From Patescibacteria group bacterium UBA661 (GTDB taxonomy: Bacteria; Patescibacteriota; Minisyncoccia; Phycocordibacterales; UBA918), in the NCBI GenBank assembly GCA_002299465.1, contig DBNX01000014.1, positions 19,052 through 83,051 of the forward strand: DNA of 64,000 nt, written 5' to 3'. Of this stretch, positions 1 to 64,000 are shown in pieces. Numbering within the stretch: the first letter of the stretch is position 1; the number at the start of each line of letters is the position of its first letter. The notes under the pieces were generated by a model. It saw only the letters and a list, made by a program, of their open reading frames with translations, did no database searches and was not told the origin of the DNA. Both the position numbers and the translations under genes were made by a program.

Positions 1-1
1 G

Positions 2-169
2 GAACTTTTAGAAGAGTTAGCAAGTGAATATCAGCGCTTAGAGAAGCGCCTAAATTACGAGGAAGGAGCTGGTGGGATTTGTGTAATTACTCCTGAACCA
101 ACCCTGGTAATAGTAGATGGTAATTGTGCGGCTCTTGATCCTCGCTCACCACATATGCGGGGCCTGTAA
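2..169 (+). CDS. 3' fragment of an unidentified protein; the gene starts upstream of the window
   Basis: Frame 2 is open from the window edge to TAA at 167-169 and codes ...GICVITPEPTLVIVDGNCAALDPRSPHMRGL. No family recognised. Confidence 0.3.
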   Translation, partial: ELLEELASEYQRLEKRLNYEEGAGGICVITPEPTLVIVDGNCAALDPRSPHMRGL

Positions 170-198
170 GGATTAAGTGGTTACTTTATAATGCTTAA

Positions 199-561
199 AT
201 GACGCAAAAATCAATTCTTAGCGGCACTACTCATCGTTTACCGAGCGATATGCAAAAGGTGTTTTTGGCTGATGCGGACAGTTTAGAGGCATGGAATAGC
301 TTAACGCCACTAGCTCGTAATGAGTGGATTTGCTGGGTAACGATTGTAAAAAAAGCGGAGACTCGCCAAGAGCACTTAATCCGATTGGGTGAGGATTTAC
401 GAAAAGGGAAGCGACGACCGTGTTGTTGGCCGGGTTGCCCGCACCACAATCCCAAGGCAGGTAAGTGGCTGCCAAATAGTGCCATCAAAAGAGCGCGTCC
501 AAAATCACAGAGTCGTAACAGTCTAAAATCCACAAAAGTCACAGTGGTTAGAAAAAAATAA
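199..561 (+). CDS. YdeI/OmpD-associated (OmdA-like) family protein
   Basis: 120-aa ORF with the motif LEAWNSLTPLARNEWICWVTIVKKAETRQEHLIRL, typical of the YdeI C-terminal domain, and a basic tail. Confidence 0.5.
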   Translation: MTQKSILSGTTHRLPSDMQKVFLADADSLEAWNSLTPLARNEWICWVTIVKKAETRQEHLIRLGEDLRKGKRRPCCWPGCPHHNPKAGKWLPNSAIKRARPKSQSRNSLKSTKVTVVRKK

Positions 562-595
562 CTGCCGAAGCGTTGCTTGGTTTTAATACTTCAGA

Positions 596-2473
596 TTAAT
601 TGGTCTGGCGCATCGTCGTCTTGATGTCAAAGCGTGGATTAACTTTTTTACCGGGATTAAAAATATCATCAGGATCACAAATGTGTTCCGTTTGTTTGAA
701 TAATTCCAGAATGTGTTTACTAAACAATTTAGACAAATGTGGGGTACGGATTATACCATCATTGTGTTCGCCGCAGATGTTGCCTTTGTATTTAATAGCG
801 GTGTTATAGAATTTTTCAGCCATTTTTTCAACCAGAATAGGGGTAATTTTTTGTGTAAAATCAAGTAGTGGGTAAAAGTGAAAATGCCCATTACCGCCAT
901 GACCATGCACCGCGGCGACGACATTGAACTCTTTAAACAAACGCTTCACTTCCAGGAAAAACTTGGAAAGATTTTCCGGCGGTACGGTCATATCTTCGAG
1001 GAAAGCGGCGGGGCGGCGCCTGGGATCCTGAAACTTAGAGAGGGTAAAGCTAGCTCGGCGAACTTGCCAAAGCATCTCTTTTTCGTGTTTATTGTTAACC
1101 ACGCGCGCTCGTGTCTTGGCGGTACTGATGTCTTTGATGATAGAAGTTACCTCGTGTTCAGCCAGAGTTTCTTCGTCCAGAGTGATCAGAAAAGTAAACT
1201 CCGGAGTCTGGCGACCGTAGCGAATGTGATACGTCGCATACATAGAGAGCATTGTCTGGTAGTAGGTTGTGCCGGAGAGGCGTTGCTTGAAGAAAGTAGG
1301 ATTTTTAAGAGCTAAGTCAAAAGTCAGGGCGTCAAATAATTCAACGTTGATAGGATTGTATTTTAACGATTTGACAACCACCGCGGCGGCATCTTGCAAG
1401 TCAAATATCGGCACCACCAAAAGAGTGGTGTTGTGTTGGATGGGTAAGGCTCGCATCGTGAGTTTGGTGATTATGCCGATAGTGCCTTGACTGCCCGAGA
1501 TAAGGCGAGTTAAATCGAAAGTCCCTTTGCCACGCTTGAAAGCCACCACACCATCACTCAAAACGTGCCAGAGCGAATAACCGGCTGTATTTTTCGGAGT
1601 TTTTGGTTTGGCTTTATTTATTTCACTTTCATTTTTCTCTAGGAGAGCAAAAATCTCGCGCGCTATATTTGCGTAAGCATGTTTGTGTTTAACCAAGGCT
1701 TTGAATTCTTTGTAGGTGAGGGGTTTGATGGTGTAAGTATTGCCGTCATAAAGCACTACCGAGAGCGACTCCACCCAATCAGCACAGTGACCGTAACGTA
1801 GAGAATCCGGTCCGGCGGCATTATTAGCCACTGAACCACCAATTGTGCAAATGTCTTTTGAGGAAGTGTAGGGCGGTAAATAAGCATCATAACGTTTGAG
1901 CTTTTTCTCGACATCGCGCCACATGGCGCCTGGCTCACAGGTGAAAGTGATTTTGTCAGACTTTACCACCACTTCTCCGATGCTGTTTAAGTGAGTGCAA
2001 ACATCAATCACAATTGAATCCGTGAGTGAGCCGCCCGACAATCCAGTACCAGCCGCCCGGGTGGTAAGTGATAATGAGCTAAAACGTTTTGTCTCGCGGG
2101 CAATGACTTGCGTGGCGATTTCTACATCGGCAGCGTTCTTTGGCTGAATAACAATTTGTGGGCAGATAGAAAAAATACTTTCATCGGTGCTGTATTTTTC
2201 TAGGACTTTTTTATCAGTAGAGATGCCGCCGCGGAAACCAGCTTCGCGAAGGATTTTTTCAATGAGGAGATGACCTAGGGGGTTGCGTTTAATAATTGGT
2301 AACAGAGCAGATTTGGTGGTAGCAACCTTAGAGTGTGGTTGGTGTGTTGTGCAAGTGGCGTGGACTGGCTTAGTGGCTTTTGTGCTTTTAGGTTTAGACA
2401 CTCGCCGCGGGCGAAGGGGAGTGTTTGTGTCGTTAGTGCTGATTGAAACAACTGCAGAAGAACCATCGTTCAT
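596..2473 (-). CDS. FAD-binding oxidoreductase (FAD-linked oxidase; GlcD / D-lactate dehydrogenase-like)
   Basis: PCMH-type FAD-binding region (VIQPKNAADVEIATQVIARE...AAGTGLSGGS) and a C-terminal FAD-oxidase domain with a His-rich motif. The ORF track extends it to 2533, which would overlap the divergent helicase start, so the internal Met at 2473 (MNDGSS...) is preferred. The N-terminus carries a Thr/Lys-rich low-complexity extension. Confidence 0.65.
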   Translation of the reverse strand: MNDGSSAVVSISTNDTNTPLRPRRVSKPKSTKATKPVHATCTTHQPHSKVATTKSALLPIIKRNPLGHLLIEKILREAGFRGGISTDKKVLEKYSTDESIFSICPQIVIQPKNAADVEIATQVIARETKRFSSLSLTTRAAGTGLSGGSLTDSIVIDVCTHLNSIGEVVVKSDKITFTCEPGAMWRDVEKKLKRYDAYLPPYTSSKDICTIGGSVANNAAGPDSLRYGHCADWVESLSVVLYDGNTYTIKPLTYKEFKALVKHKHAYANIAREIFALLEKNESEINKAKPKTPKNTAGYSLWHVLSDGVVAFKRGKGTFDLTRLISGSQGTIGIITKLTMRALPIQHNTTLLVVPIFDLQDAAAVVVKSLKYNPINVELFDALTFDLALKNPTFFKQRLSGTTYYQTMLSMYATYHIRYGRQTPEFTFLITLDEETLAEHEVTSIIKDISTAKTRARVVNNKHEKEMLWQVRRASFTLSKFQDPRRRPAAFLEDMTVPPENLSKFFLEVKRLFKEFNVVAAVHGHGGNGHFHFYPLLDFTQKITPILVEKMAEKFYNTAIKYKGNICGEHNDGIIRTPHLSKLFSKHILELFKQTEHICDPDDIFNPGKKVNPRFDIKTTMRQTN

Positions 2474-2524
2474 ATTGGTATATTGTAACCTATAAACGAA
2501 AAAATATGCTACCCTTATTTCCAC

Positions 2525-4219
2525 ATGACACAAGAAACCGCTTTGGAGATTTTGAAAACGGGAGCGAATGTTTTTCTCACAGGTGAACCGGGGGCTGGTA
2601 AGACTTATGTCATCAATCAGTACATAGCGTGGCTCGAAGCGGCGGGACTTAAAGTAGCAGTTACGGCTTCAACTGGTATTGCTGCTACGCACATTGGTGG
2701 ACTCACCATTCACTCGTGGAGTGGCATCGGTGCCCGAGACACACTTACGCATTATGACCTCGATCAAATAACAACCAAAGAAAAATTAGTGAAGCGTATC
2801 AAAAAGACGCAGGTGTTGGTGATTGATGAGGTGTCGATGCTTGACGGCAAGTTACTCGATATGGTGGATGTGGTTTGTCGCACCATCCGGGAGTCAAAAG
2901 AGGCGTTTGGTGGTATGCAGGTGGTTTGTGTCGGAGATTTTTTTCAATTACCGCCAGTGGCACGAGCGGGTGAAGTGTCACGCTATGCTTTTGAGTCACG
3001 CGCGTGGGAGAATTTATCCCCCCTAACTTGCTATCTAACCGAACAGCATCGCCAAGAAGATGAGTTGCTACTCAGTCTTTTGGGGGCAATCAGACGCGGC
3101 GAGATAGAGGAGGAGCACTACACTTTACTCGGAGAACAAGTCGCCATTGCTTATGCGGACATCGAACCGACTCGTCTGTACACGCACAATGCTGATGTGG
3201 ATGCCGTTAATTTGGCTAAATTGCGCGAATTATCAGGTGCGGTCCAAAACTTCACAATGACTGGGCATGGCAATCGTGTCTATCAAGAATCCTTGACGCG
3301 TAATTGTTTGTCGCCAGCCCAATTAGCGTTGAAAGTGGAAGCGATGGTGATGTGTACAAAAAATAATTTTGAAGCTGGTTATGTCAACGGTACGCTGGCT
3401 AGGGTGGTTGGTTTTGATAATTATGACAAGTACCCGATTATTGAAACAGCTGACAAAAGACGAATCACAGTGGAGCCGGTTACTTGGGAAGTGGTTGAGC
3501 ATGGTCGGGTTTTGGCGTCGATTGAACAGGTACCATTGCGTTTGGCTTGGGCAATTACAGTGCACAAAAGCCAAGGGATGTCACTAGACGCGGCTGAGGT
3601 AGATTTGTCGCGAGCGTTTGTTTATGGGCAGGGATACGTGGCGCTGTCGCGCGTGCGTGCACTGGCTGGTCTTAAAGTGCTGGGTGTTAATCCAAACGCG
3701 CTAATGGTCGATTCAAAAATCATCAACCAAGATGTTCGCTTTCGGAGTGATTCGGAGGCAGCGGAAGAAACTTTTACAGCTTTAGACCGACAGGAATTGC
3801 TTGGTATGCACGAACGTTTTGTGAAAGCCAGTGGTGGTAAACTCCCCACGGCTACCGCCACGGCTGAGGCAGTTTCCAGAGTTGGCAAACGTTTGGAGGG
3901 AGAGAGTACCTATGAACAAACTTTGCAAGCGTTAAAACAAGCTAAGTCATTGGGTGAACTCGCTCAAATGCGTAATTTGGCAGTGACAACAATACTTGGA
4001 CATCTCGAATATTTAGCAACGGCTGATAAATTAGAAAAAGACCTAATTTTGCCACTGTTGGCGGATTTTGCTGACAATAAAAAGGCTAAAGCGGCTGTTT
4101 ACGCCGCCATTGCTACTCATGGGGCAGAAAAATTAAAACCTCTTTATGAAGCAACCGATGGTAAATATGATTATCTGTTAATACGGCTTTTGCGGGTGGC
4201 TTACCAGTTGGGGATATAA
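2525..4219 (+). CDS. PIF1/RecD-like ATP-dependent DNA helicase
   Basis: Walker A GEPGAGKT at the N-terminus, DEVSM Walker B, and the order of AAA_30 then UvrD_C-like regions (QGMSLD...VALSRV) typical of PIF1-family helicases. Confidence 0.7.
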   Translation: MTQETALEILKTGANVFLTGEPGAGKTYVINQYIAWLEAAGLKVAVTASTGIAATHIGGLTIHSWSGIGARDTLTHYDLDQITTKEKLVKRIKKTQVLVIDEVSMLDGKLLDMVDVVCRTIRESKEAFGGMQVVCVGDFFQLPPVARAGEVSRYAFESRAWENLSPLTCYLTEQHRQEDELLLSLLGAIRRGEIEEEHYTLLGEQVAIAYADIEPTRLYTHNADVDAVNLAKLRELSGAVQNFTMTGHGNRVYQESLTRNCLSPAQLALKVEAMVMCTKNNFEAGYVNGTLARVVGFDNYDKYPIIETADKRRITVEPVTWEVVEHGRVLASIEQVPLRLAWAITVHKSQGMSLDAAEVDLSRAFVYGQGYVALSRVRALAGLKVLGVNPNALMVDSKIINQDVRFRSDSEAAEETFTALDRQELLGMHERFVKASGGKLPTATATAEAVSRVGKRLEGESTYEQTLQALKQAKSLGELAQMRNLAVTTILGHLEYLATADKLEKDLILPLLADFADNKKAKAAVYAAIATHGAEKLKPLYEATDGKYDYLLIRLLRVAYQLGI

Positions 4220-4330
4220 TTCTAGGTGGGTAATTTTTGGGTGTAGACTATTAACTAGGGGGCTAGAGATAGTCTTTTTCGTAGTTTAATATTTATTGAT
4301 TCAATCAAACTAAACACCATAATTTTATTT

Positions 4331-5293
4331 ATGAACTTAAAACATTCTTTACCAGCACTTTTAATTGTCGCTACAGCTGGAGTGGTGGCTCCAGCTCCTG
4401 TTAGTGCTCAGATCTCTATTCCAAATGAGATAGTTAATGAGGCATCTAGAGCTTTACAGGCGGAAGTAAATGCGCGCATGGCTACTGCTAGGGTCATTGA
4501 AGCAGCTGAGCAGTCTCTAGAAAGGTTAGAGAGAGCAATTTCACGCACTACTTTAACAGGTAGTGCTAAAGAAAGTGCTCTTGATCAACTTACGCAAGCC
4601 CGAGGCGTCTTGGATAGGGCCAGAGCACAACAAGACGACCGCGCTTGGCGCGAAGCACAACGCTCAGCAACGGAAGCGAGGCGGATAGCGGATCGAGCGA
4701 TTACCACCTTAAGTAGAGATGAACAGCGAGCAAATAGAGACAGCGCCGCCGCGGCTAGAGCTATTCAAACCGCTGAGCGAGCAATAGAAAGATTTCAAAC
4801 AACACTAAGAGGCACAACCCTCTCGGGTGATCATTTACAAAGAGCGCAAGGGTCTCTCGCTGAAGCCCAGGATCTTCTTGCTACCGCCAGAGCCCAGCAG
4901 ACTGATCGACTCTTCCGCGAAGCACAGCGTACAGCTAGTCAGGTTAGCCGGATTGCTGATAGGGCCAGAAGCACGCTAATCAGTCAAGAAAGAAGAGTAA
5001 ATAGCGCTGGTGCTGCCACTACCAGAGCCATCCAGACTGCTGAACAATCCCTAGAAAGATTAGAAAGAGCCATCTCAGGCAGCAGAGTAGTCGGCGATCA
5101 TCTGCAAAGAGCTCAGAGCTCTCTCGCTGAAGCCAGAGATCTTCTCGCTAGAGCCAGAAGCCAACAAAGTAACCAAGCTTTTGCTGAAGCGCAGCGTACC
5201 GCCAATCAGGTCAACAGTCTAGCGCAGCGAGCAATTACGCAACTTGAACAAGCTCAACAAAGACAAAATCAATCGCCACAAGGGACCTACTAA
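4331..5293 (+). CDS. secreted alpha-helical tandem-repeat protein (hypothetical)
   Basis: Signal peptide MNLKHSLPALLIVATAGVVAPAPVSAQ, then roughly 80-aa internal repeats (AIQTAE..LERAISG...GDHLQRAQ.SLAEA.DLLA.AR.QQ....FREAQRTA.QV). Sequence is Ala/Gln/Arg-rich. Confidence 0.6.
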   Translation: MNLKHSLPALLIVATAGVVAPAPVSAQISIPNEIVNEASRALQAEVNARMATARVIEAAEQSLERLERAISRTTLTGSAKESALDQLTQARGVLDRARAQQDDRAWREAQRSATEARRIADRAITTLSRDEQRANRDSAAAARAIQTAERAIERFQTTLRGTTLSGDHLQRAQGSLAEAQDLLATARAQQTDRLFREAQRTASQVSRIADRARSTLISQERRVNSAGAATTRAIQTAEQSLERLERAISGSRVVGDHLQRAQSSLAEARDLLARARSQQSNQAFAEAQRTANQVNSLAQRAITQLEQAQQRQNQSPQGTY

Positions 5294-5312
5294 TTTTTTA
5301 GAAGCTTATTCT

Positions 5313-5348
5313 AAAAACACCCCAGCTGAATTCAGATGGGTTGTTTTT
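5313..5348 (+). terminator. imperfect hairpin with embedded T-run downstream of the 4331..5293 gene
   Basis: aaaaacacccc agctgaattcagat gggttgtttttt; the stem has one mismatch. Confidence 0.4.
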
Positions 5349-5415
5349 TGATGATAATTTATTTCTTGTAAAACACTATGCTAGAATAATAGGGTGAAGC
5401 CCACGGTGGTTTCGT

Positions 5416-6288
5416 TTGAAGTTTGTTAAAAAAGAAAATAATTCATTTATGAATCTAAAATATTCAATTACAGCACTTTTATTGGTCGCCATGGTGGGCA
5501 TGGTTTCACCAGTGACAGTAAACGCCCAACAACCAAGTCCAACCAATTTAACTGAGCTAATGGAACGACTGCAAAGTCTCATTAAACAAGTAGAAGAATT
5601 ACAAAGGCAAATGAAAGCGTTGCGAGGGGAAGCGAGACCAGAAAAAGAAGCGAAGCCAGAAAAAAGAGATAGGGAACAAAAAGATCATCCACGAGCAAAA
5701 AATGCCAGCACTACGGCCGCTGCGGCGATTGCTGACGCGGAGAGGGCAATTACTGCCTTAGAGAGAGCCATCAGTGGAGCTACAACAACAGTCAGAGTTA
5801 ACACAATAAGAAACGCTGAAGACGCTTTAGATGACGCCCGAGAAGAATTAGCGGAAGCCCGAGAAGAATTTTCCGAGCAGGAGTTTCGTGACGCACACCA
5901 AACAGCGAGAGCGGCTCAGCGAGTGGCAGAAAGAGCCACTGCTAGACTGACTGGTAGCGAACGATTGGAGAGGAGAAATTTTGACAAAGATGATGATAAG
6001 GACGACAAAGACCGTTCAGCTTTAACAAGAAACGCCAGCACGACGGCTAGTCGAGCGATTGAATCTGCTCAAAAATTAATTGAAAGATTAGAAAGAGAAG
6101 TCACTAACACAACAGTGGCTGAGGAACGCTTAGAGGATGCGGAAGAATATCTTGATGATGCTATGGAAGAATTGGCTGAAGCCAGATTAGAGTTCTCAGA
6201 GCGAGATTTTCGTGACGCAGAAATGGAGGCCAGAGAAGCCATTCGTTATGCGGAAAGAGGACTGAAAATCCTAGAACAAGCTAGTTAA
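5416..6288 (+). CDS. secreted alpha-helical repeat protein, paralog of the 4331..5293 gene (hypothetical)
   Basis: Signal peptide MNLKYSITALLLVAMVGMVSPVTVNAQ is nearly identical to the neighbour's. Two copies of the motif AI..AE.AI..LERAISG.TTTV..N.....EDALDDA.EELAEAR.EFSE.EFRDA, plus a KDDDKDDKD acidic linker. Confidence 0.6.
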   Translation: MKFVKKENNSFMNLKYSITALLLVAMVGMVSPVTVNAQQPSPTNLTELMERLQSLIKQVEELQRQMKALRGEARPEKEAKPEKRDREQKDHPRAKNASTTAAAAIADAERAITALERAISGATTTVRVNTIRNAEDALDDAREELAEAREEFSEQEFRDAHQTARAAQRVAERATARLTGSERLERRNFDKDDDKDDKDRSALTRNASTTASRAIESAQKLIERLEREVTNTTVAEERLEDAEEYLDDAMEELAEARLEFSERDFRDAEMEAREAIRYAERGLKILEQAS

Positions 6289-6304
6289 AAAACTTATCGA
6301 AACC

Positions 6305-6335
6305 AAAAACCACCCAAACAATTTGGGTGGTTTTT
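6305..6335 (+). terminator. rho-independent terminator
   Basis: Perfect hairpin aaaaaccaccc-aaacaattt-gggtggttttt followed by a T-run. Confidence 0.7.
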
Positions 6336-6453
6336 GGTTTGTAGATCGACCCCCAACAGGAGTAAAACTCTTTGGAGTAAGTCAGACGCATGTTTTTACA
6401 CAAGTCGCCACATAATATTGTTTAGTTTATAATTACAAAATTGGACTAATTGT

Positions 6454-6864
6454 ATGAACGACTACCAACAGCACAGACAAACAGCCGTCGCCTGCATAGA
6501 AAGTGAAGTTGAAAAATGGGCGACCTTGCTTGGCGTTACTTACACTAAGGTGGTCATAAAAAATCATAAGCGTCGGTGGGGGAGTTGTTCGTCTTTGGGT
6601 AATCTTAATTTTAATTACCGATTGTTGTACTTACCGGAATGTTTGCGTGATTACATCATTGTTCATGAATTGTGTCACCGCAAACAATTTAACCACAGCC
6701 ACGCTTTTTGGTTTGAGATCAGTCTGGTATTGCCAAACTATCGGGAGCGCGTGTTTGCTTTAAGACAATTAGAGCGAGCTACTAAGATGTCACCAGAATT
6801 ACTACGGCAACACCAAATAACACATAATTGTCCGCACTGCCAGCAACAAATCCAAGCTGATTAG
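6454..6864 (+). CDS. YgjP-like (DUF45) M48-family zinc metallohydrolase
   Basis: HExxH motif in context (IIVHELCHRKQFNHSHAFW), characteristic of the YgjP/UTP pyrophosphatase family. C-terminal CPHC. Confidence 0.6.
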   Translation: MNDYQQHRQTAVACIESEVEKWATLLGVTYTKVVIKNHKRRWGSCSSLGNLNFNYRLLYLPECLRDYIIVHELCHRKQFNHSHAFWFEISLVLPNYRERVFALRQLERATKMSPELLRQHQITHNCPHCQQQIQAD

Positions 6865-6916
6865 GGGTGAAAGTAGAGAGAATTTAATTTGTTATACTGT
6901 ATACTGTAGTCTCTCT

Positions 6917-8155
6917 ATGAAATATTTTTCTGCTGGCTTAAGCAAAATTGGAGCTTTATTTTTGGCGATGTTTTTGGTTGTGCCAATGACAGCGGTGTCC
7001 GAGACGGTTTCTTACGCTGGAGTAGCCGACCCACTGCCGGTGATTGTTTTTGGGCGAGATGATTGTGGTTTTTGTATTGAACAATTTGAGTTTTTGGCGG
7101 CAAATCAAATTGATTACGTCTATTACAATATTGTCGAAGATCCGACGGCTCGGGAGTTATTCAACCAGCTAACCGAAAAACACCAGCTCTCCAGAGTTAC
7201 TCCGATTACAGTGGTGGGCGAACAAGTGTTTGTTGGTTTTAACGGCGGAGAGACTACTGGTAAAAGGATTTTGACGGCTCGTCTTAGCGATGAAAATAAT
7301 ATCAGAACGATTGAAGACCACCTTGCTCTAGCGACACCAGTATCGGTACAGGCGGAGGATGCTTGTACTGATGTGGCTTGTGTGGATGTCGCCAGTAGCA
7401 ACTTTGTCTACGAACTACCTTTTTTGGGAGTGGTCGATTTGCGTTCGTTTTCTTTATTTTCGCTGTCGCTTATCTTGGGGGTGATTGATGGCTTCAATCC
7501 TTGTGCGATGTGGGTGTTGGTGACTTTCTTGGTCTTACTTTCACAAGCGGGTAGTAAGAAAAAGATGATTGTCTTAGCCGGGGTTTTTATCCTAGCTCAA
7601 GGCATAATGTACAACTTAATTCTCAACGTCTGGTACAAGACGTGGGATTTTATAGCCCTTGATGAGATTGTGACACCGCTGGTGGGCTTTCTCGCGCTTG
7701 GTGGCGGTGCGTTTTTCCTCTGGCGTTGGCATCGAAACAAAAAAACTGAGTTGGTCTGTGATATTACAAACATCGAGACTCAGTCAAAGACCATCAACAA
7801 ATTCAAACAAGTTGTTAATCAACCAATTACCATCGCGTCTTTGTTGGCTATTCTCCTCATTGCTTTTTCAGTCAACGTAATTGAATTTGCTTGTTCCATC
7901 GGTATTCCGCAGGCCTACACAAAAATCCTTGAGATGAACGCCTTGGCTTTTCTGGAGCGACAAGGGTACATTCTGGTCTTTACTCTCGGCTATATGTTTG
8001 ATGATTTTGTGGTATTTGCGTTGGCGATTTGGGGTTACTCGCGTCTGCAGGCACACGGCGGAAAATACGCCCAACTGTCTCTGCTGATCGGTGGTGTTTT
8101 GATGTTATTCCTCGGCTTGATACTTTTGTTAGACCCTAATATTTTTAAGTTTTAG
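6917..8155 (+). CDS. fusion of a glutaredoxin/thioredoxin-like domain with a CcdA/DsbD-like thiol:disulfide transmembrane protein
   Basis: Signal/TM at the N-terminus, then a Grx-like segment (VIVFGRDDCGFCIEQFEFL...ITVVGEQVF), then 6 predicted TM helices with conserved Cys in TM1 (GFNPCAMW) and a later TM (EFACSIGIP), as in the CcdA/DsbD core. Confidence 0.5.
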   Translation: MKYFSAGLSKIGALFLAMFLVVPMTAVSETVSYAGVADPLPVIVFGRDDCGFCIEQFEFLAANQIDYVYYNIVEDPTARELFNQLTEKHQLSRVTPITVVGEQVFVGFNGGETTGKRILTARLSDENNIRTIEDHLALATPVSVQAEDACTDVACVDVASSNFVYELPFLGVVDLRSFSLFSLSLILGVIDGFNPCAMWVLVTFLVLLSQAGSKKKMIVLAGVFILAQGIMYNLILNVWYKTWDFIALDEIVTPLVGFLALGGGAFFLWRWHRNKKTELVCDITNIETQSKTINKFKQVVNQPITIASLLAILLIAFSVNVIEFACSIGIPQAYTKILEMNALAFLERQGYILVFTLGYMFDDFVVFALAIWGYSRLQAHGGKYAQLSLLIGGVLMLFLGLILLLDPNIFKF

Positions 8156-8295
8156 AAATTTCTGCTAAAGGACTTTCTTTTTGTTGAAGATGTTTATTTC
8201 TTACAAAGATTGCCCCACGTCTGTCCCCAGTAAGAATGAGTTTTATTTTGTGGATGTGCTATTGTTTGTTGTAAGTATTACTTCCAAATAATGTT

Positions 8296-9381
8296 ATGTT
8301 AAGGAGATTAAGAAGATTGAGAAGAATTATTAGAATCGTAGGTACTGTTTTTTTAGTAGCAGCAGCGGTTGTCGTCTCTTCGTTTGCTCCGATAATTGCC
8401 GTACCATTACTGTGGCTTTTTGGTTCTACTCCAACATCAGCACCGCCCCCTCCTCCGGCAGCGATTGTTTGTACTCCAGTCACTCACGAAAGCGATGGCG
8501 CTGGTGGTTGTCGTCCAGTTTTAGCGCCACCAACTAATGTGAGTGTTTTACCAATAGGCTGCGGCGGTGCGGTAAGTGTTACTTGGGACCCGGTCAGCAG
8601 AGCTGAGCGCTATGAAGTCTCGATAAACGGTGGGAGTTGGGTTAGTGTTACCCCGCCCCGACGACATATTTTTTCAGACTTAACAGTCAGCTCCAACCAA
8701 ACCGTCACTGTGCGTGCACATGCTTGGGATAGCTCTACGCCAGGGCGTTCGGCACCAACGTCGGCTAGTGGTTTAAGTTCTGGTGTTTGTAACGAACTTA
8801 ATGCCGGCAACTGCTTAATCCCAGCTGGGGCCAATAACTGCAACGCCTCGGTGGTGTGGGATATGACAGGTAACCCCAGCCCGTTTCGGATTGAAAATGA
8901 AACTAACAGCAACACAATCATAGGTAACACAGCTTCAGGAACGCAAAGTGCGACCATATCGTATGGTAATAATACTATAAATGCGTTTAGTAATAACATG
9001 TTAATTAATACCGACATTTCCACAGCTACTTGCGTACCACAGCATTTCTTTCTTGACCTTACGCAAACCTGTCAACCTAACCCAATTATCACTATCACTC
9101 CCGAGCCAATTTGGGTACGTAGTGGAGACACTGCAGAAGTAAATATCAACATCAACGCCCCGTATGATCTGGAGTGTACTCTCGCAGGTGACATAGCTAA
9201 CACCCCTTTATTTACGCACACCGGATCAATAAATCCAGTAGGTGATTATTCAATCGATACAGTACCGATTAGTGCTACTCGCATCTTGTCAGTGTCTTGT
9301 AATACTCCAGCTAACGACTTGCAGCCACCAGCCAATGCGGAGACTCGTATAAATATGGTTCCAAGAATGCAGGAGATGTAG
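8296..9381 (+). CDS. membrane-anchored surface protein with Pro-rich linker and FN3-like domain (hypothetical)
   Basis: Arg-rich N-terminus with a TM helix, a PPPPP linker, a segment VSVTWDPVSRAERYEVSINGGSWVSV resembling fibronectin type III, and an Asn/Thr/Ser-rich C-terminal region with several Cys. Confidence 0.4.
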   Translation: MLRRLRRLRRIIRIVGTVFLVAAAVVVSSFAPIIAVPLLWLFGSTPTSAPPPPPAAIVCTPVTHESDGAGGCRPVLAPPTNVSVLPIGCGGAVSVTWDPVSRAERYEVSINGGSWVSVTPPRRHIFSDLTVSSNQTVTVRAHAWDSSTPGRSAPTSASGLSSGVCNELNAGNCLIPAGANNCNASVVWDMTGNPSPFRIENETNSNTIIGNTASGTQSATISYGNNTINAFSNNMLINTDISTATCVPQHFFLDLTQTCQPNPIITITPEPIWVRSGDTAEVNININAPYDLECTLAGDIANTPLFTHTGSINPVGDYSIDTVPISATRILSVSCNTPANDLQPPANAETRINMVPRMQEM

Positions 9382-9454
9382 TTTTCCTGCATTCACGCAA
9401 TTAAAAATTTATGCTGAGTGTAAACCCGCAAGCAAGGACCAGGTGCAATTAAGA

Positions 9455-9907
9455 CTAAAAAAGACTTTCTACCACTGCCTTCACATCTTTGCCATCGGCT
9501 TGACTGCCTAGTTTCTTCATAACAGCGCCGATTAAGACACCGATTTTTGCTCGGTCAGAGACTCCTAACTCTTGTTTGACCGCTTCGGCAATGGGTCTGA
9601 TTTGGTCGGGGGTGAGGAGAGTCGGTAGGTAGGATTCTAAAATCACCAACTCCGCTTTTTCTGGGTCGGCTAGATCTTGTCTATGAGCAGCCTCAAATTG
9701 AACAATGGATTCTTTGCGTTGTTTGGCGAGTTTTTTTACCACAGCTAAAAATTCAGCATCGCTTAATTCAGCTTGCGGAGTACGCGCGGTGGCGACTAGT
9801 TCGTTAGTGCAAGCGGTCATTATACTGCGGACAGTGCGGAGCAAGACTTCATTTTTAGCTTTCATTGCCTCTTTTAAGGTGACGCGCAAATTGGTGTGCA
9901 TTGACAT
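9455..9907 (-). CDS. GatB/YqeY domain protein
   Basis: 150 aa with LKEAMKAK...AELSDAEFLAVVKKLAKQRKESI...DQIRPIAEAVKQ..GKVMK, typical of the YqeY family. Confidence 0.75.
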   Translation of the reverse strand: MSMHTNLRVTLKEAMKAKNEVLLRTVRSIMTACTNELVATARTPQAELSDAEFLAVVKKLAKQRKESIVQFEAAHRQDLADPEKAELVILESYLPTLLTPDQIRPIAEAVKQELGVSDRAKIGVLIGAVMKKLGSQADGKDVKAVVESLF

Positions 9908-10026
9908 AAGATTTAATTAAAACATTGCCAGTATAACATTGTTTTAGGTAAATCATAAAGAAGAAATCCGGAAAATACCTCAGCCAAATAATGAGTAGAC
10001 CGTGATATAATCAAACGAAAATAAAT

Positions 10027-11103
10027 ATGGAAACAGCAGTTTTACTTTTGTTGGCGTTAGTTTTGGGGGCTTTAGGTTTGGTGCTTTATGTGCTTTTTAC
10101 CAAAAAGACCGACCCAAAAGATAACCAAGCCCTGATTCTGATGCAACAACGCATTGAGGAACTTTCTCGTACTTTAGACACAAAATTGACCGAAGCCAAT
10201 CGAGCCATGCAGGAGGGGAGTCGGGTCCAATTTCGGGAAAGTCGCGAACTCATTCAAGCTATCAATCGCGAGGTTAATGAGCAATTGCGTGATGTGGTGA
10301 TAAAAACTACCGAAGTCAGCGAAAGTAGTAAACAAGTTTTTCAGATTGCTGATCAGCTAAAAGAGTTGCAGAGTATTCTAAAAAATCCAAAACAAAGAGG
10401 TATCTTGGGAGAGTATTATTTGGAGACTGTGCTACAAAATGTTTTGCCACCGGAGGGTTTCAAAATGCAATACGCTTTTACTGATGGGGAAGTGGTCGAT
10501 GCCGCGGTTTTTGTGAAAGGAAAAATCATCCCTGTTGACTCCAAGTTTTCTTTAGATAATTACAATCGTCTGGTGGAAGCGGCTGACGGTGCCGATAAAT
10601 TACAGCACGAAAAAAACTTTCTCAATGATCTTAAGCTTAGGATTACTGAAACCGCCAAATACATTCGCCCCACGGAGGGAACGATGGATTTTGCTTTTAT
10701 GTTCATTCCGCACGAGGGTATTTACTACGATTTACTTTCCAATCGAGTGGGTGCGGGTGAAGAAAATCTTATTCAGCGAGCGGCTGGTAAGTATCGTGTA
10801 ATTATCGTTTCCCCGACTTCTTTTTTGGCATATTTGCAAACAGTACTACAAGGTCTTAAGGCGCTTGAAATTGAAGAAAAAGCTCAGGACATTATCAAAA
10901 ATGTCGATAAGCTGAGTGGCCACATTGCTAAATACGAAGATTATTATCAAAAACTAGGAATGTCTTTAAGCACGACTGTCAATCATTACAATGCCGGCTA
11001 CAAAGAACTAGGGAAAGTAGACAAGGACATTTTGAAAATTACTGGTGAGAAGGTGGGTATAGAGACGCTTACTTTGGATAAGCCACAAAAGATTGATGAT
11101 TGA
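10027..11103 (+). CDS. rmuC: DNA recombination protein RmuC
   Basis: N-terminal TM helix, long coiled coil, and the conserved RmuC core (DFAFMFIPHEGIYYDLL...VIIVSPTSFLAYLQ). Confidence 0.8.
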   Translation: METAVLLLLALVLGALGLVLYVLFTKKTDPKDNQALILMQQRIEELSRTLDTKLTEANRAMQEGSRVQFRESRELIQAINREVNEQLRDVVIKTTEVSESSKQVFQIADQLKELQSILKNPKQRGILGEYYLETVLQNVLPPEGFKMQYAFTDGEVVDAAVFVKGKIIPVDSKFSLDNYNRLVEAADGADKLQHEKNFLNDLKLRITETAKYIRPTEGTMDFAFMFIPHEGIYYDLLSNRVGAGEENLIQRAAGKYRVIIVSPTSFLAYLQTVLQGLKALEIEEKAQDIIKNVDKLSGHIAKYEDYYQKLGMSLSTTVNHYNAGYKELGKVDKDILKITGEKVGIETLTLDKPQKIDD

Positions 11104-11132
11104 TTTTCTGTTTTTCTAAGCAGGATAAAATT

Positions 11133-11160
11133 TTGCTCATTTCTAATAAATCTGTATAAT
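11133..11160 (+). promoter_or_regulatory. candidate sigma70 promoter (TTGCTC-16-TATAAT) driving the aspS leader
   Basis: ttgctc at 11133-11138 and tataat at 11155-11160. Confidence 0.35.
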
Positions 11161-11166
11161 CAAAAA

Positions 11167-11395
11167 ACACCGCTGACGTGGCTGACACCACCGAGGTGAG
11201 AGAAGAAATCTTTCTGGAATTTAAGCACTCGTTACTTATCCAGAAAGTCAGTAGAACTCTCCGTAATCTAGTGGGCACGATACGCCCCAAGTGAGCGCTC
11301 ACACTGTATACAGTGGGGAAGTAGGGTGGCACCGCGATTAAATCGCCCCTACAGATATTTATTCTTAATAACATATCTGAGGGGCGATTTGCGTT
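11167..11395 (+). promoter_or_regulatory. T-box riboswitch leader (tRNA-Asp responsive) upstream of aspS
   Basis: Exact T-box core AGGGUGGCACCGCG at 11323-11336. Canonical antiterminator: A1 AGGG/CCCU, 7-nt bulge UGGCACC, A2 GCGA-UUAAA-UCGC. Overlapping alternative terminator hairpin aaatcgcccct (11340-11350) ... aggggcgattt (11380-11390). An AGAGA-like box (gagagaag) and GAC triplets lie upstream. Confidence 0.6.
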
Positions 11396-11414
11396 CCTCT
11401 TAAATTAAAAAACT

Positions 11415-12767
11415 ATGGAAAGAACTTTAATCAGCTCACTAGCTGAGCACATTGAGAAAGAGGTTGTCATTAAAGGTTGGATTGATGTAGCGCGCGATCA
11501 AGGTAAGGTTATTTTCTTTGATTTACGCGACCGCACCGGTGTTGTGCAAGGCGTTGTTTTTGGTAAACCTGAGATTCTAGAAACAGCAAAAACCGGACGG
11601 GTTGGTTGTGTTGTGTCTGTCACTGGTAAAGTCCATAAACGTCCCGACAAAATGCGCAACGACAAAGTGCAAAACGGCGATATTGAACTAGAAATTACGA
11701 ATCTCGAAATAATCAATACCGCCCTACCCATGCCTTTTGCGGAGGATGCCGAACTTAACCTCGACACTTTGCTTGATTATCGTCCGCTTACCCTACGCCG
11801 CGAGCGGGAGCGAGCTATTTTTAAGATTCAAGCTGAAATCTTGGTTGCTTACCGTAACTACCTTAACAGCCAAGGATTCACAGAGTTTCAGGCCCCTAAA
11901 TTAGTTGGTGGTGACGCTGAGGGTGGGGCGGAAGTTTTTCGGGTAAAATATTTTAAAGGAGTGGAAGCTTCACTTGCTACTAGTCCGCAACTTTACAAGC
12001 AAATTATGGCGGGTGTGTTTGAACGAGTCTATGCGGTTGGTCCAACTTTTAGAGCTGAAAAAAGCGCCACCACTCGGCATCTTTCGGAGATATCAATGCT
12101 GGACTTGGAAATGGCTTTTATCAAAGACCATACGGATGTGATTACCTTAGTCACTAGCTTGATGCGGGAAATTGTAGAGCATATCAATGACACTTGTGCC
12201 AAAGAATTGACGCTCTTAGGGCAGCCCTTGGCTCTGGCGCCACAAACCTTTCCCGTAATGACCCTGCGTGAAGCGCAAGCCCTGATCAAGAAAGAAACTG
12301 GTGTTGACAAGACCCAAGAACCCGACCTGGAACCAGAAGACGAGCGTTTTCTTTGTGATTATGCTAATAAACATCTCCACTCGGACTTTGTGTTCGTCAC
12401 ACATTTTCCAACCAGCAAACGTCCGTTTTACACTCACATCGACCCAGCTTGTCCGGAGTTTACTCGTAGTTTTGACCTTCTTTTCCGTGGTTTGGAAATG
12501 TGTTCGGGTGGACAGCGTGTCCATAAGTACGAAGAGTTAGTTGAACGCATAAAAAGTAAGGGGCTTGATCCAGATAAGTTTCAGTTTTACTTACAGGCCT
12601 TTAAGTACGGCATTCCACCGCACGGCGGAATCGGTCTGGGCTTAGAACGTCTTACCGCTAAGTTTTGCGGAGTTACTAACGTCAAAGAAGCTACTCTTTT
12701 CCCGCGAGACATCAACCGCATAGATACTTTCACCAGTCAGGAACAAAGTGAAACGGCAGACCTTTAA
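11415..12767 (+). CDS. aspS: aspartate--tRNA ligase, short archaeal/non-discriminating type
   Basis: 450 aa with an N-terminal OB anticodon-binding domain and class II motifs (FRAE, GGIGLGLERL). Lacks the bacterial GAD insertion. Confidence 0.9.
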   Translation: MERTLISSLAEHIEKEVVIKGWIDVARDQGKVIFFDLRDRTGVVQGVVFGKPEILETAKTGRVGCVVSVTGKVHKRPDKMRNDKVQNGDIELEITNLEIINTALPMPFAEDAELNLDTLLDYRPLTLRRERERAIFKIQAEILVAYRNYLNSQGFTEFQAPKLVGGDAEGGAEVFRVKYFKGVEASLATSPQLYKQIMAGVFERVYAVGPTFRAEKSATTRHLSEISMLDLEMAFIKDHTDVITLVTSLMREIVEHINDTCAKELTLLGQPLALAPQTFPVMTLREAQALIKKETGVDKTQEPDLEPEDERFLCDYANKHLHSDFVFVTHFPTSKRPFYTHIDPACPEFTRSFDLLFRGLEMCSGGQRVHKYEELVERIKSKGLDPDKFQFYLQAFKYGIPPHGGIGLGLERLTAKFCGVTNVKEATLFPRDINRIDTFTSQEQSETADL

Positions 12768-12818
12768 ACTAAAGACTAACAACCAAACATTCGGCTTTGA
12801 CTTACTCTGGGGTATACT

Positions 12819-14237
12819 GTGTTCACTATGCTTAAAATCACCATCAGTACCAAGTCGTTATCAGATCAACCAGCAAAATACACCCGTTTGGTGGTTACCG
12901 AAGACCCAATCAGCACCCACCGTTTCCGAGAAGACGAAAAGGGAATTACTACTTACCGGATGGGTATCGGCAAGTATGCCGATATGGATGCGCGCGCTTT
13001 TCGGACTATGATTCGGTCAGTCGTGCAAGCCGCCAAAAGCCACGAAGTTGAGGCCTTGGCGATAGCATTAGATTTTAACCAATTTCCAAAACTAGCTTCA
13101 TACCCGCCAGATTGGTTGGTGAGTACTGTTACCGAAAACTTGCTCTTGGCTAGTTACGAATTCCTCAAATATAAAACCAAAGAAAAGAAAAAGACTCTCA
13201 CGGAAGTAGTGTTGGTTGATTTGACCGAACCGTCCTCTAAAGCTGGCTTAAGCCGGGGTCTTGTCGTGGGTGAGTATGTAAATTGGGCGCGTGATTTAGC
13301 TAACACTGCAGCCTGCGATTTGTCACCAGCAAAATTAGCCGAAGCGGCTAAAAAACTAATGGCCAACACCAAAGTTTCTGTCAAAGTGTTGGGGCAAAAA
13401 GATCTGGTGAAGTTAAAAATGGGCGCGCTTTTGGCGGTTGGTCAGGGCACGCGTCAAGAGACTAAATTAATTATTGCCGAATACTGGGGAGCTGGTAAGA
13501 ATGACAAAACAAAACCACTGGTGCTCATCGGCAAGGGAATCACTTATGACACGGGTGGTCTCAATGTAAAGCCATCAGGATCTATGCACGAGATGCATAT
13601 GGATATGTCTGGTGGCGCCACCGTACTAGCCGCAATCGCCGCTGCCGCCAAATTGGGATTAAAGAAAAACATCGTTGCCTTAGTGCCAGCCGCTGAAAAT
13701 GCCATTTCTGATACAGCGATGCGAGCGGGCGATATCGTCACGGCTATGAATGGTAAGACCATCGAGATTCTGCACACCGATGCCGAAGGACGACTTATTC
13801 TGGCGGATGCCCTAACTTACAGTCAGCGTTATCAACCACGAGCGATTTTGGACGTGGCGACATTGACCGGCGCTGCGTTAGTGGCGCTCGGACAGCACGC
13901 CAGTGCTGTTATGACCAAAGACCAAAATTTGCAGGATACTTTGGTTAAACTGGGAGAGGTTTCCGGTGATTTGATTTGGCCACTGCCACTTTGGGACGAG
14001 TACAAACAACACCTCAAAAGTTATCGCGCTGATGTAAGCAATATCGCCACTAATTTCTCACGGTTTGGTGGTTCTATTGAAGGTGGGACATTTCTTTCCT
14101 TTTTCGCTCCAGCCGACACGCCTTGGGCACATCTTGATATCGCACCCCGCATGGATAGTATTCCTAGTGATAAATTAGCGAAGGGGGCAACTGGTGAGCC
14201 GGTGCGTCTGCTGATTTCTTTTCTCGAAAACTATTAA
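12819..14237 (+). CDS. pepA: leucyl aminopeptidase (M17 family)
   Basis: NTDAEGRL signature and the M17 catalytic-domain motifs (GKGITYDTGG, MDMSGGA). Confidence 0.85.
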   Translation: MFTMLKITISTKSLSDQPAKYTRLVVTEDPISTHRFREDEKGITTYRMGIGKYADMDARAFRTMIRSVVQAAKSHEVEALAIALDFNQFPKLASYPPDWLVSTVTENLLLASYEFLKYKTKEKKKTLTEVVLVDLTEPSSKAGLSRGLVVGEYVNWARDLANTAACDLSPAKLAEAAKKLMANTKVSVKVLGQKDLVKLKMGALLAVGQGTRQETKLIIAEYWGAGKNDKTKPLVLIGKGITYDTGGLNVKPSGSMHEMHMDMSGGATVLAAIAAAAKLGLKKNIVALVPAAENAISDTAMRAGDIVTAMNGKTIEILHTDAEGRLILADALTYSQRYQPRAILDVATLTGAALVALGQHASAVMTKDQNLQDTLVKLGEVSGDLIWPLPLWDEYKQHLKSYRADVSNIATNFSRFGGSIEGGTFLSFFAPADTPWAHLDIAPRMDSIPSDKLAKGATGEPVRLLISFLENY

Positions 14238-14286
14238 TTCACATTAAACCAACACTGAGTGTGTTAGTATTTTTGTAATCGTCACA

Positions 14287-15027
14287 ATGTTTAGTAATAA
14301 TCAATCAGTTATCTCTGTTAAGACGGAAGTCTTTGAAGGTCCGCTTGAACTGCTTTTGGATTTGGTTGAAAAACGTAAGTTGCTCATAAATGATATTTCG
14401 CTGGCGTCAGTAACTGACGAGTATATGCGAGAAATCAGTGCCTTGCCGGAATTGTCGTTACCAAACGCTACCCACTTTGTTGCCCTCGCCGCCACCTTGC
14501 TACTCGTAAAATCAAAATCGCTTTTGCCGATACTTGACCTGACCGCTGAGGAAGAGCAGAGCATTGATGATTTAGAATCGCGTCTTAAGTATTATCAAAT
14601 AATTCGTGATGTGGCTCTACCTCTACAGCTTAGATTCGGGAAAACAATTCTTTACACCCCGCAGTTTACGCCGCCAGCCATTAGTGTTTTTGTCCCGGAT
14701 CAGTACTGCAATTTAAGCTCATTACAAATCGCTATTAACGACGTCATGGTTGGTCTGCCTGTCCAGGAAAAGCCGCGACAAGCCACAGTAAAAATGACTA
14801 TTTCACTAGAAGAAATGATGTCTCGTTTAGAATCAAGAATTCGCCAGAACTTAAAAACAAAATTTTCCGAATTGCATCTAGGTGAAGTCGAAAAAAAGAC
14901 CGTGATTGTTAGTTTTCTTGCCTTGTTAGAACTTTTCAAACAAGGGCATTTAATCGTTACTCAAAACGAACGTTTTGCTGAAATTGAGATCGAACTGGAA
15001 CACCAAGACACTCCGCGTTACTATTGA
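14287..15027 (+). CDS. scpA: segregation and condensation protein A
   Basis: ScpA N-terminal motif (FEGPLELLLDLVEKRKLLINDISLASVTDEY); immediately followed by scpB. Confidence 0.8.
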   Translation: MFSNNQSVISVKTEVFEGPLELLLDLVEKRKLLINDISLASVTDEYMREISALPELSLPNATHFVALAATLLLVKSKSLLPILDLTAEEEQSIDDLESRLKYYQIIRDVALPLQLRFGKTILYTPQFTPPAISVFVPDQYCNLSSLQIAINDVMVGLPVQEKPRQATVKMTISLEEMMSRLESRIRQNLKTKFSELHLGEVEKKTVIVSFLALLELFKQGHLIVTQNERFAEIEIELEHQDTPRYY

Positions 15028-15103
15028 CAAACTAACATAAAAATTACTTAGATTTACACCGTGCGGAACTCTTACCGAAACGGAATTGTGTTAGAATGCC
15101 AGT

Positions 15104-15643
15104 ATGCCAATTGATATCCTCATTGAAGGATTGTTGTTTTATAAGTCTGCTCCGCAAAAGAAGGCGGTGGTGTTGAAATTGTTTGGCATCTCAGAAGAAG
15201 AATTAACTAACGGTCTGAACACTCTGCGAGAAAGATTGCAATCGGGGGCGACTCGATTGATTGAAACGGACACCGAAATTCAACTAGTCACCGCTCCTGA
15301 ATTGTCACCTGTGATTGAAGCACTCCGCAAATCAGAACTAAAAGCCGACATCGGCAAAGCCGGAGCTGAGACTCTAGCGATCATTCTGTATCAGGGTCCT
15401 ATTTCACGCACTGATATTGATCGGATTCGGGGTGTAAATTCATCTTTTATTCTGCGCAATCTGCAAATCCGTGGACTGATTGAACGCACGACGGCTGAAG
15501 TGGGTTCTGGTTATCGTTATCTCGCAACCACTGCCTTATTGGCTCATCTCGGCGTTACGCACAAACACGAATTGCCAGATTTTTCTAAAGTAGCGAATAC
15601 GCTGGAAGAATTTTCCGCCACTGAAATTACACAAACTCTATGA
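15104..15643 (+). CDS. scpB: segregation and condensation protein B
   Basis: ScpB winged-helix motifs (GPISRTDIDRIRGVNSSFILRNL..RGLIER); 179 aa. Confidence 0.8.
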   Translation: MPIDILIEGLLFYKSAPQKKAVVLKLFGISEEELTNGLNTLRERLQSGATRLIETDTEIQLVTAPELSPVIEALRKSELKADIGKAGAETLAIILYQGPISRTDIDRIRGVNSSFILRNLQIRGLIERTTAEVGSGYRYLATTALLAHLGVTHKHELPDFSKVANTLEEFSATEITQTL

Positions 15644-16704
15644 ACCAGCCAGACAAAAATGAAACTGTTGCTGTGCCACCCGAGGATTTTATCTTACCTG
15701 AAGATTATGCCAACCGAGAAGAACCTTCGGAAAACCCCAACCCTCGTTTTCGCGTTTTGCCGCACCTAGCTCTCTTGGCGTTGATTTTGTTTGCGCTTTT
15801 TAGTGCTCTGATTTTGCCTCAAGCCTTTTCTTCTCTGCAGTTTGCCAGCGTCGCCACGCCGCCCACACCAGTGGCGACCGCTGTTGTCTCAGAGTTACCA
15901 GCAAACCCCTGGACGGAGATTAATCTAACCGCTGAAGCTGTGCATGTCTGGGATATTGCCGAACAGCAGACTTTGTTCAGTAAAAATGCTGATGAAAAAT
16001 TACCTTTGGCTTCAATTACCAAACTCATGACCGCACTACTTTCTTACGAGTTAGTTGAAGATGACACACTGGTAACTATTTCACCCGCCGCCGCTAGACA
16101 GGAAAGCGGGGGCTGGTTTTTAGCTGGCGAAAAATACCGAGCAAAAGAGCTGGCCGATTTTTCTTTAATCACCTCACACAACAGCGCGGCTTATACCTTA
16201 GCTGATGCGGTAGGAGCTTTGCTTGGTTATGCAAGGCCGGTTGAGCAGTTTGTGCAAGTGATGAATATTCGATCCGCGGAATTAGGTTTGCACACCTTTG
16301 AGTTTAATAACCCAACCGGCTTAGATATTTCAGATACGATTGCTGGTGGCTACGGTAGTGCCTATGATGTCAATCGACTAATGGAGTACATTGTCAAAAA
16401 CCACCCGGAGATTTTATTACCTACCATCACCCCAGAGATTCGTCTCTATAACACGGGCGGGAGTTTTCATGAAGCCGACAACACCAACAATCTGGTATCA
16501 GAATTTCCCGGTCTCGTTGGTTCTAAGACCGGCTTTACTGATTTAGCGGGCGGTAATCTGACGATTGTGTTTGATGCTGGTTTTAATCGTCTGGTGGCAA
16601 TAACGGTTTTGGGCTCGACGCGAGCCAACCGCTTTACGGACGTCAAAGCGTTAGTCAACGCTGTTCAGTCAACTCTTACCAGCAACCCGAGCCCGCAAAA
16701 TTAA
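15640..16704 (+). CDS. D-alanyl-D-alanine carboxypeptidase (S11 family, PBP5-like)
   Basis: Overlaps scpB by 4 nt. Contains SITK (ASITKLMTA), SHN (TSHNSAA) and KTG (GSKTGFT) motifs. Confidence 0.7.
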   Translation: MNQPDKNETVAVPPEDFILPEDYANREEPSENPNPRFRVLPHLALLALILFALFSALILPQAFSSLQFASVATPPTPVATAVVSELPANPWTEINLTAEAVHVWDIAEQQTLFSKNADEKLPLASITKLMTALLSYELVEDDTLVTISPAAARQESGGWFLAGEKYRAKELADFSLITSHNSAAYTLADAVGALLGYARPVEQFVQVMNIRSAELGLHTFEFNNPTGLDISDTIAGGYGSAYDVNRLMEYIVKNHPEILLPTITPEIRLYNTGGSFHEADNTNNLVSEFPGLVGSKTGFTDLAGGNLTIVFDAGFNRLVAITVLGSTRANRFTDVKALVNAVQSTLTSNPSPQN

Positions 16705-16714
16705 TCTATTCACT

Positions 16715-17782
16715 ATGGAAATCCTCACTCTTAAAATTCTCTTGCCTTCGGTTATCGCTTTTGCGATTGGTGTCATGATTACACCAATCGTGACACACTA
16801 TCTTTACGCTTTTAAGGTTTGGAAAAAACAGGGCGGTAAAACTGATATGTTAGGAAAAACCGCTGAAGAATTCAATCGTCTTAAGGGTGACGATGAGGTA
16901 AAAACGCCACGGATGGGCGGGATTGTTATTTGGGGGAGTGTGATTATTACGGTGTCGCTATTGTTTATTCTTACCCTAGTCAACGATATTGAATTTTTTG
17001 CAGAGGTTTTTTTCCTTACTCGTTCACAAACTTGGATACCATTTGCGGTTTTTGTTATCGGGGCACTGATTGGTTTTATGAATGATTTTTATGACGTACA
17101 ACACGGTGGGCGAGGGGTGCCACTGCGAGTGCGTTTAGTTTTGATCAGTCTAATCTCAGGATTTATTGGGTGGTGGTTTTATGCAAAACTCGGGGTAACT
17201 ACCGTGGGTAATCCCTTCGGTGAGCCAATCTTCCTAGGAATTTTACTAATTCCTTTCTTTATTCTCCTCACTAACGCGGTTTATGCCAGCGGTGTTATAG
17301 ACGGCATTGATGGACTTTCCGGTGGAGTTTTTGCTACCGTTTTTGCGGCTTACGCTGGTGTCGCCATCCTCTATTCGCAATACGACTTAGCCGCTTTTTG
17401 CATAATGCTAGTGGGAGCGATTCTGGCGTTTCTCTGGTTCAATATCCCACCAGCACGTTTTTGGATGACCGAAACTGGAACAATGCCACTCACCCTCACT
17501 TTGGCAGTAATTCTCCTGATGACTGATCAGTTGGTTGGCGGATACGGAATCGCCTTGTTTGTAATTATTGGTTTTGTGCTAGCGGCCACAGTCACTTCAA
17601 ATGTTTTACAGATTGGTTTTCGCAAATTGGCTGGTCGCAAACTATTCCGCATCGCCCCCTTACATCATCATTTTGAAGCCATTGGCTGGCCTTCTTACAA
17701 GGTCACGATGCGTTATTGGGTGATCAGTATGATTTGTGCTGTGTTGGGGGTAATTATCGCTACTTTACTCGGCACAACTTAG
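16715..17782 (+). CDS. mraY: phospho-N-acetylmuramoyl-pentapeptide transferase
   Basis: Ten predicted TM helices and MraY motifs (NAVYASGVIDGIDGLSGG; HHHFE). Confidence 0.85.
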   Translation: MEILTLKILLPSVIAFAIGVMITPIVTHYLYAFKVWKKQGGKTDMLGKTAEEFNRLKGDDEVKTPRMGGIVIWGSVIITVSLLFILTLVNDIEFFAEVFFLTRSQTWIPFAVFVIGALIGFMNDFYDVQHGGRGVPLRVRLVLISLISGFIGWWFYAKLGVTTVGNPFGEPIFLGILLIPFFILLTNAVYASGVIDGIDGLSGGVFATVFAAYAGVAILYSQYDLAAFCIMLVGAILAFLWFNIPPARFWMTETGTMPLTLTLAVILLMTDQLVGGYGIALFVIIGFVLAATVTSNVLQIGFRKLAGRKLFRIAPLHHHFEAIGWPSYKVTMRYWVISMICAVLGVIIATLLGTT

Positions 17783-17799
17783 ACTAATTTAGTCACATT

Positions 17800-18921
17800 A
17801 TGCCCACCCCACACCCACCACGTTCCATCGACCTAATCTTACTTTCACTTATCGGAATACTTCTTCTAGTTGGATTTTTTACTTTTATATCAGCCTCCCT
17901 CGGTCTCTTAGCGAGGACGGGTGCTAGCTTCGGCTCAGTTGCTTTTAGTCAGTTTTTTTTTGGTATTTTGGGTGGTTTAGTCGCTCTGGTAATCACTAGC
18001 AACATCTACTATCGCAACTGGCGGCGGTACTCACTCTACATTTTTCTGGCTGGTATTTTTGCTACTTTGCTAGTTTTTGTCCCCGGTCTAGGAATGAGTC
18101 ATGGTGGAGCCACACGCTGGCTTGATCTTGGTTTTACGACCGTCCAACCGTCAGAGTTTCTAAAAATCGCCTTTGTCATTTACACTGCAGCCCTTTTTTC
18201 TGGACTGCATCGACAGCTTGATACTTGGCGTTATGGCGTACTGCCTTTTCTGGGTGTACTAGCGGTAGTTTCTGCAATCGTCCTGATTCAACCAGACACC
18301 GATACTTTTCTAGTGATGGCTGCGACCGGAACAACTATGTTCATCGTGGCGGGTGCGCGCTGGCGACATATTTTATTACTGGTTGTCACCGCGGTTTGTG
18401 TGCTGGCAGTTTTGGCTTTTAGTCGACCCTACATCATGGATCGTCTCACTACTTTTATCAATCCCGCGAATGACCCCTTGGGAAGCGGTTATCAAATCCA
18501 ACAGTCGTTGATTGCCATTGGTTCAGGTGGTCTCTTTGGTCGCGGCTATGGTCAAAGTGTTCAAAAATTTGAATATTTACCCGAGCCTATCAGTGACTCT
18601 ATTTTTGCCGTTTATGCTGAAGAATTCGGCTTTGTTGGTAGCTTTTTTTTGATTTTGCTATTTACCGCGCTTACGTTTCGTGGTTTTAAAATCGCCGCTA
18701 CGGCAGAAGATTTATTTGGGATGTTACTGGTGGTGGGTTTTATGACACTGATCGCTTCGCAAGCTTTTCTCAATATGGCAGCTTTATCAGGAATCGCCCC
18801 GCTTTCCGGTCTGCCACTGCCGTTTGTCAGCCATGGCGGAACCGCTTTATTTGCGGTTTTGGCGTCTTTGGGTATCGTTCTTAATGTGTCAAAATATCGC
18901 ATCAACCCAAGGCGGTCGTGA
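17800..18921 (+). CDS. ftsW: FtsW/RodA/SpoVE family peptidoglycan glycosyltransferase
   Basis: Polytopic SEDS family protein (QPSEFLKIAFVIY...LPEPISDSIFAVYAEEFGFVG), located between mraY and murG. Confidence 0.8.
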   Translation: MPTPHPPRSIDLILLSLIGILLLVGFFTFISASLGLLARTGASFGSVAFSQFFFGILGGLVALVITSNIYYRNWRRYSLYIFLAGIFATLLVFVPGLGMSHGGATRWLDLGFTTVQPSEFLKIAFVIYTAALFSGLHRQLDTWRYGVLPFLGVLAVVSAIVLIQPDTDTFLVMAATGTTMFIVAGARWRHILLLVVTAVCVLAVLAFSRPYIMDRLTTFINPANDPLGSGYQIQQSLIAIGSGGLFGRGYGQSVQKFEYLPEPISDSIFAVYAEEFGFVGSFFLILLFTALTFRGFKIAATAEDLFGMLLVVGFMTLIASQAFLNMAALSGIAPLSGLPLPFVSHGGTALFAVLASLGIVLNVSKYRINPRRS

Positions 18922-18933
18922 TACACTTGTTTT

Positions 18934-20043
18934 ATGAAAATTGGTTTTGTTGGCGGTGGTACAGGGGGGCATTTTTATCCGCTCATAGCAGTGGCAGAAG
19001 TGCTGATTGACTCTCCCCAAAAACCAGAATTGTACTATTTTGGTCCAGAGCCTTACGATGCCAGCTTACTTAAGCAGTGCGGTATTACTTTTGTATATTG
19101 TCCCGCTGGGAAATTACGTCTTTATTTTTCAATCCAAAACTTTTTTGATATATTTCGGAATTTTTTTGGGGTTTTCGTAGCTATTTGGAAGTTGTACTGT
19201 TTGTACCCAGATGTAATTTTTAGCAAAGGCGGTTACACAAGCGTACCAATTCTTATCGCCGCACGACTTTTGCGCATTCCGGTAGTGATTCACGAATCTG
19301 ACGCGGTACCCGGGCGGGCAAATTTGCTAGCTCGCAAATTTGCCCGCTACATCGCCATCTCCTACCCGGAAGCGGCTAAGCATTTCCCGACTGCCAAGAC
19401 CGCTCTCACTGGTATCCCGATTCGGAGAGAGCTTTTAACTCCAGACTCGGACCCCTTCAGCACCCTAGGAATACCCAATGATTTACCCTTGGTTTATGTG
19501 ACGGGTGGTTCTCTCGGGGCGGTGAGATTAAACAATGTCATACTAGAAACCCTAGATGAGTTATTACCAGTTTGTCGGGTTTACCACCAGACTGGTAAAG
19601 CTCATCTAGAGACAGTGCGTTTATCGGCACAAAGTTTTATTAAAGACAGCTCCCTCCAAGAGAGGTATTATTTGGTGGATACTCTACCGGTAGAAAAGGT
19701 TAACGCTCTTCTCACCGCGGCTTCCATTGTAATCACTCGAGCCGGTAGTACAACTTTGTTTGAAATTGGTATTCACGGTACACCCAGTATCATCATCCCG
19801 ATTCCTGAAGACATCAGTCGCGACCAGCGTAGTAACGCCTACGCCTTTGCTCGGAGTGGGGGAGCGACAGTAATTGAAGAACGCAATTTAAGTGATGTCT
19901 TGCTTACCGCGGAAATTCGTTCTATTATTGGCAACCCTGAACACTGGCGAGAAATGAGTGCTGCTGCCAAACAGTTTGTGCCACATGATGCCGCCGAAAA
20001 AATTGCGGCTAGTCTAATTCAGATTGGAATTGAACATGGATAA
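18934..20043 (+). CDS. murG: UDP-N-acetylglucosamine--N-acetylmuramyl-(pentapeptide) pyrophosphoryl-undecaprenol N-acetylglucosamine transferase
   Basis: GT28 N-terminus (GGGTGGHFYPLIAVAE) and C-terminal MurG domain; follows ftsW. Confidence 0.8.
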   Translation: MKIGFVGGGTGGHFYPLIAVAEVLIDSPQKPELYYFGPEPYDASLLKQCGITFVYCPAGKLRLYFSIQNFFDIFRNFFGVFVAIWKLYCLYPDVIFSKGGYTSVPILIAARLLRIPVVIHESDAVPGRANLLARKFARYIAISYPEAAKHFPTAKTALTGIPIRRELLTPDSDPFSTLGIPNDLPLVYVTGGSLGAVRLNNVILETLDELLPVCRVYHQTGKAHLETVRLSAQSFIKDSSLQERYYLVDTLPVEKVNALLTAASIVITRAGSTTLFEIGIHGTPSIIIPIPEDISRDQRSNAYAFARSGGATVIEERNLSDVLLTAEIRSIIGNPEHWREMSAAAKQFVPHDAAEKIAASLIQIGIEHG

Positions 20044-21508
20044 TAATCCGTCACCGACAAATAACAAAATCGTCACACGCTTTGCTCCGTCACCGACGGG
20101 TTTTATGCATATTGGGGGAGTCCGCACGGCTCTCTTTGCGTATCTTTACGCTCGCAAACAGGGTGGGAAATTCATTCTAAGAATTGAAGATACGGATAAA
20201 GCCCGAGAATTGGCTGGTTCGATTGCTCACATTCAAGAATCGCTACGTTGGCTTGGTATCAGTTGGGATTACGGTCCAGATAAACCTGGTCCTTTTGGTT
20301 CGTGTGTGCAATCAGAACGTTTGCCGAGTTATCGTGCCTGGGCAGAAAAATTAATCACGGCTGGATTTGCCTACCCTGACCCTTACACCGAAGAACAGGT
20401 TGCTGTTTTTCGTGAACAAGCCACCAAAGAAAACCGTCCGTTTTTATATCGTCAGCACCGTCCGTCTACTTTCGAAACTTGGGATGGCACCAAACCGCTT
20501 CGGCTTAAAGCCCCAGCCATTAAACGTTACCATTGGCACGATGTGACTCGGGGAGAATTGTCAGCCGGGGAAGAAATGGTGGATGATGTTGTGCTCATCA
20601 AGTCTGATGGTTATCCAACCTACAACTTCGCTCACATCATTGATGATTATGAAATGGGGGTAACGCACATTATGCGGGGCGATGAGTTTATCGCCAGTAC
20701 GCCTAAGTTTCTAAGCATCTACGATGCGCTCGGTTTTGCTTATCCGACTTTTGTGACCCTACCGCCAATCCTTCGCGATGACCGAACAAAAAAACTCGGC
20801 AAACGCGATGGTGCCAAAGACATTCTTGAATATCGCACGGAAGGTTATCTACCAGAAGCGATGGTTAATTTTTTGGCACTAATTGGCTGGAATCCGGGGA
20901 CTGATCAGGAATTGTTTACAACCGAGGAATTAATTGCGGCTTTTGATATAAGAAAAATTCAACGGGCGGGGGCGGCTTTTAACGAAACAAAACTTTTGTG
21001 GATGAATAAGCAACACTTACTACGCAAGTCCCAAGATGAGCAATTTTCTTATGTGCTAAACGCTTTACCACCAACCCTACTGGCGCAACCACAGTACTCC
21101 GAACAACGTCTAAAACGACTTCTACCAACTATTCTCGAGCGGGTGAGCGTGGCAGTGGAAGTTGCGGAGGCGTTCGCTGTGGGCGAATATGATTACGTAT
21201 TTGCTTCACCGGCATACGACCAGTCCCTCTTACGCTGGAAAAACGACACCTCGGTAGTGGCTGTCAAACCGCGTTTGGAGCACGCCAAAACACTACTTGT
21301 GACAGCTGATTTTTCTAATGCCGAAACCATTAAAGCCAGTCTGTGGCCATACACCGATGAAGTCGGTCGCGGTGAAATACTCTGGCCACTGCGCGTTGCT
21401 CTCTCTGGCAAGGAACGTTCACCAGACCCGTTTACATTGGCTTACATACTCGGTAAAGAGGAAACGCTGCTCCGAATTGAAAAGGCTTGTGCTAAAATAG
21501 GGGAATGA
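20024..21508 (+). CDS. gltX: glutamate--tRNA ligase
   Basis: Class I HIGH motif (PSPTGFMHIGGVRTALF) and KMSKS-like motif (KLGKRDG). Overlaps the murG 3' end by 20 nt. Confidence 0.9.
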   Translation: MELNMDNNPSPTNNKIVTRFAPSPTGFMHIGGVRTALFAYLYARKQGGKFILRIEDTDKARELAGSIAHIQESLRWLGISWDYGPDKPGPFGSCVQSERLPSYRAWAEKLITAGFAYPDPYTEEQVAVFREQATKENRPFLYRQHRPSTFETWDGTKPLRLKAPAIKRYHWHDVTRGELSAGEEMVDDVVLIKSDGYPTYNFAHIIDDYEMGVTHIMRGDEFIASTPKFLSIYDALGFAYPTFVTLPPILRDDRTKKLGKRDGAKDILEYRTEGYLPEAMVNFLALIGWNPGTDQELFTTEELIAAFDIRKIQRAGAAFNETKLLWMNKQHLLRKSQDEQFSYVLNALPPTLLAQPQYSEQRLKRLLPTILERVSVAVEVAEAFAVGEYDYVFASPAYDQSLLRWKNDTSVVAVKPRLEHAKTLLVTADFSNAETIKASLWPYTDEVGRGEILWPLRVALSGKERSPDPFTLAYILGKEETLLRIEKACAKIGE

Positions 21509-22830
21509 GGGTACAACGTCTCATTACGGTTTTTCTGTGTGGTCTCGTAACTTTACCGACAGTTACGTTTACTTGGTCGTATGCTTCGGCGCAAAGTCCT
21601 GATATTGCAAGTTTACAAAGAGACATCACCGAACGGGGTAGTCGTCTTTCCGAAATTGAAAGAGAAATTGAAAAATACAATCAGGAACTAAGAGTGGTGG
21701 GGGCTGAGAGACAGACCCTGCAGAGAGCTCTCGATCAACTTACTTTAGAACGGCGCCGCATTCAAGCTGAACTTTCGAGAACGCAAAATCTAATCGGCTC
21801 GACTGATCTCGAGATTAATAAATTAGCTTTAGAGATAAAGGAAGCTGAACAGTCTATTGAAATTAACGCCGCCGCTATCGCTCAGATAATTCGCTCTGAG
21901 TATAAATCGGGCGATGACACGATGGTGGAAATATTACTACAAAACAAGCGATTTTCGGATCTCTGGGACACGCTTGAAGCTAAAGAAAGAATTCGTAACA
22001 GCTTGACTGAAAAAGTAATTAGTTTAGGAGAATTTAGGCGGACACTGGAAACAAAACAGAATGAGACGAGAGCAAAAAGGGAAGATTTAGTCTCCTTAAG
22101 CAATCAATATTCCGACCAAAATCTTGTTCTCACCAATAACCAAAAGGAACGAAACAACTTACTTCAAGTAACAAAAAATGAGGAACGCCGCTACCAGCAA
22201 ATGTTGGCGGAAAGACGCGAGGCGCGCGATCAAGTCTTACAAGAGCTAAGGGATTACGAAAATCGACTTCAATTCATACTCGACCCCAAGACCATCCCGC
22301 CACTCGGTACTCAAGTGTTTGCTTGGCCGCTAAGAAATATAATAATCACACAGTATTTTGGCGGTACTGAATTTGCTCGTAGAAATCCTAGTGTTTATGC
22401 GGGTAGGCCTTTTCACCCGGGAGTTGATTTTGGTGCGCCGCGCGGCACCCCCATCCTCGCACCGCTAGCTGGTACTGTGCGTGACACGGGGAATACTGAC
22501 TTAGTGCCGGGGTGTTTTTCTTGGGGCAAATGGATACTGGTTGATCACGCTAATGGGCTCTCGACTCTCTATGCGCACTTAGATGTAATTAGCGTAAAAC
22601 CAGGACAAAGAGTGGCTACGGGCGAAATAATTGGCTATACCGGTAATACTGGGTTTTCTACGGGACCACACTTACATTTTACAGTTTATGTTAGATCGGG
22701 GGTCACTGTTAGACAATTTAACGAAATTAGAACAGTCACTAGTTGCGGTCCAGCCAAGACGCCAGTAGCCGCGACCACCGCCTACATTGATCCTCTGATG
22801 TACTTGCCGCCACCACCACGAAGAAATTAG
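21505..22830 (+). CDS. M23 (LytM) family metallopeptidase with N-terminal coiled coil (EnvC-like)
   Basis: Signal peptide, long coiled coil, and a C-terminal M23 domain (HPGVDF...GYTGNTGFSTGPHLHF). Overlaps gltX by 4 nt. Confidence 0.75.
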   Translation: MRVQRLITVFLCGLVTLPTVTFTWSYASAQSPDIASLQRDITERGSRLSEIEREIEKYNQELRVVGAERQTLQRALDQLTLERRRIQAELSRTQNLIGSTDLEINKLALEIKEAEQSIEINAAAIAQIIRSEYKSGDDTMVEILLQNKRFSDLWDTLEAKERIRNSLTEKVISLGEFRRTLETKQNETRAKREDLVSLSNQYSDQNLVLTNNQKERNNLLQVTKNEERRYQQMLAERREARDQVLQELRDYENRLQFILDPKTIPPLGTQVFAWPLRNIIITQYFGGTEFARRNPSVYAGRPFHPGVDFGAPRGTPILAPLAGTVRDTGNTDLVPGCFSWGKWILVDHANGLSTLYAHLDVISVKPGQRVATGEIIGYTGNTGFSTGPHLHFTVYVRSGVTVRQFNEIRTVTSCGPAKTPVAATTAYIDPLMYLPPPPRRN

Positions 22831-22953
22831 CTCGTTTTTTAACGTAAGTGTTTGTAAGTCTGTGGATAAGTCAGCTCTAGCTGGTGGATAAAATGTGCAA
22901 ATGGTTGTACTATAAAAGTGCGATGTTATGCATCGTAGGAACTTACCCTCACG

Positions 22954-22983
22954 GAAGCCCACTTCTGCCTAGAAGTGGGCTTC
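22954..22983 (+). terminator. 13-bp stem hairpin downstream of the M23 peptidase gene
   Basis: gaagcccacttct-gcct-agaagtgggcttc with no clear T-tract. Confidence 0.3.
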
Positions 22984-23012
22984 TAGGGCCCTAAAATGCA
23001 TATTAATACTAA

Positions 23013-23528
23013 TTGATTGTTATGAACGAAGGTCTCAGACCACAAGACGCTATTCTAAGTACTAAATTTGTCGATTATATCGAGGATAATCAAATAACCT
23101 CAAAAGAGTTGCGTGATGCCTATTATACTTTGTTGGATGTAATTGAAGAAAAACAGCCTGATCGAGTACAAGAATTAGTTACATATATGAACGTGATGTC
23201 AAAGCAAGGTTATCCTTTAAATCGTTTTGTAGAAACCATTTCTCAACTAGAGAGTTGGGAATACGCGGAGGCAGATTTTGCCGCCTATGTTGACAGTCTG
23301 CCGATAACGGATAAAGAAAAATCTCTATTGAAATCGATTCCAGAAAAATCAAGAAACGGGGAAGTTACGATTGCTCTAGATGATGAGCATGTAGCAAATA
23401 TCAAAATCGAAAACGCTTCCAAATTTGAAGGTTTTTATTTAGCGTTTTTAGAAGAAATACAGAAAGTTCTTACCAAAATAAACCCCAGTCCCCAAAACAA
23501 AGTTAGTTTTTGGTTTGAAGAAAAATGA
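23013..23528 (+). CDS. hypothetical protein
   Basis: 171-aa ORF with no recognisable motif. Confidence 0.4.
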   Translation: MIVMNEGLRPQDAILSTKFVDYIEDNQITSKELRDAYYTLLDVIEEKQPDRVQELVTYMNVMSKQGYPLNRFVETISQLESWEYAEADFAAYVDSLPITDKEKSLLKSIPEKSRNGEVTIALDDEHVANIKIENASKFEGFYLAFLEEIQKVLTKINPSPQNKVSFWFEEK

Positions 23529-23543
23529 CGTAAAATTTAAGCT

Positions 23544-24086
23544 ATGTCTTATTGCAAATATGTGGTCGAGTTAGCAGAAAACAATTTGCACAAAAACTAC
23601 CACGACACCCGCTATGGTTTTCCGTTGGCTGATGATAATGAGTTGTTTGGTCGGCTACTCTTAGAAATAAACCAAGCTGGTTTAAGCTGGGACATCATTC
23701 TTAAAAAAGAAGCCAACTTTAGAAAAGCGTATGATAACTTTGTGATTGCCAAGGTGGCTCGTTACGGTGAGAGAGAAATCTTTAGGCTGAGCAATGACGC
23801 TGGAATTATTCGTAATCATCTCAAAATTAAAGCCGCGATAAGCAACGCGCAAAGTATTTTAAAGTTACAGGCCGAATCTGGTTCTTTTGCTAATTGGTTA
23901 AAAAAACATCATCCTCAAAGCCGACTAGAGTGGACAAAATCATTCAAGCAAACTTTCAAATTCACGGGCGGTGAAATTGTTAACGAATTTTTAATGAGTA
24001 CTGGCTACCTGCCGGGGGCGCACGCGATAGATTGTCCAATCTATCAAAAAACAATAGAAGCCAAACCGGCTTGGGTGTCTAAATAA
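23544..24086 (+). CDS. tag: DNA-3-methyladenine glycosylase I
   Basis: Tag family motifs (HDTRYGFP, INQAGLSWDIILKKEANFRKAY, DAGIIRNHLKI). Confidence 0.75.
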   Translation: MSYCKYVVELAENNLHKNYHDTRYGFPLADDNELFGRLLLEINQAGLSWDIILKKEANFRKAYDNFVIAKVARYGEREIFRLSNDAGIIRNHLKIKAAISNAQSILKLQAESGSFANWLKKHHPQSRLEWTKSFKQTFKFTGGEIVNEFLMSTGYLPGAHAIDCPIYQKTIEAKPAWVSK

Positions 24087-24166
24087 AGACCACGCCCCTG
24101 GCTTTTTGTTGCTTACTAGTAACCGTAGATGCTACAATTAAACTATAAGTTAGACAAATTATTTTT

Positions 24167-24901
24167 ATGTCATTTATCTCTTCGGAACGTTCTCTAATTA
24201 GCGCTGCCGCTATTCTAGGTATAGCTTTTGTTATCGGTGTTTTAATTGCTAGCCACACTGCCTACACAATAAGAATCTCGCAAGACGTTATTGAGGTTAC
24301 TGGTTCAGCGCGCGTAGCGGTCACTTCTGACTTTGCGCGGTGGACTATAACAGCCGGTGTAAACACTGGTCTCCATGATAAAGCCGAAGGTTATGCAAGA
24401 TTGGAGGAAGCTAGTAAGCAAATCCTACAATACTTAAACGAGCGTGGTTATGACTTGGTTGAAACACCTATTCCAATGGCTTTTCCAAATTTCGTACACA
24501 GTGAGCAGGCGGGATCGGTGCAGACTGGTTACCAAATACAGCGGAATTTTGTTGTGCGAAGTGATGATGTGGCGGGGATACAAGCATTAGCCAGCAATAT
24601 AGTTCCGTTTACTGGCCCTCACCATAATATTATCAACAACTCACTAGAGCTGACTTACAAGAATCTACCCGAGACCAGGGTCACCTTGCTTACCGCCGCC
24701 ATCGCGGATGCGAAAGCTCGGGCGGAAGCTATCGCCAGAGAGAGTGGTAGGGAAGTGGGGGATTTGCGCACGGCTGCTAGTGGCGTGGTGCAAGTCTTAC
24801 CGGTCGGTGGAGTGGAGGTGTCTGATTTTGGGACTTACGACACTGCCAGTATGGAAAAAGAAGTGATGGTGACAGTGCGGGCTAAGTTTAGTCTAAATTA
24901 G
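24167..24901 (+). CDS. SIMPL (DUF541) domain protein, BP26-like
   Basis: N-terminal TM helix plus a SIMPL-like domain (TGSARVAVTSDFARWTITAGV...VVQVLPVG). Confidence 0.65.
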   Translation: MSFISSERSLISAAAILGIAFVIGVLIASHTAYTIRISQDVIEVTGSARVAVTSDFARWTITAGVNTGLHDKAEGYARLEEASKQILQYLNERGYDLVETPIPMAFPNFVHSEQAGSVQTGYQIQRNFVVRSDDVAGIQALASNIVPFTGPHHNIINNSLELTYKNLPETRVTLLTAAIADAKARAEAIARESGREVGDLRTAASGVVQVLPVGGVEVSDFGTYDTASMEKEVMVTVRAKFSLN

Positions 24902-24911
24902 TCAGATTCGC

Positions 24912-24947
24912 CCGCTGTAAAAAATGCTTAAGCATTTTTTACAGCGG
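24912..24947. terminator. perfect 36-nt palindrome (18-bp stem) between the SIMPL and SDR genes; candidate terminator or operator
   Basis: ccgctgtaaaaaatgctt|aagcattttttacagcgg with no mismatch. Confidence 0.5.
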
Positions 24948-25000
24948 ATGCTAGACTAGTTATGTCGAGGTGTTAGTACTTTTAAGTTCATTTTTATTTT

Positions 25001-25735
25001 ATGCAAAACAAAATTGCTCTAGTGACTGGTGCCGGACAGGGTATTGGTCGTAGCGTTGCTCAGCATTTAGCTGAGGCTGGTTGTCGGGTGGTTTTAACTG
25101 ATAGTAATCGGGAGCGGGTCGAGTTGGCGGCAGGGGAAATACGGGAAGCTGGTTACGAAGCAGTCGCTGCCTGTGGTGACGTTAGTAATCGCGAAGATGT
25201 TAAAGCGATGTTCGCCGCCTCCAGCGTTTTTGGCCCAGTTGAAATCTTGGTAAACAACGCTGGCATATTTCCATACATAAATTTTACTGAGCTCTCCGAG
25301 TGGGATTGGGAGAGAGTCCTTAAGGTTAATCTAAACTCTGTTTATCACTGTAGCCAAGAAGCTTTGTATTGTATGCCTAATGGTGGTCGCATAATTAACA
25401 TCTCATCGATCGCTAGTCATCTGGGGTTCGCAGGACTGACGCACTATTGTGCCGCTAAAAGTGGTGTTAATGGTTTTACCAGAGCGTTGGCACTGGAAGT
25501 AGCACACCGCGGCATAACGGTAAATACCATAGCGCCTGGCGCCATTGATACCCCGGGAGCAAATATGACAATGGACCAAACGGCTGAGAATGCTTTTCTT
25601 GCCAAAATACCACTCGGTCGTAAGGGTAGACCGGAAGAGATTGCTCAGGTGGTGGGTTTTTTGGCATCAGCGGAAGCTACTTACATAACCGGTCAGGTAA
25701 TTACTGTGGATGGCGGTTGGTCAATGGCCAGTTAA
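25001..25735 (+). CDS. SDR family oxidoreductase (FabG-like 3-oxoacyl reductase)
   Basis: TGAGQGIGRS Rossmann motif, NNAG, and the catalytic YxxxK (YCAAK). Confidence 0.8.
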   Translation: MQNKIALVTGAGQGIGRSVAQHLAEAGCRVVLTDSNRERVELAAGEIREAGYEAVAACGDVSNREDVKAMFAASSVFGPVEILVNNAGIFPYINFTELSEWDWERVLKVNLNSVYHCSQEALYCMPNGGRIINISSIASHLGFAGLTHYCAAKSGVNGFTRALALEVAHRGITVNTIAPGAIDTPGANMTMDQTAENAFLAKIPLGRKGRPEEIAQVVGFLASAEATYITGQVITVDGGWSMAS

Positions 25736-25738
25736 AAT

Positions 25739-25763
25739 AAACCACCGGCTGAGGCGGTGGTTT
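25739..25763. terminator. bidirectional hairpin terminator between convergent genes
   Basis: aaaccaccg-gctgagg-cggtggttt with flanking T/A runs. Confidence 0.55.
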
Positions 25764-25784
25764 GGATTTTGATTGCGGACTACT

Positions 25785-26138
25785 TCAAGTAGTTGTAGTT
25801 TTTTGCTTGAGGGCGGCGATTTGTTTTTTGATTTTTGCCACCGGTTTGGTGCGAGCCAGACTCTGGTTTCTGTTGAGGTAAAGGAAATATGGGCGTATTT
25901 TTCCGCCGCCTTCCTTTACATAAACACGCACATCTTGCTTGTGGTCAGAACGCTTGAGCTCAGCCACAAACCGTGACGGTACTTCGTAGACGCCATCAAC
26001 CAGATTGTCAGCAACGGTGATATTGAGGTGTTCTAGCGTAGCCGCTGAATCACCCTGATCATTAAACCATTCGGCGATAGCCTCGTTAGCGCTGGGACTA
26101 AGAGGCTTCACATAGAAAGAGTATTGGCGTGAAGACAT
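25785..26138 (-). CDS. hypothetical protein
   Basis: 117-aa ORF with a good SD (aggaagg) upstream of the ATG and a Lys-rich C-terminal tail. No family recognised. Confidence 0.4.
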   Translation of the reverse strand: MSSRQYSFYVKPLSPSANEAIAEWFNDQGDSAATLEHLNITVADNLVDGVYEVPSRFVAELKRSDHKQDVRVYVKEGGGKIRPYFLYLNRNQSLARTKPVAKIKKQIAALKQKTTTT

Positions 26139-26289
26139 GGTGGCACCTTCCTAGTTTGAAATGAAACAAAAAAGAACAAAAGAGCTAGAGAGAAAGAATA
26201 TCGAAATAACGGCAAATGTAAAGAGTTGTGTCTGTATAAAGTCAGACTATTAAAATGATTTAAGGTAACCTCTAATTTTTTATTTTTTA

Positions 26290-26310
26290 ATGTCGCACAA
26301 TATTTTGCAT
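26290..26310. repeat. left copy of an inverted palindromic element (atgtcgcacaatattttgcat)
   Basis: Reverse-complementary to 26708..26735 apart from a short indel. Confidence 0.5.
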
Positions 26311-26311
26311 A

Positions 26312-26321
26312 GGGGGGGGGG
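26312..26321. repeat. G10 homopolymer tract
   Basis: Ten consecutive G in a roughly 45% GC genome, about 175 nt upstream of the 25785..26138 start, followed by a G-rich stretch (gtagagttggtgggtgataggggcaagg). Confidence 0.9.
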
Positions 26322-26707
26322 TAGAGTTGGTGGGTGATAGGGGCAAGGTCGGTGCTGGACGTTTTAGTGTGCTTTTGCATTAGGTTAATTTTTGACACTG
26401 AACCAGCTAACGTTCCGGTTTGTACCCAAGACAACAATTTTTGTAAGTGCTCAGATAAAACCAAAATAGCCACAAAAATTTAGTTTGTCAGATTTTTTAA
26501 AACAAAAAGTAACCGTAGCAACTCTGCTGGTAGGAATAATTTTAAATGAGGTTTACTAGCTGTGAGCACGCCCGAGTTACTTAACAGGAGCGTAGCTTAC
26601 AAGAGCTTGTAAGGCTCAGGATACTAGATTAGGCGTACCGATCCCAACCCCTATAACTAACCCAGCCCAACTCCGGTAGTGTAGTGCCGACTTTAGATGT
26701 ATAGCTT

Positions 26708-26735
26708 ATGTCGCAAAAGATATATTGTGCGACAT
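26708..26735. repeat. right copy of the inverted element; itself a 28-nt hairpin (atgtcgca-aaagatatattg-tgcgacat)
   Basis: Self-complementary ends; its reverse complement matches 26290..26310. Confidence 0.5.
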
Positions 26736-26861
26736 CTATCTATTACTATGACTAAGCATTACGACATTATTTACCTAAAGCTAAAGCCTCCCCTTTCCCA
26801 CTCGTATCGCTCCTAAGCCGCGGCTGGCTCTTATAAAATTTTTGCGACGTTGCCATTCATA

Positions 26862-27632
26862 TCAAGTGCCAATAAAATCTCTAACCATATCCAGATAATT
26901 CTGTCTGTCGTTGGTCAGATAAATATTCCGAGTAGCTTGGCGTGTTAATTGCCCCTCTAATTCTGGGTGTCTGTAAAGATATTGTTGGAGTTTGTTTGGT
27001 ATAATTTCGTCTTGTGAAAATACACTTTCGCTGTCCCCCATTATTTCTCGAACTGGTTCTTTGAGTAGACTGTAATGGGTGCAACCTAGAATAACAGCCC
27101 GTGCTCCAGCGTCTCGCGCCGTCTTTGTCTCGGCGCTGATATTAGCAAATGCCTGGGCGATGTTCCCGGATTCAATTAACGGTACAATTTCTGGCAATGC
27201 TTTGCTTAGTAAAGACAGCTCTGCGTTTAACTTTGTTAATTCCCTCTGGTACTTACCAGAAGCAACTGTTCGCTTAGTGGCAAACAACATCACTGGTGTC
27301 AGTGCTTTATCCGCCAGCACCTCAACTGTCGGTATGATAACCCCCAGAATACGCCGCGTAGCATATTCACCTTGCAAAATGGTGTCTTGTAGGCGGCGCA
27401 GGGTTTCGGCTGAAGCCGTATTGCAAGCAATAATGACAAGTAGACAATCTTTGGCAAACAAATGCTCGACACCAATTTTGGTCAGTCGGAATATCTCTTC
27501 CTCTGGTTTGTTACCAAAAGGCAAATTAGCAGTGTCTCCATAAAACTCATAATCGTACTGAGGCAACTGCTTAGTTACCGCCTTTAGAATAAGCAACCCC
27601 CCTAGCCCCGAATCAAAGAAACCAATTTTCAT
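26862..27632 (-). CDS. murI: glutamate racemase
   Basis: GFFDSGLGGL N-terminus, the two catalytic Cys motifs (ACNTAS; GCTHY), 256 aa. Confidence 0.85.
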   Translation of the reverse strand: MKIGFFDSGLGGLLILKAVTKQLPQYDYEFYGDTANLPFGNKPEEEIFRLTKIGVEHLFAKDCLLVIIACNTASAETLRRLQDTILQGEYATRRILGVIIPTVEVLADKALTPVMLFATKRTVASGKYQRELTKLNAELSLLSKALPEIVPLIESGNIAQAFANISAETKTARDAGARAVILGCTHYSLLKEPVREIMGDSESVFSQDEIIPNKLQQYLYRHPELEGQLTRQATRNIYLTNDRQNYLDMVRDFIGT

Positions 27633-27638
27633 ACAGCT

Positions 27639-28154
27639 TTATGGGTTTGTTTCGGAAACTTTAGTTCGTGTAGCCGTGGGACCAGCAAGACGGACGTTTT
27701 TACTAGCCAGTTTAACAATGGCGTAGTACTGGGCTTTTGTTATCGGTATGACCGATAAGCGGTTCCCTTTTTTGATAAACGGCAAATCCGAAAATCGCTG
27801 GTCTGATTTTAAAGTTTCCAAAGAAACAATTTGTGAAAACTTATTAATATAACGCATAGTTGGTCCAAGCCACCGCGGGTTGTTTGGAGTCGATTTGGCG
27901 TCATAGTACTGGTGTCCAGGGATGAATTGTGTGGGGTCTGGTGCGGCTGCTTTTGCTACCACCATCTCCCCCACCACCCCGACATTCTTGGTACTGGAGT
28001 GGTAAAATAACGCCAGATCGCCGATTTTCATCTCGTCACGAAACATATTGCGAACTTGGTAATTACGCACCCCATCCCATAATGACAATCCGGCTCGTTT
28101 TAAGTCATCGATTCCAAATTCACTAGGTTCACTTTTCATTAGCCAATACCGCAT
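27639..28154 (-). CDS. EVE (PUA-like) domain protein
   Basis: MRYWLMKSEPSEF...WDGVRNYQVRNMFRDEMKIGDLALFYHS, the diagnostic EVE/DUF55 N-terminus. Confidence 0.7.
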   Translation of the reverse strand: MRYWLMKSEPSEFGIDDLKRAGLSLWDGVRNYQVRNMFRDEMKIGDLALFYHSSTKNVGVVGEMVVAKAAAPDPTQFIPGHQYYDAKSTPNNPRWLGPTMRYINKFSQIVSLETLKSDQRFSDLPFIKKGNRLSVIPITKAQYYAIVKLASKNVRLAGPTATRTKVSETNP

Positions 28155-28238
28155 AGATTTTGTTGTCAGATTTCTAGATTATACTATACAAAAAAGTTTC
28201 GCGGACTTTTCTCATTGTGTAATTGTCCCTGATAAAGT

Positions 28239-28264
28239 AAAAAGCACCCAAAGGGGTGCTTTTT
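28239..28264 (-). terminator. rho-independent terminator after the transglycosylase-like gene
   Basis: On the minus strand: aaaaagcaccc-cttt-gggtgcttttt followed by a T-run. Confidence 0.6.
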
Positions 28265-28266
28265 AC

Positions 28267-28533
28267 TTAGTTATTCATCGCTAAGGCGTTGCTCCAGCAA
28301 GGGGCGGAAGCATTCCACGGACGCGTCCCTTGTGTTTCGTAAAGGTAGCGTGCGTAGGCCATATTGTGATAAATGTCGTAGAGATTGAGGTTCATAGAAC
28401 GTGCTGTCTCCTCGTGGTAACGTTTATTGATCTGCATTACGCCAGTGTCGTCGTTGTCAACTCTGCCCCTTAGGACAGAACCGTCAGCGAGAGTGTGTCG
28501 AAAAGTCGATTCACAACGGGCAATGTGTATCAT
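28267..28533 (-). CDS. small lysozyme-like / lytic transglycosylase (GH23-like) domain protein; the N-terminus may extend to about 28683 without a canonical start codon
   Basis: ARCESTF...GVMQIN resembles the SLT catalytic Glu/Ser and GLMQ motif. The in-frame upstream 50 codons encode a signal-peptide-like hydrophobic segment (LILSNVILAVLAATSFSTVVPAS) but contain no ATG/GTG/TTG. Confidence 0.45.
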   Translation of the reverse strand: MIHIARCESTFRHTLADGSVLRGRVDNDDTGVMQINKRYHEETARSMNLNLYDIYHNMAYARYLYETQGTRPWNASAPCWSNALAMNN

Positions 28534-28957
28534 TATCGGTATATCACGGAAATAAGAACGAACTATTCGCTCGGTTGAAATAGTAGCAGCGGGCAGGTTT
28601 TCTTGTGCTACTTCTGCCGAACTTATATAACCGAACTCAGTACTTGCAGGGACAACGGTCGAAAACGACGTCGCAGCCAGAACAGCAAGTATTACATTGG
28701 ATAAAATAAGCCATTGGTCTTATCTTATAAATACCGGCTTTTAGGTCGGTAACCGCAAAATCATAGCATAAATAGCGGATTTTTTATATTATAGCATATA
28801 TTAAGCTATAAGTCAATAGCTTGTGGTAATGTCTAAATAAATTTGGGCTGTTTTCAGCTATATTATAATCTAAGTCAGTTTTTATTTCGATTTATAAGTT
28901 TAAACCTCCCAACCCTCCGATCTTCGGCTTTAACACCAGTCAGTATATCTAAAAAAG

Positions 28958-28990
28958 CCGCCCCGAAAGTCGAGACGACTTTCGGGGCGG
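28958..28990 (-). terminator. rho-independent terminator of the mTERF-like gene
   Basis: 14-bp stem ccgccccgaaagtc / gactttcggggcgg with loop gagac, followed on the minus strand by TTTTTT. Confidence 0.65.
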
Positions 28991-29006
28991 TGGGCGGGGT
29001 TACCTC

Positions 29007-29999
29007 TCAGAAATCTTTTTTTCTGTATATGCGGTAAACAGCTCTCGGTGTCGGCTTTTCCTCTAAAGACCGAAACTTTCTTGCAATTGGGATGTAGTGC
29101 TTGGGAGACATACCAATGAATGTGAACGAGTACGCAATGAACTCATTAGCCTCTACCTCTAGCTGTCGACAGAGCTTTAATTTCCTGTCGATATTCTCAA
29201 ACGAGTAGCCGAGGATGTTCGGCGCCGTAGTGATCAGCTTCTGTGGGTCTTTGAACCCACGCTCACGCAACCCAGCGATTTTCCCGTCGATGTTCTCAAG
29301 CGAGTAGTTGAGGATAAGAGGCATCGAGACAATCATCTTCTGCGGGTCTTTGAACCCACGCTCTCGCAACCCAGCGATTTTCCCATCAATGTTCTCAAAC
29401 GAGTAGCCGAGGATGGCAGGCGACGTAATGATCAGCTTCTGCAGGTCTTTGAACCCACGCTCTCGCAACCCAGCGATTTTCCCGTCGATGTTCTCAAACG
29501 AGTAGCCGAGAATGGTAGGCGACGTAATGATCAGCTTCTGCGGGTCTTTGAAGCCACGCTCACGCAACCCGGCGATTTTCCCGTCGATGTTCTCAAACGA
29601 GTAGCCGAGAATGGTAGGCGACGTAATGATCAGCTTCTGCGGGTCTTTGAACCCACGCTCTCGCAACCCGGCGATTTTCCCATCAATGTTCTCAAACGAG
29701 TAGCCAAGGATGGTAGGCGACGTAATGATCAGCTTCTGCGGGTCTTCGAACCCACGCTCTCGCAACCCGGCGATTTTCCCGTCAATGTTCTCAAACGAGA
29801 GACCAAGGATGGCAGGCATCGAGACAATCATCTTCTGCAGGTCTTCGAAGCCGCGTTGTCTTAATCCTTCAATCTTTTTGCCATAATCTTCAACTGGCCA
29901 AAGGTGGTTTTTAAAGATCGAGCTGCCCTCAATACGTTCCAACCCGAAGATTTCCGCATAGAAATTTTGACGGGCGTTTCTTTCTTCTTGAGAAAGCAT
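29007..29999 (-). CDS. tandem-repeat protein with seven 33-aa mTERF-like motifs (hypothetical)
   Basis: Seven consecutive copies of G-LRERGFKDPQKLIITSPTILGYSFENIDGKIA. The pattern L..GF.d.q.i..ii..P.iLg.S.EN...K....L...GF matches the mTERF repeat consensus. Unique N- and C-terminal regions flank the repeats. Confidence 0.55.
   Translation of the reverse strand: MLSQEERNARQNFYAEIFGLERIEGSSIFKNHLWPVEDYGKKIEGLRQRGFEDLQKMIVSMPAILGLSFENIDGKIAGLRERGFEDPQKLIITSPTILGYSFENIDGKIAGLRERGFKDPQKLIITSPTILGYSFENIDGKIAGLRERGFKDPQKLIITSPTILGYSFENIDGKIAGLRERGFKDLQKLIITSPAILGYSFENIDGKIAGLRERGFKDPQKMIVSMPLILNYSLENIDGKIAGLRERGFKDPQKLITTAPNILGYSFENIDRKLKLCRQLEVEANEFIAYSFTFIGMSPKHYIPIARKFRSLEEKPTPRAVYRIYRKKDF
29178..29870. 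repeat. seven tandem 99-bp direct repeats, over 90% identical at the nucleotide level (coding)
   Basis: Unit gggtctttgaacccacgctctcgcaacccagcgattttcccgtcgatgttctcaaacgagtagccgag... recurs with only a few substitutions. Confidence 0.85.
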
Positions 30000-30163
30000 G
30001 GTACTCTCCTGTGTAGGGTGGAAGACAGTTTTGCTAATTTAGACTATATCATAAAATATGTTTTTGTCCAATTTTTTGCTGGCTGTTATCAGTACTCAAT
30101 TACACTACTACAACTATAATTTTGCTGAATTATGTGTTTTAATTTAAGGGTTTCTTAAACGGT

Positions 30164-31087
30164 ATGACATTATTATTATTTTTTGGAGCGTTGGTGGCTC
30201 CCTTCCTCTACGCGATTACCAACCACGTAGATAAAATTCTCCTTCAAAATTATTTCAAGGAAGGCGGGGTTGGTACATTGATTATTTTCTCCTCCCTCCT
30301 CTCTTTTATTGCTATACCAGTGGTGCTTTTTGTTGATCCAACGGTACTACAAACTGATTGGTTTAATATAGCTATACTGACAGTTGTCGGTGCGATGAAT
30401 CTCATCTTGTTGTGGTGTTACTTGCAGGCGCTCAACGCCGATGAGCCCACGGTCGTTATTATCTTTTACCAGTTGGTGCCTGTACTCGGCCTGATTCTTG
30501 GCTATTTGGTGTTAGGAGAAATGATTACTCTGATGCAGGGGGTGGCCATGGCACTCATCATTGTTGGTGCTTGTATTATGACGTTAGCAAGTGACGAGGA
30601 TGGGAAGCTTACTATCCGACTTCGGACCCTGGGTTATATGGTGATTGCATCTTTGTGTTGGGCGGGTGAGTCTACTCTCTTTAAAAAAGTGGCCCTAGAA
30701 GAGAACGTTTGGCGTTCCTTTTTCTGGGAAAGTCTTTCGATGGTTGTTATTGGTATTATTTTGTTTTTATTTGTGCGTCGCTATCGCCAATCATTCCTAA
30801 AGGCACTAAAAGTAAACAGTAAACCAATTTTAGGTTTAAACGTTTTCAATGAGTCAGTCTACATAACTGGTAACATGGCAGCTTCTTTTATGGTGGTCCT
30901 CATTCCGGTGGCTCTTAACTTGCTGATGAATTCCTTCCAGCCCATATTTGTGTTCGTTATTGGTCTGGTATTGGCGTGGTTTATACCGAATTATGCGACT
31001 GAGACAGCGCGTAGTCGCTGGAAGCAGAAACTGTTAGCCATTGTCTTCACCGGCTTGGGGGCGTATTTCATTGGTGACTGGTGGTAG
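30164..31087 (+). CDS. DMT (EamA-like) family transporter
   Basis: 307 aa, about 10 predicted TM helices in a duplicated 5+5 arrangement. Confidence 0.55.
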   Translation: MTLLLFFGALVAPFLYAITNHVDKILLQNYFKEGGVGTLIIFSSLLSFIAIPVVLFVDPTVLQTDWFNIAILTVVGAMNLILLWCYLQALNADEPTVVIIFYQLVPVLGLILGYLVLGEMITLMQGVAMALIIVGACIMTLASDEDGKLTIRLRTLGYMVIASLCWAGESTLFKKVALEENVWRSFFWESLSMVVIGIILFLFVRRYRQSFLKALKVNSKPILGLNVFNESVYITGNMAASFMVVLIPVALNLLMNSFQPIFVFVIGLVLAWFIPNYATETARSRWKQKLLAIVFTGLGAYFIGDWW

Positions 31088-31187
31088 GTAAGAAGTGACC
31101 ACATTTTGTGTCTTTCTAACACCTTATCTAAATTTGATTTTTAGCTTCTTTAAAAAAACTTACTGCCGAGAGCTTTTATTTAAGTAA

Positions 31188-32030
31188 TCATTGCTGTTGT
31201 TTGGCATAAACCAGTGCTCCATAAAGACCAGCGTCATCTTTTAGGGTGGCGGTGGTAATGAAAGGACAAGCCACAAAACCATCGAGAGCTTCTACGGTGT
31301 ATTTTCTGGTGGCTTCAATTGGTATTTTTGGATCCCCCACCATCATAGAACCACCGAGAATAATTACCTCCGGCGACCAGTACAGAATGGTGTTGCGCAA
31401 TCCTTGTGCTAAATACTCCGCTAACTCGTCCCATAAAGCGTCGCTTTGGGGGATTTCGTAGGGCTTAACTCCTAGACGAGATTCCACCGCTGTACCGGAC
31501 ACCAAGTTTTCTAAGGTTGGAGTCACGTCTTCGCCTAAAATGGTCCTGTCTATATCAAGCAGTTGGTGACCGGGTTCAAAGCCAACTGTTGCAATATCTA
31601 GTTTGCCTTGCTCGATCTTTACCCCACCCACACCGGTGCTGATGGTGTGGTAAGCAACAATATCAAGCCCCTTCCCTGCCCCAAAAACCGCTTCCCCTAA
31701 ACCCGCTAAGGCCGTGTCATTTTCTAAGTAAACTGGTACACCAAACTGAGCAGTTAAATCTTTAGTCAGCGGTTTACCAGCCCAACTACCAAGCACGGCA
31801 TCATTAGCGATGCCGGTTTTATTCTCCATTAGCAAACCCCGAATACCACCAGCTATGGCTTTTATTTTTTTACCGGCTGCTAATTCAGCGATTCCTTCCG
31901 ACATTTTTTTAAGACCAGCTTGATAATTAGTTGGGGTGTTAAAAGAAATCTTTTGTGTGATGGTTTTACCATCATCGCTAACCGCTACTCTAATTTTCGT
32001 GCCACCAACATCAAAAACAACGTAGATCAT
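31188..32030 (-). CDS. ROK family sugar kinase (glucokinase-like)
   Basis: VFDVGGTKIRVAV N-terminal ATPase motif; ROK-like core; 280 aa. Confidence 0.7.
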   Translation of the reverse strand: MIYVVFDVGGTKIRVAVSDDGKTITQKISFNTPTNYQAGLKKMSEGIAELAAGKKIKAIAGGIRGLLMENKTGIANDAVLGSWAGKPLTKDLTAQFGVPVYLENDTALAGLGEAVFGAGKGLDIVAYHTISTGVGGVKIEQGKLDIATVGFEPGHQLLDIDRTILGEDVTPTLENLVSGTAVESRLGVKPYEIPQSDALWDELAEYLAQGLRNTILYWSPEVIILGGSMMVGDPKIPIEATRKYTVEALDGFVACPFITTATLKDDAGLYGALVYAKQQQ

Positions 32031-33283
32031 AGGAATAAAATCTCCTTGGTTTTATTTTTGTAAAGTTCTACGTTGGGTTGGTCAAAAGCATTTAGTTTTA
32101 GTAGTTTTGCTACGTACATTACCTCACGTAGTCGCATCGCCATAAATTGCCCGGTCGAGTAAGTAAGATTTTCTTCAAAGATTGTGGCGCGATGTGGTAG
32201 CTGTAGCTCTTGGTAAGCGGCGATTACTCCACCGTAGAGGGCGGTTGCTACTTCTTGAATCGAATAACCCTTAAGAGCGCCGGCTATTTTGGTTTGTTTA
32301 GGAATCATAACATCCAGTGTTTCATCATCAAAAGTCACAAAATCCGTATACATTTTTGGTACACCACTTAAAAATAATTGTCCGACTGAGTGGAGCTCCA
32401 CCGGCGTTACAATCGTCGGTACCATCACCTCGCGTACGGGCTTATTTTCGATGGTTACCGCCTTCCCTAAGCTTTCAGCAAATAATTGTCGATACCAGCG
32501 ACCGAGCTTTTCTAAGCGTGGTTCAAAGGCAAAAAAGGTGTAGTGCGGATATCTGAGTTGGTGATAGCAAGTAATCCGAGCGGCGCTATCAACTACTACT
32601 GATTCCAGAGTCGGGTTGAGGACGTCTAAATAACCAGAGAGAAATTCGTCTACATCGTAATTTAGTAAGGCGAGCGGAATAAGTCCGACAGCGGTCGCAA
32701 TCGAGTAGCGTCCGCCAATAATTTCTGGCATCGCCACGGTGGTGGCGTTTAGTTTTTTGCCAGTTTTCATAAACTCAGTCCCTGCGTTACCAATAAAGTA
32801 ACTTTGGTCGTAAATAGATTTTCCGTACTTACCTTCTAAAATTGAAAACAAAACCGCCGCGTTGGCTAAGGTTTCTGTCGTGTTACCAGATTTGCTAACC
32901 ACACAAACTGCTATCTGCTTAACTTGTTTGTAGCGGGTTAGAGTTTTTTCCAAAGAGCGAAAAGTATCAACTCCGACCGTATCCAAGACGAACAGCTCGC
33001 GGGTGTGATCGGAAAGAATGCCGTGCACAGCTTCCACGCCAAGACTAGAGCCGCCAATACCCACTAAAATTACCAACCTAATATGCTTAGCTCGCTGGCT
33101 AGCTGTCTCCACTGCGCGGTGTAAAGCTAAATCTTTTGCGTAATACAAAGATGCTTCTGGTACTTCTAAATTAAACTGTTTTTCAGCTTCTTGTATTTCG
33201 GTTCGGTAAACCTGTAAGGATTTTTTGTTTTGGATCAGTTGACGTTCCTTGAGTCGAGCGTCATCAAAGTACGAAATGTGCAT
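32027..33283 (-). CDS. pgi: glucose-6-phosphate isomerase (short type)
   Basis: SIS-domain motifs (VGIGGSSLG; SKSGNTTETL) and a C-terminal PGI domain; 418 aa. Overlaps the kinase gene by 4 nt. Confidence 0.75.
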   Translation of the reverse strand: MHISYFDDARLKERQLIQNKKSLQVYRTEIQEAEKQFNLEVPEASLYYAKDLALHRAVETASQRAKHIRLVILVGIGGSSLGVEAVHGILSDHTRELFVLDTVGVDTFRSLEKTLTRYKQVKQIAVCVVSKSGNTTETLANAAVLFSILEGKYGKSIYDQSYFIGNAGTEFMKTGKKLNATTVAMPEIIGGRYSIATAVGLIPLALLNYDVDEFLSGYLDVLNPTLESVVVDSAARITCYHQLRYPHYTFFAFEPRLEKLGRWYRQLFAESLGKAVTIENKPVREVMVPTIVTPVELHSVGQLFLSGVPKMYTDFVTFDDETLDVMIPKQTKIAGALKGYSIQEVATALYGGVIAAYQELQLPHRATIFEENLTYSTGQFMAMRLREVMYVAKLLKLNAFDQPNVELYKNKTKEILFL

Positions 33284-33297
33284 AGATTTTTATATAT

Positions 33298-34074
33298 TTA
33301 GACCTGTCGGACATTCTTGCAGTCAACATTTTTTAAGACATATTTGTAAGCATCTTCAACCGAATCTACAACCACAAAGAAATCCAAGTCTTCTTTGCTG
33401 ATAGTTTTAAACTTTTTTACAAGATCTTTTTCAAACCAGTGCAACAACGGGTTCCAAAATTCCGAGCCATACAAGACAATCGGAATCCGTTCAATTTTTT
33501 TGGTTTGAATGAGGGTAATAATCTCAAAGAACTCATCCAGAGTACCGTAGCCACCAGGAAAGTAGACATAGGCCTCAGAAGCGAATGTCAGCATTACTTT
33601 ACGCGAAAAAAAATACTTAAAACTCATGGATTCTGTCGTGTAGGGATTTAGTTTTTGTTCAAACGGTAATTCGATATTAAGTCCCACTGACCGTCCACCC
33701 ACCTTAAAAGCACCCACGTTAGAGGCTTCCATAATTCCTGGACCGCCACCGGAAATCACAGCAAAACCCTTTTTGGCTAATTTAGCAGCTAGTTCCTCAG
33801 CGGCTTTGTAGTAAGGGTCGTCAGGAGTAAGTCGAGCACTTCCCCAAAAAGTAACTGATAGTCCGTAATTTCGCAACAACTCAAAACCCTGCACAAACTC
33901 AGACATAATTCTAAAAACTCGCCACGATTGCACTGCCCCGTCTTGACCGGCTGGGTCCAGTAATTCCGTTACCACTCGACACTGCTGGCTAGATTTTTTT
34001 GACTTAGCCTTATCTAACCCGAAAATTTTTTTGACCATACGCATATGTACATTGTAACATTCTATGTCTGCCAA
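33298..34074 (-). CDS. LOG family protein (TIGR00730; cytokinin riboside 5'-monophosphate phosphoribohydrolase-like)
   Basis: VTFWGSAR...ISGGGPGIMEA...PGGYGTLDE, the hallmark LOG motifs. Confidence 0.75.
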   Translation of the reverse strand: MADIECYNVHMRMVKKIFGLDKAKSKKSSQQCRVVTELLDPAGQDGAVQSWRVFRIMSEFVQGFELLRNYGLSVTFWGSARLTPDDPYYKAAEELAAKLAKKGFAVISGGGPGIMEASNVGAFKVGGRSVGLNIELPFEQKLNPYTTESMSFKYFFSRKVMLTFASEAYVYFPGGYGTLDEFFEIITLIQTKKIERIPIVLYGSEFWNPLLHWFEKDLVKKFKTISKEDLDFFVVVDSVEDAYKYVLKNVDCKNVRQV

Positions 34075-34658
34075 GGAATGTCATACTGCGCAAATTCGGG
34101 GAGAAGTTTTTGGTCGTGCAGTAAACGAGAAATTACTTCCGCGTGTGAAAGTGCCCCAGTGAGAGCGTTGTGGGGCTCGGGTTCTTCGGGAATACCACAA
34201 TAATTCAAAATCGCGTCTAAGTTTAAGGCACTGCGGCGATGTTGCGCATCGAGGGGTGGGTAGAGCCCTCTTTTTACGATATGCATCCAGGCCAGGGTGT
34301 GGCTGTCTATCGTGCGGTGGGCAAAATCTTGTGGTAAATGAGCACGGATACAAGCCGCTTTCAGAAAATCACGGTCAAACGAAACGTTTTGTCCCGCCAG
34401 AGTACGGTCGCCCATATGCTGAGACCATTCGAGAAAAGACCTGACCAACTCTGCTTCGCTAACTTTATTGGGGTCGGTAATAGTTGCCTCATCCATACCG
34501 TGTACGGCAGTCGCTTCTTCCTGAATATGAGCCCCCGACCAAATCCGACATTCCCCGTAAAAGCGGTTGGTAGGCATTTCATATTCTAAAGCTCCCAGCG
34601 CAATAATTGAACACTTCTGATAATCTACTCCGCTTGCTTCAATATCGATTACAATCAT
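34062..34658 (-). CDS. DEDD-type 3'-5' exonuclease domain protein
   Basis: IVIDIEASG Exo I motif; H..D C-terminal motif; 198 aa. Confidence 0.6.
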   Translation of the reverse strand: MIVIDIEASGVDYQKCSIIALGALEYEMPTNRFYGECRIWSGAHIQEEATAVHGMDEATITDPNKVSEAELVRSFLEWSQHMGDRTLAGQNVSFDRDFLKAACIRAHLPQDFAHRTIDSHTLAWMHIVKRGLYPPLDAQHRRSALNLDAILNYCGIPEEPEPHNALTGALSHAEVISRLLHDQKLLPEFAQYDIPWQT

Positions 34659-34660
34659 AA

Positions 34661-35455
34661 TTAAATATTAGCCATTGCCTTCCGTTTTTCAAATTCAGAA
34701 GCCACGATAGCTCCGTAGTAAATCACTGAGGCGATTACGTATACCCATACCAAAAGGACCAAAATAAGTCCGGCTGCACCAAAAATATTAAGAGCGGGTT
34801 TGGTCGCTAGGTAAAGAGTGACCAGGTTTTTAGCAAAAACGAATAAGAGTCCTGCTGTCAAAGCCCCTACCAAACAGCCGCTAATACTCGGTGCCTTAGC
34901 TACTAAAAATCGGTAGAGCAAGAAAAAGAAAAAAGAGATACTAAAAAACCAAATCAAGACTGGCACTAGCCGATTTTCTAATTCCAACATCGCCCAAACG
35001 CCTTCGATGCTAATGATCGCCAAAACGTAAATTTGTAGGATGGCGATAAAAAATATCGAGCGGAAAGTTTGCCAAAGCCAGGATTTTAAATCATTTTCTT
35101 GAATATTCCAGATGTGTCTAAAGCCGTAACCGAGGACATTAATAGCTGCCACACCAGTTACTGAAAAAAAAGCAATCGCTAATATAGGTACGTCGTATGA
35201 ATGTACTTGCACATCAAGATTCTGCACAGCATAGCTAATCAGAGAGGTCAGATCGGGACCAAACATCGCTCCCCAACTGATAAACATATTCCTGACAAAT
35301 TCAAAGCCAAAAAATGTACTTGAGATACCCAAAGAAATCAAAATGAGTGGCACCAAAGCGAACGGGGCGTAATAAGAGAAAGCCGCGGCGTGGTGACTCA
35401 TACCCAAGCTGATCCATAGGCTGACGGATTTAGATAATATCTGGAGACGGTGCAT
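34661..35455 (-). CDS. YihY/BrkB family membrane protein
   Basis: Six predicted TM helices with a YihY-like N-terminus (AAAFSYYAPFALVPLILI). Confidence 0.65.
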   Translation of the reverse strand: MHRLQILSKSVSLWISLGMSHHAAAFSYYAPFALVPLILISLGISSTFFGFEFVRNMFISWGAMFGPDLTSLISYAVQNLDVQVHSYDVPILAIAFFSVTGVAAINVLGYGFRHIWNIQENDLKSWLWQTFRSIFFIAILQIYVLAIISIEGVWAMLELENRLVPVLIWFFSISFFFFLLYRFLVAKAPSISGCLVGALTAGLLFVFAKNLVTLYLATKPALNIFGAAGLILVLLVWVYVIASVIYYGAIVASEFEKRKAMANI

Positions 35456-35471
35456 GTCTGTTTATTCTACC

Positions 35472-35897
35472 CTATCTAAGGCCAGGGCAATTAACGGCCG
35501 GGGTATAACCAGCCGCCTCAGCGGCTGCTCGTGAGGGAAAAGTAAGCAAATTTTCTGGCTTAATTCGTGCTGCCCCTGGACATTCGGGCAGATGATACCG
35601 GGTGCCGTTTCTTGATGCCACCACCGCTACGGTTTGGCTGTCTTGTTCAGTTACTTCACTTACTTGGACTGGAGTGGCGGTCGAGGTGAGTGGTACGTGG
35701 GTGGGTGTCAAATTGATGTTTGCTTGCTTTTCTTGATAAATTACCGTGGCGGTTTCGGTATTTGTACTTAAAACCGAATTTAAGGAGACGGACTGCCGAC
35801 CGAGCAAAAAGGAGATGGCTGCCACAAAAATAATCAAAACACTGAAGAAAATTCGGTCATTTTGGAGAGCGGACTTGAATTTTTCTTTCATATACAT
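35472..35897 (-). CDS. membrane-anchored protein with C-terminal Ada-type zinc-binding-like domain (hypothetical)
   Basis: N-terminal TM helix. The C-terminus (RYHLPECPGAARIKPENLLTFPSRAAAEAAGYTPAVNCPG) resembles the Ada_Zn_binding pattern YH.P.C...I...N...F.s...A...G..PC..C. Confidence 0.35.
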   Translation of the reverse strand: MYMKEKFKSALQNDRIFFSVLIIFVAAISFLLGRQSVSLNSVLSTNTETATVIYQEKQANINLTPTHVPLTSTATPVQVSEVTEQDSQTVAVVASRNGTRYHLPECPGAARIKPENLLTFPSRAAAEAAGYTPAVNCPGLR

Positions 35898-35936
35898 TAT
35901 AATCGCACCATAATCTATCGTTAATCATTATATCCT

Positions 35937-36212
35937 ATGGCAACCAAAAAAGCCGCGGGTACCGCGAAAAACCTGCGTGACTCGCAACCTAAATATCTGG
36001 GCATCAAAAAAACCGCCGGCGAAAAAGTTGGTCTTGGTCAAATTATTGTTCGTCAACGTGGTACAAAAATTGAAGCGGGCAAGGGCGTTAATGTTGGTAA
36101 AGACCACACTCTTTACGCCGCCCAACCAGGCACTGTTTCATTCCGCAGTCTACGCAAAAAGCGTTTTGACGGTAGTCTAGTCGTCAAAAAAGCCGTGGAC
36201 GTCATTGCTTAA
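35937..36212 (+). CDS. rpmA: 50S ribosomal protein L27
   Basis: MATKKAAGTAKNLRDSQPKYLGIK...IIVRQRGTK..AG.NVG.GKDHTLYA; 91 aa. Confidence 0.9.
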   Translation: MATKKAAGTAKNLRDSQPKYLGIKKTAGEKVGLGQIIVRQRGTKIEAGKGVNVGKDHTLYAAQPGTVSFRSLRKKRFDGSLVVKKAVDVIA

Positions 36213-36233
36213 ATCTCAATTCGATTTAGCCCA

Positions 36234-36273
36234 AAAACAAAAACTCGGTCTTTGCAGATCGAGTTTTTGTTTT
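36234..36273. terminator. bidirectional terminator between rpmA (+) and the cyclophilin gene (-)
   Basis: aaaacaaaaactcg-(12 nt loop)-cgagtttttgtttt. Confidence 0.6.
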
Positions 36274-36296
36274 GCCTTTCTTTAAACGGCAATGAG

Positions 36297-36998
36297 CTAG
36301 GGTCGAGTAATCAGTACGGACTCAATAATTACAGGATTAACCGGTAAATCATTAGCGTTTGTTTCGGTGGTAGCGATAGCGTCCACCACATCCATACCAC
36401 GCAAGACTCTGCCAAAAACTGGGTGTTTCGATGACAGAGGCTCCTTATCAAAATCCAGATTGGTGTTATCAACTACGTTTATAAAGAATTGGCTGCCACC
36501 AGATTCGGGACCGCGGTTTGCCATGGCGATAGTGCCGCGTACATTCGTTAAGTATTCTCCACTAACGTGTTCGTCGGGGATGGTGTAGCCAGGACCGCCT
36601 GTGCCGTATCTAAGATATTCACCGGTTCTGGTATAGGGATCGCCAGATTGAATCATAAAACCCTCAATCACGCGGTGGAATTTAATCCCATCATAAAAAC
36701 CCTCCTCAGCTAGTTTGATAAAATTTCCAGCCGTGATAGGCATGGTGTCTGTGAATAATTCGATTTCAATCACACCGCGGTTGGTGAGCATAGTGGCAAC
36801 AGGGTTGTTAGGATTTGTCATTTCTACTTGATAAGCGGATAATTCTTCGGGTGAAAGTGGACCTGGTAATTGTTCGTTTAGCTGGCTGTCAGTGACGGTC
36901 GGAGTGGTGTCATCACCCAGCCAAAACGCCAAACCAACCACTAACCCCAATGACAACACCATCACTCCACCCACTGCTATTAAACTTTTTTGCTTCAT
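36297..36998 (-). CDS. peptidyl-prolyl cis-trans isomerase, cyclophilin type, membrane-anchored
   Basis: N-terminal TM helix and a cyclophilin core (ITAGNFIKLAEEGFYDGIKFHRVIEGFMIQSGDP). Confidence 0.85.
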   Translation of the reverse strand: MKQKSLIAVGGVMVLSLGLVVGLAFWLGDDTTPTVTDSQLNEQLPGPLSPEELSAYQVEMTNPNNPVATMLTNRGVIEIELFTDTMPITAGNFIKLAEEGFYDGIKFHRVIEGFMIQSGDPYTRTGEYLRYGTGGPGYTIPDEHVSGEYLTNVRGTIAMANRGPESGGSQFFINVVDNTNLDFDKEPLSSKHPVFGRVLRGMDVVDAIATTETNANDLPVNPVIIESVLITRP

Positions 36999-37015
36999 AC
37001 TGTTTTTTACAGATG

Positions 37016-37462
37016 CTAATGATTATTTGCTAAAACTTTAATACTTAAACTGCCAGTTTTACCCCCACCCGCTATGGAGACACTATGCTCCCCCACTGTT
37101 TTTATAGGTGAAGTAAATTTTAGGTAACCCGTCTCAATCACATAACCGCGCTCAGCGAGAACGGTGGTCAGTGTGGTGGCTTGCACGGACTGGAAAAGAT
37201 GACCTTGTTGGTTGGCTTCCATATTTATAACCAGAGGTTCTTTTGTACACGACTCAATTACTGCCGCTATCAACTGCCCGACATCAGCTTGGGCTTGGGC
37301 CTTACCGGACTTAAGGGCTTCCACCCGCTTTATGTTGGCCGGAAGGGCGGGTAAAGCGTCTTTTTGGGGAATTAACTTATTCAAAGCAAAACCGTCAGGC
37401 ACTTCTTTGACTTCATAGCGTTTGCCAATTTTAGCAACATCCCTGAGAAGAATTACTTTCAT
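37016..37462 (-). CDS. rplI: 50S ribosomal protein L9
   Basis: MKVILLRDVAKIGKRYEVKEV.DGFA.N.LIP; 148 aa. Confidence 0.85.
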   Translation of the reverse strand: MKVILLRDVAKIGKRYEVKEVPDGFALNKLIPQKDALPALPANIKRVEALKSGKAQAQADVGQLIAAVIESCTKEPLVINMEANQQGHLFQSVQATTLTTVLAERGYVIETGYLKFTSPIKTVGEHSVSIAGGGKTGSLSIKVLANNH

Positions 37463-37546
37463 AACATTCGTTTATTTTATGACATTTGCTACTAACAACC
37501 CAATAACTTCAGTATCATAACAAGTTATCAGCTCGTGGCAATATGC

Positions 37547-38875
37547 TTAATTACTATTCACCTCACTGACCACTGCTTCGCCCGCCAGGAAACGGAGGGC
37601 CGCGTCTAGTTGCGGGTCAATATCACTAAGACGCTCTTCGGGTGTGCGGTTGATGATGATGTCCGGCTCAAGACCACCGTCTGAGATGGACTTTCCGTCT
37701 GGTGTAAGCCAGCGGGTTACGGTGACTTTGAGTGATGAGCCGTCTTCTAGGCTAATCAATTCTTGCACCGAGCCTTTACCAAAGGTGTTGGTGCCGATAA
37801 CTGTCGCGTAGTCGTGCTCACTGAGTGCTCCGGCGAGAATCTCAGAGGCCGAAGCAGAACCACGGTCTACCAGCACAACTATTTTTTCAGGAGCTTCCCT
37901 GCCTAACGTTCGACCTTGGCTACGGTACAACTTTTCCTCACCTTGCTCACTGTGGCGTTCGCGTACCACTACTTTACCAGTTGGTAAAAAGAAACTAGCG
38001 ATAGAAACGGCGCTCTGCAAGTATCCGCCTGGATTACCGCGCAAATCAATTATCAACTTAGTAGCATCTGATCTGACATATTCGCGCAAAGCTTCTTGCA
38101 TCTTAGCTTCAGCTAAGGCGTTGAAACTGTAGAGGCTGATGATAAAGACGTCACCGCGTTGTTCGGTTTTGGTTGTTGGAATAACAATCGTATCTCTAAC
38201 TACTGTAAATTCACGTAATTCCATTTCTCCCTCGCGTAAGATGTCGAGAGTGACGGCTGTTCCCTTTTCGCCACGAATGCGCCGTACCGCCTCGTCAATC
38301 GACATATTTCTGGTAATTTCTCCATCGATCTCGATTATTTTATCGCCCGCCAATAGACCAGCTCGTTCGGCCGGAGTATCGACAAGTGGTGTAATTATCG
38401 TGATTACGCCGTCTCGGTTGCCCACCTCCATACCAATGCCACTAAAATTACCGGACACATCTTCAGTAAAAGCGCGACTTTCGGCTGGAGGCATAAAAAC
38501 TGTGTAGGGGTCGCCATAAGCTCCTACCATACCTTGAATGGCCCCACGCAGTTTATCTTCAGGAGTAACAACATCCTCGGGACCAGCCACGATAAAACGC
38601 TCTTCCAGAAGATGCCAAACTTCCCAAAACTCTGTAAGGTCAACTGGTGTAGCGGGGGCAGGAGTGACTTCACGACTGAAGATAGAGAAGATGCTGGCGG
38701 TGTTGTCGGTGGGTTCTAGAATAGTGTGAGCTTGCGCTCCGGTAAAAAAAGCTCCCACCGCCAGCAAAACAGCTAAGGCAATTCCTAAGGAGCTATTGTA
38801 AGCGGAAGTTTTTTTGTCTTCGGGCAGTTGAGAAGTGCCCTGTGTATTTTCTGTCATTTGGACATTATGACACAA
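37547..38875 (-). CDS. ctpA: S41 family C-terminal processing peptidase (Ctp/Prc) with PDZ domain
   Basis: N-terminal TM helix, a PDZ domain (GDKIIEIDGE), and the S41 catalytic region (GGYL..; GSASASEI). Confidence 0.8.
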   Translation of the reverse strand: MCHNVQMTENTQGTSQLPEDKKTSAYNSSLGIALAVLLAVGAFFTGAQAHTILEPTDNTASIFSIFSREVTPAPATPVDLTEFWEVWHLLEERFIVAGPEDVVTPEDKLRGAIQGMVGAYGDPYTVFMPPAESRAFTEDVSGNFSGIGMEVGNRDGVITIITPLVDTPAERAGLLAGDKIIEIDGEITRNMSIDEAVRRIRGEKGTAVTLDILREGEMELREFTVVRDTIVIPTTKTEQRGDVFIISLYSFNALAEAKMQEALREYVRSDATKLIIDLRGNPGGYLQSAVSIASFFLPTGKVVVRERHSEQGEEKLYRSQGRTLGREAPEKIVVLVDRGSASASEILAGALSEHDYATVIGTNTFGKGSVQELISLEDGSSLKVTVTRWLTPDGKSISDGGLEPDIIINRTPEERLSDIDPQLDAALRFLAGEAVVSEVNSN

Positions 38876-38942
38876 ACTTTAGCATTGACCAAAGCCACTC
38901 TGGGTACTGTCTATTTAGAAATTATTTTGTTATGCTAAAAAT

Positions 38943-40403
38943 ATGTTTAGTAATCTTTTTCGATCCGAGAAAACCGCCTTCGCTACCTTGCCTATCCAGC
39001 TCTACAATACCAGCGGTGGCCAGAAAGAAATTTTTCAAGCTCAAAATGACGGGGTGGTTTTAATGTACAGTTGTGGCCCAACGGTTTACGATTACGCCCA
39101 CATTGGAAACCTTAGATCGTACGTTTTTTCAGATATCTTAAAACGCACCCTGCAATTTCATGGCTACGCTGTTTCCCACACTATAAATTTTACTGACTTC
39201 GGGCACCTCACAGATGATGGTGATGCCGGTGAAGACAAAATGATGAAAGGTCTCAAGCGTGAGGGGTTGCCAGTGACACTGGAGGCAATGCGCGACCTCT
39301 CGGATCGTTACATTAGGGCCTTTACAGAAGATTTTGCCGCTCTGCGCATTATTCCCCCCACGACTTGGGCGCGGGCGAGTGAATATATTCCAGAACAAAT
39401 TAAACTCATTGCGACACTACAAGAGGCTGGCTATACTTATGAAACTAGTGACGGAGTTTATTTTGACATTAGCAAGTTTCCGGCTTACGGCAAACTCGGA
39501 AACATTAACTTGAGTGAATTAAAAAGCGGAGCACGGGTAGAAATTAACACTGAAAAAAGACAAGCGGCTGACTTTGCTGTTTGGAAAAAAGGCACTCTCG
39601 GTTGGGACAGTCGTTGGGGTAAAGGTTTTCCGGGTTGGCACATTGAATGCTCTGCGATGGCGATGGCTACGCTTAGTGAAACTATCGATATTCATACTGG
39701 TGGCATAGATCACATACCAGTTCATCACAACGCTGAAATTGCCCAATGTGAGTGTGCTACTGGTAAGACTTTTGCTCGGTACTGGCTTCATAATGCCTTT
39801 CTTAGTATCAACAACACCAAAGTCAGCAAATCACTTGGCAACACTTTCACTCTACGTCAGCTGTTTGAGCAAGGTTTCACTGGAGAAGATTATCGGTACT
39901 GGTTACTGACTGCACATTACCGCTCGCCGGTAAATTTTTCTTGGGAAGCTTTAGCGGCAGCGAAGCAAGCTCTCTTTCGTTTGCGTCGCCTTGTCTATGA
40001 GGAATATCAACAAGTAGACGGTGTTCCAGAAACCAACTACGTTGCGCAATTACGCAGTCATCTCGCTAACGATTTAGACACACCGGCGGTGATTGCCTTG
40101 CTTTGGCAAATTACCAAAGATACCAATCTAGACAATCCGACCAAGTGCGCCACCATTAAGGTTTTTGACAGTATTCTCGATGTTGGGCTAAGTGCCACCA
40201 AAGCAGAGGGGCAAGAGGCGCTGGGAACGGTAACTGCCGATGAAATTCCGTCCGCCATTCAAACTTTGCTAGACAAACGAGAGGCGGCCCGAATTGCCAA
40301 CAATTGGTTCGAAGCTGACACTCTGCGCGAAGCTATTAAAATCAAGGGTTACAATCTAGAAGACACTCCGCACGGACCAAAACTAAGTAAAATCTTGGAT
40401 TAG
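38943..40403 (+). CDS. cysS: cysteine--tRNA ligase
   Basis: HIGN(LRSY) HIGH motif, KMSKS (KVSKSLGN), and the Zn-binding Cys/His pattern of CysRS. Confidence 0.9.
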   Translation: MFSNLFRSEKTAFATLPIQLYNTSGGQKEIFQAQNDGVVLMYSCGPTVYDYAHIGNLRSYVFSDILKRTLQFHGYAVSHTINFTDFGHLTDDGDAGEDKMMKGLKREGLPVTLEAMRDLSDRYIRAFTEDFAALRIIPPTTWARASEYIPEQIKLIATLQEAGYTYETSDGVYFDISKFPAYGKLGNINLSELKSGARVEINTEKRQAADFAVWKKGTLGWDSRWGKGFPGWHIECSAMAMATLSETIDIHTGGIDHIPVHHNAEIAQCECATGKTFARYWLHNAFLSINNTKVSKSLGNTFTLRQLFEQGFTGEDYRYWLLTAHYRSPVNFSWEALAAAKQALFRLRRLVYEEYQQVDGVPETNYVAQLRSHLANDLDTPAVIALLWQITKDTNLDNPTKCATIKVFDSILDVGLSATKAEGQEALGTVTADEIPSAIQTLLDKREAARIANNWFEADTLREAIKIKGYNLEDTPHGPKLSKILD

Positions 40404-40474
40404 AAGTTATTCACAAAATCCACACTCTGGCGGAAAAAACGTCAAGTGTCGGTACGTGCTACAATAGCTCCACT

Positions 40475-41857
40475 ATGGCAGAATCAGCTACCGTCAACCG
40501 TTCTCTACGCACACCACCGCGTAATATTGACGCGGAAAGAGCTCTGCTCGGGGCGATTATCTTAAAACCTGACGTGATGCACGATATCGCCACCAATGTC
40601 TACCCGGAAAGTTTTTTTGTTGAAAAACACCGGCTCATTTTTGAAGCACTTTTGCAGATATTTTCTAAGGGTGATCCGATTGACGTAGTGACTCTGGTCT
40701 CAAAACTCCGGGGCAACAACAATCTAGATCGAGTGGGCGGTGCCACTCTCATCACCGAACTAATTGAGACAGTACCAGCGGCTGGCAATGCTCACTACTA
40801 TGCTGAATTGGTCCAAGGCAAATTCGCTTTGCGTAGTCTTATTTACGCCGCTGAGGAAGTGGCTGAAATTGGCTATTCTGACCCAGAGAGTGTTGATGAG
40901 GCACTTGACCAAGCCGAAAAAAAGATTTTTCACGCCACCCAATCTCCGAGCGCCCAAAAATTTAAGACTATTGGCGCTTCGTTAACCGAGGCGTGGGGGC
41001 GTTTTGAGTACCTTAGTGCCAACCAACACGAAACGCGTGGCGTACAATCGGGTTTTACCGCTATCGATAACTTGTTGGCTGGTTTTCAAAAATCTGACTT
41101 AGTGATTTTGGCGGCTCGTCCCTCGATGGGTAAAACCACTTTTGCACTTGATGTGGCACGCAACGCTGCTCTCAAATATGGTGCTTCGGTCGGTATTTTT
41201 TCGCTAGAAATGAGTGACCAACAACTGGTAGATAGAATGCTGGCGGCGGAAGCGGGAGTGGACTCGTGGAAGCTGCGCACTGGCAGATTAAGTAATGACC
41301 ACGAATTTGCGGCCGTGCAACAAGCGATGGCGCGTCTTTCTGAAGCAAAAATACATATCGATGACCAAGCCGGCAACAACATTCTCAAAATGCGTTCGGC
41401 CGCGCGTCGCCTTAAAAATGAGCATGGTCTGGATTTGCTCATCGTCGATTACTTACAACTAATGTCCCCCACTGCCACCAAAGCCAGTGATTCGATGGTA
41501 CAACAAGTGACAGAAATCTCTCGTTCCTTAAAAATTATGGCTCGTGACTTGGAGGTGCCAGTGATTGCTCTTTCCCAGCTTTCTCGTGCGGTCGAACAAC
41601 GTGGCGGCAAACCTCGTCTCTCTGACTTACGCGATTCTGGCTCTATAGAACAAGACGCCGACGTGGTTATGTTTATCCACCGTGAAGATAAAATAAACAA
41701 AGAGTCAGAAAGACCAAACATTGCTGAGATATTGGTTGAAAAACACCGCAACGGACCGGTGGGGGTGGCGGAATTGTACTTTGACAGTAAACACGTTCGT
41801 TTTCTTAATCTTGACACTCACCACGCAGCTGAACCCGGAGCTAGTGATGATTTTTAG
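40475..41857 (+). CDS. dnaB: replicative DNA helicase DnaB
   Basis: DnaB N-domain, Walker A (ARPSMGKT), and the RecA-like core ending in the SRxxE/DRD motifs (IALSQLSRAVEQR; DLRDSGSIEQDAD). Confidence 0.9.
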   Translation: MAESATVNRSLRTPPRNIDAERALLGAIILKPDVMHDIATNVYPESFFVEKHRLIFEALLQIFSKGDPIDVVTLVSKLRGNNNLDRVGGATLITELIETVPAAGNAHYYAELVQGKFALRSLIYAAEEVAEIGYSDPESVDEALDQAEKKIFHATQSPSAQKFKTIGASLTEAWGRFEYLSANQHETRGVQSGFTAIDNLLAGFQKSDLVILAARPSMGKTTFALDVARNAALKYGASVGIFSLEMSDQQLVDRMLAAEAGVDSWKLRTGRLSNDHEFAAVQQAMARLSEAKIHIDDQAGNNILKMRSAARRLKNEHGLDLLIVDYLQLMSPTATKASDSMVQQVTEISRSLKIMARDLEVPVIALSQLSRAVEQRGGKPRLSDLRDSGSIEQDADVVMFIHREDKINKESERPNIAEILVEKHRNGPVGVAELYFDSKHVRFLNLDTHHAAEPGASDDF

Positions 41858-41863
41858 TTTTTT

Positions 41864-42499
41864 ATGTCACCGCTTGAAAAACTCGTTAGTCACTTTGAAC
41901 GTTTCCCCGGCGTGGGTTTGCGTCAAGCCCGGCGTTTTGTTTTTCATATTTTAACCTTACCCGAAGCCGAGACCAAAGAAATTGCATCTCTCATTACTTC
42001 CCTAACCGATTCTGTGGCGGAATGCGAACATTGCCACCGTTTTTTTGCAAAAAATAATCAAGAGACAAGGCGGTGTCAGATTTGCAGTGACGCTAATCGT
42101 GACAGCGGCAAAATGTTGGTTGTCAGTCGTGATAGTGATATTGACGCGATTGAACGAAGTCGTCTTTATGATGGCTATTATTTTGTGTTAGGAGGCACTG
42201 TCTCACTTTTAGCCAATCCAGACGCCAAGCAGAAAGTCCGTGCTGGCAAACTCAAGGCGCAAATAAGCAGTTTAACCAAGCAAGGTTTGCTACAAGAAGT
42301 TATTTTGGGCTTCGCTGTTAATCCAGACGGTGAAAATACCGCGCGCTATATTGAGTCAATTCTAAAAGACGTTATTCCGACTGACCAACCGCTTACCATT
42401 TCTTATCTCGGGCGTGGTCTATCGACAGGTAGCGAGTTAGAGTACGCTGATCCAGAAACCATCAAGAGTGCCTTAAATAATCGCACGGGCCAGCACTAA
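41864..42499 (+). CDS. recR: recombination protein RecR
   Basis: HhH (FPGVG.RQA.R), C4 zinc finger (CEHC...CQIC) and a Toprim domain; 211 aa. Confidence 0.85.
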   Translation: MSPLEKLVSHFERFPGVGLRQARRFVFHILTLPEAETKEIASLITSLTDSVAECEHCHRFFAKNNQETRRCQICSDANRDSGKMLVVSRDSDIDAIERSRLYDGYYFVLGGTVSLLANPDAKQKVRAGKLKAQISSLTKQGLLQEVILGFAVNPDGENTARYIESILKDVIPTDQPLTISYLGRGLSTGSELEYADPETIKSALNNRTGQH

Positions 42500-42573
42500 C
42501 TACTTTTAGGGCTTAAGCAAAGGGAAGATACTGCAAAGTATCGTAGTAAAAAATCGCCCGAGTGGGCGATTTT

Positions 42574-42948
42574 TTAGTTGATTGCTTCGATTTTGATTTG
42601 AGCGTAAGTCTGTCTGTGTCCGAGACGGCGGTCGCGGTTGCTTTTGGCTTTGTAACGCACAATCGTTAGTTTAGGACCTTTCTTTTCACCTAGATAAGTA
42701 GCCTTAACCTTACCGCCGGTGTAGGGGGTGCCTAATTTTGCTGATTTACCATCGTCGGTCATCAATACGGTATCGAAGTCAATCATGTCGCCAGCTTTAT
42801 GTTCACCGAGAAGCTCAACTTCAATAATATCGCCGACTGAAACCACGTATTGCTTACCGCCTGTGGCGATTACCGCAAAGGCATCGTTCTTAGCTGTTTT
42901 TGTTGCCATAGTGCCGGCAATTCTACTAGAAAATCCTAAAAAATGCAA
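42574..42948 (-). CDS. rplU: 50S ribosomal protein L21
   Basis: FAVIATGGKQYVVSVGD and the C-terminal GHRQ.YA.IKI motif. The N-terminus has a 12-20 aa extension, so the true start may be the internal Met near 42909. Confidence 0.8.
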   Translation of the reverse strand: MHFLGFSSRIAGTMATKTAKNDAFAVIATGGKQYVVSVGDIIEVELLGEHKAGDMIDFDTVLMTDDGKSAKLGTPYTGGKVKATYLGEKKGPKLTIVRYKAKSNRDRRLGHRQTYAQIKIEAIN

Positions 42949-43044
42949 CTTTTCCCGGGAGGTAAGCTTTTCAAAGGATTTTTTGACAGATGAGTTTTTG
43001 CCACTAGACTATTTTATCCGCTTACAAAATAGTCTGTAGCTTTA

Positions 43045-43986
43045 TTACAAACAAAGACCAACTCTCTCTCTGACCGTTGCCATTTTTGTTCTGGCGTAAG
43101 CCCGAGCCCGCTCCGTGCCGTCTTTGAGAATTTTTTTGACATCGTCATCTGTGATTTCAGCACGAGCGGTACGCAGCGGAGCGAGAAAATCATCCAAATC
43201 TACAATCAAGGCTTCTTTGAGATTTTTGTATTTTCCGCGATTGGCTTCGTAGAGTGGGGCTAGTTCGACTTCGCTTTTCAGTAGACGGTGGATGGCATAA
43301 ACATTTTCTGGACGCTCCCCATTGGAGTCTGTGGTGATGCTCATAACCGCTTTTTCTATTTCCGCTCGACTGCTAAAGAGCGGTATCGTGTTTTGGTAAC
43401 TTTTACTCATCTTTTGACCATTAGTTCCTGGCACCACGCCGACTCCCTTAAGAATGGCTTCTTGCGGAGCGGTGAAAGTTTCGCCGTACGCTAGATTGAA
43501 TTTGTTGGCGGCTTCGCGGGCGTATTCAATGTGTTGTCTTTGGTCTTCACCGACTGGCACAACTTCCGCGTCATAAAGAAGAATATCAGCCGCCATCAAC
43601 ATCGGATAATTAAACAAGCCGGCGGTGGCTTCTATTCCTTTGGCTACCTTGTCTTTGTAGGCATGGGCCTGCATCAGGAAAGGCACCGTGACCAAGCACT
43701 CAAAAATCCAAGCTAATTCTGTGTGTTCTGGGACGTCTGATTGTTTAAAGATAATGGCTTCTTGGGGATGCACACCAACAGCTAAGTAGTCTTTTACTAC
43801 GTCCAGAATGTTCTGTCGCAGTGTTGTAGCGTCGCGCACTGTCGTTAAGGCATGCAAATCAGCCACCATCAAGTAGCTATCATAATCCTGATAAACATCT
43901 CTAAAAGGCTTTAGAGCCCCAAAATAATTGCCGATATGAAGTGTTCCTGATGATTGGATTCCGGTCAAAAGGCGTTTCTTAATCAT
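43045..43986 (-). CDS. trpS: tryptophan--tRNA ligase
   Basis: TGIQSSGTLHIGNY HIGH motif and KMSKS (KMSKS present); 313 aa. Confidence 0.9.
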   Translation of the reverse strand: MIKKRLLTGIQSSGTLHIGNYFGALKPFRDVYQDYDSYLMVADLHALTTVRDATTLRQNILDVVKDYLAVGVHPQEAIIFKQSDVPEHTELAWIFECLVTVPFLMQAHAYKDKVAKGIEATAGLFNYPMLMAADILLYDAEVVPVGEDQRQHIEYAREAANKFNLAYGETFTAPQEAILKGVGVVPGTNGQKMSKSYQNTIPLFSSRAEIEKAVMSITTDSNGERPENVYAIHRLLKSEVELAPLYEANRGKYKNLKEALIVDLDDFLAPLRTARAEITDDDVKKILKDGTERARAYARTKMATVRERVGLCL

Positions 43987-44027
43987 AAATAATCTAGATT
44001 TTAGCAGAAATTCAAGTTAATGAATAG

Positions 44028-45707
44028 TTACATAACTACCGGTAGTTCTAAGGTAAAGCGAGAACCTTGCCCTTCCCCGTCCGAGTGAGCGGTGATATTT
44101 CCACCCATCGCTTGAGCTAATTTGAGAGCTACATAGAGACCGAGCCCAGTCCCCCTCACATTAACAGTGTTGGCTGAGTCTCCGCGTTTAAATTTTTGAA
44201 AAATGTTATCAAGAGTATCTTTGTTCATACCAATGCCAGTGTCTAAAATATCAACAAAAACTTTTTTCGTCTTCCCGTTGTCTCTAACTAGGACAGTAAT
44301 TGAGCCCTTAGGCGTGTATTTGATGGCGTTGCCAATTAGGTTAAACAAAATCTGTTGTATCTTACCCTGATCTGCATTAATGACACCCTGGGAAGATTCT
44401 AGGCGGCTCCGGAAAAGTAAGATGACTCCATTGTGCAAGGCTTCTGGACGTAAGTCATCGCAAGTATGCTCCGTCAATTGATGTAGATTAAAGTCGGTAA
44501 AATTATATTTCATATTACCAGATTCAATTCGAGAAACGTTCAAGAAGTCTTCAATACTTTCCGCCATAAATCTGGCTGATCTTTCGATTCTTTCCAGGGG
44601 TTCGCTTAGTTTTGCTGGCACCACACCATAGTCACCCTCACGAATCATTGAAGCGTACCCAGCAATCGAAGTGAGCGGGCTGCGGAGTTGGTGGGAGGCA
44701 ATCGAAACAAACTCCGATTTTTGTTTATCAATAGCCATTAGGCGTTTGTTTACTTCGGTTAGATTGTTGGCTAAATTAGCGAGTTCATCGCGCTGTAGAA
44801 TTTCTCGTCGGATACTTCGGGTCAGAAAAATTCCAATTACACCAGTCATCACTAAGGTAGTAGACAAGATAATGATTGCAGTCTTGTTTTCGGTAAAAAC
44901 AAATTGTGCGCCAATCAGGATAACCAGAGCGATAATCAATGCCTGTGAGGCAAAGAGATTGACGTTAAAAGTTTTGAACTTAACGATTAGTATCGTGATG
45001 AAAACGGCAAAGACCAGCATACCAAAGAGACCGTAGATTTCGAGGCGAGAGTCATAGAGGAGTCCGATGCTGGTTAGGTAAGTTATGACAAAAGTCAATG
45101 AGAGGAACGACAGTAAAAAGAATCCCATACCTATGCCCATCAGCATAATTTGCTTCTTGAAATCGGGGGTTGCGCGGTAGTATTCACGTATCATCAACAC
45201 TGGTATCCAGATTAGGGCTATTGCGCCAATGGCGGTGTAGTATATTTTGTAAAATAATCCCTCGTACTCAAATGGGTTACACTGTGTAATGTTAAATCCA
45301 CTCAAGTTTAAATTAGTGTGGGCAAACAATAAGACAGGGAGTAGCAAGATCGTAAAAAAAACTTTGAGTTTATTACTGATATCTTTTTTATACAAAAATA
45401 CATAAATAAAATAAATGCTAAGTATGGGAATTAGGGCTTGTAGAATCGCGAATAATGGCCAAATAAATAAAATCACACCGGCATCGACATTAGTCCAAGC
45501 AATCAGACTGATAAATGTCCACAAAGAGAAACCGAGCGTGATGAACAAGAGTAAACGATTAAGTAGTAATCGTGGACCATTCCAGAAAACGAATAATCCC
45601 AACAAAAGAGCAATGATGGCAACTGGAATGTGTGAATAGTAAATGATTACCGGTAAGTCGGGGCTGAAGAAAAAATAACTGGGTTCCGGAAATAGATAAC
45701 AAATCAT
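44028..45707 (-). CDS. sensor histidine kinase with polytopic N-terminal membrane sensor domain
   Basis: About 9-10 TM helices, then HisKA (SHQLRSPL) and HATPase_c (GTGLGLY). No response regulator gene in the window. Confidence 0.8.
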   Translation of the reverse strand: MICYLFPEPSYFFFSPDLPVIIYYSHIPVAIIALLLGLFVFWNGPRLLLNRLLLFITLGFSLWTFISLIAWTNVDAGVILFIWPLFAILQALIPILSIYFIYVFLYKKDISNKLKVFFTILLLPVLLFAHTNLNLSGFNITQCNPFEYEGLFYKIYYTAIGAIALIWIPVLMIREYYRATPDFKKQIMLMGIGMGFFLLSFLSLTFVITYLTSIGLLYDSRLEIYGLFGMLVFAVFITILIVKFKTFNVNLFASQALIIALVILIGAQFVFTENKTAIIILSTTLVMTGVIGIFLTRSIRREILQRDELANLANNLTEVNKRLMAIDKQKSEFVSIASHQLRSPLTSIAGYASMIREGDYGVVPAKLSEPLERIERSARFMAESIEDFLNVSRIESGNMKYNFTDFNLHQLTEHTCDDLRPEALHNGVILLFRSRLESSQGVINADQGKIQQILFNLIGNAIKYTPKGSITVLVRDNGKTKKVFVDILDTGIGMNKDTLDNIFQKFKRGDSANTVNVRGTGLGLYVALKLAQAMGGNITAHSDGEGQGSRFTLELPVVM

Positions 45708-46144
45708 AGTTCGGAATTAGTGGTAGTTTTAGGCGATTGGGGTGGGAGTGAGGCGGTGTCAGATGACCGGTGGTCTACCGGATCACAAATACTACCAATT
45801 TTTTGCGGGTCGCAGAAAGAGATTGAACAGCTTCTTTCTTGATTGGTACAAGTATTGGCAAAAGGACAAGCGGTGATATTTTCTCCGCACAGTTTTATTA
45901 AATCAGCCGCATAACGCTCCACTTTAGTGTAATAAAAAACATCAGCGGTTGGACAATCAGAAATATCCGCAATAATAAGATCTTGGCAACCCAAATAACA
46001 ACTAGCGACAGTTGGGTCACAATCCATTTTGTAAGATACCAAATAATCATCGAGTACCACAAAACGGTAGTAAGAAGCCGCCATAGTGAAAATTAAAAGC
46101 GGAATGACCGTATACGCGAGAATGTTTCGCAAAAAATGCTGCAT
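45704..46144 (-). CDS. membrane-anchored Cys-rich extracytoplasmic protein (hypothetical), co-transcribed with the histidine kinase
   Basis: N-terminal TM helix, then 11 Cys in about 110 aa. Its stop overlaps the kinase start by 4 nt. Confidence 0.45.
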   Translation of the reverse strand: MQHFLRNILAYTVIPLLIFTMAASYYRFVVLDDYLVSYKMDCDPTVASCYLGCQDLIIADISDCPTADVFYYTKVERYAADLIKLCGENITACPFANTCTNQERSCSISFCDPQKIGSICDPVDHRSSDTASLPPQSPKTTTNSEL

Positions 46145-46319
46145 AATAAAATATGACTCCTGTGTCTATCTTACAGCATAAAAGATAATATTTTGGGTTA
46201 AATTAAGGCGGGGTTGTATATATCGTCAAAAACCTTAGTGTGCGTAAATCTAAAATAACGATTGATTTTTACTAGAGAGCGATAGTTTATTTTTGACTAT
46301 CGGAAGCGATGAGGGAACA

Positions 46320-47630
46320 TCAACGAATCCATCCCCACTGACGTAATTTTTCTTGCTCCTCATTTATAAATTTAAGCCCAATATCGGTCCGGTACATCAT
46401 ATTTGGTATAGATATTTTATTTACTCGGGCATAGGCACTAGTGCGGGCAGCTTGAACACTACTACCTTTACCGGTCACATAAAGTGCGTAACCATGGTGC
46501 CCGGCGTGGTAGTAATGTTCTTTACCGTCAGGTAATTTAGCTTTGGCGATTTCCTCAAAATGAATATGAGAAAAATCTTCAGGGCTAAAATCCTCACTAA
46601 AGAAAAGGGAGACACCGGTTGAGGTTGTGACGCGAGCCCCACTGGCTAAATCAGGGGCAAACGGAAAAGGCGGTAGAGCAATGGAGACAACTATTCCGTA
46701 ATCAGTAGAGTATTTTAAGTCGTAAGGTTTGCCATCAGCGATAGCTTTAAGCACCTCACCCCAAGGAGAAATTTGTAACTCACACTGGAGTTCGGCGGCG
46801 GGAGTACCGAAACGAGTAGTAGCTTCTAGCGGCCAGACACCTTCAGCATTAACAATGCAGCCAATATCAATGTCGCCCTTGTAGTCAATTTTTATTAAAT
46901 GGTCAGTCAGTTTGGCGAGAGTAGCTTGAAACAGTGGTTGTTGTTCGTCATCTTCATACCACATCAAAGTCCCCATTTCAGCCGTGAGCGGACCGATGTC
47001 GCCATTCATAAAACGTTTGTGTTCAAGATTTATTTCAATTGGACCTACCCAATGTTCGCCGTTAAAATAACGAGCTACCCCAATTTCTACTCCCACCACT
47101 CTTTTTTGTAAATGGACACTAGTGATGTTTTCTTTTTTATAATATTGGAGCATATCAAGAATGTCAGTTCCGTTACTTCTTTGTCCAACATAGTTAAGGG
47201 CACTGATGTGGGTATTTTGTTTTAACACCCAATAATCAGGATTATTTTTGACAAAATCAGCCGCCGCATCGGGGGTTGCAAAATCATACGAGGGTAAGGT
47301 TTTAACACCACTGTCAGCGAGTAGCTGTTGAAAGTGCTGGCGATCCAATTCCATTTTGTTACTTGCGGCATTACCACCAAAAACACTGTACCCAGCTTGT
47401 CGTAGGCGGTCTGGCAAATCAGCAAAGTTAACATCATCAAAAACAATCAGACCGTCTTTACCGACCCAGTCTAATTCTTTTTCCCAGTTAGAGACCTGTT
47501 CAACAAAGCCTGCCAGACAATTTTTGCGATCAGGATGTTCTACATACAGCTTCACGTCGTGTCCCTCTTTAAGTAGTTGGTGAATGACAGCTGAACCAAT
47601 AAGTTCTCCAGAAATAAATAATACTCGCAC
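46320..47630 (-). CDS. ATP-grasp enzyme related to phosphoribosylamine--glycine ligase (PurD-like)
   Basis: EHKRFMNGDIGPLTAEMGTLMW matches the PurD DHKRl.dGD.GPNTGGMG region and the overall length (436 aa) fits. The canonical N-terminal GGREHA motif is absent (SGELIGSAV instead). Confidence 0.5.
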   Translation of the reverse strand: MRVLFISGELIGSAVIHQLLKEGHDVKLYVEHPDRKNCLAGFVEQVSNWEKELDWVGKDGLIVFDDVNFADLPDRLRQAGYSVFGGNAASNKMELDRQHFQQLLADSGVKTLPSYDFATPDAAADFVKNNPDYWVLKQNTHISALNYVGQRSNGTDILDMLQYYKKENITSVHLQKRVVGVEIGVARYFNGEHWVGPIEINLEHKRFMNGDIGPLTAEMGTLMWYEDDEQQPLFQATLAKLTDHLIKIDYKGDIDIGCIVNAEGVWPLEATTRFGTPAAELQCELQISPWGEVLKAIADGKPYDLKYSTDYGIVVSIALPPFPFAPDLASGARVTTSTGVSLFFSEDFSPEDFSHIHFEEIAKAKLPDGKEHYYHAGHHGYALYVTGKGSSVQAARTSAYARVNKISIPNMMYRTDIGLKFINEEQEKLRQWGWIR

Positions 47631-47639
47631 GGTAAATAA

Positions 47640-48050
47640 TTAGTTATAAATATTTTCTACTGGATAGCTTAAGCCACGATTGATAACTTGCTGTTCGTAA
47701 TCGGTTAACTTAAAAGCAGCAACAAACTCTTGAGTCAATTTTTCAGTATCGATAGTATCTTGGCAGGTGTACACATCAATCGTAATAAAACCACGCTTAG
47801 GGAAAGTATGAAAGCTCATATGACTTTCCGCGATTAATACAAAACCGCTAACTCCACCGGGGTCTTTTTGATTCTTGGGACCAACCTCGACCACAACTGG
47901 CTGAGAGATGGTGTGCATACCCATCGCCACCGGTATTTTCTCGAGAAAGTTACGCAAAGTCGGAATATCTTTTAACAAATCAGGATCAGCACCATAGCCA
48001 TCGAGCATATAATGTAGACCAAAGCGGGCGGTGTTTTGTTGGGTTGACAT
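47640..48050 (-). CDS. speH: S-adenosylmethionine decarboxylase proenzyme (class 1b, pyruvoyl-dependent)
   Basis: GVSGFVLIAESHMSFHTFPKRGFITIDVYTCQD aligns with the B. subtilis SpeD self-cleavage region (ESH...). Confidence 0.85.
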   Translation of the reverse strand: MSTQQNTARFGLHYMLDGYGADPDLLKDIPTLRNFLEKIPVAMGMHTISQPVVVEVGPKNQKDPGGVSGFVLIAESHMSFHTFPKRGFITIDVYTCQDTIDTEKLTQEFVAAFKLTDYEQQVINRGLSYPVENIYN

Positions 48051-48195
48051 AATATTAGGAAATATTTTTCATTATAGCATATAAAAAATATATTGTCAAA
48101 GTAAAAAATACAACATTTGTTTGACGTCTATAATGTTAACTGTTTCTAGCGTAAATAGTAACAAGCGATGTGGGGAAAGAAAATACGGCTGTAAG

Positions 48196-48681
48196 TCAGT
48201 TAGCTGCCATAATGACAAGCGGTATTAGCAGATACCAGAAACTAAAAGTCTGGTTGTTAAGCCAACTAAGCAAAGCTGGCTGGGTACCGAGAAGATCAGA
48301 AAAAGGTAAATAGTTCATAATTAAGACTAAAGCAAAAATAGTGAAAGCGATAGTCAGTAGGATTTTTTTACCGAACGATTCAAAGCGATTTTCTAGGTAT
48401 TCTGAAGGCATCACGCGGCGGAAAAAGAGAAAACCAAGCACGGTCAAAAATAAAAAACCGCCAATCGCCAAATAAGTGTTTTCGTTAACCAAGGATTGAT
48501 AGGGTTGTAGCTTAAAAAGCAAAAGTGCTAGATAGCCAGCACAAATTAAGTTTATTAAGCTCTGTCGACCACCGAAAAAAGCCCAAACCAAACCCACCGC
48601 TGCCGTGGTTAATAATATGCTGAACTCAAAAATGAAATTCTGGATTAAGCCGATATCCATTATCGTTTCATTATATCGCAC
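48196..48681 (-). CDS. hypothetical membrane protein
   Basis: 161 aa with 4-5 predicted TM helices; no motif recognised. Confidence 0.4.
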   Translation of the reverse strand: MRYNETIMDIGLIQNFIFEFSILLTTAAVGLVWAFFGGRQSLINLICAGYLALLLFKLQPYQSLVNENTYLAIGGFLFLTVLGFLFFRRVMPSEYLENRFESFGKKILLTIAFTIFALVLIMNYLPFSDLLGTQPALLSWLNNQTFSFWYLLIPLVIMAAN

Positions 48682-48774
48682 GCTTAAGAAGGATTGACTT
48701 AGAGAAATTCACACCCAGTGTTATATAGGAAACCAAAAACGCTACGCCTGAGGCGTAGCGTTTTTGGTTTCCTA

Positions 48775-49848
48775 CTAAATCCCTTCTTGACGTAATTCCT
48801 CAATAAGCTTCTCTGCTTTTTTAGATAACTTTTTCGGAAGAGCGATGTTGATTTTTATGAGTAAATCACCACGGGTGCCGTTGCCTAGGGGTACGCCCTT
48901 CCCTTTCACGCGTAGCATCTCCCCATGCGCTACACCGGTTGGGATTTTTATTTCAATAACACCATCCAGAGTTTCTACGTTATAAGCGCCACCGAGCAAA
49001 GCATCGGAAAGTTTGGTGGGAAGATTGACGTGCAAAGTAGAGCCGTCGCGCTTTATGGTGGGGTGAGATTCCACCTGAACTTTTATGTAGAGATCGCCGG
49101 GTTGTCCGTGTGGCATCGCCTCGCCTCTACCGGTCATTCTAATCACTTCCCCATTTTCAATCCCCGGCGGTATCTTGAAGGTGATTTCTTCTTGATTACG
49201 CCTAATGCCGGTACCGGCGCAGTGCCCGCAACGTTCTTTTGGTACTTCACCCCGACCCTGACAAACACTACATTCTCGCACAGTAGTAAAGCTACCCAAG
49301 ATACTTTGTCTCGTTTCGTGCAGTTTACCATTACCGCCACAAGTGACGCAGCTGCTAAGACCAGCGCCGGCTTTAGCACCGGATCCTTGACACTGTTCAC
49401 AAAGCATATTTTTGGTAACCAGAACCTTACGTTCGGTTCCAAAAATTGCTTCTTTGAAACCCAGATTGATTTCAATCGAGATATCCCGACCGCGCGCTGT
49501 ACGACTAGAGCGCGCTCCAGCAAAACCAAAACTCTCAAAAATATCATTCAAGTCGAATTCGAAGTTTCCGTTTTGAAAGCCCCCTCCGCCGGCAAAATCT
49601 TGCCAGTTAAAACCAGCCGCTCCAGCCCCCGTTCCACCACCGCTAAAAGCCCGACCGTAGCTATCGTATTCAGCTTTTTTCTTATCGTCACCCAAAACAG
49701 CGTACGCCTCGGTTATTTCTTTATATTTTGCCTCATCCCCCGTCTTTTTATCGGGGTGATACTGAGCCGCCAGCTTACGGAACGCCTTTTTAACCTCTTC
49801 TTTAGAAGCGCCCCGGGAGAGACCAAGAATTGAATAGTAATCCTTCAT
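48775..49848 (-). CDS. dnaJ: chaperone DnaJ
   Basis: J-domain (YAVLGD; HPD), a G/F region, and four CxxCxG zinc-finger repeats. Confidence 0.9.
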
Positions 49849-49916
49849 GGAAGCGTTTGCTTAGACCTAGTAATGGGTCGATTATGCCACCTTTTGCTAT
49901 TTGAGCAAGTTGTTGA

Positions 49917-51797
49917 CTATTTTGTATCTTTGTTGTCTTCTTTTATCACCTCGGCTTCCCTTTCGGCTGTATTTTCACCCGATTTTTCAGTAGTAGCAGC
50001 TTTTTGCATAATTTCGCCAATTTTTTGTAGAGCGGTAGCTAAAGCATCGGTCTTGGTTTCAATCTCAGCTTTAGTCGCCGTGGCAAAAGAGTTTTTTAGC
50101 TCAGAAATTTTTGTTTCAATCTCAGATTTTGTTTCGGCTGGTACTTTATCACCGTGTTCTTTTAGTGATTTTTCGGCATTGTAGATTAGTTGTTCGCCTT
50201 GGTTTTTAGTTTCGATCAATTCTTTTTTCAGAGCATCCTCAGAGGCGTGTTCTTCCGCTTCTTTTTTCATACGCTCGATGTCGGCTTCAGACAGACCAGA
50301 GCTGGCTTCGATGCGAATGGACTGTACTTTACCAGTAGTCTTGTCTTTGGCAGTAACATTGAGTACACCATTACTATCGACATCGAAAGTAACTTCGATT
50401 TGCGGTAAGCCACGAGGAGCAGGCGGAATCCCATCCAGTACAAATTTACCAAGTGATTTATTATCAGTCGCCATTGGTCTTTCACCTTGTACGATGTGTA
50501 TCTCGGTCGAGGTTTGGTTGTCGGCAGCAGTTGAAAAGACTTGCTGTTTTTTGGTTGGAATGTGGGTATTTTTTTCGATTAGTTTAGTGTTTACGCCACC
50601 CATCGTTTCAATGCCTAGCGAGAGTGGAATCACATCAACTAAAGTAATATCCTGCACGTCACCTTGAAAGATACCAGCTTGAATAGCAGCACCGAGTGCT
50701 ACCACCTCATCGGGATTGATGGTCTTGTTTGGTTCCTTGCCAAAGAGTTCCTTGACCGCGTTCTGAATTGCCGGCATTCGGGTTTGCCCACCGACTAAAA
50801 TAATCTCGTCAATCTCCTCTTTCTTGAGACCCGAAGCGGACAAAGCTCGTTTGGTGATTTCGATTGATTTATCAACGTAGCGATGTGCTAATTCTTCTAA
50901 TTTAGCACGTGTGAGCTTGATTAGAAGGTGTTTAGGACCATTAGCATCGGAAGTGATGAAAGGAATATTGACTTCCGTCTCAGCGGTGGTGGAGAGCTCG
51001 TGTTTAGCTTTCTCCGCCGCTTCATCAAGCCGTTGCAGAGCTAATTTATCCTTACCGATATCAATACCCTCTGACTTACGGAATTCTTCAATCAAAAAGC
51101 GAACAATTTCTTGGTCAATATCTCGACCGCCCATATGAGCATCGCCATCAGTTGACTGTACCTCAACCACATCATCACCCACCTCTAGTACTGTCACGTC
51201 AAAAGTACCGCCACCAAAGTCGTAGACGACAATTTTTTCCTCTTTTTTCTTGTTGAAACCGTAGGCTAGAGCGGCGGCAGTGGGTTCATTGATAATACGC
51301 CTCACTTCAAGACCGGCGATTTTGCCAGCGTCTTGCGTAGCTTTGCGTTGGGAATCGTTAAAGTAAGCGGGTACAGTGATCACTGCTTCGGTTATTTTTT
51401 CACCCAGTTTGGCTTCCGCATCCGCTTTTAATTTAGAGAGAATCATCGCGGAAACTTCTTCTGGACGATAGTCTTTTCCGCCCATCACTACCACCGCACC
51501 ACCGTCAGCGCTTTTTTTAACTTCATACGGAACAATCGCTTTGTCTTTCTGGACCGCCTCCTCTTCATAGGTGTGTCCCATAAAGCGTTTAATGCCATAA
51601 ATGGTGTTGGTGGGATTGGTGACCGCTTGTCGTTTAGCAATTTGTCCAACCAAACGTTCGCCGGTTTTTGAAATCGCCACAATTGACGGCGTGGTGCGAT
51701 TGCCTTCACTATTTTCAATTATGCGCGGTTCGCCTGCTTCAATGATGGCGACTGCCGAGTTGGTAGTACCAAGATCAATACCTAGAATTTTTGCCAT
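49917..51797 (-). CDS. dnaK: chaperone DnaK (Hsp70)
   Basis: [25 protein letters not shown], and the rest of the Hsp70 signature set; 626 aa. Confidence 0.95.
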
Positions 51798-51824
51798 AGA
51801 TGATTTGTTGTAAGTGTTAGTTAA

Positions 51825-52436
51825 TTAATTTTGTTCAAAGACCCCAATCACTACTCGCGCTGGTCTGATTGATTCGGGCTGATCATTACTGTTCTTGATG
51901 GCATAGCCGGGTTGAATAATGGTGACAATTTTATCATGCAACTCTTTGTCTGTAACTGGAATTGTGGAGAGGGCTTCGTGTTGGTAGGGATCAAATTTTT
52001 CTCCAACGGGATTTATTTTCTTTACTCCGTACTGCGTCATAATGCTGTTTAATTGTGCATAAATTCCCTCAATGCCCTTCCGCCAATTAGCATCAGCTTT
52101 TTCCCAAATTTCCTTGTTTGCCATCGCTAATTCAAAACTGTCACAAAGCGGTATCAGCTGTTCCATGTGCTTGAACGTCAACCGCTCCCGGTCGCGTAAG
52201 CGTTCCTCATCGAGGCGTTTTCTGGCATTAAGGAAATCAGCTTTAGTTCTTTGTAAGTCTTCCTGTAACAAACGTTTTTCTGCTTCTAAATCTTTCAATT
52301 TTTTCTTCAGTGAACTAATAATGTTTTGTTGGTTTTCTTCAATCTCTGTTATTTCAGGATCGGGTAAAATGTCGTTTTCAGTGGTGATTTCTACTTCATC
52401 CTGAGTCGTTGCTTCGTTATTATTTCTATTCACCAT
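51825..52436 (-). CDS. grpE: nucleotide exchange factor GrpE
   Basis: Coiled-coil N-terminus followed by a GrpE domain; immediately upstream of dnaK. Confidence 0.85.
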   Translation of the reverse strand: MVNRNNNEATTQDEVEITTENDILPDPEITEIEENQQNIISSLKKKLKDLEAEKRLLQEDLQRTKADFLNARKRLDEERLRDRERLTFKHMEQLIPLCDSFELAMANKEIWEKADANWRKGIEGIYAQLNSIMTQYGVKKINPVGEKFDPYQHEALSTIPVTDKELHDKIVTIIQPGYAIKNSNDQPESIRPARVVIGVFEQN

Positions 52437-52442
52437 AGTATC

Positions 52443-52471
52443 ATTATAAATACAAAATATTTGCTTGTCAA
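52443..52471 (-). promoter_or_regulatory. consensus sigma70 promoter TTGACA-17-TATAAT for grpE-dnaK-dnaJ
   Basis: On the minus strand: ttgaca (52466-52471), 17-nt spacer, tataat (52443-52448). Confidence 0.55.
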
Positions 52472-52514
52472 AAAATGTGACTTTGGCAGCCTAAAATAGC
52501 ACTAACAACAAAAA

Positions 52515-52540
52515 ACAAGACTCCGCGTGGGGAGTCTTGT
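52515..52540 (-). terminator. rho-independent terminator after rpsI
   Basis: On the minus strand: acaagactcc-ccacgc-ggagtcttgt followed by TTTTTTGTTGTT. Confidence 0.6.
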
Positions 52541-52547
52541 TTTAAGT

Positions 52548-52958
52548 CTAGCGCTTTGACCAGGCGGGGCGTTTGCGTGCTTTGCGCAGGCCGAATTTCT
52601 TACGCTCGACTGAACGCTGATCGCGCTTAAGAAGACCCTCACGTTTAAGTGGGGTGCGTCGAATGGCCTTTTCAGCGACTAAAGCCCGTGCAATTCCGAG
52701 CTTGATGGCATCTGATTGAGCAGAAAGACCACCGCCTAGAACTTTTATTGAAACCGCGTAGCATTCAATGCCAGCATCTTTTGTTTCGAGTACCGATTGC
52801 AGATTTTGTTGTAAGGCAGCGTGCTTAAAGTAAGCATCCAGAGTTTTTCCATTTACAGTAAAAACGGTTTCTTTAGCTGGGGTCAATCGGACACGAGCTG
52901 TCGCGGTCTTGCGTCGACCAATGCCCTCGGTGTATTTAGTTATTTTTGCAGTAGTCAT
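52548..52958 (-). CDS. rpsI: 30S ribosomal protein S9
   Basis: GRRK.A.ARV N-terminus and C-terminal GGG...Q..A...GIARAL....R..LK..G.L.RD.R..ERKK.G..KARK. Confidence 0.9.
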   Translation of the reverse strand: MTTAKITKYTEGIGRRKTATARVRLTPAKETVFTVNGKTLDAYFKHAALQQNLQSVLETKDAGIECYAVSIKVLGGGLSAQSDAIKLGIARALVAEKAIRRTPLKREGLLKRDQRSVERKKFGLRKARKRPAWSKR

Positions 52959-52962
52959 AAAT

Positions 52963-53325
52963 TTATTCGGTTACAACAAGTTGTTTGAGTAATTGCTTTT
53001 TAAGCTTGTTGTTAGGAAGCATGCCAGCCACTGTCCGACGAACCACTTCAGCATAACCCCGACGGGTCGCCAACCTACCGAGAGTTTCTACCCTCCGTCC
53101 CCCCGGGTAGCCAGAGTAGGTCTGGTAAATCTCAGTTCTTTTCTTTTCTGAAATATCAAGCTTGCTCACATTGTTAATGCTGACAGTCACGTCTTCAACC
53201 GTGTGGCGAGCAAAATCAGTAGCGTGTTTACCGAGCAACACTGCAGCCGCTTCAGTTGCCACTTTACCCAAACGTTTGTTGGTAGCGTCAATTTGGTAAT
53301 TTTTGGTAGTAATTATTTGAGTCAT
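52963..53325 (-). CDS. rplM: 50S ribosomal protein L13
   Basis: IDATNKRLGKVATE aligns with L13 VDATGKTLGRLAT. The Met at 53325 is chosen over the ORF-track start at 53346 because it matches the E. coli N-terminus and removes the overlap with rplQ. Confidence 0.85.
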   Translation of the reverse strand: MTQIITTKNYQIDATNKRLGKVATEAAAVLLGKHATDFARHTVEDVTVSINNVSKLDISEKKRTEIYQTYSGYPGGRRVETLGRLATRRGYAEVVRRTVAGMLPNNKLKKQLLKQLVVTE

Positions 53326-53335
53326 AATAAATAAG

Positions 53336-53692
53336 TTACGCAACAAATTCGATAACTGCTAGATCTCGACCAGACTTCGTTCTTCCCATTTTTATTACTC
53401 GCGTGTAGCCACCGTTACGTTCTGTGAACTTAGGAGCGATTTCAGTAAAAAGTTTTTTAATCACATCATCTTTTGGTTCACCGAGTCGGCTAGCAACTAG
53501 GCGTCGTGAAGCGATAGTGTTGCGTTTAGCAAAAGTTACCAAACGTTCGATTCGCGGTTGCAATTCTTTAGCCTTAGCAGCGGTGGTAGTGATTTTACCA
53601 GTTTCAATTAGCGAGACCGAAAGACCACGCAAAAGTGCGGTACGTTGTCCGGCGCTACGACTGAGGGTGCGATTTTTGTTGGCGTGTCTCAT
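53336..53692 (-). CDS. rplQ: 50S ribosomal protein L17
   Basis: MRHANKNRTLSRSAGQRTALLRGL; 118 aa. Confidence 0.9.
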   Translation of the reverse strand: MRHANKNRTLSRSAGQRTALLRGLSVSLIETGKITTTAAKAKELQPRIERLVTFAKRNTIASRRLVASRLGEPKDDVIKKLFTEIAPKFTERNGGYTRVIKMGRTKSGRDLAVIEFVA

Positions 53693-53702
53693 AGGTTTTT
53701 AA

Positions 53703-54662
53703 TTAATCAGCGAGCGATAGGTCCATTTTTTCAAGAAGAGTTACAATTTCTTCCAGACCTTTTGGTCCAATCCCATCGAGGGCTAGAATATCATCTTTTT
53801 TCTTTCGCACAAGTCCACCGACGGTTCTGATACTCGCTCCCTCTAAAGCTTGTAGAGTCCGAGCGGAAACATCGAGAGTTTCAATCCTAGTCTTCAGAAT
53901 ATCTGGATTGGGACCGGTGGCAGTGTCGGTTACCTCAGCCGCTACTGGGGCGGGTGCTGAAGAAAAATTGTCTTGAAAACCAATTACAGCTTTAAGCTGA
54001 TGAATCATAATGGCAATAGCTTGTTCTAGGGCTTCGCGCGGAGTGAACGTGCCGTCAGTTTCGATGGAAACCCGCAGGCGGTTGTAGTCAGTTCGATCCC
54101 CAACGCGCATATTCTCCACTTCATAATTAGCACGTCTGATTGGTGTAAAAACTGCGTCAATAGCAATGGTGCCGATTTCTACCTTGTCGCGTTGGTGTAC
54201 TTCGCGTGGTACATAACCTAGTCCTTTTTCAACTAGAATTTCCATCTCGAGAGTAGTCGATTTGGCGGTAATCTCAGCAATTGGTTGTTCCGGATTTAAT
54301 ATTTGGACTTGGCTGGGTGCGATTATGTCAGCAGCCGTGACAATTCCAACACCAGATTTTTTGAGAGAAATCCTAATTGGTTCGTCGCTGTGGAGAGCCA
54401 GACGAATACGCTTGAGGTTAAGCAAGATTGTTATCACATCCTCGCGCACTCCAGCCAGAGTACTAAACTCGTGTGCGGCTCCCTCAATTTTAACTTGAGT
54501 AATCGCCGCTCCTGGCAAAGAGGATAATATAATACGGCGTAGTGAGTTGCCTAGAGTGTGACCATATCCGGGATAGAGTCCGTCTATTTCAAAAACTCCG
54601 TGAAAATCATCTTCAGAAACAACGCGTGGCTTTGATGGTAGGGTAATGTTGGTCTCTAACAT
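53703..54662 (-). CDS. rpoA: DNA-directed RNA polymerase subunit alpha
   Basis: N-terminal dimerisation domain (GHTLGNSLRRILLSS) and alpha-CTD; 319 aa; located between rpsD and rplQ. Confidence 0.9.
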   Translation of the reverse strand: MLETNITLPSKPRVVSEDDFHGVFEIDGLYPGYGHTLGNSLRRIILSSLPGAAITQVKIEGAAHEFSTLAGVREDVITILLNLKRIRLALHSDEPIRISLKKSGVGIVTAADIIAPSQVQILNPEQPIAEITAKSTTLEMEILVEKGLGYVPREVHQRDKVEIGTIAIDAVFTPIRRANYEVENMRVGDRTDYNRLRVSIETDGTFTPREALEQAIAIMIHQLKAVIGFQDNFSSAPAPVAAEVTDTATGPNPDILKTRIETLDVSARTLQALEGASIRTVGGLVRKKKDDILALDGIGPKGLEEIVTLLEKMDLSLAD

Positions 54663-54705
54663 AGTATTGATGTACTTAAAAAACTTTAATAACCTAATTT
54701 GTTCT

Positions 54706-55311
54706 CTAGCGACTGTAGAACTCCATTACCTGTTCTGGATCAAATAGCGTTTCTGAGGGATTGTAAGTCGGAATACTGACGACAGTAGCAGTTAACTTTT
54801 TTGCATCAAGCTTAAGCCAGGTTGGCACTACAGATTGTTCCGCTCGTTCAGAAAAAGCTGTAAATAGAGCGGAGGGCTTGCTCCCTTCTCTAACCGTAAT
54901 CACATCACCTACGGTTACTTTATGTGATGGAATATTCAAGCGTTTGCCGTTTACGACAATGTGACCGTGCGAAACCATCTGTCTGGCCTGGAGTCGGGTT
55001 TTAGCAAAATCAAGACGATAGACGACGTTATCCAGACGAGACTCCAAGCGCTCCATCAAGTGGTTAATAGGTTGGTGTCCAGAAGCAATCGCTTCATTAA
55101 CGTAGCGACGTAGTTGTTTTTCTGTTACGGCATAGCTGAAGCGCATTTTTTGCTTTTCTATAAATTGACGCTTATAGTCACTAGACTGACCGCCGCGTTG
55201 CCTGGTTCTACCAGCGCGAGCTTGGGATATTTCGAATTTTTGCGATTGCGTTTTTTCGAAAATAGCTGCTCCTAAGCGTTTCGCAATTTTAAATTTTGGT
55301 CCGATTTTCAT
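54706..55311 (-). CDS. rpsD: 30S ribosomal protein S4
   Basis: MKIGPKFKIAKRLG... and an S4 RNA-binding domain (RLD.VV.RLG...TR..ARQ.V.HGH..VNG). Confidence 0.9.
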   Translation of the reverse strand: MKIGPKFKIAKRLGAAIFEKTQSQKFEISQARAGRTRQRGGQSSDYKRQFIEKQKMRFSYAVTEKQLRRYVNEAIASGHQPINHLMERLESRLDNVVYRLDFAKTRLQARQMVSHGHIVVNGKRLNIPSHKVTVGDVITVREGSKPSALFTAFSERAEQSVVPTWLKLDAKKLTATVVSIPTYNPSETLFDPEQVMEFYSR

Positions 55312-55323
55312 AATATAAATAAA

Positions 55324-55755
55324 TTAGACACGACGAGGCTTGGGGGGCTTCGTTCCATTAAACGGTATTGGTGTCATATCTGTAATATTTGTGATACCGA
55401 TACCTTTGCCAGTAAAACCACGCAGAGCTGATTCTCGTCCGGCGCCCACTCCGCGAATAATAACCTCAGCCTCTTTCATCCCCATTTGTTGGGCTTTTTC
55501 ACCAATAATTTCACCAACTTTAGCAGCTGCAAAGGGTGTGCTTTTACGTGAACCCTTAAAGCCTAAGGCGCCACTCGAAGCGCTCATCACAGCATTGCCT
55601 TTTGGATCGCAAAGCGTCACTATCGTGTTGTTAAAAGTTGCCAATATATTAAGTTTACCATTAGCTAATTTGCGCTTTGGTATACGGTTAAGAGCGCGCG
55701 ATGTACCCGCTACGTCTGAACCACCTCCCTTCTTTATGATACGTTTCTTACCCAT
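55324..55755 (-). CDS. rpsK: 30S ribosomal protein S11
   Basis: NNTIVT..D..GN......SGA.GFKGS.K.TPFAAQ; 143 aa. Confidence 0.9.
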   Translation of the reverse strand: MGKKRIIKKGGGSDVAGTSRALNRIPKRKLANGKLNILATFNNTIVTLCDPKGNAVMSASSGALGFKGSRKSTPFAAAKVGEIIGEKAQQMGMKEAEVIIRGVGAGRESALRGFTGKGIGITNITDMTPIPFNGTKPPKPRRV

Positions 55756-55795
55756 ATGCCTTTACGTAACAATTAATAAATAATAAAACTACTTT

Positions 55796-56173
55796 TTAAG
55801 TCTTTTCTAACTTACGGCGACCACTACCCATCGTCTTCTTTACTCCCTTAAGAGTGCGAGCGTTAGTCTTAGTACGCTGACCACGCGCCGGAAGACGCTT
55901 GGCGTGCCGAGAGCCGCGGTAGGATTGGATGTCTTTTAAGCGCTTGATGTTTGCTGAAATTTCACGTTTTAAGTCCCCTTCAATTTTATAGGACTCAACT
56001 TTTTCGCGGATTGCATTCTCTTGTTCGGTGGAAAGTTCGGTGGGTTTGATGGTGGGATCAATTTTTAGTTCAGCCAAAAGAGTTTTGGCTCTAGATAAGC
56101 CAATGCCGTAGACCGCCGTTAAGGCGTAGGCCATTTGCTTTTCATCAGGAATCGTTATACCAGAAATTCTCAT
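55796..56173 (-). CDS. rpsM: 30S ribosomal protein S13
   Basis: MRISGI.IP..K....ALT.IYGIG...A; 125 aa. Confidence 0.9.
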   Translation of the reverse strand: MRISGITIPDEKQMAYALTAVYGIGLSRAKTLLAELKIDPTIKPTELSTEQENAIREKVESYKIEGDLKREISANIKRLKDIQSYRGSRHAKRLPARGQRTKTNARTLKGVKKTMGSGRRKLEKT

Positions 56174-56182
56174 AAAAATATA

Positions 56183-56299
56183 TTAACCTTGACGTTGCTT
56201 ATGTCTTGGCTTTTTTTTATTTATAACAAAAACCACACCACGACGTTTTACAATAACATCGTCGGGGCTCATTTTTTTGACTGATGATCTAACTTTCAT
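56183..56299 (-). CDS. rpmJ: 50S ribosomal protein L36, cysteine-less variant
   Basis: Hand translation gives [38 protein letters not shown] (38 aa), matching L36 (MKVRASVKK...RRG.V.VIC.NPKHKQRQG). This ORF is not in the supplied track because it is under 60 aa. The Zn-ligand Cys/His are replaced by S/P/D/N. Confidence 0.75.
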
Positions 56300-56306
56300 A
56301 TTTTTT

Positions 56307-56534
56307 TTAAAGTCTTTTCGTAATTCGCGCTTTTCCACCGTAAGGATCCATAACCATACCAACTTTATCGCCGACTAAAACTCGGATGCGAAACTTCCGC
56401 ATCTTACCTGCTAAGTAAGCGATTTTAAGTTCTTTCGTGTCGTCTATGATAACACGAAAAAGAGCATTAGGCAGAGCTTCCTCCACGGTGCCGTAAGTCA
56501 ACTCGTCTTTAACATCTTGGTCTTTCTGATCCAT
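56307..56534 (-). CDS. infA: translation initiation factor IF-1
   Basis: S1-like OB fold (G.V.E.LPN..FRV......E....LAGKMRK..IR.L.GDKV); 75 aa. Confidence 0.85.
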
Positions 56535-56592
56535 TAAACGACGCTGAGTTTAACAGACTGCCAGAGAATGGTCAAGTGTTTAATACACAGGT

Positions 56593-57942
56593 CTAAAGTG
56601 CTGGCGATTCTTCTATTTTTGTTTCGACGATAATTTCTTCTGGCTTGTCTGGAAATGACCTAGAATAAAAAGGTTTTCTTGTCACAGCGGCTGATCTAAT
56701 TCCGGGATGGGCTGGTAACACTACTGCCAACGCCGTGAAAGGTTTGCCTGCCAAATCAGTTTTAAGTTGCTCAGCGTCAAACTGCCAGACAATTTGTGGT
56801 CTACCCAAAATGGTGAAGTTTAAAGCAGTTTCGTTTCTCAGATCTCGAGCGCTTAAATTGGCATCCATATAAGCAAAAGTAAGGTCGTGAATATTTGTAA
56901 TCTCGACTGGTAAGTCGTTGTAAGTGGGCACTGTTTCGTTGGCTAAATAGGAAGCAAAATCACTTTTTCTAAATAGCGGTTGCTGAAGAGTGGCTTCTTC
57001 TCTTATAGTCACTAGATTTTCGCCAAATTGAATAGTTGGCAAAGATTTGTAAGTAATCGAAATGGCACCGGGAAAAGCAATAAAGTCAGCTGGTTTTTCT
57101 TCGTTAATTTTAGCTAAGAGTCTAGCGCGTAATTCTACTTGTAGGGCTTGCTGGGCAGTGGAAAGTTCAGTTCCGTCAATTTCAAAACGCAATCCTTTGT
57201 AGCCACCAGTAAAAGCGACTCGGTTTTCAGCATAGATAGAGCGAAAAAGTTCATTTAAATTGTTCTCTTGAAAACCGGGAATGTCAAACCTGGTGCCAGC
57301 TGGTAAATTGTATTCCTCACCAAAACCATCGGAAAAAACTTCTGCCCGGATGGTACCTGGAACCAGAGTTCCGGTGTTATCACGAACGGCTCCGGGCACG
57401 ACTACGGATTCTTGGATTCTGAAGATTAAGCCATCCGGACTTCTAAATCGGGTGTTTTTTATCAACCTTTCCGTGCCTGGTGTGGTTTTAATTATCTCTA
57501 GGTAACCCCTGGCTTGTTCCTCGACGTGCCTCTCCCCAGTCGCAGCCACTTGACGCTCGCCGACTTCAGTGAGCGTCATTATCTCGTAAGACAAACGTCC
57601 GTCACGTTGTTCGGGATAGGCAATAAATTCAGCATTTACAGTTGGAACTGTAAATTCCGGGTACACGGTAAGGGTGGTTTTTGAGAAAAAATAACTAGCA
57701 CCAAAAATACCACCGACAAACAAGACAATTCCTACCACGGCTACTATGACATTTAGTTTCTTTTTTGTGTTGCCGTTTTTTATTACAATTGTGTTGACAT
57801 CAAGATCCTCGGGAGCAGCTGGTCGACTCGGCCTAACGGTTGCTGTTTCTGGATTGGTATTCAATGTGTGGTTAGCAGAAAAATCTCTTTTACGTCTGGG
57901 TTCGGTTGGTCGAATGTCTTGTAAGTTCCATTTTTGTGTCAT
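56593..57942 (-). CDS. hypothetical membrane-anchored protein at the 5' side of the infA-rpmJ block
   Basis: 449 aa with a basic N-terminus, one TM helix (NVIVAVVGIVLFVGGIFGASYFF) and a large extracytoplasmic domain. No family recognised. Confidence 0.4.
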   Translation of the reverse strand: MTQKWNLQDIRPTEPRRKRDFSANHTLNTNPETATVRPSRPAAPEDLDVNTIVIKNGNTKKKLNVIVAVVGIVLFVGGIFGASYFFSKTTLTVYPEFTVPTVNAEFIAYPEQRDGRLSYEIMTLTEVGERQVAATGERHVEEQARGYLEIIKTTPGTERLIKNTRFRSPDGLIFRIQESVVVPGAVRDNTGTLVPGTIRAEVFSDGFGEEYNLPAGTRFDIPGFQENNLNELFRSIYAENRVAFTGGYKGLRFEIDGTELSTAQQALQVELRARLLAKINEEKPADFIAFPGAISITYKSLPTIQFGENLVTIREEATLQQPLFRKSDFASYLANETVPTYNDLPVEITNIHDLTFAYMDANLSARDLRNETALNFTILGRPQIVWQFDAEQLKTDLAGKPFTALAVVLPAHPGIRSAAVTRKPFYSRSFPDKPEEIIVETKIEESPAL

Positions 57943-57963
57943 AGTAATTTATAGTATAGCTTT

Positions 57964-59193
57964 TTAGTAGTGCTCAAATTTCGTATGTTGCCCCGGTGTG
58001 TGGAAAAACTGAGCCGAGATTAACAAAGCCGTATCTTGTTGGCTTTTCCGTAGTCTATCACTTAACTCCTCCGGGTAAAACTTGGTAATAAGCTCAAAAG
58101 AAGTCGGGTAAGTGGCGTGATCAGATCGGGTCGCCTTTTCCGCCGCGTCATCTATTCGCTTCATAAAGAATTCCTCATTACGCAGATTGCCGTGAATAAA
58201 AATCTTCTTTGGTATCGATAAAGAATCTCCCGTTTCTTTGAATAATTCCACTAATTTTGCCTCGTAAGAGTCAAAAATCTCCTTAACCTCAGATCGTTTC
58301 TCCGCCGTATATTTTTCTAATGCCGCCATCGGATCGGGCGTATGTAAATAACCAAAAGCCTCTTCTAAGGGGACTGACAAAACATTTGCCAATTCTCGCG
58401 CGATGGAAAAAACTCCAAAAGGCGTATGTGTAGTGTGTTGTAGAATACCGTTTCTGATTACCCCTAGTTCAGTGGCTTCGTAGGTTATGTCAACCAAGCA
58501 ATACTCAGTTAGTTCTGGTTGTAATTGGCGTATCACAGAATAATAAACCAGCATAAAAGAGTACAAACGAGCAGTTGCTCGGGGCATAATTTTTTCAAGA
58601 GACTCAGCCACGGTTTTTATTAAATAGTCTTGGGCTACAACATTAGCTTGGATAACCTTAAGAGTTTTGGCTGTCTGATCCGCAGGTTCGGAAATTTCAT
58701 AGCCGTTAGCTAATAAACCGATGGTAGTTTTTGTGACTACCGAGAGTCCGAGTTGTTGAATTTTTTCTTGACTGGCAATTTCTTCAGACAGTTTAGTATT
58801 AGCTGTGCGCAAAAGTTCATCCACCAATTTTTGCGAGACTGTAAAATCACTGCTGTGACTGTAAGAGATTTCTTTGGTAACAGTGTATGACCAAGGAGCG
58901 GCAATGGTAATCTGTACTTCTAAAACTTGTCTAGATTTAGAAAGTGTTTCCAATGCCTTCATCCCCTCCCCGTCCAAGCGCATTAAGGCGTTCATAAGCG
59001 ACACCATAACGTGTTTAGCACTAGCCGTAAGGGATTCAGAGTGTCGAAGTGGTACAAACTCACGCTCGACCCAGATTATTTGAGGATAAGCTAATTGTGG
59101 ATCACTTTTAATAATTGCTACCAAAACACTGCCGGAGCCAATATCAACCAGCACCCCGTATCTGACTTTTGATCCTGGATTAGCAAATAACAT
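57964..59193 (-). CDS. Ppx/GppA-like (ASKHA sugar-kinase/actin-fold) phosphatase family protein, tentative
   Basis: N-terminal phosphate-1-like motif VLVDIGSGSVLVAII and a later D-I-x4-TEL motif (LVDITYEATELGVI) reminiscent of Ppx/GppA; 409 aa. A PilM/FtsA-like actin-fold ATPase is the alternative. Confidence 0.35.
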   Translation of the reverse strand: MLFANPGSKVRYGVLVDIGSGSVLVAIIKSDPQLAYPQIIWVEREFVPLRHSESLTASAKHVMVSLMNALMRLDGEGMKALETLSKSRQVLEVQITIAAPWSYTVTKEISYSHSSDFTVSQKLVDELLRTANTKLSEEIASQEKIQQLGLSVVTKTTIGLLANGYEISEPADQTAKTLKVIQANVVAQDYLIKTVAESLEKIMPRATARLYSFMLVYYSVIRQLQPELTEYCLVDITYEATELGVIRNGILQHTTHTPFGVFSIARELANVLSVPLEEAFGYLHTPDPMAALEKYTAEKRSEVKEIFDSYEAKLVELFKETGDSLSIPKKIFIHGNLRNEEFFMKRIDDAAEKATRSDHATYPTSFELITKFYPEELSDRLRKSQQDTALLISAQFFHTPGQHTKFEHY

Positions 59194-59260
59194 GATACTA
59201 ACCAGTATAGCAAAATGTCTTGGCGGGATTGATTTTTACTTTAAGATTTAGGGGATAGCA

Positions 59261-61234
59261 TCAATCGGTAAAAATGGCCTTGATTCGTCTCACGCCGGCG
59301 GCCGAGGACTCTTCTTTACTGATTTTAAAGGTGCTTGGCAATTCTTCGAGGCGTTCGACATGTGGTCCGCCACAAAGTTCTCGGGAAAAAATTTCACCCT
59401 TGTAGCCGGTCATCGTGTAAACTTTAACTTCGTCTGGATAACGGTCCCAAAAACTAGCTTCAATAGTTTTATCAGCTTGTGCCACCGACTTAGGTAAAAT
59501 TTCAATACTGACTACCCCACCGCTTTTGATGGCTTCATTAACGTAATTTTCAACTTCATTTATTTGCTCGGGAGTAAGCTTGTCAGGGTGAGTAAAATCA
59601 TAGCGGGACCTTTCGCCGGTTATGTTGGAGCCGGCCTGGTGCACGTGTTCACCCAAAACCTTACGCAGTCCTGCCAATAGTAAATGGGTAGCGGTGTGGT
59701 ACTGAATTACTCTAGTTGAGTTATCTGCCAAACCACCCTTAAATTTATGTTCAGCCCCAATCCGAGAAGCGTCTTTGTGGGCTTGCATTTTTAAGTTAAA
59801 TTGCTCTCGACTTACCGTTAGTTTACGTTCCTGTGCCATTTCTTCAACAATTTCTATCGGAATCCCATAAGTAGTTACAAACTTAAAGACCACCTCCGAA
59901 TCAAGCTCGCGACTTTCGCCTACTTCTTTTTTTGCTGATTCACCCCGATTAAGATCTTCCGTTAAGTTGTATTTATCAAACTCTTTTTCAAATTCTCGGA
60001 AACCTTTAGCGAGAGTCTTGCGGAATTGCTCTTCTTCCTGACTGATGGCCTGCAAAATCTGAGTTTCTTGTTCTTTTAGATTTGGATACTGATTTTGGTA
60101 GGTGGCAATTACGCTTTTGGCTAATTCCGCAAAACGCCCTGCCGGCACAGCGATGCGATCCGCATACCGAACCGCCCGCCGCAGTAGGCGACGAACAAAG
60201 TATGGCTGATCAGTATTCCCCGGGTTTACCCCGTCACCAATTAACAGCACGGCTCCGCGTAAGTGGTCCGTGATAACGCGAAAAGCAATTAAATCGTCTT
60301 CGTAATTTTTACCAGAAAGGCGTGAAATATGGGCGACTACGTCAGCTAGTAAATCTACCTTAAAAATATCGGGATCAGCATTTTTGGCAGCGGCAATACG
60401 CTCCAAGCCACCACCAAAATCAACGTTACGTTGGGCTAATTTTGAGAAAGTACCGTCTTCGTTTTTGATGTATTCAATAAAAACCGAGTTGCCGATTTCA
60501 AGAAATTGTCCAGAGTCGCTGTTAGGATGAGGGGCTTGGGCAGCAAAGACGGGGTGAGTGGCGAAGGTGGGACCAAAATCGTAAAAAACTTCGCTGTCTG
60601 GTCCACCAATCTCACCGCTAGGCATAGCTGCCGGCTTGCCAGCGCGACTCCACCAATTTTTGGTGGCATCGTAATAAAAAATCCGACCTCCTTGCATTCC
60701 AATTTCGTAACCAGCTGCTTCCGATCCGATATGCACTGCCTTGGCTTCAATTCCACGTTCAGCAAAAAGCTCTTGCCAAATAGCTACCGCCTCCTCATCG
60801 CGTGGGATGCCGAGGGATTCATCCCCAGCAAAAACTGTCACATAAATTCGATTGGGGTCAAGACCAACCTCATCTACTAAAAAAGTAAAAAACCACCGTA
60901 ATTGTTCCTGCTTAAAATAATCACCGAGTGACCAATTACCCAACATTTCAAAAAATGTGGTGTGTCGATTATCCCCCACTTCTTCAATATCATTGGCGCG
61001 AAAACACTTTTGTGAGTTTACCAAACGGACCCCTTTGGGGTGTTTTTCACCTAGTAAATACGGTATTAGTGGTTGCATTCCGCTGCCAGTAAACAATGTC
61101 GTCGGGTCATTTTCTGGCACAAGAGCCGAGGACGGAATAATTGCGTGCTTCCGGCTTTCCATAAAATTAAGATATTTGTCTCGAATCGTGTTTCCTCCCA
61201 TATTGCATTGAATTAATTTATGATTTAAAGGCAC
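59261..61234 (-). CDS. alaS: alanine--tRNA ligase, short form lacking the C-Ala domain
   Basis: The class II catalytic core, tRNA-recognition domain and editing domain (HTATHLL...CGGPHV) are all present and the protein ends after the editing domain (657 aa). The ORF-track start is GTG at 61234; an ATG lies at 61201. Confidence 0.85.
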   Translation of the reverse strand: MPLNHKLIQCNMGGNTIRDKYLNFMESRKHAIIPSSALVPENDPTTLFTGSGMQPLIPYLLGEKHPKGVRLVNSQKCFRANDIEEVGDNRHTTFFEMLGNWSLGDYFKQEQLRWFFTFLVDEVGLDPNRIYVTVFAGDESLGIPRDEEAVAIWQELFAERGIEAKAVHIGSEAAGYEIGMQGGRIFYYDATKNWWSRAGKPAAMPSGEIGGPDSEVFYDFGPTFATHPVFAAQAPHPNSDSGQFLEIGNSVFIEYIKNEDGTFSKLAQRNVDFGGGLERIAAAKNADPDIFKVDLLADVVAHISRLSGKNYEDDLIAFRVITDHLRGAVLLIGDGVNPGNTDQPYFVRRLLRRAVRYADRIAVPAGRFAELAKSVIATYQNQYPNLKEQETQILQAISQEEEQFRKTLAKGFREFEKEFDKYNLTEDLNRGESAKKEVGESRELDSEVVFKFVTTYGIPIEIVEEMAQERKLTVSREQFNLKMQAHKDASRIGAEHKFKGGLADNSTRVIQYHTATHLLLAGLRKVLGEHVHQAGSNITGERSRYDFTHPDKLTPEQINEVENYVNEAIKSGGVVSIEILPKSVAQADKTIEASFWDRYPDEVKVYTMTGYKGEIFSRELCGGPHVERLEELPSTFKISKEESSAAGVRRIKAIFTD

Positions 61235-61282
61235 TATACCAAAAAAATAGATTTTAACGAATTTATAGCCAGTGCGGTAGTG

Positions 61283-61519
61283 TTAGTTGGTCAAGAACAA
61301 AAATAATGTGGGGTTATAGTAAGCCATTTCTAAAAAATAACCCGCTACAAGCAGGAGCAGTCCGACAAAGGTAATAATCCGTTCCTGTTTGTAACTAAGA
61401 ATCACCAGACGATCAATGCGGTGTTCCTTAACAATCGAGTGGTGCATGTGCAAGACTGCCAAAATGACTAGTAGCTTTCCTACCACCCCCAGTGTTATTC
61501 CCCACATTAAGATGTCCAT
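61283..61519 (-). CDS. small two-TM membrane protein (hypothetical)
   Basis: 78 aa with two hydrophobic helices. Confidence 0.3.
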   Translation of the reverse strand: MDILMWGITLGVVGKLLVILAVLHMHHSIVKEHRIDRLVILSYKQERIITFVGLLLLVAGYFLEMAYYNPTLFLFLTN

Positions 61520-61529
61520 AAAAATTAGA

Positions 61530-63380
61530 TTATTTTACTCGTAACTGTTTTGTGACTAAGCGACCAAAGCTTTCTATATCCTGCTCATGCTTAGACAGAG
61601 CCGTGATAAAAGTATCGGCTCTAGTTGTGTCGATGCCGATCTTTTTAAAGATGTTGACTACCGAATCAGACGCTCCGGCGGTGAGGAAGGTGTCAATTTG
61701 TTTTCGGTAGGATTTATCAGAAACAAACTCTTGCGCCATTAAGGAACTCATTAAGTGCCCAAAAGCGTAAGAGTAAACATAGAAACCATAACGAAGATGT
61801 CCCACGTAGACGTAAGAAGCGCCGTCAAGCAGCTTCACAGCAATCGCTGGACCCAAATAGGAGCGAAGATGTTTGTACATACAGGTCTTGAGTTCTTCGT
61901 GTGTCATTGCTCCGTCGCGGGCAATGGTTTGGTGAATTTCTAACTCGCAGTTAAAAAAGGCGATCTGTCGTTGCATAGTAGCAATGTCACGGGTCAGGCG
62001 GTAGTGCAGTAGTGCCAGTTTGGTTTCTGCATCGGCTTGCTCAGCTAAGGCGGCAAAGACCAATGACTCAAACAAAGTACTAGCTGTCTCGGCCGTGACA
62101 ATCGAATGACCATCGTAAAAAGGACTTTGTGTAGCTGATTGCTTGGCGTGGATAGCGTGTCCCATTTCGTGAGCTAGAGTTTCAAGACCGCTTAGGGTGT
62201 CAGTATGGTTTAACATTACCTGGATGGGATGACCAGTTTCGTCCGACATAAACGCCCCACCCTGTTTACCAGCGCGTGGATAAACGTCAATCTGACCACG
62301 CTCTAGCATAGTATCGAACAACTTTCCGTAATCATTATTTACATCATAAAACACATCACGACAGATAGTCACTGCCTCAGCAAAGGAAATTGTCGGACTA
62401 ACACCCAAAGCATCGTATTTGTTTGGGTATGGTAACTGTTTTACGCCGTGGTATTTGGCCTTCAATTTGTAAAACTTTTGGCTAAGCACAAATCCTTTAC
62501 TGGTAATAGCCTGGACTAAGGCCTCAATGCTCGTCTCAGTGTGTTCATAACTAAGGGCCGTCGCGCTGTAGGGTTTTTTGTAGCCACGTAGTGTATCCTC
62601 CGCTCGTACGTCAGCGATGATGGCATTAAACTCATGTTCGGCGGGGATGCCGAAAGTATCAATTTTTTCGATAATTTTATCCCAAAGTAGTGGTTTTTCT
62701 GAGTTGGGGATAGTCTCCAGGGTCCCCAAAGCAGTTGGAATAGCTACCGCAGTATCTTTCCAATCAACAGTGGCTGTGCTAATCATTTTTTCAGTCATAT
62801 CCTGCCACAGCCCGGTGGCAGGTACGCTTTTTAAGCGGATGATTTTTTCTTCGGGTTCACTGAGATGATGAGTCGCTCCCGCAAAAAGTGTTTTCAGAAA
62901 ATAATGGTAGTGTGAAAAGTTGGGATCTTTCAACAACTGGCGTTTGGTTTCCGTCTTGAATTTACCTAATTCGAGTGGAAAAAAAATAACTTGGTCCGAA
63001 GCAATCCGCAGACGTTGGCGGATGGTGGCTAGTAATTTCTCTGCCGCACTATCGTTGACGTTAATTTTTAAGCGCAAAGACAAATAACGCAGGGGTTTAC
63101 TGATTCTGGGTTCACCCAACAAATTTTCGTATTCGCCTAGTGCCTTCTTTAGCAAGTTAAAATCAGCAGCCAAAGACGCCTTCCGCCACTTTTTGTTAAA
63201 ACTTTTATAAGCTTGTTCAGCGTAAGCGACATCAGCTAAAAGATTTTTGTCGTTGAGGTTTTTATAATAAAGTTTCGCTAAATCCCAGGTCACCGGGTAA
63301 TTTGGCAAAGGTGGTAGGTTTAATTTTGTTTGGTAATTCAGAAAAGGGCTGACTGAAACTGGTTGGCTTGTATTTTTCAT
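61530..63380 (-). CDS. pepF: oligoendopeptidase F (M3 family)
   Basis: HEMGHAIH zinc-binding motif within the M3 fold; 616 aa. Confidence 0.8.
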   Translation of the reverse strand: MKNTSQPVSVSPFLNYQTKLNLPPLPNYPVTWDLAKLYYKNLNDKNLLADVAYAEQAYKSFNKKWRKASLAADFNLLKKALGEYENLLGEPRISKPLRYLSLRLKINVNDSAAEKLLATIRQRLRIASDQVIFFPLELGKFKTETKRQLLKDPNFSHYHYFLKTLFAGATHHLSEPEEKIIRLKSVPATGLWQDMTEKMISTATVDWKDTAVAIPTALGTLETIPNSEKPLLWDKIIEKIDTFGIPAEHEFNAIIADVRAEDTLRGYKKPYSATALSYEHTETSIEALVQAITSKGFVLSQKFYKLKAKYHGVKQLPYPNKYDALGVSPTISFAEAVTICRDVFYDVNNDYGKLFDTMLERGQIDVYPRAGKQGGAFMSDETGHPIQVMLNHTDTLSGLETLAHEMGHAIHAKQSATQSPFYDGHSIVTAETASTLFESLVFAALAEQADAETKLALLHYRLTRDIATMQRQIAFFNCELEIHQTIARDGAMTHEELKTCMYKHLRSYLGPAIAVKLLDGASYVYVGHLRYGFYVYSYAFGHLMSSLMAQEFVSDKSYRKQIDTFLTAGASDSVVNIFKKIGIDTTRADTFITALSKHEQDIESFGRLVTKQLRVK

Positions 63381-63386
63381 GATTTT

Positions 63387-63989
63387 CTATCTAAGGTATT
63401 TTGTCTCTTCGGCTTGTTTGGTTTCGTTAATAAAATCTTTGTATTGCTCAAAAACGTGGTTGAACTCCGCGAGAATTGACCCGGACAGGCGGCTATTTAT
63501 GACATTGGCAATGTTTTGATAAACCTCCAATCTTTCATCAAAATTTGCCCCGAAGTCCTTAACAAAACGTTCGGTAGAGTCTCGATAATCCTCGACCATC
63601 GTGCGAAAATTGTGCATTTTATCGGCAGCGGCTACTAACACGGCTTCTTTGGGGCCGCGTTTGAGTTGTTTGGCGTAAAGATTTTTCTTTTCTCGCCAAG
63701 TAATTTTATTTCCAGCAGAGCTTTTTGGTTCAGTGAGAGCTTCGACTATTTCTCGCACTCGCCCCCCAAAGTCCTCTTGTAATTCTTCTAAACTGTAGTC
63801 TGTGTCTTCAATCGTGTCGTGCAATAAAGCCGCCACAATGACGTCTTCGTCATCTGTGTAATCCAGTAAGGTGAACGCTGTGGCAACTAAGTGAGTTACG
63901 TACGGGAAAGGCATCGAGCCCTTACGCAGTTGATCTTTGTGCAAAACCGCCGCCGCCCGAATTGCTTGCTCGACTCGATAAGAATACAT
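63387..63989 (-). CDS. HD-domain phosphohydrolase, small (p)ppGpp-hydrolase-like (Mesh1/SpoT HD-like)
   Basis: H..H...LLHDTIEDT and a downstream D motif, typical of the RelA/SpoT-type HD domain; 200 aa. Confidence 0.6.
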   Translation of the reverse strand: MYSYRVEQAIRAAAVLHKDQLRKGSMPFPYVTHLVATAFTLLDYTDDEDVIVAALLHDTIEDTDYSLEELQEDFGGRVREIVEALTEPKSSAGNKITWREKKNLYAKQLKRGPKEAVLVAAADKMHNFRTMVEDYRDSTERFVKDFGANFDERLEVYQNIANVINSRLSGSILAEFNHVFEQYKDFINETKQAEETKYLR

Positions 63990-64000
63990 ACTGTAATAGT

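What the first reader, a model, noticed from the sequence alone, without database searches (positions are those of the whole stretch)
46320..48050. Operon of class 1b S-adenosylmethionine decarboxylase with an atypical PurD-like ATP-grasp ligase
speH (the ESH self-cleavage motif is conserved) is followed after 9 nt by an ATP-grasp protein. That protein shares the PurD core (EHKRF..GD.GP.T..MG) but lacks the invariant GGREHA N-terminal motif. Streamlined CPR-like genomes usually lack de novo purine synthesis. The tight linkage to AdoMetDC hints instead at a polyamine-related ligase (compare glutathionylspermidine or other ATP-grasp amine ligases), or at a PurD paralog recruited for a new carboxylate-amine ligation. 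No spermidine synthase gene is seen nearby.
Basis: partly seen in the sequence, partly recalled or inferred. Interest (0 to 1): 0.5.

Follow-up and report, generated by a model that had tools for sequence, protein, structure and literature searches.

The report
Agmatine-linked PurD-fold ligase operon
A two-gene operon in a small-genome (CPR) bacterium pairs an enzyme annotated as S-adenosylmethionine decarboxylase, which more probably makes agmatine from arginine, with a purine-enzyme look-alike that is not a purine enzyme and probably attaches an unknown acid to that agmatine.

Summary
On the minus strand, a 136-aa SpeD/SpeH-fold pyruvoyl proenzyme (47640..48050, ESH motif intact) lies 9 nt upstream of a 436-aa ATP-grasp protein (46320..47630). 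A perfect sigma-70 consensus promoter precedes the pair.

The ligase has the full PurD fold (AF2 pLDDT 95; TM 0.70-0.78 to PurD structures) but is not PurD. It scores 90.6 bits against a cutoff of 288, has no GGREHA loop, and has lost the RFGDPE Asp and Glu. The 64-kb window contains no pur genes.

The decarboxylase is probably not AdoMetDC. None of 103 clade members keeps the ribose-binding Glu. Relatives 63-69% identical sit beside 1,9-bis(guanidino)-5-aza-nonane synthase and agmatinase, which points to arginine decarboxylase activity.

Ligase homologs elsewhere sit next to agmatinase and GAMT-like guanidino methyltransferases. In one Rhodospirillales chromosome a homolog follows an unrelated pyruvoyl arginine decarboxylase.

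Best reading: agmatine is made and then acylated by the ligase. The acid substrate is unknown. The pairing is a minority arrangement (22 of 77 ligase loci). No paper I found assigns the family a function; "extra" PurD-like proteins with the same diagnostic features were flagged as non-PurD in haloarchaea in 2011.

The parts
48071..48099 (-). Promoter-like site: TTGACA, 17 nt, TATAAT, with TG before the -10 hexamer. It ends 20 nt upstream of the decarboxylase ATG.
   Evidence: 12 of 12 consensus matches, the only perfect site in 45500..48800. The number of promoter-like sites in the region is no higher than in shuffles, so this is a consensus match and not proof of function.
47640..48050 (-). 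SpeD/SpeH-fold pyruvoyl-dependent decarboxylase proenzyme (136 aa). Probably an L-arginine decarboxylase (SpeDA type) rather than AdoMetDC.
   Evidence: Fold and processing residues:
- Pfam AdoMet_dc 98 bits; TIGR03330 82.3 against a cutoff of 75.65.
- E75-S76-H77, H81 and C96 are invariant in the clade.

Differences from AdoMetDC:
- Lys85 sits where T. maritima Glu72 is. None of 103 clade members has Glu there, and the next residue is Arg or Lys in 102 of 103.
- A 7-aa insertion, VGPKNQK.

Context:
- Relatives 61-69% identical are followed by a DHS/SpeY homolog. In L094 that homolog scores as 1,9-bis(guanidino)-5-aza-nonane synthase and is followed by agmatinase.
47631..47639 (-). 9-nt spacer between the decarboxylase stop codon and the ligase GTG start.
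   Evidence: In relatives the same junction is -4 to +49 nt in 14 of 23 pairs.
46320..47630 (-). PurD-fold ATP-grasp ligase paralog (436 aa). It is not GAR synthetase. It is predicted to form an amide between an unknown carboxylate and agmatine or an agmatine-derived amine.
   Evidence: Similarity to PurD:
- TIGR00877 90.6 bits against a cutoff of 288; GARS_A 29.4 bits; GARS_C 33.7 bits, below its cutoff; no GARS_N.
- AF2 pLDDT 95.3. The top 15 PDB fold matches are all PurD, with TM 0.69-0.78 and 16-20% identity.

Residues kept: R97, K137, E182, K205, E269, R273.

PurD-specific residues lost:
- Asp295 corresponds to T276, and Glu297 to A278.
- The N of the ExN motif is T271.
- The GGREHA loop is absent.
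45704..46144 (-). Small membrane-anchored Cys-rich protein (146 aa). It is a conserved downstream neighbour. Its role is unknown and it may not belong to the pathway.
   Evidence: It has no Pfam or NCBIfam family. Homologs lie within 4 genes of the ligase in 40 of about 82 loci.
44028..45707 (-). Multi-pass membrane sensor histidine kinase (559 aa). It is the most conserved neighbour, and its start overlaps the Cys-rich gene by 4 nt.
   Evidence: HisKA and HATPase_c domains. Homologs lie downstream of the ligase in 62 of about 82 loci. It also occurs next to decarboxylase loci that lack the ligase, so it marks the genomic island and not the ligase specifically.
48196..48681 (-). 161-aa membrane protein upstream of the operon. 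It recurs upstream of the decarboxylase in relatives.
   Evidence: cluster TM161. It has no Pfam family; its only NCBIfam matches are weak and far below cutoff.
30164..31087 (+). EamA/DMT-family transporter (307 aa). It is the window's homolog of the transporter that usually lies beside the ligase; here it is 15 kb away.
   Evidence: - Pfam EamA 49 bits.
- It matches the HMM of ligase-adjacent EamA proteins at E = 3.5e-86.
- EamA lies within 4 genes of the ligase in 54 of about 82 loci.
- It is 53% identical to the EamA that was co-transferred with the ligase into a Rhodospirillales chromosome.

Best explanation
The two genes form one transcription unit that makes a basic amine and then acylates it.

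Step 1, inferred from sequence and context. The SpeD-fold proenzyme cleaves itself at Ser76 to form a pyruvoyl cofactor. It decarboxylates L-arginine to agmatine. That would make it a neofunctionalised AdoMetDC homolog of the SpeDA kind, not an AdoMet decarboxylase.

Step 2, with the fold shown and the chemistry inferred. The PurD-fold ATP-grasp enzyme uses ATP to turn a carboxylate into an acyl-phosphate, as PurD does with glycine. It then transfers the acyl group to the primary amine of agmatine or an agmatine derivative, where PurD would use phosphoribosylamine. The product would be an N-acyl- or N-aminoacyl-agmatine. The carboxylate substrate is unknown and is probably not bound as PurD binds glycine.

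Step 3, inferred from other genomes only. The product can be tailored further and moved across the membrane. Tailoring enzymes found beside the ligase elsewhere are GAMT-like guanidino N-methyltransferases, agmatinase-type ureohydrolases and other methyltransferases. The likely carrier is the EamA/DMT transporter that is usually encoded next to the ligase.
For: Shown:
- Two co-directional genes 9 nt apart, behind a perfect consensus promoter.
- The ligase has the four-domain PurD fold.
- It fails the PurD equivalog model at 90.6 bits against 288.
- It lacks GGREHA, the RFGDPE Asp and Glu, and the B-loop GLAAGK. It keeps the ATP-grasp Lys, Glu and Arg residues.
- No pur or speE gene is in the window.
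- Cultured Minisyncoccus archaeiphilus has the same pair with a 4-nt overlap. It is reported to lack nucleotide biosynthesis (PMC12281837).

For agmatine as the decarboxylase product:
- None of 103 clade members has Glu at the position of T. maritima Glu72, which I take to equal human Glu247, the ribose ligand (my knowledge). The next residue is Arg or Lys in 102 of 103.
- The clade lacks the Q/T/F/Y signature of the ornithine-specific SpeDC group.
- The window's closest metagenomic relatives (61-69% identity) are followed by a DHS/SpeY homolog. In L094 it scores 541 bits against a cutoff of 500 for 1,9-bis(guanidino)-5-aza-nonane synthase. The gene after it scores 203 against 174 for agmatinase.
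- SpeY enzymes use agmatine and cluster with SpeDA or pyruvoyl ADC (PMC13625781).
- Ligase-linked and SpeY-linked decarboxylases are interleaved in the tree.

For the ligase handling an agmatine-type substrate:
- In a 6-Mb Rhodospirillales chromosome the gene upstream of a 56%-identical ligase is a PvlArgDC-family protein, a pyruvoyl decarboxylase of an unrelated fold.
- An agmatinase equivalog lies directly after the ligase in L079 (184 bits against 174). Arginase-family genes lie near the ligase in 4 loci.
- GAMT homologs (E = 3e-43 to rat guanidinoacetate methyltransferase) lie beside the ligase in 8 genome loci. Among decarboxylase-centred loci they occur in 2 of 5 with the ligase and 0 of 75 without it.
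- In the slot after the decarboxylase, the ligase, SpeY and a standalone LPG_synthase_C-like protein exclude one another.

For a link to the transporter:
- In the Rhodospirillales chromosome the ligase (GC 0.41) and EamA (GC 0.38) lie in flanks of GC 0.54-0.55. That EamA is 53% identical to the window's.
Against: - No substrate was tested, and the carboxylate partner is entirely open.
- The pairing is a minority arrangement. Only 22 of 77 ligase loci have the decarboxylase within 6 kb. Only 3 of 55 decarboxylase loci with enough downstream sequence have the ligase as the next gene.
- Most loci are from one phylum with conserved gene order. Shared ancestry therefore inflates the counts.
- The family also has a large branch outside the CPR, including Acetobacteraceae, Bacteroidota and haloarchaea. 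No decarboxylase was seen nearby in the 7 loci examined there. The recurrent partner, in 2 of the 7, is an unrelated class I methyltransferase.
- In the Rhodospirillales locus the PvlArgDC gene has native GC (0.58). The low-GC ligase-EamA pair could have landed beside it by accident.
- That PvlArgDC scores below the NCBIfam equivalog cutoff (65 against 107).
- TIGR03330 formally calls the window protein AdoMetDC.
- The authors who defined SpeDA say it is hard to separate from AdoMetDC by sequence.
- I could not place the window protein in a tree with their validated enzymes.
Confidence: 0.5

Rival explanations
1. The neighbours are not metabolically coupled. The decarboxylase sits in a variable 'amine island' next to a conserved sensor kinase, and the ligase is another tenant of that island. 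The ligase works on a substrate unrelated to the decarboxylase product. It could, for example, make the same unknown methylated amide as the branch of the family outside the CPR.
For: - The slot after the decarboxylase holds many different genes: SpeY, EamA, LPG_synthase_C-like, TM192 and others.
- About 70% of ligase loci lack the decarboxylase within 6 kb.
- PRMT-like and SET genes occur in the island with or without the ligase.
- The 7 loci examined outside the CPR show no decarboxylase nearby.
Against: - Gaps of -4 to +49 nt in 14 of 23 pairs, across ligases that have diverged to 45-60% identity.
- A single promoter lies in front of the pair in the window.
- A pyruvoyl arginine decarboxylase of a different fold lies upstream of the transferred ligase in Rhodospirillales.
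- GAMT-like genes are seen only beside the ligase, and agmatinase-type genes lie near it in 4 loci.
Confidence: 0.25
2. The first gene is a true AdoMet decarboxylase. The ligase acts on decarboxylated AdoMet or on an aminopropylated polyamine.
For: - TIGR03330 scores 82.3 bits, above its 75.65 cutoff, and the ESH, His, Cys and Pro84 residues are conserved.
- One relative (L056) has a canonical AdoMetDC-spermidine synthase fusion two genes upstream of its ligase.
Against: - The ribose-binding Glu is absent in all 103 clade members, whereas the L056 fusion keeps the canonical HTWPD and has no insertion.
- No aminopropyltransferase is in the window.
- Close relatives are coupled to agmatine-using SpeY and agmatinase.
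- Characterised SpeD homologs in genomes without speE were arginine or ornithine decarboxylases (PMC10407285).
Confidence: 0.1
3. The ligase modifies a protein or peptide rather than a small molecule. It would add an amine or amino acid to a side chain or terminus, as RimK and the tubulin ligases do. The neighbouring methyl- and acetyltransferases would act on the same protein.
For: SET-domain, PrmA/PRMT-like and GNAT genes recur near the ligase in CPR genomes and on plasmids of Sphingomonas and Chondrinema. A conserved small Cys-rich protein lies next to the ligase.
Against: - The closest fold relatives by a wide margin are the small-molecule enzyme PurD, then PurK and biotin carboxylase. Peptide ligases are not among them.
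- SET and PRMT-like genes also occur in island variants without the ligase.
- The Cys-rich protein has an N-terminal membrane anchor and looks extracytoplasmic, whereas the ligase is cytoplasmic.
Confidence: 0.1
4. The ATP-grasp protein is a divergent but genuine GAR synthetase (PurD).
For: It has the PurD fold and a PurD-like EHKRF...GP.T..MG segment. Many databases annotate relatives as phosphoribosylamine--glycine ligase.
Against: - 90.6 bits against the 288 cutoff.
- The GGREHA loop, the Asp and Glu of RFGDPE, and the B-loop are all lost.
- No pur genes are in the window.
- The family is present in an organism that lacks nucleotide biosynthesis.
- Haloarchaeal 'extra' PurD-like proteins with the same defects were judged not to be GAR synthetases, and those genomes have a separate candidate PurD (PMC3261824).
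Confidence: 0.02

Closest known systems
PurD / glycinamide ribonucleotide synthetase (EC 6.3.4.13, TIGR00877)
   Same: - Full four-domain fold: TM 0.69-0.78 to 15 PurD structures, well ahead of biotin carboxylase and PurK.
- Conserved ATP-grasp residues, plus the (D/E)HKR, RFG and RxDIG motifs.
- It presumably uses the same acyl-phosphate mechanism.
   Different: - 16-22% identity.
- The first 50-70 residues have no detectable sequence similarity to PurD, and there is no GGREHA loop.
- The proposed general base Asp and the glycine-binding Glu of RFGDPE are lost. The ExN Asn is Thr. The B-loop GLAAGK is replaced.
- There is no purine-pathway context.
'Extra' PurD-like proteins of haloarchaea (Hlac_1553, rrnAC0307; Brown et al. 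2011, PMC3261824)
   Same: The diagnostic defects match: no GARS_N, a divergent N-terminal loop, and loss of the conserved Asp in R[LF]GDPE. Those authors also concluded that the proteins are not GAR synthetases. A haloarchaeal plasmid homolog from Halarchaeum is 36-37% identical to the window protein over 96% of its length.
   Different: I could not compare those two named proteins directly. No function or partner genes were proposed for them. The haloarchaeal locus examined has no decarboxylase beside it.
SpeDA: AdoMetDC-derived pyruvoyl L-arginine decarboxylases (Li et al. 2023, PMC10407285)
   Same: - Class 1b SpeD fold with the Ser, His and Cys processing residues.
- Found in genomic regions without speE.
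- Relatives cluster with SpeY and agmatinase, as the validated SpeDA genes do.
- It lacks the SpeDC (ornithine) signature.
   Different: - Activity was not tested.
- The protein was not placed in a tree with the validated proteins.
- The marker those authors give for SpeDA is loss of a conserved Pro, and both candidate prolines are kept here (P64, P84).
- The partner here is an ATP-grasp ligase, which those papers do not describe (0 occurrences of 'ATP-grasp' or 'PurD').
Decarboxylase plus ATP-grasp amine ligase pairs, such as MfnA/MfnD in methanofuran biosynthesis (tyrosine to tyramine, then gamma-glutamyl-tyramine). Recalled from my own knowledge, not tested here.
   Same: The logic is the same: an amino acid is decarboxylated to an amine, which an ATP-grasp enzyme then acylates.
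   Different: The enzyme families differ (a PLP decarboxylase and a non-PurD ATP-grasp clade), as do the substrates and organisms. No homology is implied.
E-64 biosynthesis (PMC12568646)
   Same: It is a natural product with an agmatine amide, and its pathway includes an ATP-grasp ligase.
   Different: It is fungal. There the ATP-grasp enzyme joins the acid to an amino acid, and a different amide-bond synthetase adds the agmatine.

Membership tests
PurD / GAR synthetase (TIGR00877) | Score at or above the curated equivalog cutoff (288 bits) | tested here: not met
   90.6 bits.
PurD / GAR synthetase (TIGR00877) | GARS_N domain with the GGREHA loop (Arg13 and Glu14 in the human enzyme) | tested here: not met
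   No GARS_N hit. Profile alignments to PurD start only at residue 49-72. The loop between strand 1 and helix 1 reads SGELIGS.
PurD / GAR synthetase (TIGR00877) | R[LF]GDPE motif with the Asp (proposed general base) and the Glu (glycine amino-group ligand) | tested here: not met
   The window has R273-F-G-T276-P-A278, and both positions vary across the family. The residue roles are taken from PMC2978367 and PMC8880213.
PurD / GAR synthetase (TIGR00877) | Four-domain PurD fold | tested here: met
   pLDDT 95.3. The top 15 PDB matches are all PurD, with E = 1e-26 to 1e-30 and TM 0.69-0.78.
PurD / GAR synthetase (TIGR00877) | Occurs together with the rest of the de novo purine pathway | tested here: not met
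   No pur gene was found among about 45 window ORFs. A homolog is present in M. archaeiphilus, which is reported to lack nucleotide biosynthesis. The whole genome of the window organism was not available.
PurD / GAR synthetase (TIGR00877) | Makes GAR from PRA, glycine and ATP | not testable with these tools
   Requires an enzyme assay or complementation of a purD mutant.
ATP-grasp carboxylate-amine ligase superfamily | ATP-grasp fold with conserved nucleotide- and Mg-binding residues | tested here: met
   R97, K137, Q175/E182, K205, E269 and R273 are invariant or nearly so in 111 sequences. They align to PurD Lys, Glu and Arg residues. One departure: Thr271 replaces the Asn of ExN.
Class 1b AdoMetDC (SpeD/SpeH; PF02675, TIGR03330) | Family HMM hit and the self-processing and catalytic Ser, His and Cys residues | tested here: met
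   PF02675 98.1 bits; TIGR03330 82.3 against a cutoff of 75.65. S76, H81 and C96 are invariant.
Class 1b AdoMetDC (SpeD/SpeH; PF02675, TIGR03330) | Glu that binds the AdoMet ribose (T. maritima Glu72, equal to human Glu247; residue role recalled from my own knowledge) | tested here: not met
   The window has Lys85. None of 103 clade members has Glu there. Canonical enzymes, and the L056 SpeD-SpeE fusion, have HTWP[E/D].
Class 1b AdoMetDC (SpeD/SpeH; PF02675, TIGR03330) | A partner aminopropyltransferase (SpeE) in the genome | tested here: inconclusive
   None is in the 64-kb window. The rest of the genome was not seen.
SpeDA (AdoMetDC-derived arginine decarboxylase) | Genomic coupling to agmatine-consuming enzymes (SpeY, SpeB/agmatinase) | tested here: met
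   This holds for close relatives, not for the window itself. In L094 (63% identical) the decarboxylase is followed by NF002699 (541 bits against 500) and TIGR01230 (203 against 174). DHS homologs lie in 14 of 80 decarboxylase-centred loci.
SpeDA (AdoMetDC-derived arginine decarboxylase) | Not of the SpeDC (ornithine) type: lacks the diagnostic Gln, Thr, Phe and Tyr | tested here: met
   The window has IAESHMSFHTFPK, whereas SpeDC domains have QLIETS..GHFAN..Y.
SpeDA (AdoMetDC-derived arginine decarboxylase) | Groups with experimentally validated SpeDA proteins in a phylogeny | not tested
   The validated sequences (PIS27863, PIN80235, PIN84875, WP_181385235, WP_119321511) could not be fetched with these tools.
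SpeDA (AdoMetDC-derived arginine decarboxylase) | Decarboxylates L-arginine and not AdoMet, ornithine or lysine | not testable with these tools
   Requires an enzyme assay.

The most novel reading that the evidence does not exclude
CPR/Patescibacteria, and some other bacteria by gene transfer, make a so far undescribed family of agmatine-derived amides. The route would be: a pyruvoyl arginine decarboxylase, then a PurD-fold ligase that has swapped phosphoribosylamine for agmatine, then optional guanidino methylation or de-amidination, then transport by a dedicated DMT carrier. The product could be a secreted or surface molecule used in the episymbiotic lifestyle. It would sit in a variable 'agmatine island' beside a conserved sensor kinase. 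That island alternatively encodes homospermidine synthesis or an LPG_synthase_C-like transferase.
Probability: 0.35. Interest if true: 0.7.

Novelty: new variant of a known kind. Interest (0 to 1): 0.55.

Why it matters
- Both genes are routinely mis-annotated, as phosphoribosylamine--glycine ligase and as S-adenosylmethionine decarboxylase. This plants false 'purine' and 'spermidine' steps in metabolic reconstructions of CPR bacteria, whose biosynthetic poverty is a central claim about their lifestyle.
- The ligase family is large. There were more than 1100 hits (90%-identity clusters) to the window protein and more than 2800 to a Roseomonas homolog. No paper I found assigns it a function.
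- If the model holds, it adds a new fate for agmatine and a new substrate class for the PurD fold.
- It is directly testable. The same overlapping gene pair exists in the cultured Minisyncoccus archaeiphilus, and homologs exist in cultured Roseomonas, Belnapia, Chondrinema and Halarchaeum.

Tried and rejected
- True PurD was rejected on the HMM cutoff, the lost catalytic and substrate residues, and the absence of pur genes.
- The SpeDC (ornithine decarboxylase) type was rejected because its diagnostic residues are absent.
- I first took the 313-aa gene at 43045..43986 for the EamA partner. It is a class I tRNA synthetase (tRNA-synt_1b). The real EamA homolog is at 30164..31087.
- I guessed that the family's F-D-D corresponds to PurD's G-P-E phosphate-binding turn. 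hhalign instead pairs GKD with GPE at low confidence, so I make no claim about that region.
- PRMT-like, SET and GNAT neighbours looked at first like ligase-specific tailoring enzymes. PRMT-like and SET also occur in island variants without the ligase, so only the GAMT-like link is kept as specific.
- The class I methyltransferase that overlaps the ligase in Proteobacteria is not homologous to the CPR methyltransferases.
- Literature searches for agmatine with ATP-grasp or PurD found only the fungal E-64 pathway. A search for amidoligase surveys gave nothing on this family.
- The viral fold library gave only generic ATP-grasp matches. The phage sequence collection gave one unannotated hit at 27% identity. 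The afdb50 fold library was not available.
- The structural paper on T. maritima AdoMetDC ligand complexes is not in the library. The role of Glu72 therefore rests on my memory of the human Glu247 equivalence.
- The 14-kb contig returned for the exact protein added no sequence beyond the window.
Full report
**1. What is in the sequence**

Both genes lie on the minus strand.
- The first gene (47640..48050, 136 aa) matches Pfam AdoMet_dc at 98 bits. It matches TIGR03330 at 82.3 bits, just above the 75.65 cutoff.
- It keeps E75-S76-H77, H81 and C96, the self-processing and catalytic residues of class 1b AdoMetDC-fold enzymes.
- Nine nucleotides after its stop codon, a GTG opens a 436-aa ORF (46320..47630). 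More than 100 homologs align to this ORF from residue 1.
- The only perfect TTGACA-17-TATAAT site in the region, with a TG extension, ends 20 nt upstream of the first gene.
- A 175-nt gap separates the second gene from the next gene downstream.

The pair looks like a two-gene transcription unit.

**2. The ATP-grasp protein has the PurD fold but is not PurD**

Sequence scores:
- It reaches only 90.6 bits on the purD equivalog model, whose cutoff is 288.
- It hits GARS_A weakly and GARS_C below cutoff. It has no GARS_N hit.

Fold:
- An AlphaFold2 model built from 111 family members is very confident (pLDDT 95.3).
- Its 15 best PDB matches are all GAR synthetases, with TM 0.69-0.78 and 16-20% identity.
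- The next matches, biotin carboxylase and PurK, are about ten orders of magnitude weaker in E-value.

Sequence alignments to PurD:
- HMM and profile-profile alignments begin only at residue 49-72.
- The loop that carries GGREHA in PurD reads SGELIGS here.

Residues that PurD structural papers assign to function, compared with the family:

| PurD residue and role (human GARS numbering unless stated) | This family |
|---|---|
| ATP-grasp Lys, Glu and Arg | kept: R97, K137, E182, K205, E269, R273 |
| Asp217 (glycine binding) | Glu203 |
| Asp295 (proposed general base) | a variable position, T276 in the window |
| Glu297 (ligand of the glycine amino group) | Ala or Ser |
| Asn of the E. coli EFN segment | invariant Thr271 |
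| B-loop GLAAGK | replaced |

Context:
- The window has no pur genes among about 45 ORFs scanned.
- The same gene is present in cultured Minisyncoccus archaeiphilus. That organism is reported to lack nucleotide biosynthesis.
- Brown et al. (2011) listed the same defects for 'extra' PurD-like proteins of haloarchaea and concluded they are not GAR synthetases.
- A haloarchaeal plasmid homolog is 36-37% identical to the window protein.

**3. The decarboxylase is probably not an AdoMet decarboxylase**

I compared 103 members of the clade from genome and metagenome loci.
- All have a 7-residue insertion before the DPGG(V/W)SG segment.
- None has Glu at the position of T. maritima Glu72. The window has Lys85, and the clade varies there.
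- The following residue is Arg or Lys in 102 of the 103.
- The spacing H-x-x-P-E matches human H243...E247. Glu247 is the ligand of the AdoMet ribose hydroxyls. That residue role is from my own knowledge; the relevant structural paper was not in the library.
- A canonical AdoMetDC fused to spermidine synthase, found in locus L056, keeps HTWPD and has no insertion. This shows what the genuine enzyme looks like in this phylum.
- The window protein also lacks the Gln/Thr/Phe/Tyr signature of the ornithine-specific SpeDC group.

Li et al. showed that SpeD homologs in genomes without speE are arginine or ornithine decarboxylases. They also showed that the arginine type (SpeDA) clusters with speY and speB.

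**4. Context says the clade makes agmatine**

A metagenome scan with the clade's motifs returned 80 loci.
- The window's closest relatives (61-69% identity) are followed by a deoxyhypusine-synthase homolog.
- In L094 that homolog scores 541 bits, above the 500-bit cutoff for 1,9-bis(guanidino)-5-aza-nonane synthase. That enzyme condenses two agmatines.
- The next gene in L094 scores 203 bits against 174 for agmatinase.
- In a neighbour-joining tree, decarboxylases linked to the ligase, to SpeY, to an LPG_synthase_C-like protein and to a 192-aa membrane protein are interleaved.

These appear to be one enzyme type feeding alternative downstream genes. In the loci held, the ligase never occurs together with SpeY or with the LPG_synthase_C-like protein.

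**5. Evidence that the ligase uses that amine**

Starting from the ligase, 80 species-representative genome loci were recovered. Nearly all are Patescibacteria.

Association with the decarboxylase:
- Of the 77 loci with at least 500 nt upstream of the ligase, 22 have the clade decarboxylase within about 6 kb.
- In 14 of the 23 pairs measured, counting the window's own, the two genes are co-directional with a gap of -4 to +49 nt. This includes a 4-nt overlap in M. archaeiphilus.

Four further observations point to a guanidino or agmatine substrate.
- (a) In a 6-Mb Rhodospirillales chromosome, a 56%-identical ligase is preceded by a PvlArgDC-family gene. That is a pyruvoyl decarboxylase of an unrelated fold. 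SpeDA and pyruvoyl ADC are reported to substitute for each other in the same way upstream of speY.
- (b) An agmatinase equivalog follows the ligase in L079, and arginase-family genes lie near it in 4 loci.
- (c) Homologs of guanidinoacetate N-methyltransferase (E = 3e-43 to the rat enzyme) lie beside the ligase in 8 genome loci. Among decarboxylase-centred loci they occur in 2 of 5 with the ligase and 0 of 75 without it.
- (d) The LPG_synthase_C-like protein in the equivalent slot belongs to a family of aminoacyl-tRNA-dependent transferases. From my own knowledge, VlmA is a small-molecule example. This suggests that acylation of the amine is the shared theme.

**6. Transporter and island**

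- An EamA/DMT transporter lies within four genes of the ligase in 54 of about 82 loci.
- In the Rhodospirillales chromosome the ligase (GC 0.41) and EamA (GC 0.38) stand out from flanks of GC 0.54-0.55. That EamA probably starts about 10 nt after the ligase stop, and it is 53% identical to the window's EamA at 30164..31087.
- The ligase and transporter therefore moved together. The PvlArgDC gene has native GC (0.58), so its adjacency could be recruitment or coincidence.
- The sensor kinase (62 loci) and the small Cys-rich membrane protein (40 loci) are conserved neighbours. They also occur where the ligase is absent. I treat them as markers of a variable island, not as proven parts of the pathway.

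**7. Limits**

- The pairing is a minority arrangement in both directions. About 29% of ligase loci have the decarboxylase nearby. The ligase is the next gene in 3 of 55 decarboxylase loci with enough downstream sequence.
- Most loci share ancestry, so the counts are not independent events.
- A large branch of the family lies outside the CPR, with more than 2800 hits to a Roseomonas homolog. No decarboxylase was seen nearby in the 7 loci examined there. The recurrent partner, in 2 of the 7, is an overlapping class I methyltransferase unrelated to the CPR ones.
- The acid substrate is unknown.
- I could not compare the decarboxylase with the experimentally validated SpeDA sequences, nor see whole genomes.

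**8. Verdict**

- Its core inference, a PurD paralog recruited for another carboxylate-amine ligation in a polyamine-related context, is supported.
- The 'AdoMetDC' label is probably wrong.
- Most likely mechanism, at about 0.5 confidence: arginine is decarboxylated to agmatine by a SpeDA-type pyruvoyl enzyme, and the PurD-fold ligase then acylates the agmatine in an ATP-dependent reaction. Tailoring and transport are encoded nearby in other genomes.
- This is a new variant of a known kind of enzyme. It is of moderate interest and can be tested directly in cultured organisms.

Noticed in passing
window 29007..29999 (-): A 330-aa protein has three stretches matching Pfam mTERF (98.8 bits). That family is mostly known from eukaryotic organelles, so it is unexpected in a CPR-type bacterial window.
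   Followed up: no
L090-L169 (metagenome loci), e.g. L096 1551..2582 and L156 6304..7221: Standalone LPG_synthase_C-like (MprF C-terminal/DUF2156) proteins occur in 10 of 80 loci of this decarboxylase clade. In several they follow the decarboxylase directly. They never occur together with the PurD-like ligase in the loci held. The only PDB relative is an uncharacterised protein, 2HQY.
   Followed up: partly
L001 = L007 (Rhodospirillales MAG chromosome OZ244972.1), 7349..10307: A low-GC ligase-EamA pair (GC 0.41 and 0.38) is embedded in a chromosome of GC 0.54, directly behind a PvlArgDC-family gene of GC 0.58. A LuxR-type autoinducer-binding regulator lies upstream on the opposite strand. This looks like recent transfer from a CPR-like donor.
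   Followed up: partly
L056 4074..5141: A 355-aa fusion of a canonical AdoMetDC (HTWPD motif, no insertion) with a spermidine synthase domain lies two genes upstream of the ligase in a Parcubacteria MAG.
   Followed up: partly
window 45704..46144 (-) and 44028..45707 (-): A family of small membrane-anchored Cys-rich proteins with no Pfam or NCBIfam model is conserved directly upstream of, and overlapping, a multi-pass sensor histidine kinase in dozens of CPR loci. It may be a co-sensor.
   Followed up: partly
L171 7260..8093 and L172 7278..8141: In the proteobacterial branch of the ligase family, the ligase stop overlaps the start of a class I SAM methyltransferase. The two methyltransferases are 58% identical to each other and unrelated to the CPR methyltransferases. 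The pairing recurs in two distinct genomes.
   Followed up: partly
L086 7001..8301 (Sphingomonas daechungensis plasmid): The ligase homolog is annotated as two ORFs (7001..7417 and 7420..8301), which suggests a frameshift or pseudogene. It overlaps a convergent SET-domain gene.
   Followed up: no
phage record MW202796.1, 42140..43441: An unannotated full-length homolog of the ligase (27% identity, E = 2e-22) lies at the end of a 43.8-kb Caudoviricetes contig from a spring metagenome.
   Followed up: no
window 33298..34074 (-): This gene hits Pfam 'Possible lysine decarboxylase' (PF03641) and SLOG cluster4. From my own knowledge this is the LOG/SLOG family, and the Pfam name is misleading. It should not be counted as a polyamine decarboxylase.
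   Followed up: no
L121-L167, e.g. L135 3498..4076: A 192-aa multi-pass membrane protein without any family assignment follows the decarboxylase directly in about 7 loci and occurs in 10 of the 80. It may be a carrier for the amine.
   Followed up: no

What the first reader, a model, noticed from the sequence alone, without database searches (positions are those of the whole stretch)
56593..59193. Two uncharacterised genes at the 5' side of infA-rpmJ-rpsM, where secY-adk-map normally sit
The conserved alpha operon (infA-rpmJ-rpsM-rpsK-rpsD-rpoA-rplQ) is intact. The genes immediately preceding infA, however, are a 449-aa single-pass membrane protein with a large extracytoplasmic domain and a 409-aa protein with Ppx/GppA or actin-like ASKHA-fold motifs (VLVDIGSGS; D-I-x4-TEL). 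These take the place of the usual secY-adk-map. They are tightly packed (22-nt gap) and co-directional with the ribosomal genes, which suggests co-transcription. A membrane protein plus an actin-fold ATPase pair may be an uncharacterised envelope, division or pilus-related module (compare PilM-PilN, FtsA-FtsN), or a polyphosphate phosphatase with a membrane partner.
Basis: inference. Interest (0 to 1): 0.5.

Follow-up and report, generated by a model that had tools for sequence, protein, structure and literature searches.

The report
Actin-like protein with baseplate-like membrane partner
Just upstream of a ribosomal gene cluster, this ultra-small bacterium (Paceibacteria/Parcubacteria) carries two real but uncharacterised genes, one for an FtsA/PilM-type actin-fold protein and one for a single-pass membrane protein whose outer domain resembles a phage baseplate wedge, and the two stay side by side across most of the lineage, which points to an undescribed cell-envelope module.

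Summary
Gene A (57964-59193, minus strand, 409 aa) and gene B (56593-57942, minus strand, 449 aa) are real genes lying between alaS and infA-rpmJ-rpsM. No secY, adk, map or rplO occurs in the window or in about 150 related loci.

B has an invariant cytoplasmic N-terminal peptide (MTQKWNLQDIRP), a disordered linker, one transmembrane helix, and an ectodomain related to phage baseplate-J/wedge proteins in both sequence and fold.

The order alaS-A-B-infA holds in all 72 related genomes. In a broader metagenome sample A sits next to B in 53 loci, but 10 loci have B without A. B relatives form 6,455 clusters, and every named one is a Parcubacteria "hypothetical protein".

A, B and infA each have their own conserved -10-like box, so co-transcription with the ribosomal genes is not required.

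Best reading: a third PilM-PilN/FtsA-FtsN-like cytoplasm-to-envelope couple of unknown role. The A-B contact is inferred, not shown.

The parts
57964..59193 (-). Gene A: a 409-aa soluble FtsA/PilM-type actin-fold protein with subdomains 1A, 1C, 2A and 2B
59128..59145 (-). Phosphate-1 motif of A (D17-I-G-S-G-S22)
   Evidence: Invariant or nearly invariant in 48 close homologues. The family-wide form is D-I-G-S-[GA]-S.
58468..58491 (-). Phosphate-2 motif of A (D235-I-T-Y-E-A-T-E242). It has the form of PilM's DIGAEST motif (that PilM motif is quoted from memory).
   Evidence: T237, E239, T241 and E242 are invariant and D235 nearly invariant in the close clade. In 47 distant homologues the motif is D-[IV]-x-G-E-V-T-[DE].
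58186..58206 (-). Position of the adenosine motif in A (I-F-I-H-G-N-L, residues 330-336), where the canonical GG pair is absent
   Evidence: Family-wide this position reads [IV]-F-L-[TV]-[AV]-D, so nucleotide binding is probably altered or lost (inference).
56593..57942 (-). Gene B: a 449-aa bitopic membrane protein (N-terminus in the cytoplasm, C-terminus outside)
   Evidence: ORF. AF2 model pLDDT 84. No Pfam or NCBIfam family passes its cut-off. A profile of B finds 6,455 clusters at E<=1e-3.
57907..57942 (-). Invariant cytoplasmic N-terminal peptide of B (M-T-Q-K-W-N-L-Q-D-I-R-P), the proposed docking peptide for A
   Evidence: M1, K4, W5, N6, L7, Q8, D9, I10 and P12 are invariant in 46 sequences, while residues 16-57 are variable and have pLDDT below 50. 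Distant members carry x-[LIV]-Q-D-[IV]-x-P-P-x-x-R-S-I-R-x-I-P.
57685..57765 (-). Transmembrane helix of B (residues 60-86)
   Evidence: AF2 predicts a helix at residues 60-86. The segment is hydrophobic, and 12 K/R lie on its N-terminal side (sequence).
56608..57678 (-). Extracytoplasmic domain of B (residues 89-445), baseplate-J/wedge-like
57283..57534 (-). Segment of B with sequence-level similarity to phage baseplate wedge proteins (residues 137-220), which includes the most conserved stretch E-R-L-I-K-N-T-R-F…V-V-V-P-G
   Evidence: PHROGs phrog_6 'baseplate wedge subunit' matches at E 2e-5. Two distant B members match the same profile region at 9e-6 and 8.7e-7. Relatives give weak Pfam hits to GlxA and Baseplate_J. 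Conservation is shown.
59204..59211 (-). -10-like box (tTGCTATACT) 10 nt upstream of the ATG of A
   Evidence: Sequence. A TAnnnT box lies at -19 to -12 in 65 of 66 related loci.
57953..57960 (-). -10-like box (GCTATACT) in the 21-nt A-B spacer, 10 nt upstream of the ATG of B
   Evidence: Sequence. Conserved in 67 of 72 related loci.
56547..56575 (-). Promoter-like site of infA (TTGACC, 17-nt spacer, TG, TAAACT) in the 58-nt B-infA spacer
   Evidence: Promoter scan. TTGAC-N17-TGTTAnACT is conserved in 66 of 67 related loci.
56307..56534 (-). infA, the first gene of the infA-rpmJ-rpsM-rpsK-rpsD-rpoA-rplQ cluster (context)
   Evidence: Pfam eIF-1a. It lies immediately downstream of B in nearly all related loci.
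59261..61234 (-). alaS, a short form of 646-657 aa and the conserved upstream neighbour (context)
   Evidence: Pfam tRNA-synt_2c and tRNA_SAD. Synteny.

Best explanation
A and B are a lineage-wide (Parcubacteria/Paceibacteria) two-gene module built on the PilM-PilN / FtsA-FtsN principle.

A is a soluble FtsA/PilM-type actin-fold protein that has no membrane anchor of its own. It has probably lost normal adenine-nucleotide binding, so it more likely acts as a scaffold than as an ATPase.

B is a bitopic membrane protein. Its short invariant cytoplasmic N-terminal peptide is proposed to dock on A, by analogy in the 1A/1C cleft. This would tie a cytoplasmic A assembly, through a flexible linker and one transmembrane helix, to a large extracytoplasmic domain homologous to phage/CIS baseplate-J wedge proteins. 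Those proteins form rings in baseplates.

The module is distinct from both the divisome FtsA and the type IV pilus PilMN. Its conservation and housekeeping neighbourhood point to a core envelope process such as division, wall growth or a surface machine.

Shown here: the genes are real, both folds, the topology, the conserved N-terminal motif, the synteny, and the separate promoter-like boxes. Inferred: the physical A-B contact, oligomerisation, and the cellular role.

For: The C-terminus of A is structured and conserved (D-x-[AF]-L-x-[ILV]-[SE]-x-x-F). No linker-plus-amphipathic-helix is present, so A needs a membrane partner.

B has an invariant N-terminal peptide, a disordered variable linker, a transmembrane helix and a folded ectodomain. 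The peptide motif persists across distant members at about 37% identity.

A lies immediately upstream of B in every one of the 72 species-representative genome loci whose contig reaches that far. The same holds in three distant loci, where the upstream gene matches the A profile at E 1e-34 to 1e-39, and in 53 metagenome loci.

Pairwise distances of A and B correlate at r 0.82. The partial correlation controlling for ribosomal proteins is 0.58, against 0.24 for A-alaS and for B-alaS. This is weak support for co-evolution.

The ectodomain of B is baseplate-J/wedge-like by three independent methods.

No pilus, ftsZ or ftsQ genes lie nearby. According to Meheust et al. 2019 (PMC6744442), CPR bacteria carry canonical PilM/N/O co-located with PilB/C/T.
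Against: No complex prediction or experiment was possible, so the A-B contact is an analogy.

Ten loci from broader lineages have alaS directly followed by B, with no A within about 7 kb, yet B keeps its N-terminal motif there. Either A is encoded elsewhere in those genomes or the motif has another partner.

The B-infA linkage is at least as conserved as the A-B linkage.

A and B each have their own conserved promoter-like box, so they need not be co-expressed.

The N-terminal motif of B (LQDIxP) is not the PilN INLLP motif. The mirror-tree signal can arise from shared rate variation.

I could not determine whether these genomes also carry a canonical FtsA.
Confidence: 0.5

Rival explanations
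1. A is the lineage's working FtsA, that is the FtsZ membrane tether, in a divergent form. B is its divisome partner, functionally like FtsN or FtsQ and supplying the membrane anchor. The pair is then simply the division apparatus of Parcubacteria.
Against: A is never next to ftsZ or ftsQ in about 150 loci. It has no C-terminal membrane-targeting helix. It scores far below TIGR01174 (24.5 against 175.85). Its phosphate-2 motif is PilM-like. A is absent from the locus in 10 lineages where B persists. The window's mraY-ftsW-murG block lies 37 kb away. Binding to FtsZ was not tested.
Confidence: 0.2
2. The two proteins do not work together, and the adjacency is inherited gene order in tiny, slowly rearranging genomes. 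B acts alone as an envelope or surface protein whose N-terminal motif binds something else, and A has a different partner.
For: The genes have separate conserved promoter-like boxes. Ten loci have B without A and keep the B motif. The whole neighbourhood is syntenic, from PDDEXK nuclease, MGMT-like gene and peptidase through alaS to infA and on to dnaK. Conserved order alone is therefore weak evidence for interaction.
Against: A soluble PilM/FtsA-fold protein without an anchor sitting beside a bitopic protein with an invariant cytoplasmic peptide is exactly the architecture of two known interacting pairs. The A-B partial distance correlation (0.58) exceeds the alaS controls (0.24). Adjacency holds in all 72 close loci that reach far enough and in 53 of 63 evaluable broader loci.
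Confidence: 0.2
3. The pair is a divergent PilM-PilN of a type IV pilus or competence machine.
Against: No pilB, pilC, pilT, pilO or pilin genes lie within 7-10 kb in any locus examined. B is 449 aa with a baseplate-J-like ectodomain, not a coiled coil plus ferredoxin-like PilN domain, and gives no PilN Pfam hit. TIGR01175 scores 18.6 against a cut-off of 133. CPR bacteria are reported to have separate canonical PilMNO co-located with PilBCT.
Confidence: 0.06
4. B is a remnant of a prophage or contractile injection system baseplate, and A is unrelated.
For: The baseplate J/wedge similarity.
Against: No other phage or CIS gene lies nearby. B has a transmembrane anchor and a conserved cytoplasmic motif. 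It holds a fixed housekeeping position between alaS or A and infA in about 150 loci, belongs to 6,455 clusters, and has 65% mean column identity in its clade.
Confidence: 0.02
5. A is a Ppx/GppA-type polyphosphatase with a membrane partner.
Against: These hits rank far below FtsA/PilM. A has the 1C subdomain that Ppx lacks. No Ppx-GppA Pfam hit appears even at E<=1.
Confidence: 0.01

Closest known systems
PilM-PilN (type IV pilus alignment subcomplex; structures 2ych and 5eou)
   Same: It pairs a soluble actin-fold protein carrying a 1C subdomain and no membrane anchor with a bitopic partner. The partner's short conserved cytoplasmic N-terminal peptide precedes a single transmembrane helix. 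The phosphate-2 motif has the D-x-x-x-E-x-T form. The gene order puts the actin-like gene first and the membrane partner second.
   Different: No pilus genes are nearby. The peptide motif is LQD[IV]xP rather than INLLP. B is twice the size of PilN and carries a baseplate-J-like ectodomain instead of a coiled coil plus ferredoxin-like domain. No PilO partner is present. The adenosine GG motif is lost. The family models TIGR01175 and Pfam PilN are not matched.
FtsA-FtsN (divisome; FtsA structures 7q6d, 1e4f, 3wqt)
   Same: It gives the best structural match. FtsA binds the cytoplasmic N-terminal peptide of bitopic FtsN. The genes are housekeeping and broadly conserved.
   Different: A has no C-terminal amphipathic membrane-targeting helix and is not adjacent to ftsQ or ftsZ. 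TIGR01174 is far from met. The ectodomain of B is unrelated to SPOR domains.
Baseplate J / wedge proteins (T4 gp6, Mu gp47, P2 J, diffocin TRI-2)
   Different: B is a cellular, membrane-anchored protein with a cytoplasmic tail. It sits in a fixed chromosomal housekeeping locus with no other baseplate, sheath or tube genes. The Pfam Baseplate_J cut-off is not reached, and the relative domain orientation differs (TM-score about 0.15-0.2).
GlxA (Streptomyces lividans membrane-associated cuproenzyme, 4unm), beta-barrel domain PF21110
   Different: Only the barrel domain is shared. B has no galactose-oxidase propeller and no sign of a copper site.
GspL/EpsL (type II secretion)
   Same: It carries a PilM-like cytoplasmic actin-fold domain that no longer binds nucleotide, coupled through one transmembrane helix to a periplasmic domain. 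This is the same logic, fused into one chain (established knowledge, not tested here).
   Different: Here the parts are two separate proteins. No T2SS genes are present, and the outer domain is different.

Membership tests
FtsA (TIGR01174 / PF14450) | Actin fold with the 1C subdomain replacing 1B | tested here: met
FtsA (TIGR01174 / PF14450) | Score above the curated family cut-off | tested here: not met
   TIGR01174 scores 24.5 bits against 175.85. PF14450 scores 25.4 against 31.8. PRK09472 scores 13.3 against 409.
FtsA (TIGR01174 / PF14450) | C-terminal amphipathic membrane-targeting helix after a flexible linker | tested here: not met
   The C-terminus (DTALLISAQFFHT…FEHY) is modelled as part of the fold (helix 388-398, strand 406-408, block pLDDT 92 and 78). 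It is conserved as a core helix family-wide, and distant members end right after it.
FtsA (TIGR01174 / PF14450) | Genomic linkage to ftsZ or ftsQ | tested here: not met
   tblastn with E. coli FtsZ found no hit in the window, in 77 kb of the source contig, or in about 150 related loci.
FtsA (TIGR01174 / PF14450) | Binds the FtsZ C-terminal peptide | not testable with these tools
   This needs complex prediction or biochemistry.
PilM (TIGR01175) | Score above the curated family cut-off | tested here: not met
   18.6 bits against 133.
PilM (TIGR01175) | Encoded with pilN, pilO and other type IV pilus genes | tested here: not met
   No such Pfam families appear among neighbours within 7-10 kb.
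PilM (TIGR01175) | Binds the conserved cytoplasmic N-terminal peptide of a bitopic partner | not tested
PilM/FtsA ATP-binding site | Phosphate-1, phosphate-2 and adenosine (GG) motifs | tested here: inconclusive
   P1 (DIGSGS) is conserved. P2 is present but degenerate in the window clade (DITYEATE) and PilM-like in distant members (D[IV]xGEVT[DE]). The adenosine GG is replaced by HGN or [TV][AV]D throughout.
PilN (PF05137) | About 200 aa, with an INLLP N-terminal motif, a transmembrane helix, a coiled coil and a ferredoxin-like periplasmic domain | tested here: not met
Baseplate_J (PF04865) / phage wedge proteins | Sequence match above the cut-off | tested here: not met
   The window protein gives no PF04865 hit. 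Nine of 46 relatives hit weakly (best E 0.009). phrog_6 matches at E 2e-5 over residues 137-220 only.
Baseplate_J (PF04865) / phage wedge proteins | Fold similarity to solved or predicted wedge proteins | tested here: met
Baseplate_J (PF04865) / phage wedge proteins | Part of a tail or CIS gene cluster | tested here: not met
   All neighbours are housekeeping genes.
Ppx/GppA (PF02541) | Family HMM match and Ppx-type two-domain fold | tested here: not met

The most novel reading that the evidence does not exclude
Parcubacteria have recruited a baseplate-wedge (gp6/J/TssF-type) ring-forming domain to the outer face of the cell membrane. They have coupled it, through a PilN/FtsN-style cytoplasmic peptide, to a nucleotide-degenerate FtsA/PilM-type actin. 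Together these would form a previously unrecognised trans-membrane machine that is a core, near-universal part of cell division or envelope organisation in this very large uncultured lineage. It may stand in for the membrane tethering that FtsA's own helix provides elsewhere.
Probability: 0.3. Interest if true: 0.75.

Novelty: new variant of a known kind. Interest (0 to 1): 0.55.

Why it matters
Parcubacteria/Paceibacteria make up a large share of bacterial diversity. Few or none have been cultured (my understanding, not checked here), and their cell biology is almost unknown.

This is a two-gene module present across the lineage. B relatives form 6,455 clusters at 50% identity, and every named one is annotated 'hypothetical'. 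The module has a fixed chromosomal position and combines two well-understood parts in an arrangement not described before: an FtsA/PilM-type actin and a baseplate-wedge-like ectodomain.

That gives a concrete, testable entry point into how these ultra-small cells organise their envelope or divide. It would also be an example of a phage-baseplate fold used as a cellular housekeeping component.

In practical terms, automated pipelines variously label A as 'FtsA', 'PilM' or 'hypothetical'. Inferences about division or pili in CPR metagenomes and metatranscriptomes may therefore be miscounting this family.

Tried and rejected
1. The Ppx/GppA reading of A is rejected by the fold ranking and the absence of a Pfam hit.

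2. Sequence-profile searches of the PDB with both family alignments returned only chance-level hits. hhalign of the A profile against E. coli HofM (a PilM homologue) gave nothing. Against E. coli FtsA it gave only E 9e-4. The assignments therefore rest on structure.

3. I looked for canonical ftsZ, ftsA, pilM, secY, adk and map in the window, in 77 kb of the source contig and in all fetched loci, and found none. One apparent 'ftsA' hit in L139 is MreB.

4. The afdb50 fold library was unavailable.

5. The first metagenome scan, with a too-diverse alignment, failed. It worked with a narrower alignment.

6. In L143 I checked whether an A gene was hidden by an alternative genetic code in the alaS-B gap. 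The 1.1-kb gap is non-coding in all frames.

7. Rfam found no RNA element in the window. The terminator scan found no convincing terminator between A, B and infA.

8. Eight literature searches found no description of this pair.

9. One look-up of a window gene failed because of an uncertain TTG start.
Full report
**Observation**

Gene A is 57964-59193 (409 aa) and gene B is 56593-57942 (449 aa). They are 21 nt apart.

Downstream on the same strand lie infA, rpmJ, rpsM, rpsK, rpsD, rpoA, rplQ, rplM, rpsI, grpE, dnaK and dnaJ. Upstream lie alaS, a 78-aa membrane ORF, an M3 oligopeptidase and an HD_4 protein.

The window is part of a 107,856-bp contig from JGI metagenome 3300031922. tblastn with E. 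coli SecY, RplO, Adk and Map found nothing in the window or in the related loci. The infA cluster therefore does begin without secY-adk-map.

Both ORFs are real genes. Gene A has 396 homologues and gene B more than 829 at E<=1e-3, and every named one comes from Parcubacteria/Paceibacteria and is called 'hypothetical'.

**Gene A**

Pfam and NCBIfam give only sub-threshold FtsA and PilM signals. An AlphaFold2 model built on 48 homologues is confident (pLDDT 89.3).

A is not a member of either curated family. It scores far below both cut-offs. Its C-terminus is a conserved, structured core helix and not a linker followed by an amphipathic membrane-targeting helix.

Across 47 distant homologues the motifs are as follows:
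- Phosphate-1 is conserved (DIGS[GA]S).
- Phosphate-2 has a PilM-like form (D[IV]xGEVT[DE]). In the window clade it is DITYEATE.
- The adenosine GG pair is replaced everywhere ([TV][AV]D, or HGN in the window clade).

'ATPase' is therefore unproven, and a scaffold role is more likely. This last point is inference.

**Gene B**

No curated family matches B. The AlphaFold2 model (pLDDT 84) has four parts:
- An N-terminal tail of low confidence.
- A disordered, variable linker (residues 16-57).
- One transmembrane helix (residues 60-86).
- A confidently folded 360-residue domain.

Twelve K/R residues precede the helix, which indicates an N-in/C-out topology. This topology is read from the sequence.

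The first 12 residues (MTQKWNLQDIRP) are invariant in 46 homologues although the linker is not. In members at about 37% identity the motif reads x-[LIV]-Q-D-[IV]-x-P-P-x-x-R-S-I-R-x-I-P. A short invariant cytoplasmic peptide on a flexible tether is the hallmark of a docking motif.

The ectodomain resembles phage baseplate wedge/J proteins by three independent routes:
- PHROGs phrog_6 'baseplate wedge subunit' matches residues 137-220 at E 2e-5. Two distant members match the same profile region at 9e-6 and 8.7e-7.
- In Foldseek against BFVD, 11 of the 20 best hits are named baseplate J-like or baseplate proteins, 8 are unnamed and one is a phage structural protein. Alignments reach 350-450 columns, but TM-scores are low, so domain order is shared while orientation is not.

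A profile of B finds 6,455 clusters at 50% identity at E<=1e-3, and 1,813 at E<=1e-30, in 1.84 billion representatives.

**Linkage**

A scan of one genome per species returned 72 loci at 32-55% identity to A. The records are labelled Kaiserbacteria, Nomurabacteria, Paceibacteria and, in many TPA assemblies, Saccharibacteria, a label that looks wrong given their similarity to the Paceibacteria loci. In every locus whose contig reaches far enough, the order is alaS-A-B-infA-rpmJ-rpsM-rpsK.

Three loci carrying much more distant B proteins have the same order. Their upstream genes of about 390-417 aa match the A profile at E 1e-34 to 1e-39.

A metagenome scan seeded with distant B sequences gave 80 further loci. 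A lies immediately upstream of B in 53 of them.

Ten loci with ample upstream DNA have alaS directly followed by B and no A within the fetched locus. These are L114, L116, L120, L121, L139, L140, L143, L147, L157 and L159. B keeps its N-terminal motif in all ten. In L143 the 1.1-kb alaS-B gap is non-coding in every frame.

Adjacency of B to infA is nearly universal.

Pairwise distances of A and B correlate at r 0.82. The partial correlation controlling for ribosomal proteins is 0.58, against 0.24 for A-alaS and for B-alaS. This is weak support for co-evolution.

**Expression signals**

The window has almost no Shine-Dalgarno sequences. Many genes carry a TGnTAnAAT-like box 10-17 nt before the start codon.

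A and B each have GCTATACT exactly 10 nt before the ATG. infA has TTGACC-17-(TG)TAAACT in the 58-nt spacer after B.

These boxes are conserved at the same distance in 65 of 66 related loci for A, 67 of 72 for B and 66 of 67 for infA. The genes therefore look like separately promoted transcription units with short or absent leaders. Co-transcription with the ribosomal genes is neither needed nor excluded, because no terminator was seen between them.

**Mechanism**

The anatomy matches two known couples. In both, an FtsA/PilM-fold protein binds the cytoplasmic N-terminal peptide of a bitopic protein: PilM-PilN (2ych, 5eou) and FtsA-FtsN (PMC7613929).

A has no membrane anchor of its own. B offers an invariant cytoplasmic peptide on a flexible tether.

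The most likely working model is that B recruits A to the membrane. This would link a cytoplasmic A assembly to an external domain related to baseplate wedge proteins, which form rings in phage and CIS baseplates. The A-B contact, any oligomerisation and the cellular role are all inferred.

The module is distinct from the pilus system. No pilus genes lie within 7-10 kb, and CPR bacteria are reported to carry canonical PilMNO next to PilBCT (PMC6744442). It is not a canonical FtsA either: there is no ftsZ or ftsQ linkage, no membrane-targeting helix, and the cut-offs are not met.

I could not establish whether these genomes also carry a canonical FtsA. That is the key open point, because if they do not, A-B may be the Z-ring tether.

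**Novelty and verdict**

Eight literature searches found no description of this pair. Meheust et al. 2019 mention 20 mostly hypothetical families enriched in Parcubacteria, 12 of them predicted to be membrane proteins, without characterising them.

I rate this a new variant of a known kind: an FtsA/PilM-type actin plus a bitopic partner, here with a baseplate-J-like ectodomain and a fixed housekeeping locus. The genes, folds, motif and synteny are solid. The interaction and function are plausible but untested. Interest is moderate to high.

Noticed in passing
whole window; for example 21490-21504, 40458-40474 and 34659-34675: Shine-Dalgarno-like sequences are almost absent upstream of the 60 or so genes. 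Many genes instead have an extended -10-like box (TGCTAnAAT or TATACT) only 10-17 nt before the start codon. This suggests widespread leaderless or very short-leader mRNAs in this organism.
   Followed up: partly
56535-56592 (B-infA spacer) and the same spacer in L003-L076: The infA upstream region is strikingly conserved across about 67 species. It reads TTGAC-N17-TGTTAnACT, followed by a near-invariant ...CGTTTA directly before the ATG. The conserved stretch between the -10 box and the ATG might be a regulatory or translation-initiation element for IF1.
   Followed up: partly
29007-29999 (-): A 330-aa protein hits the mTERF domain clearly (E 3.7e-28, three stretches). To my knowledge that family is mainly eukaryotic and organellar, so it looks unusual in a bacterium.
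   Followed up: no
59261-61234 (-): alaS is a short form (646-657 aa) that ends with the tRNA_SAD domain, so the usual C-terminal extension appears to be missing. Its start is ambiguous: the ORF list starts it at GTG 61234, while the JGI gene call starts about 11 codons later (646 aa). Among relatives its identity to the window copy falls into two groups, about 57-63% and about 67-72%, which hints at two alaS types.
   Followed up: no
16715-22830 (+): A partial dcw block, mraY-ftsW-murG, is followed directly by gltX and an M23 peptidase and preceded by a D,D-carboxypeptidase and scpA/scpB. No murC-F, ftsQ, ftsA or ftsZ occurs anywhere in the 64-kb window or in the 77 kb of the contig that I examined.
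   Followed up: partly
whole window: ARAGORN found no tRNA or tmRNA genes, and Rfam found nothing at gathering thresholds, in 64 kb of a small, gene-dense genome.
   Followed up: yes
L143 5844-6988 (contig FLOH01000029.1): In one lineage that lacks A, the alaS-B gap is 1.1 kb of non-coding DNA. The same translated peptide strings recur in different reading frames, which indicates internal repeats. It may be the scar of a lost A gene or an inserted repeat element.
   Followed up: no
L166 1213-5997 (source contig beyond window position 1): An N6/N4 DNA methyltransferase plus a ResIII helicase lie just outside the window. They look like a type III restriction-modification system.
   Followed up: no
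57943-57990 (3' end of A and the A-B spacer): The conserved C-terminal codons of A (…F-E-x-x-stop, TTTGAG…) contain a TTGA(G/A)C string in many relatives, just upstream of B's -10-like box. The conservation at the end of A may partly reflect B's promoter. The spacing to the -10 box is irregular, so this is uncertain.
   Followed up: no
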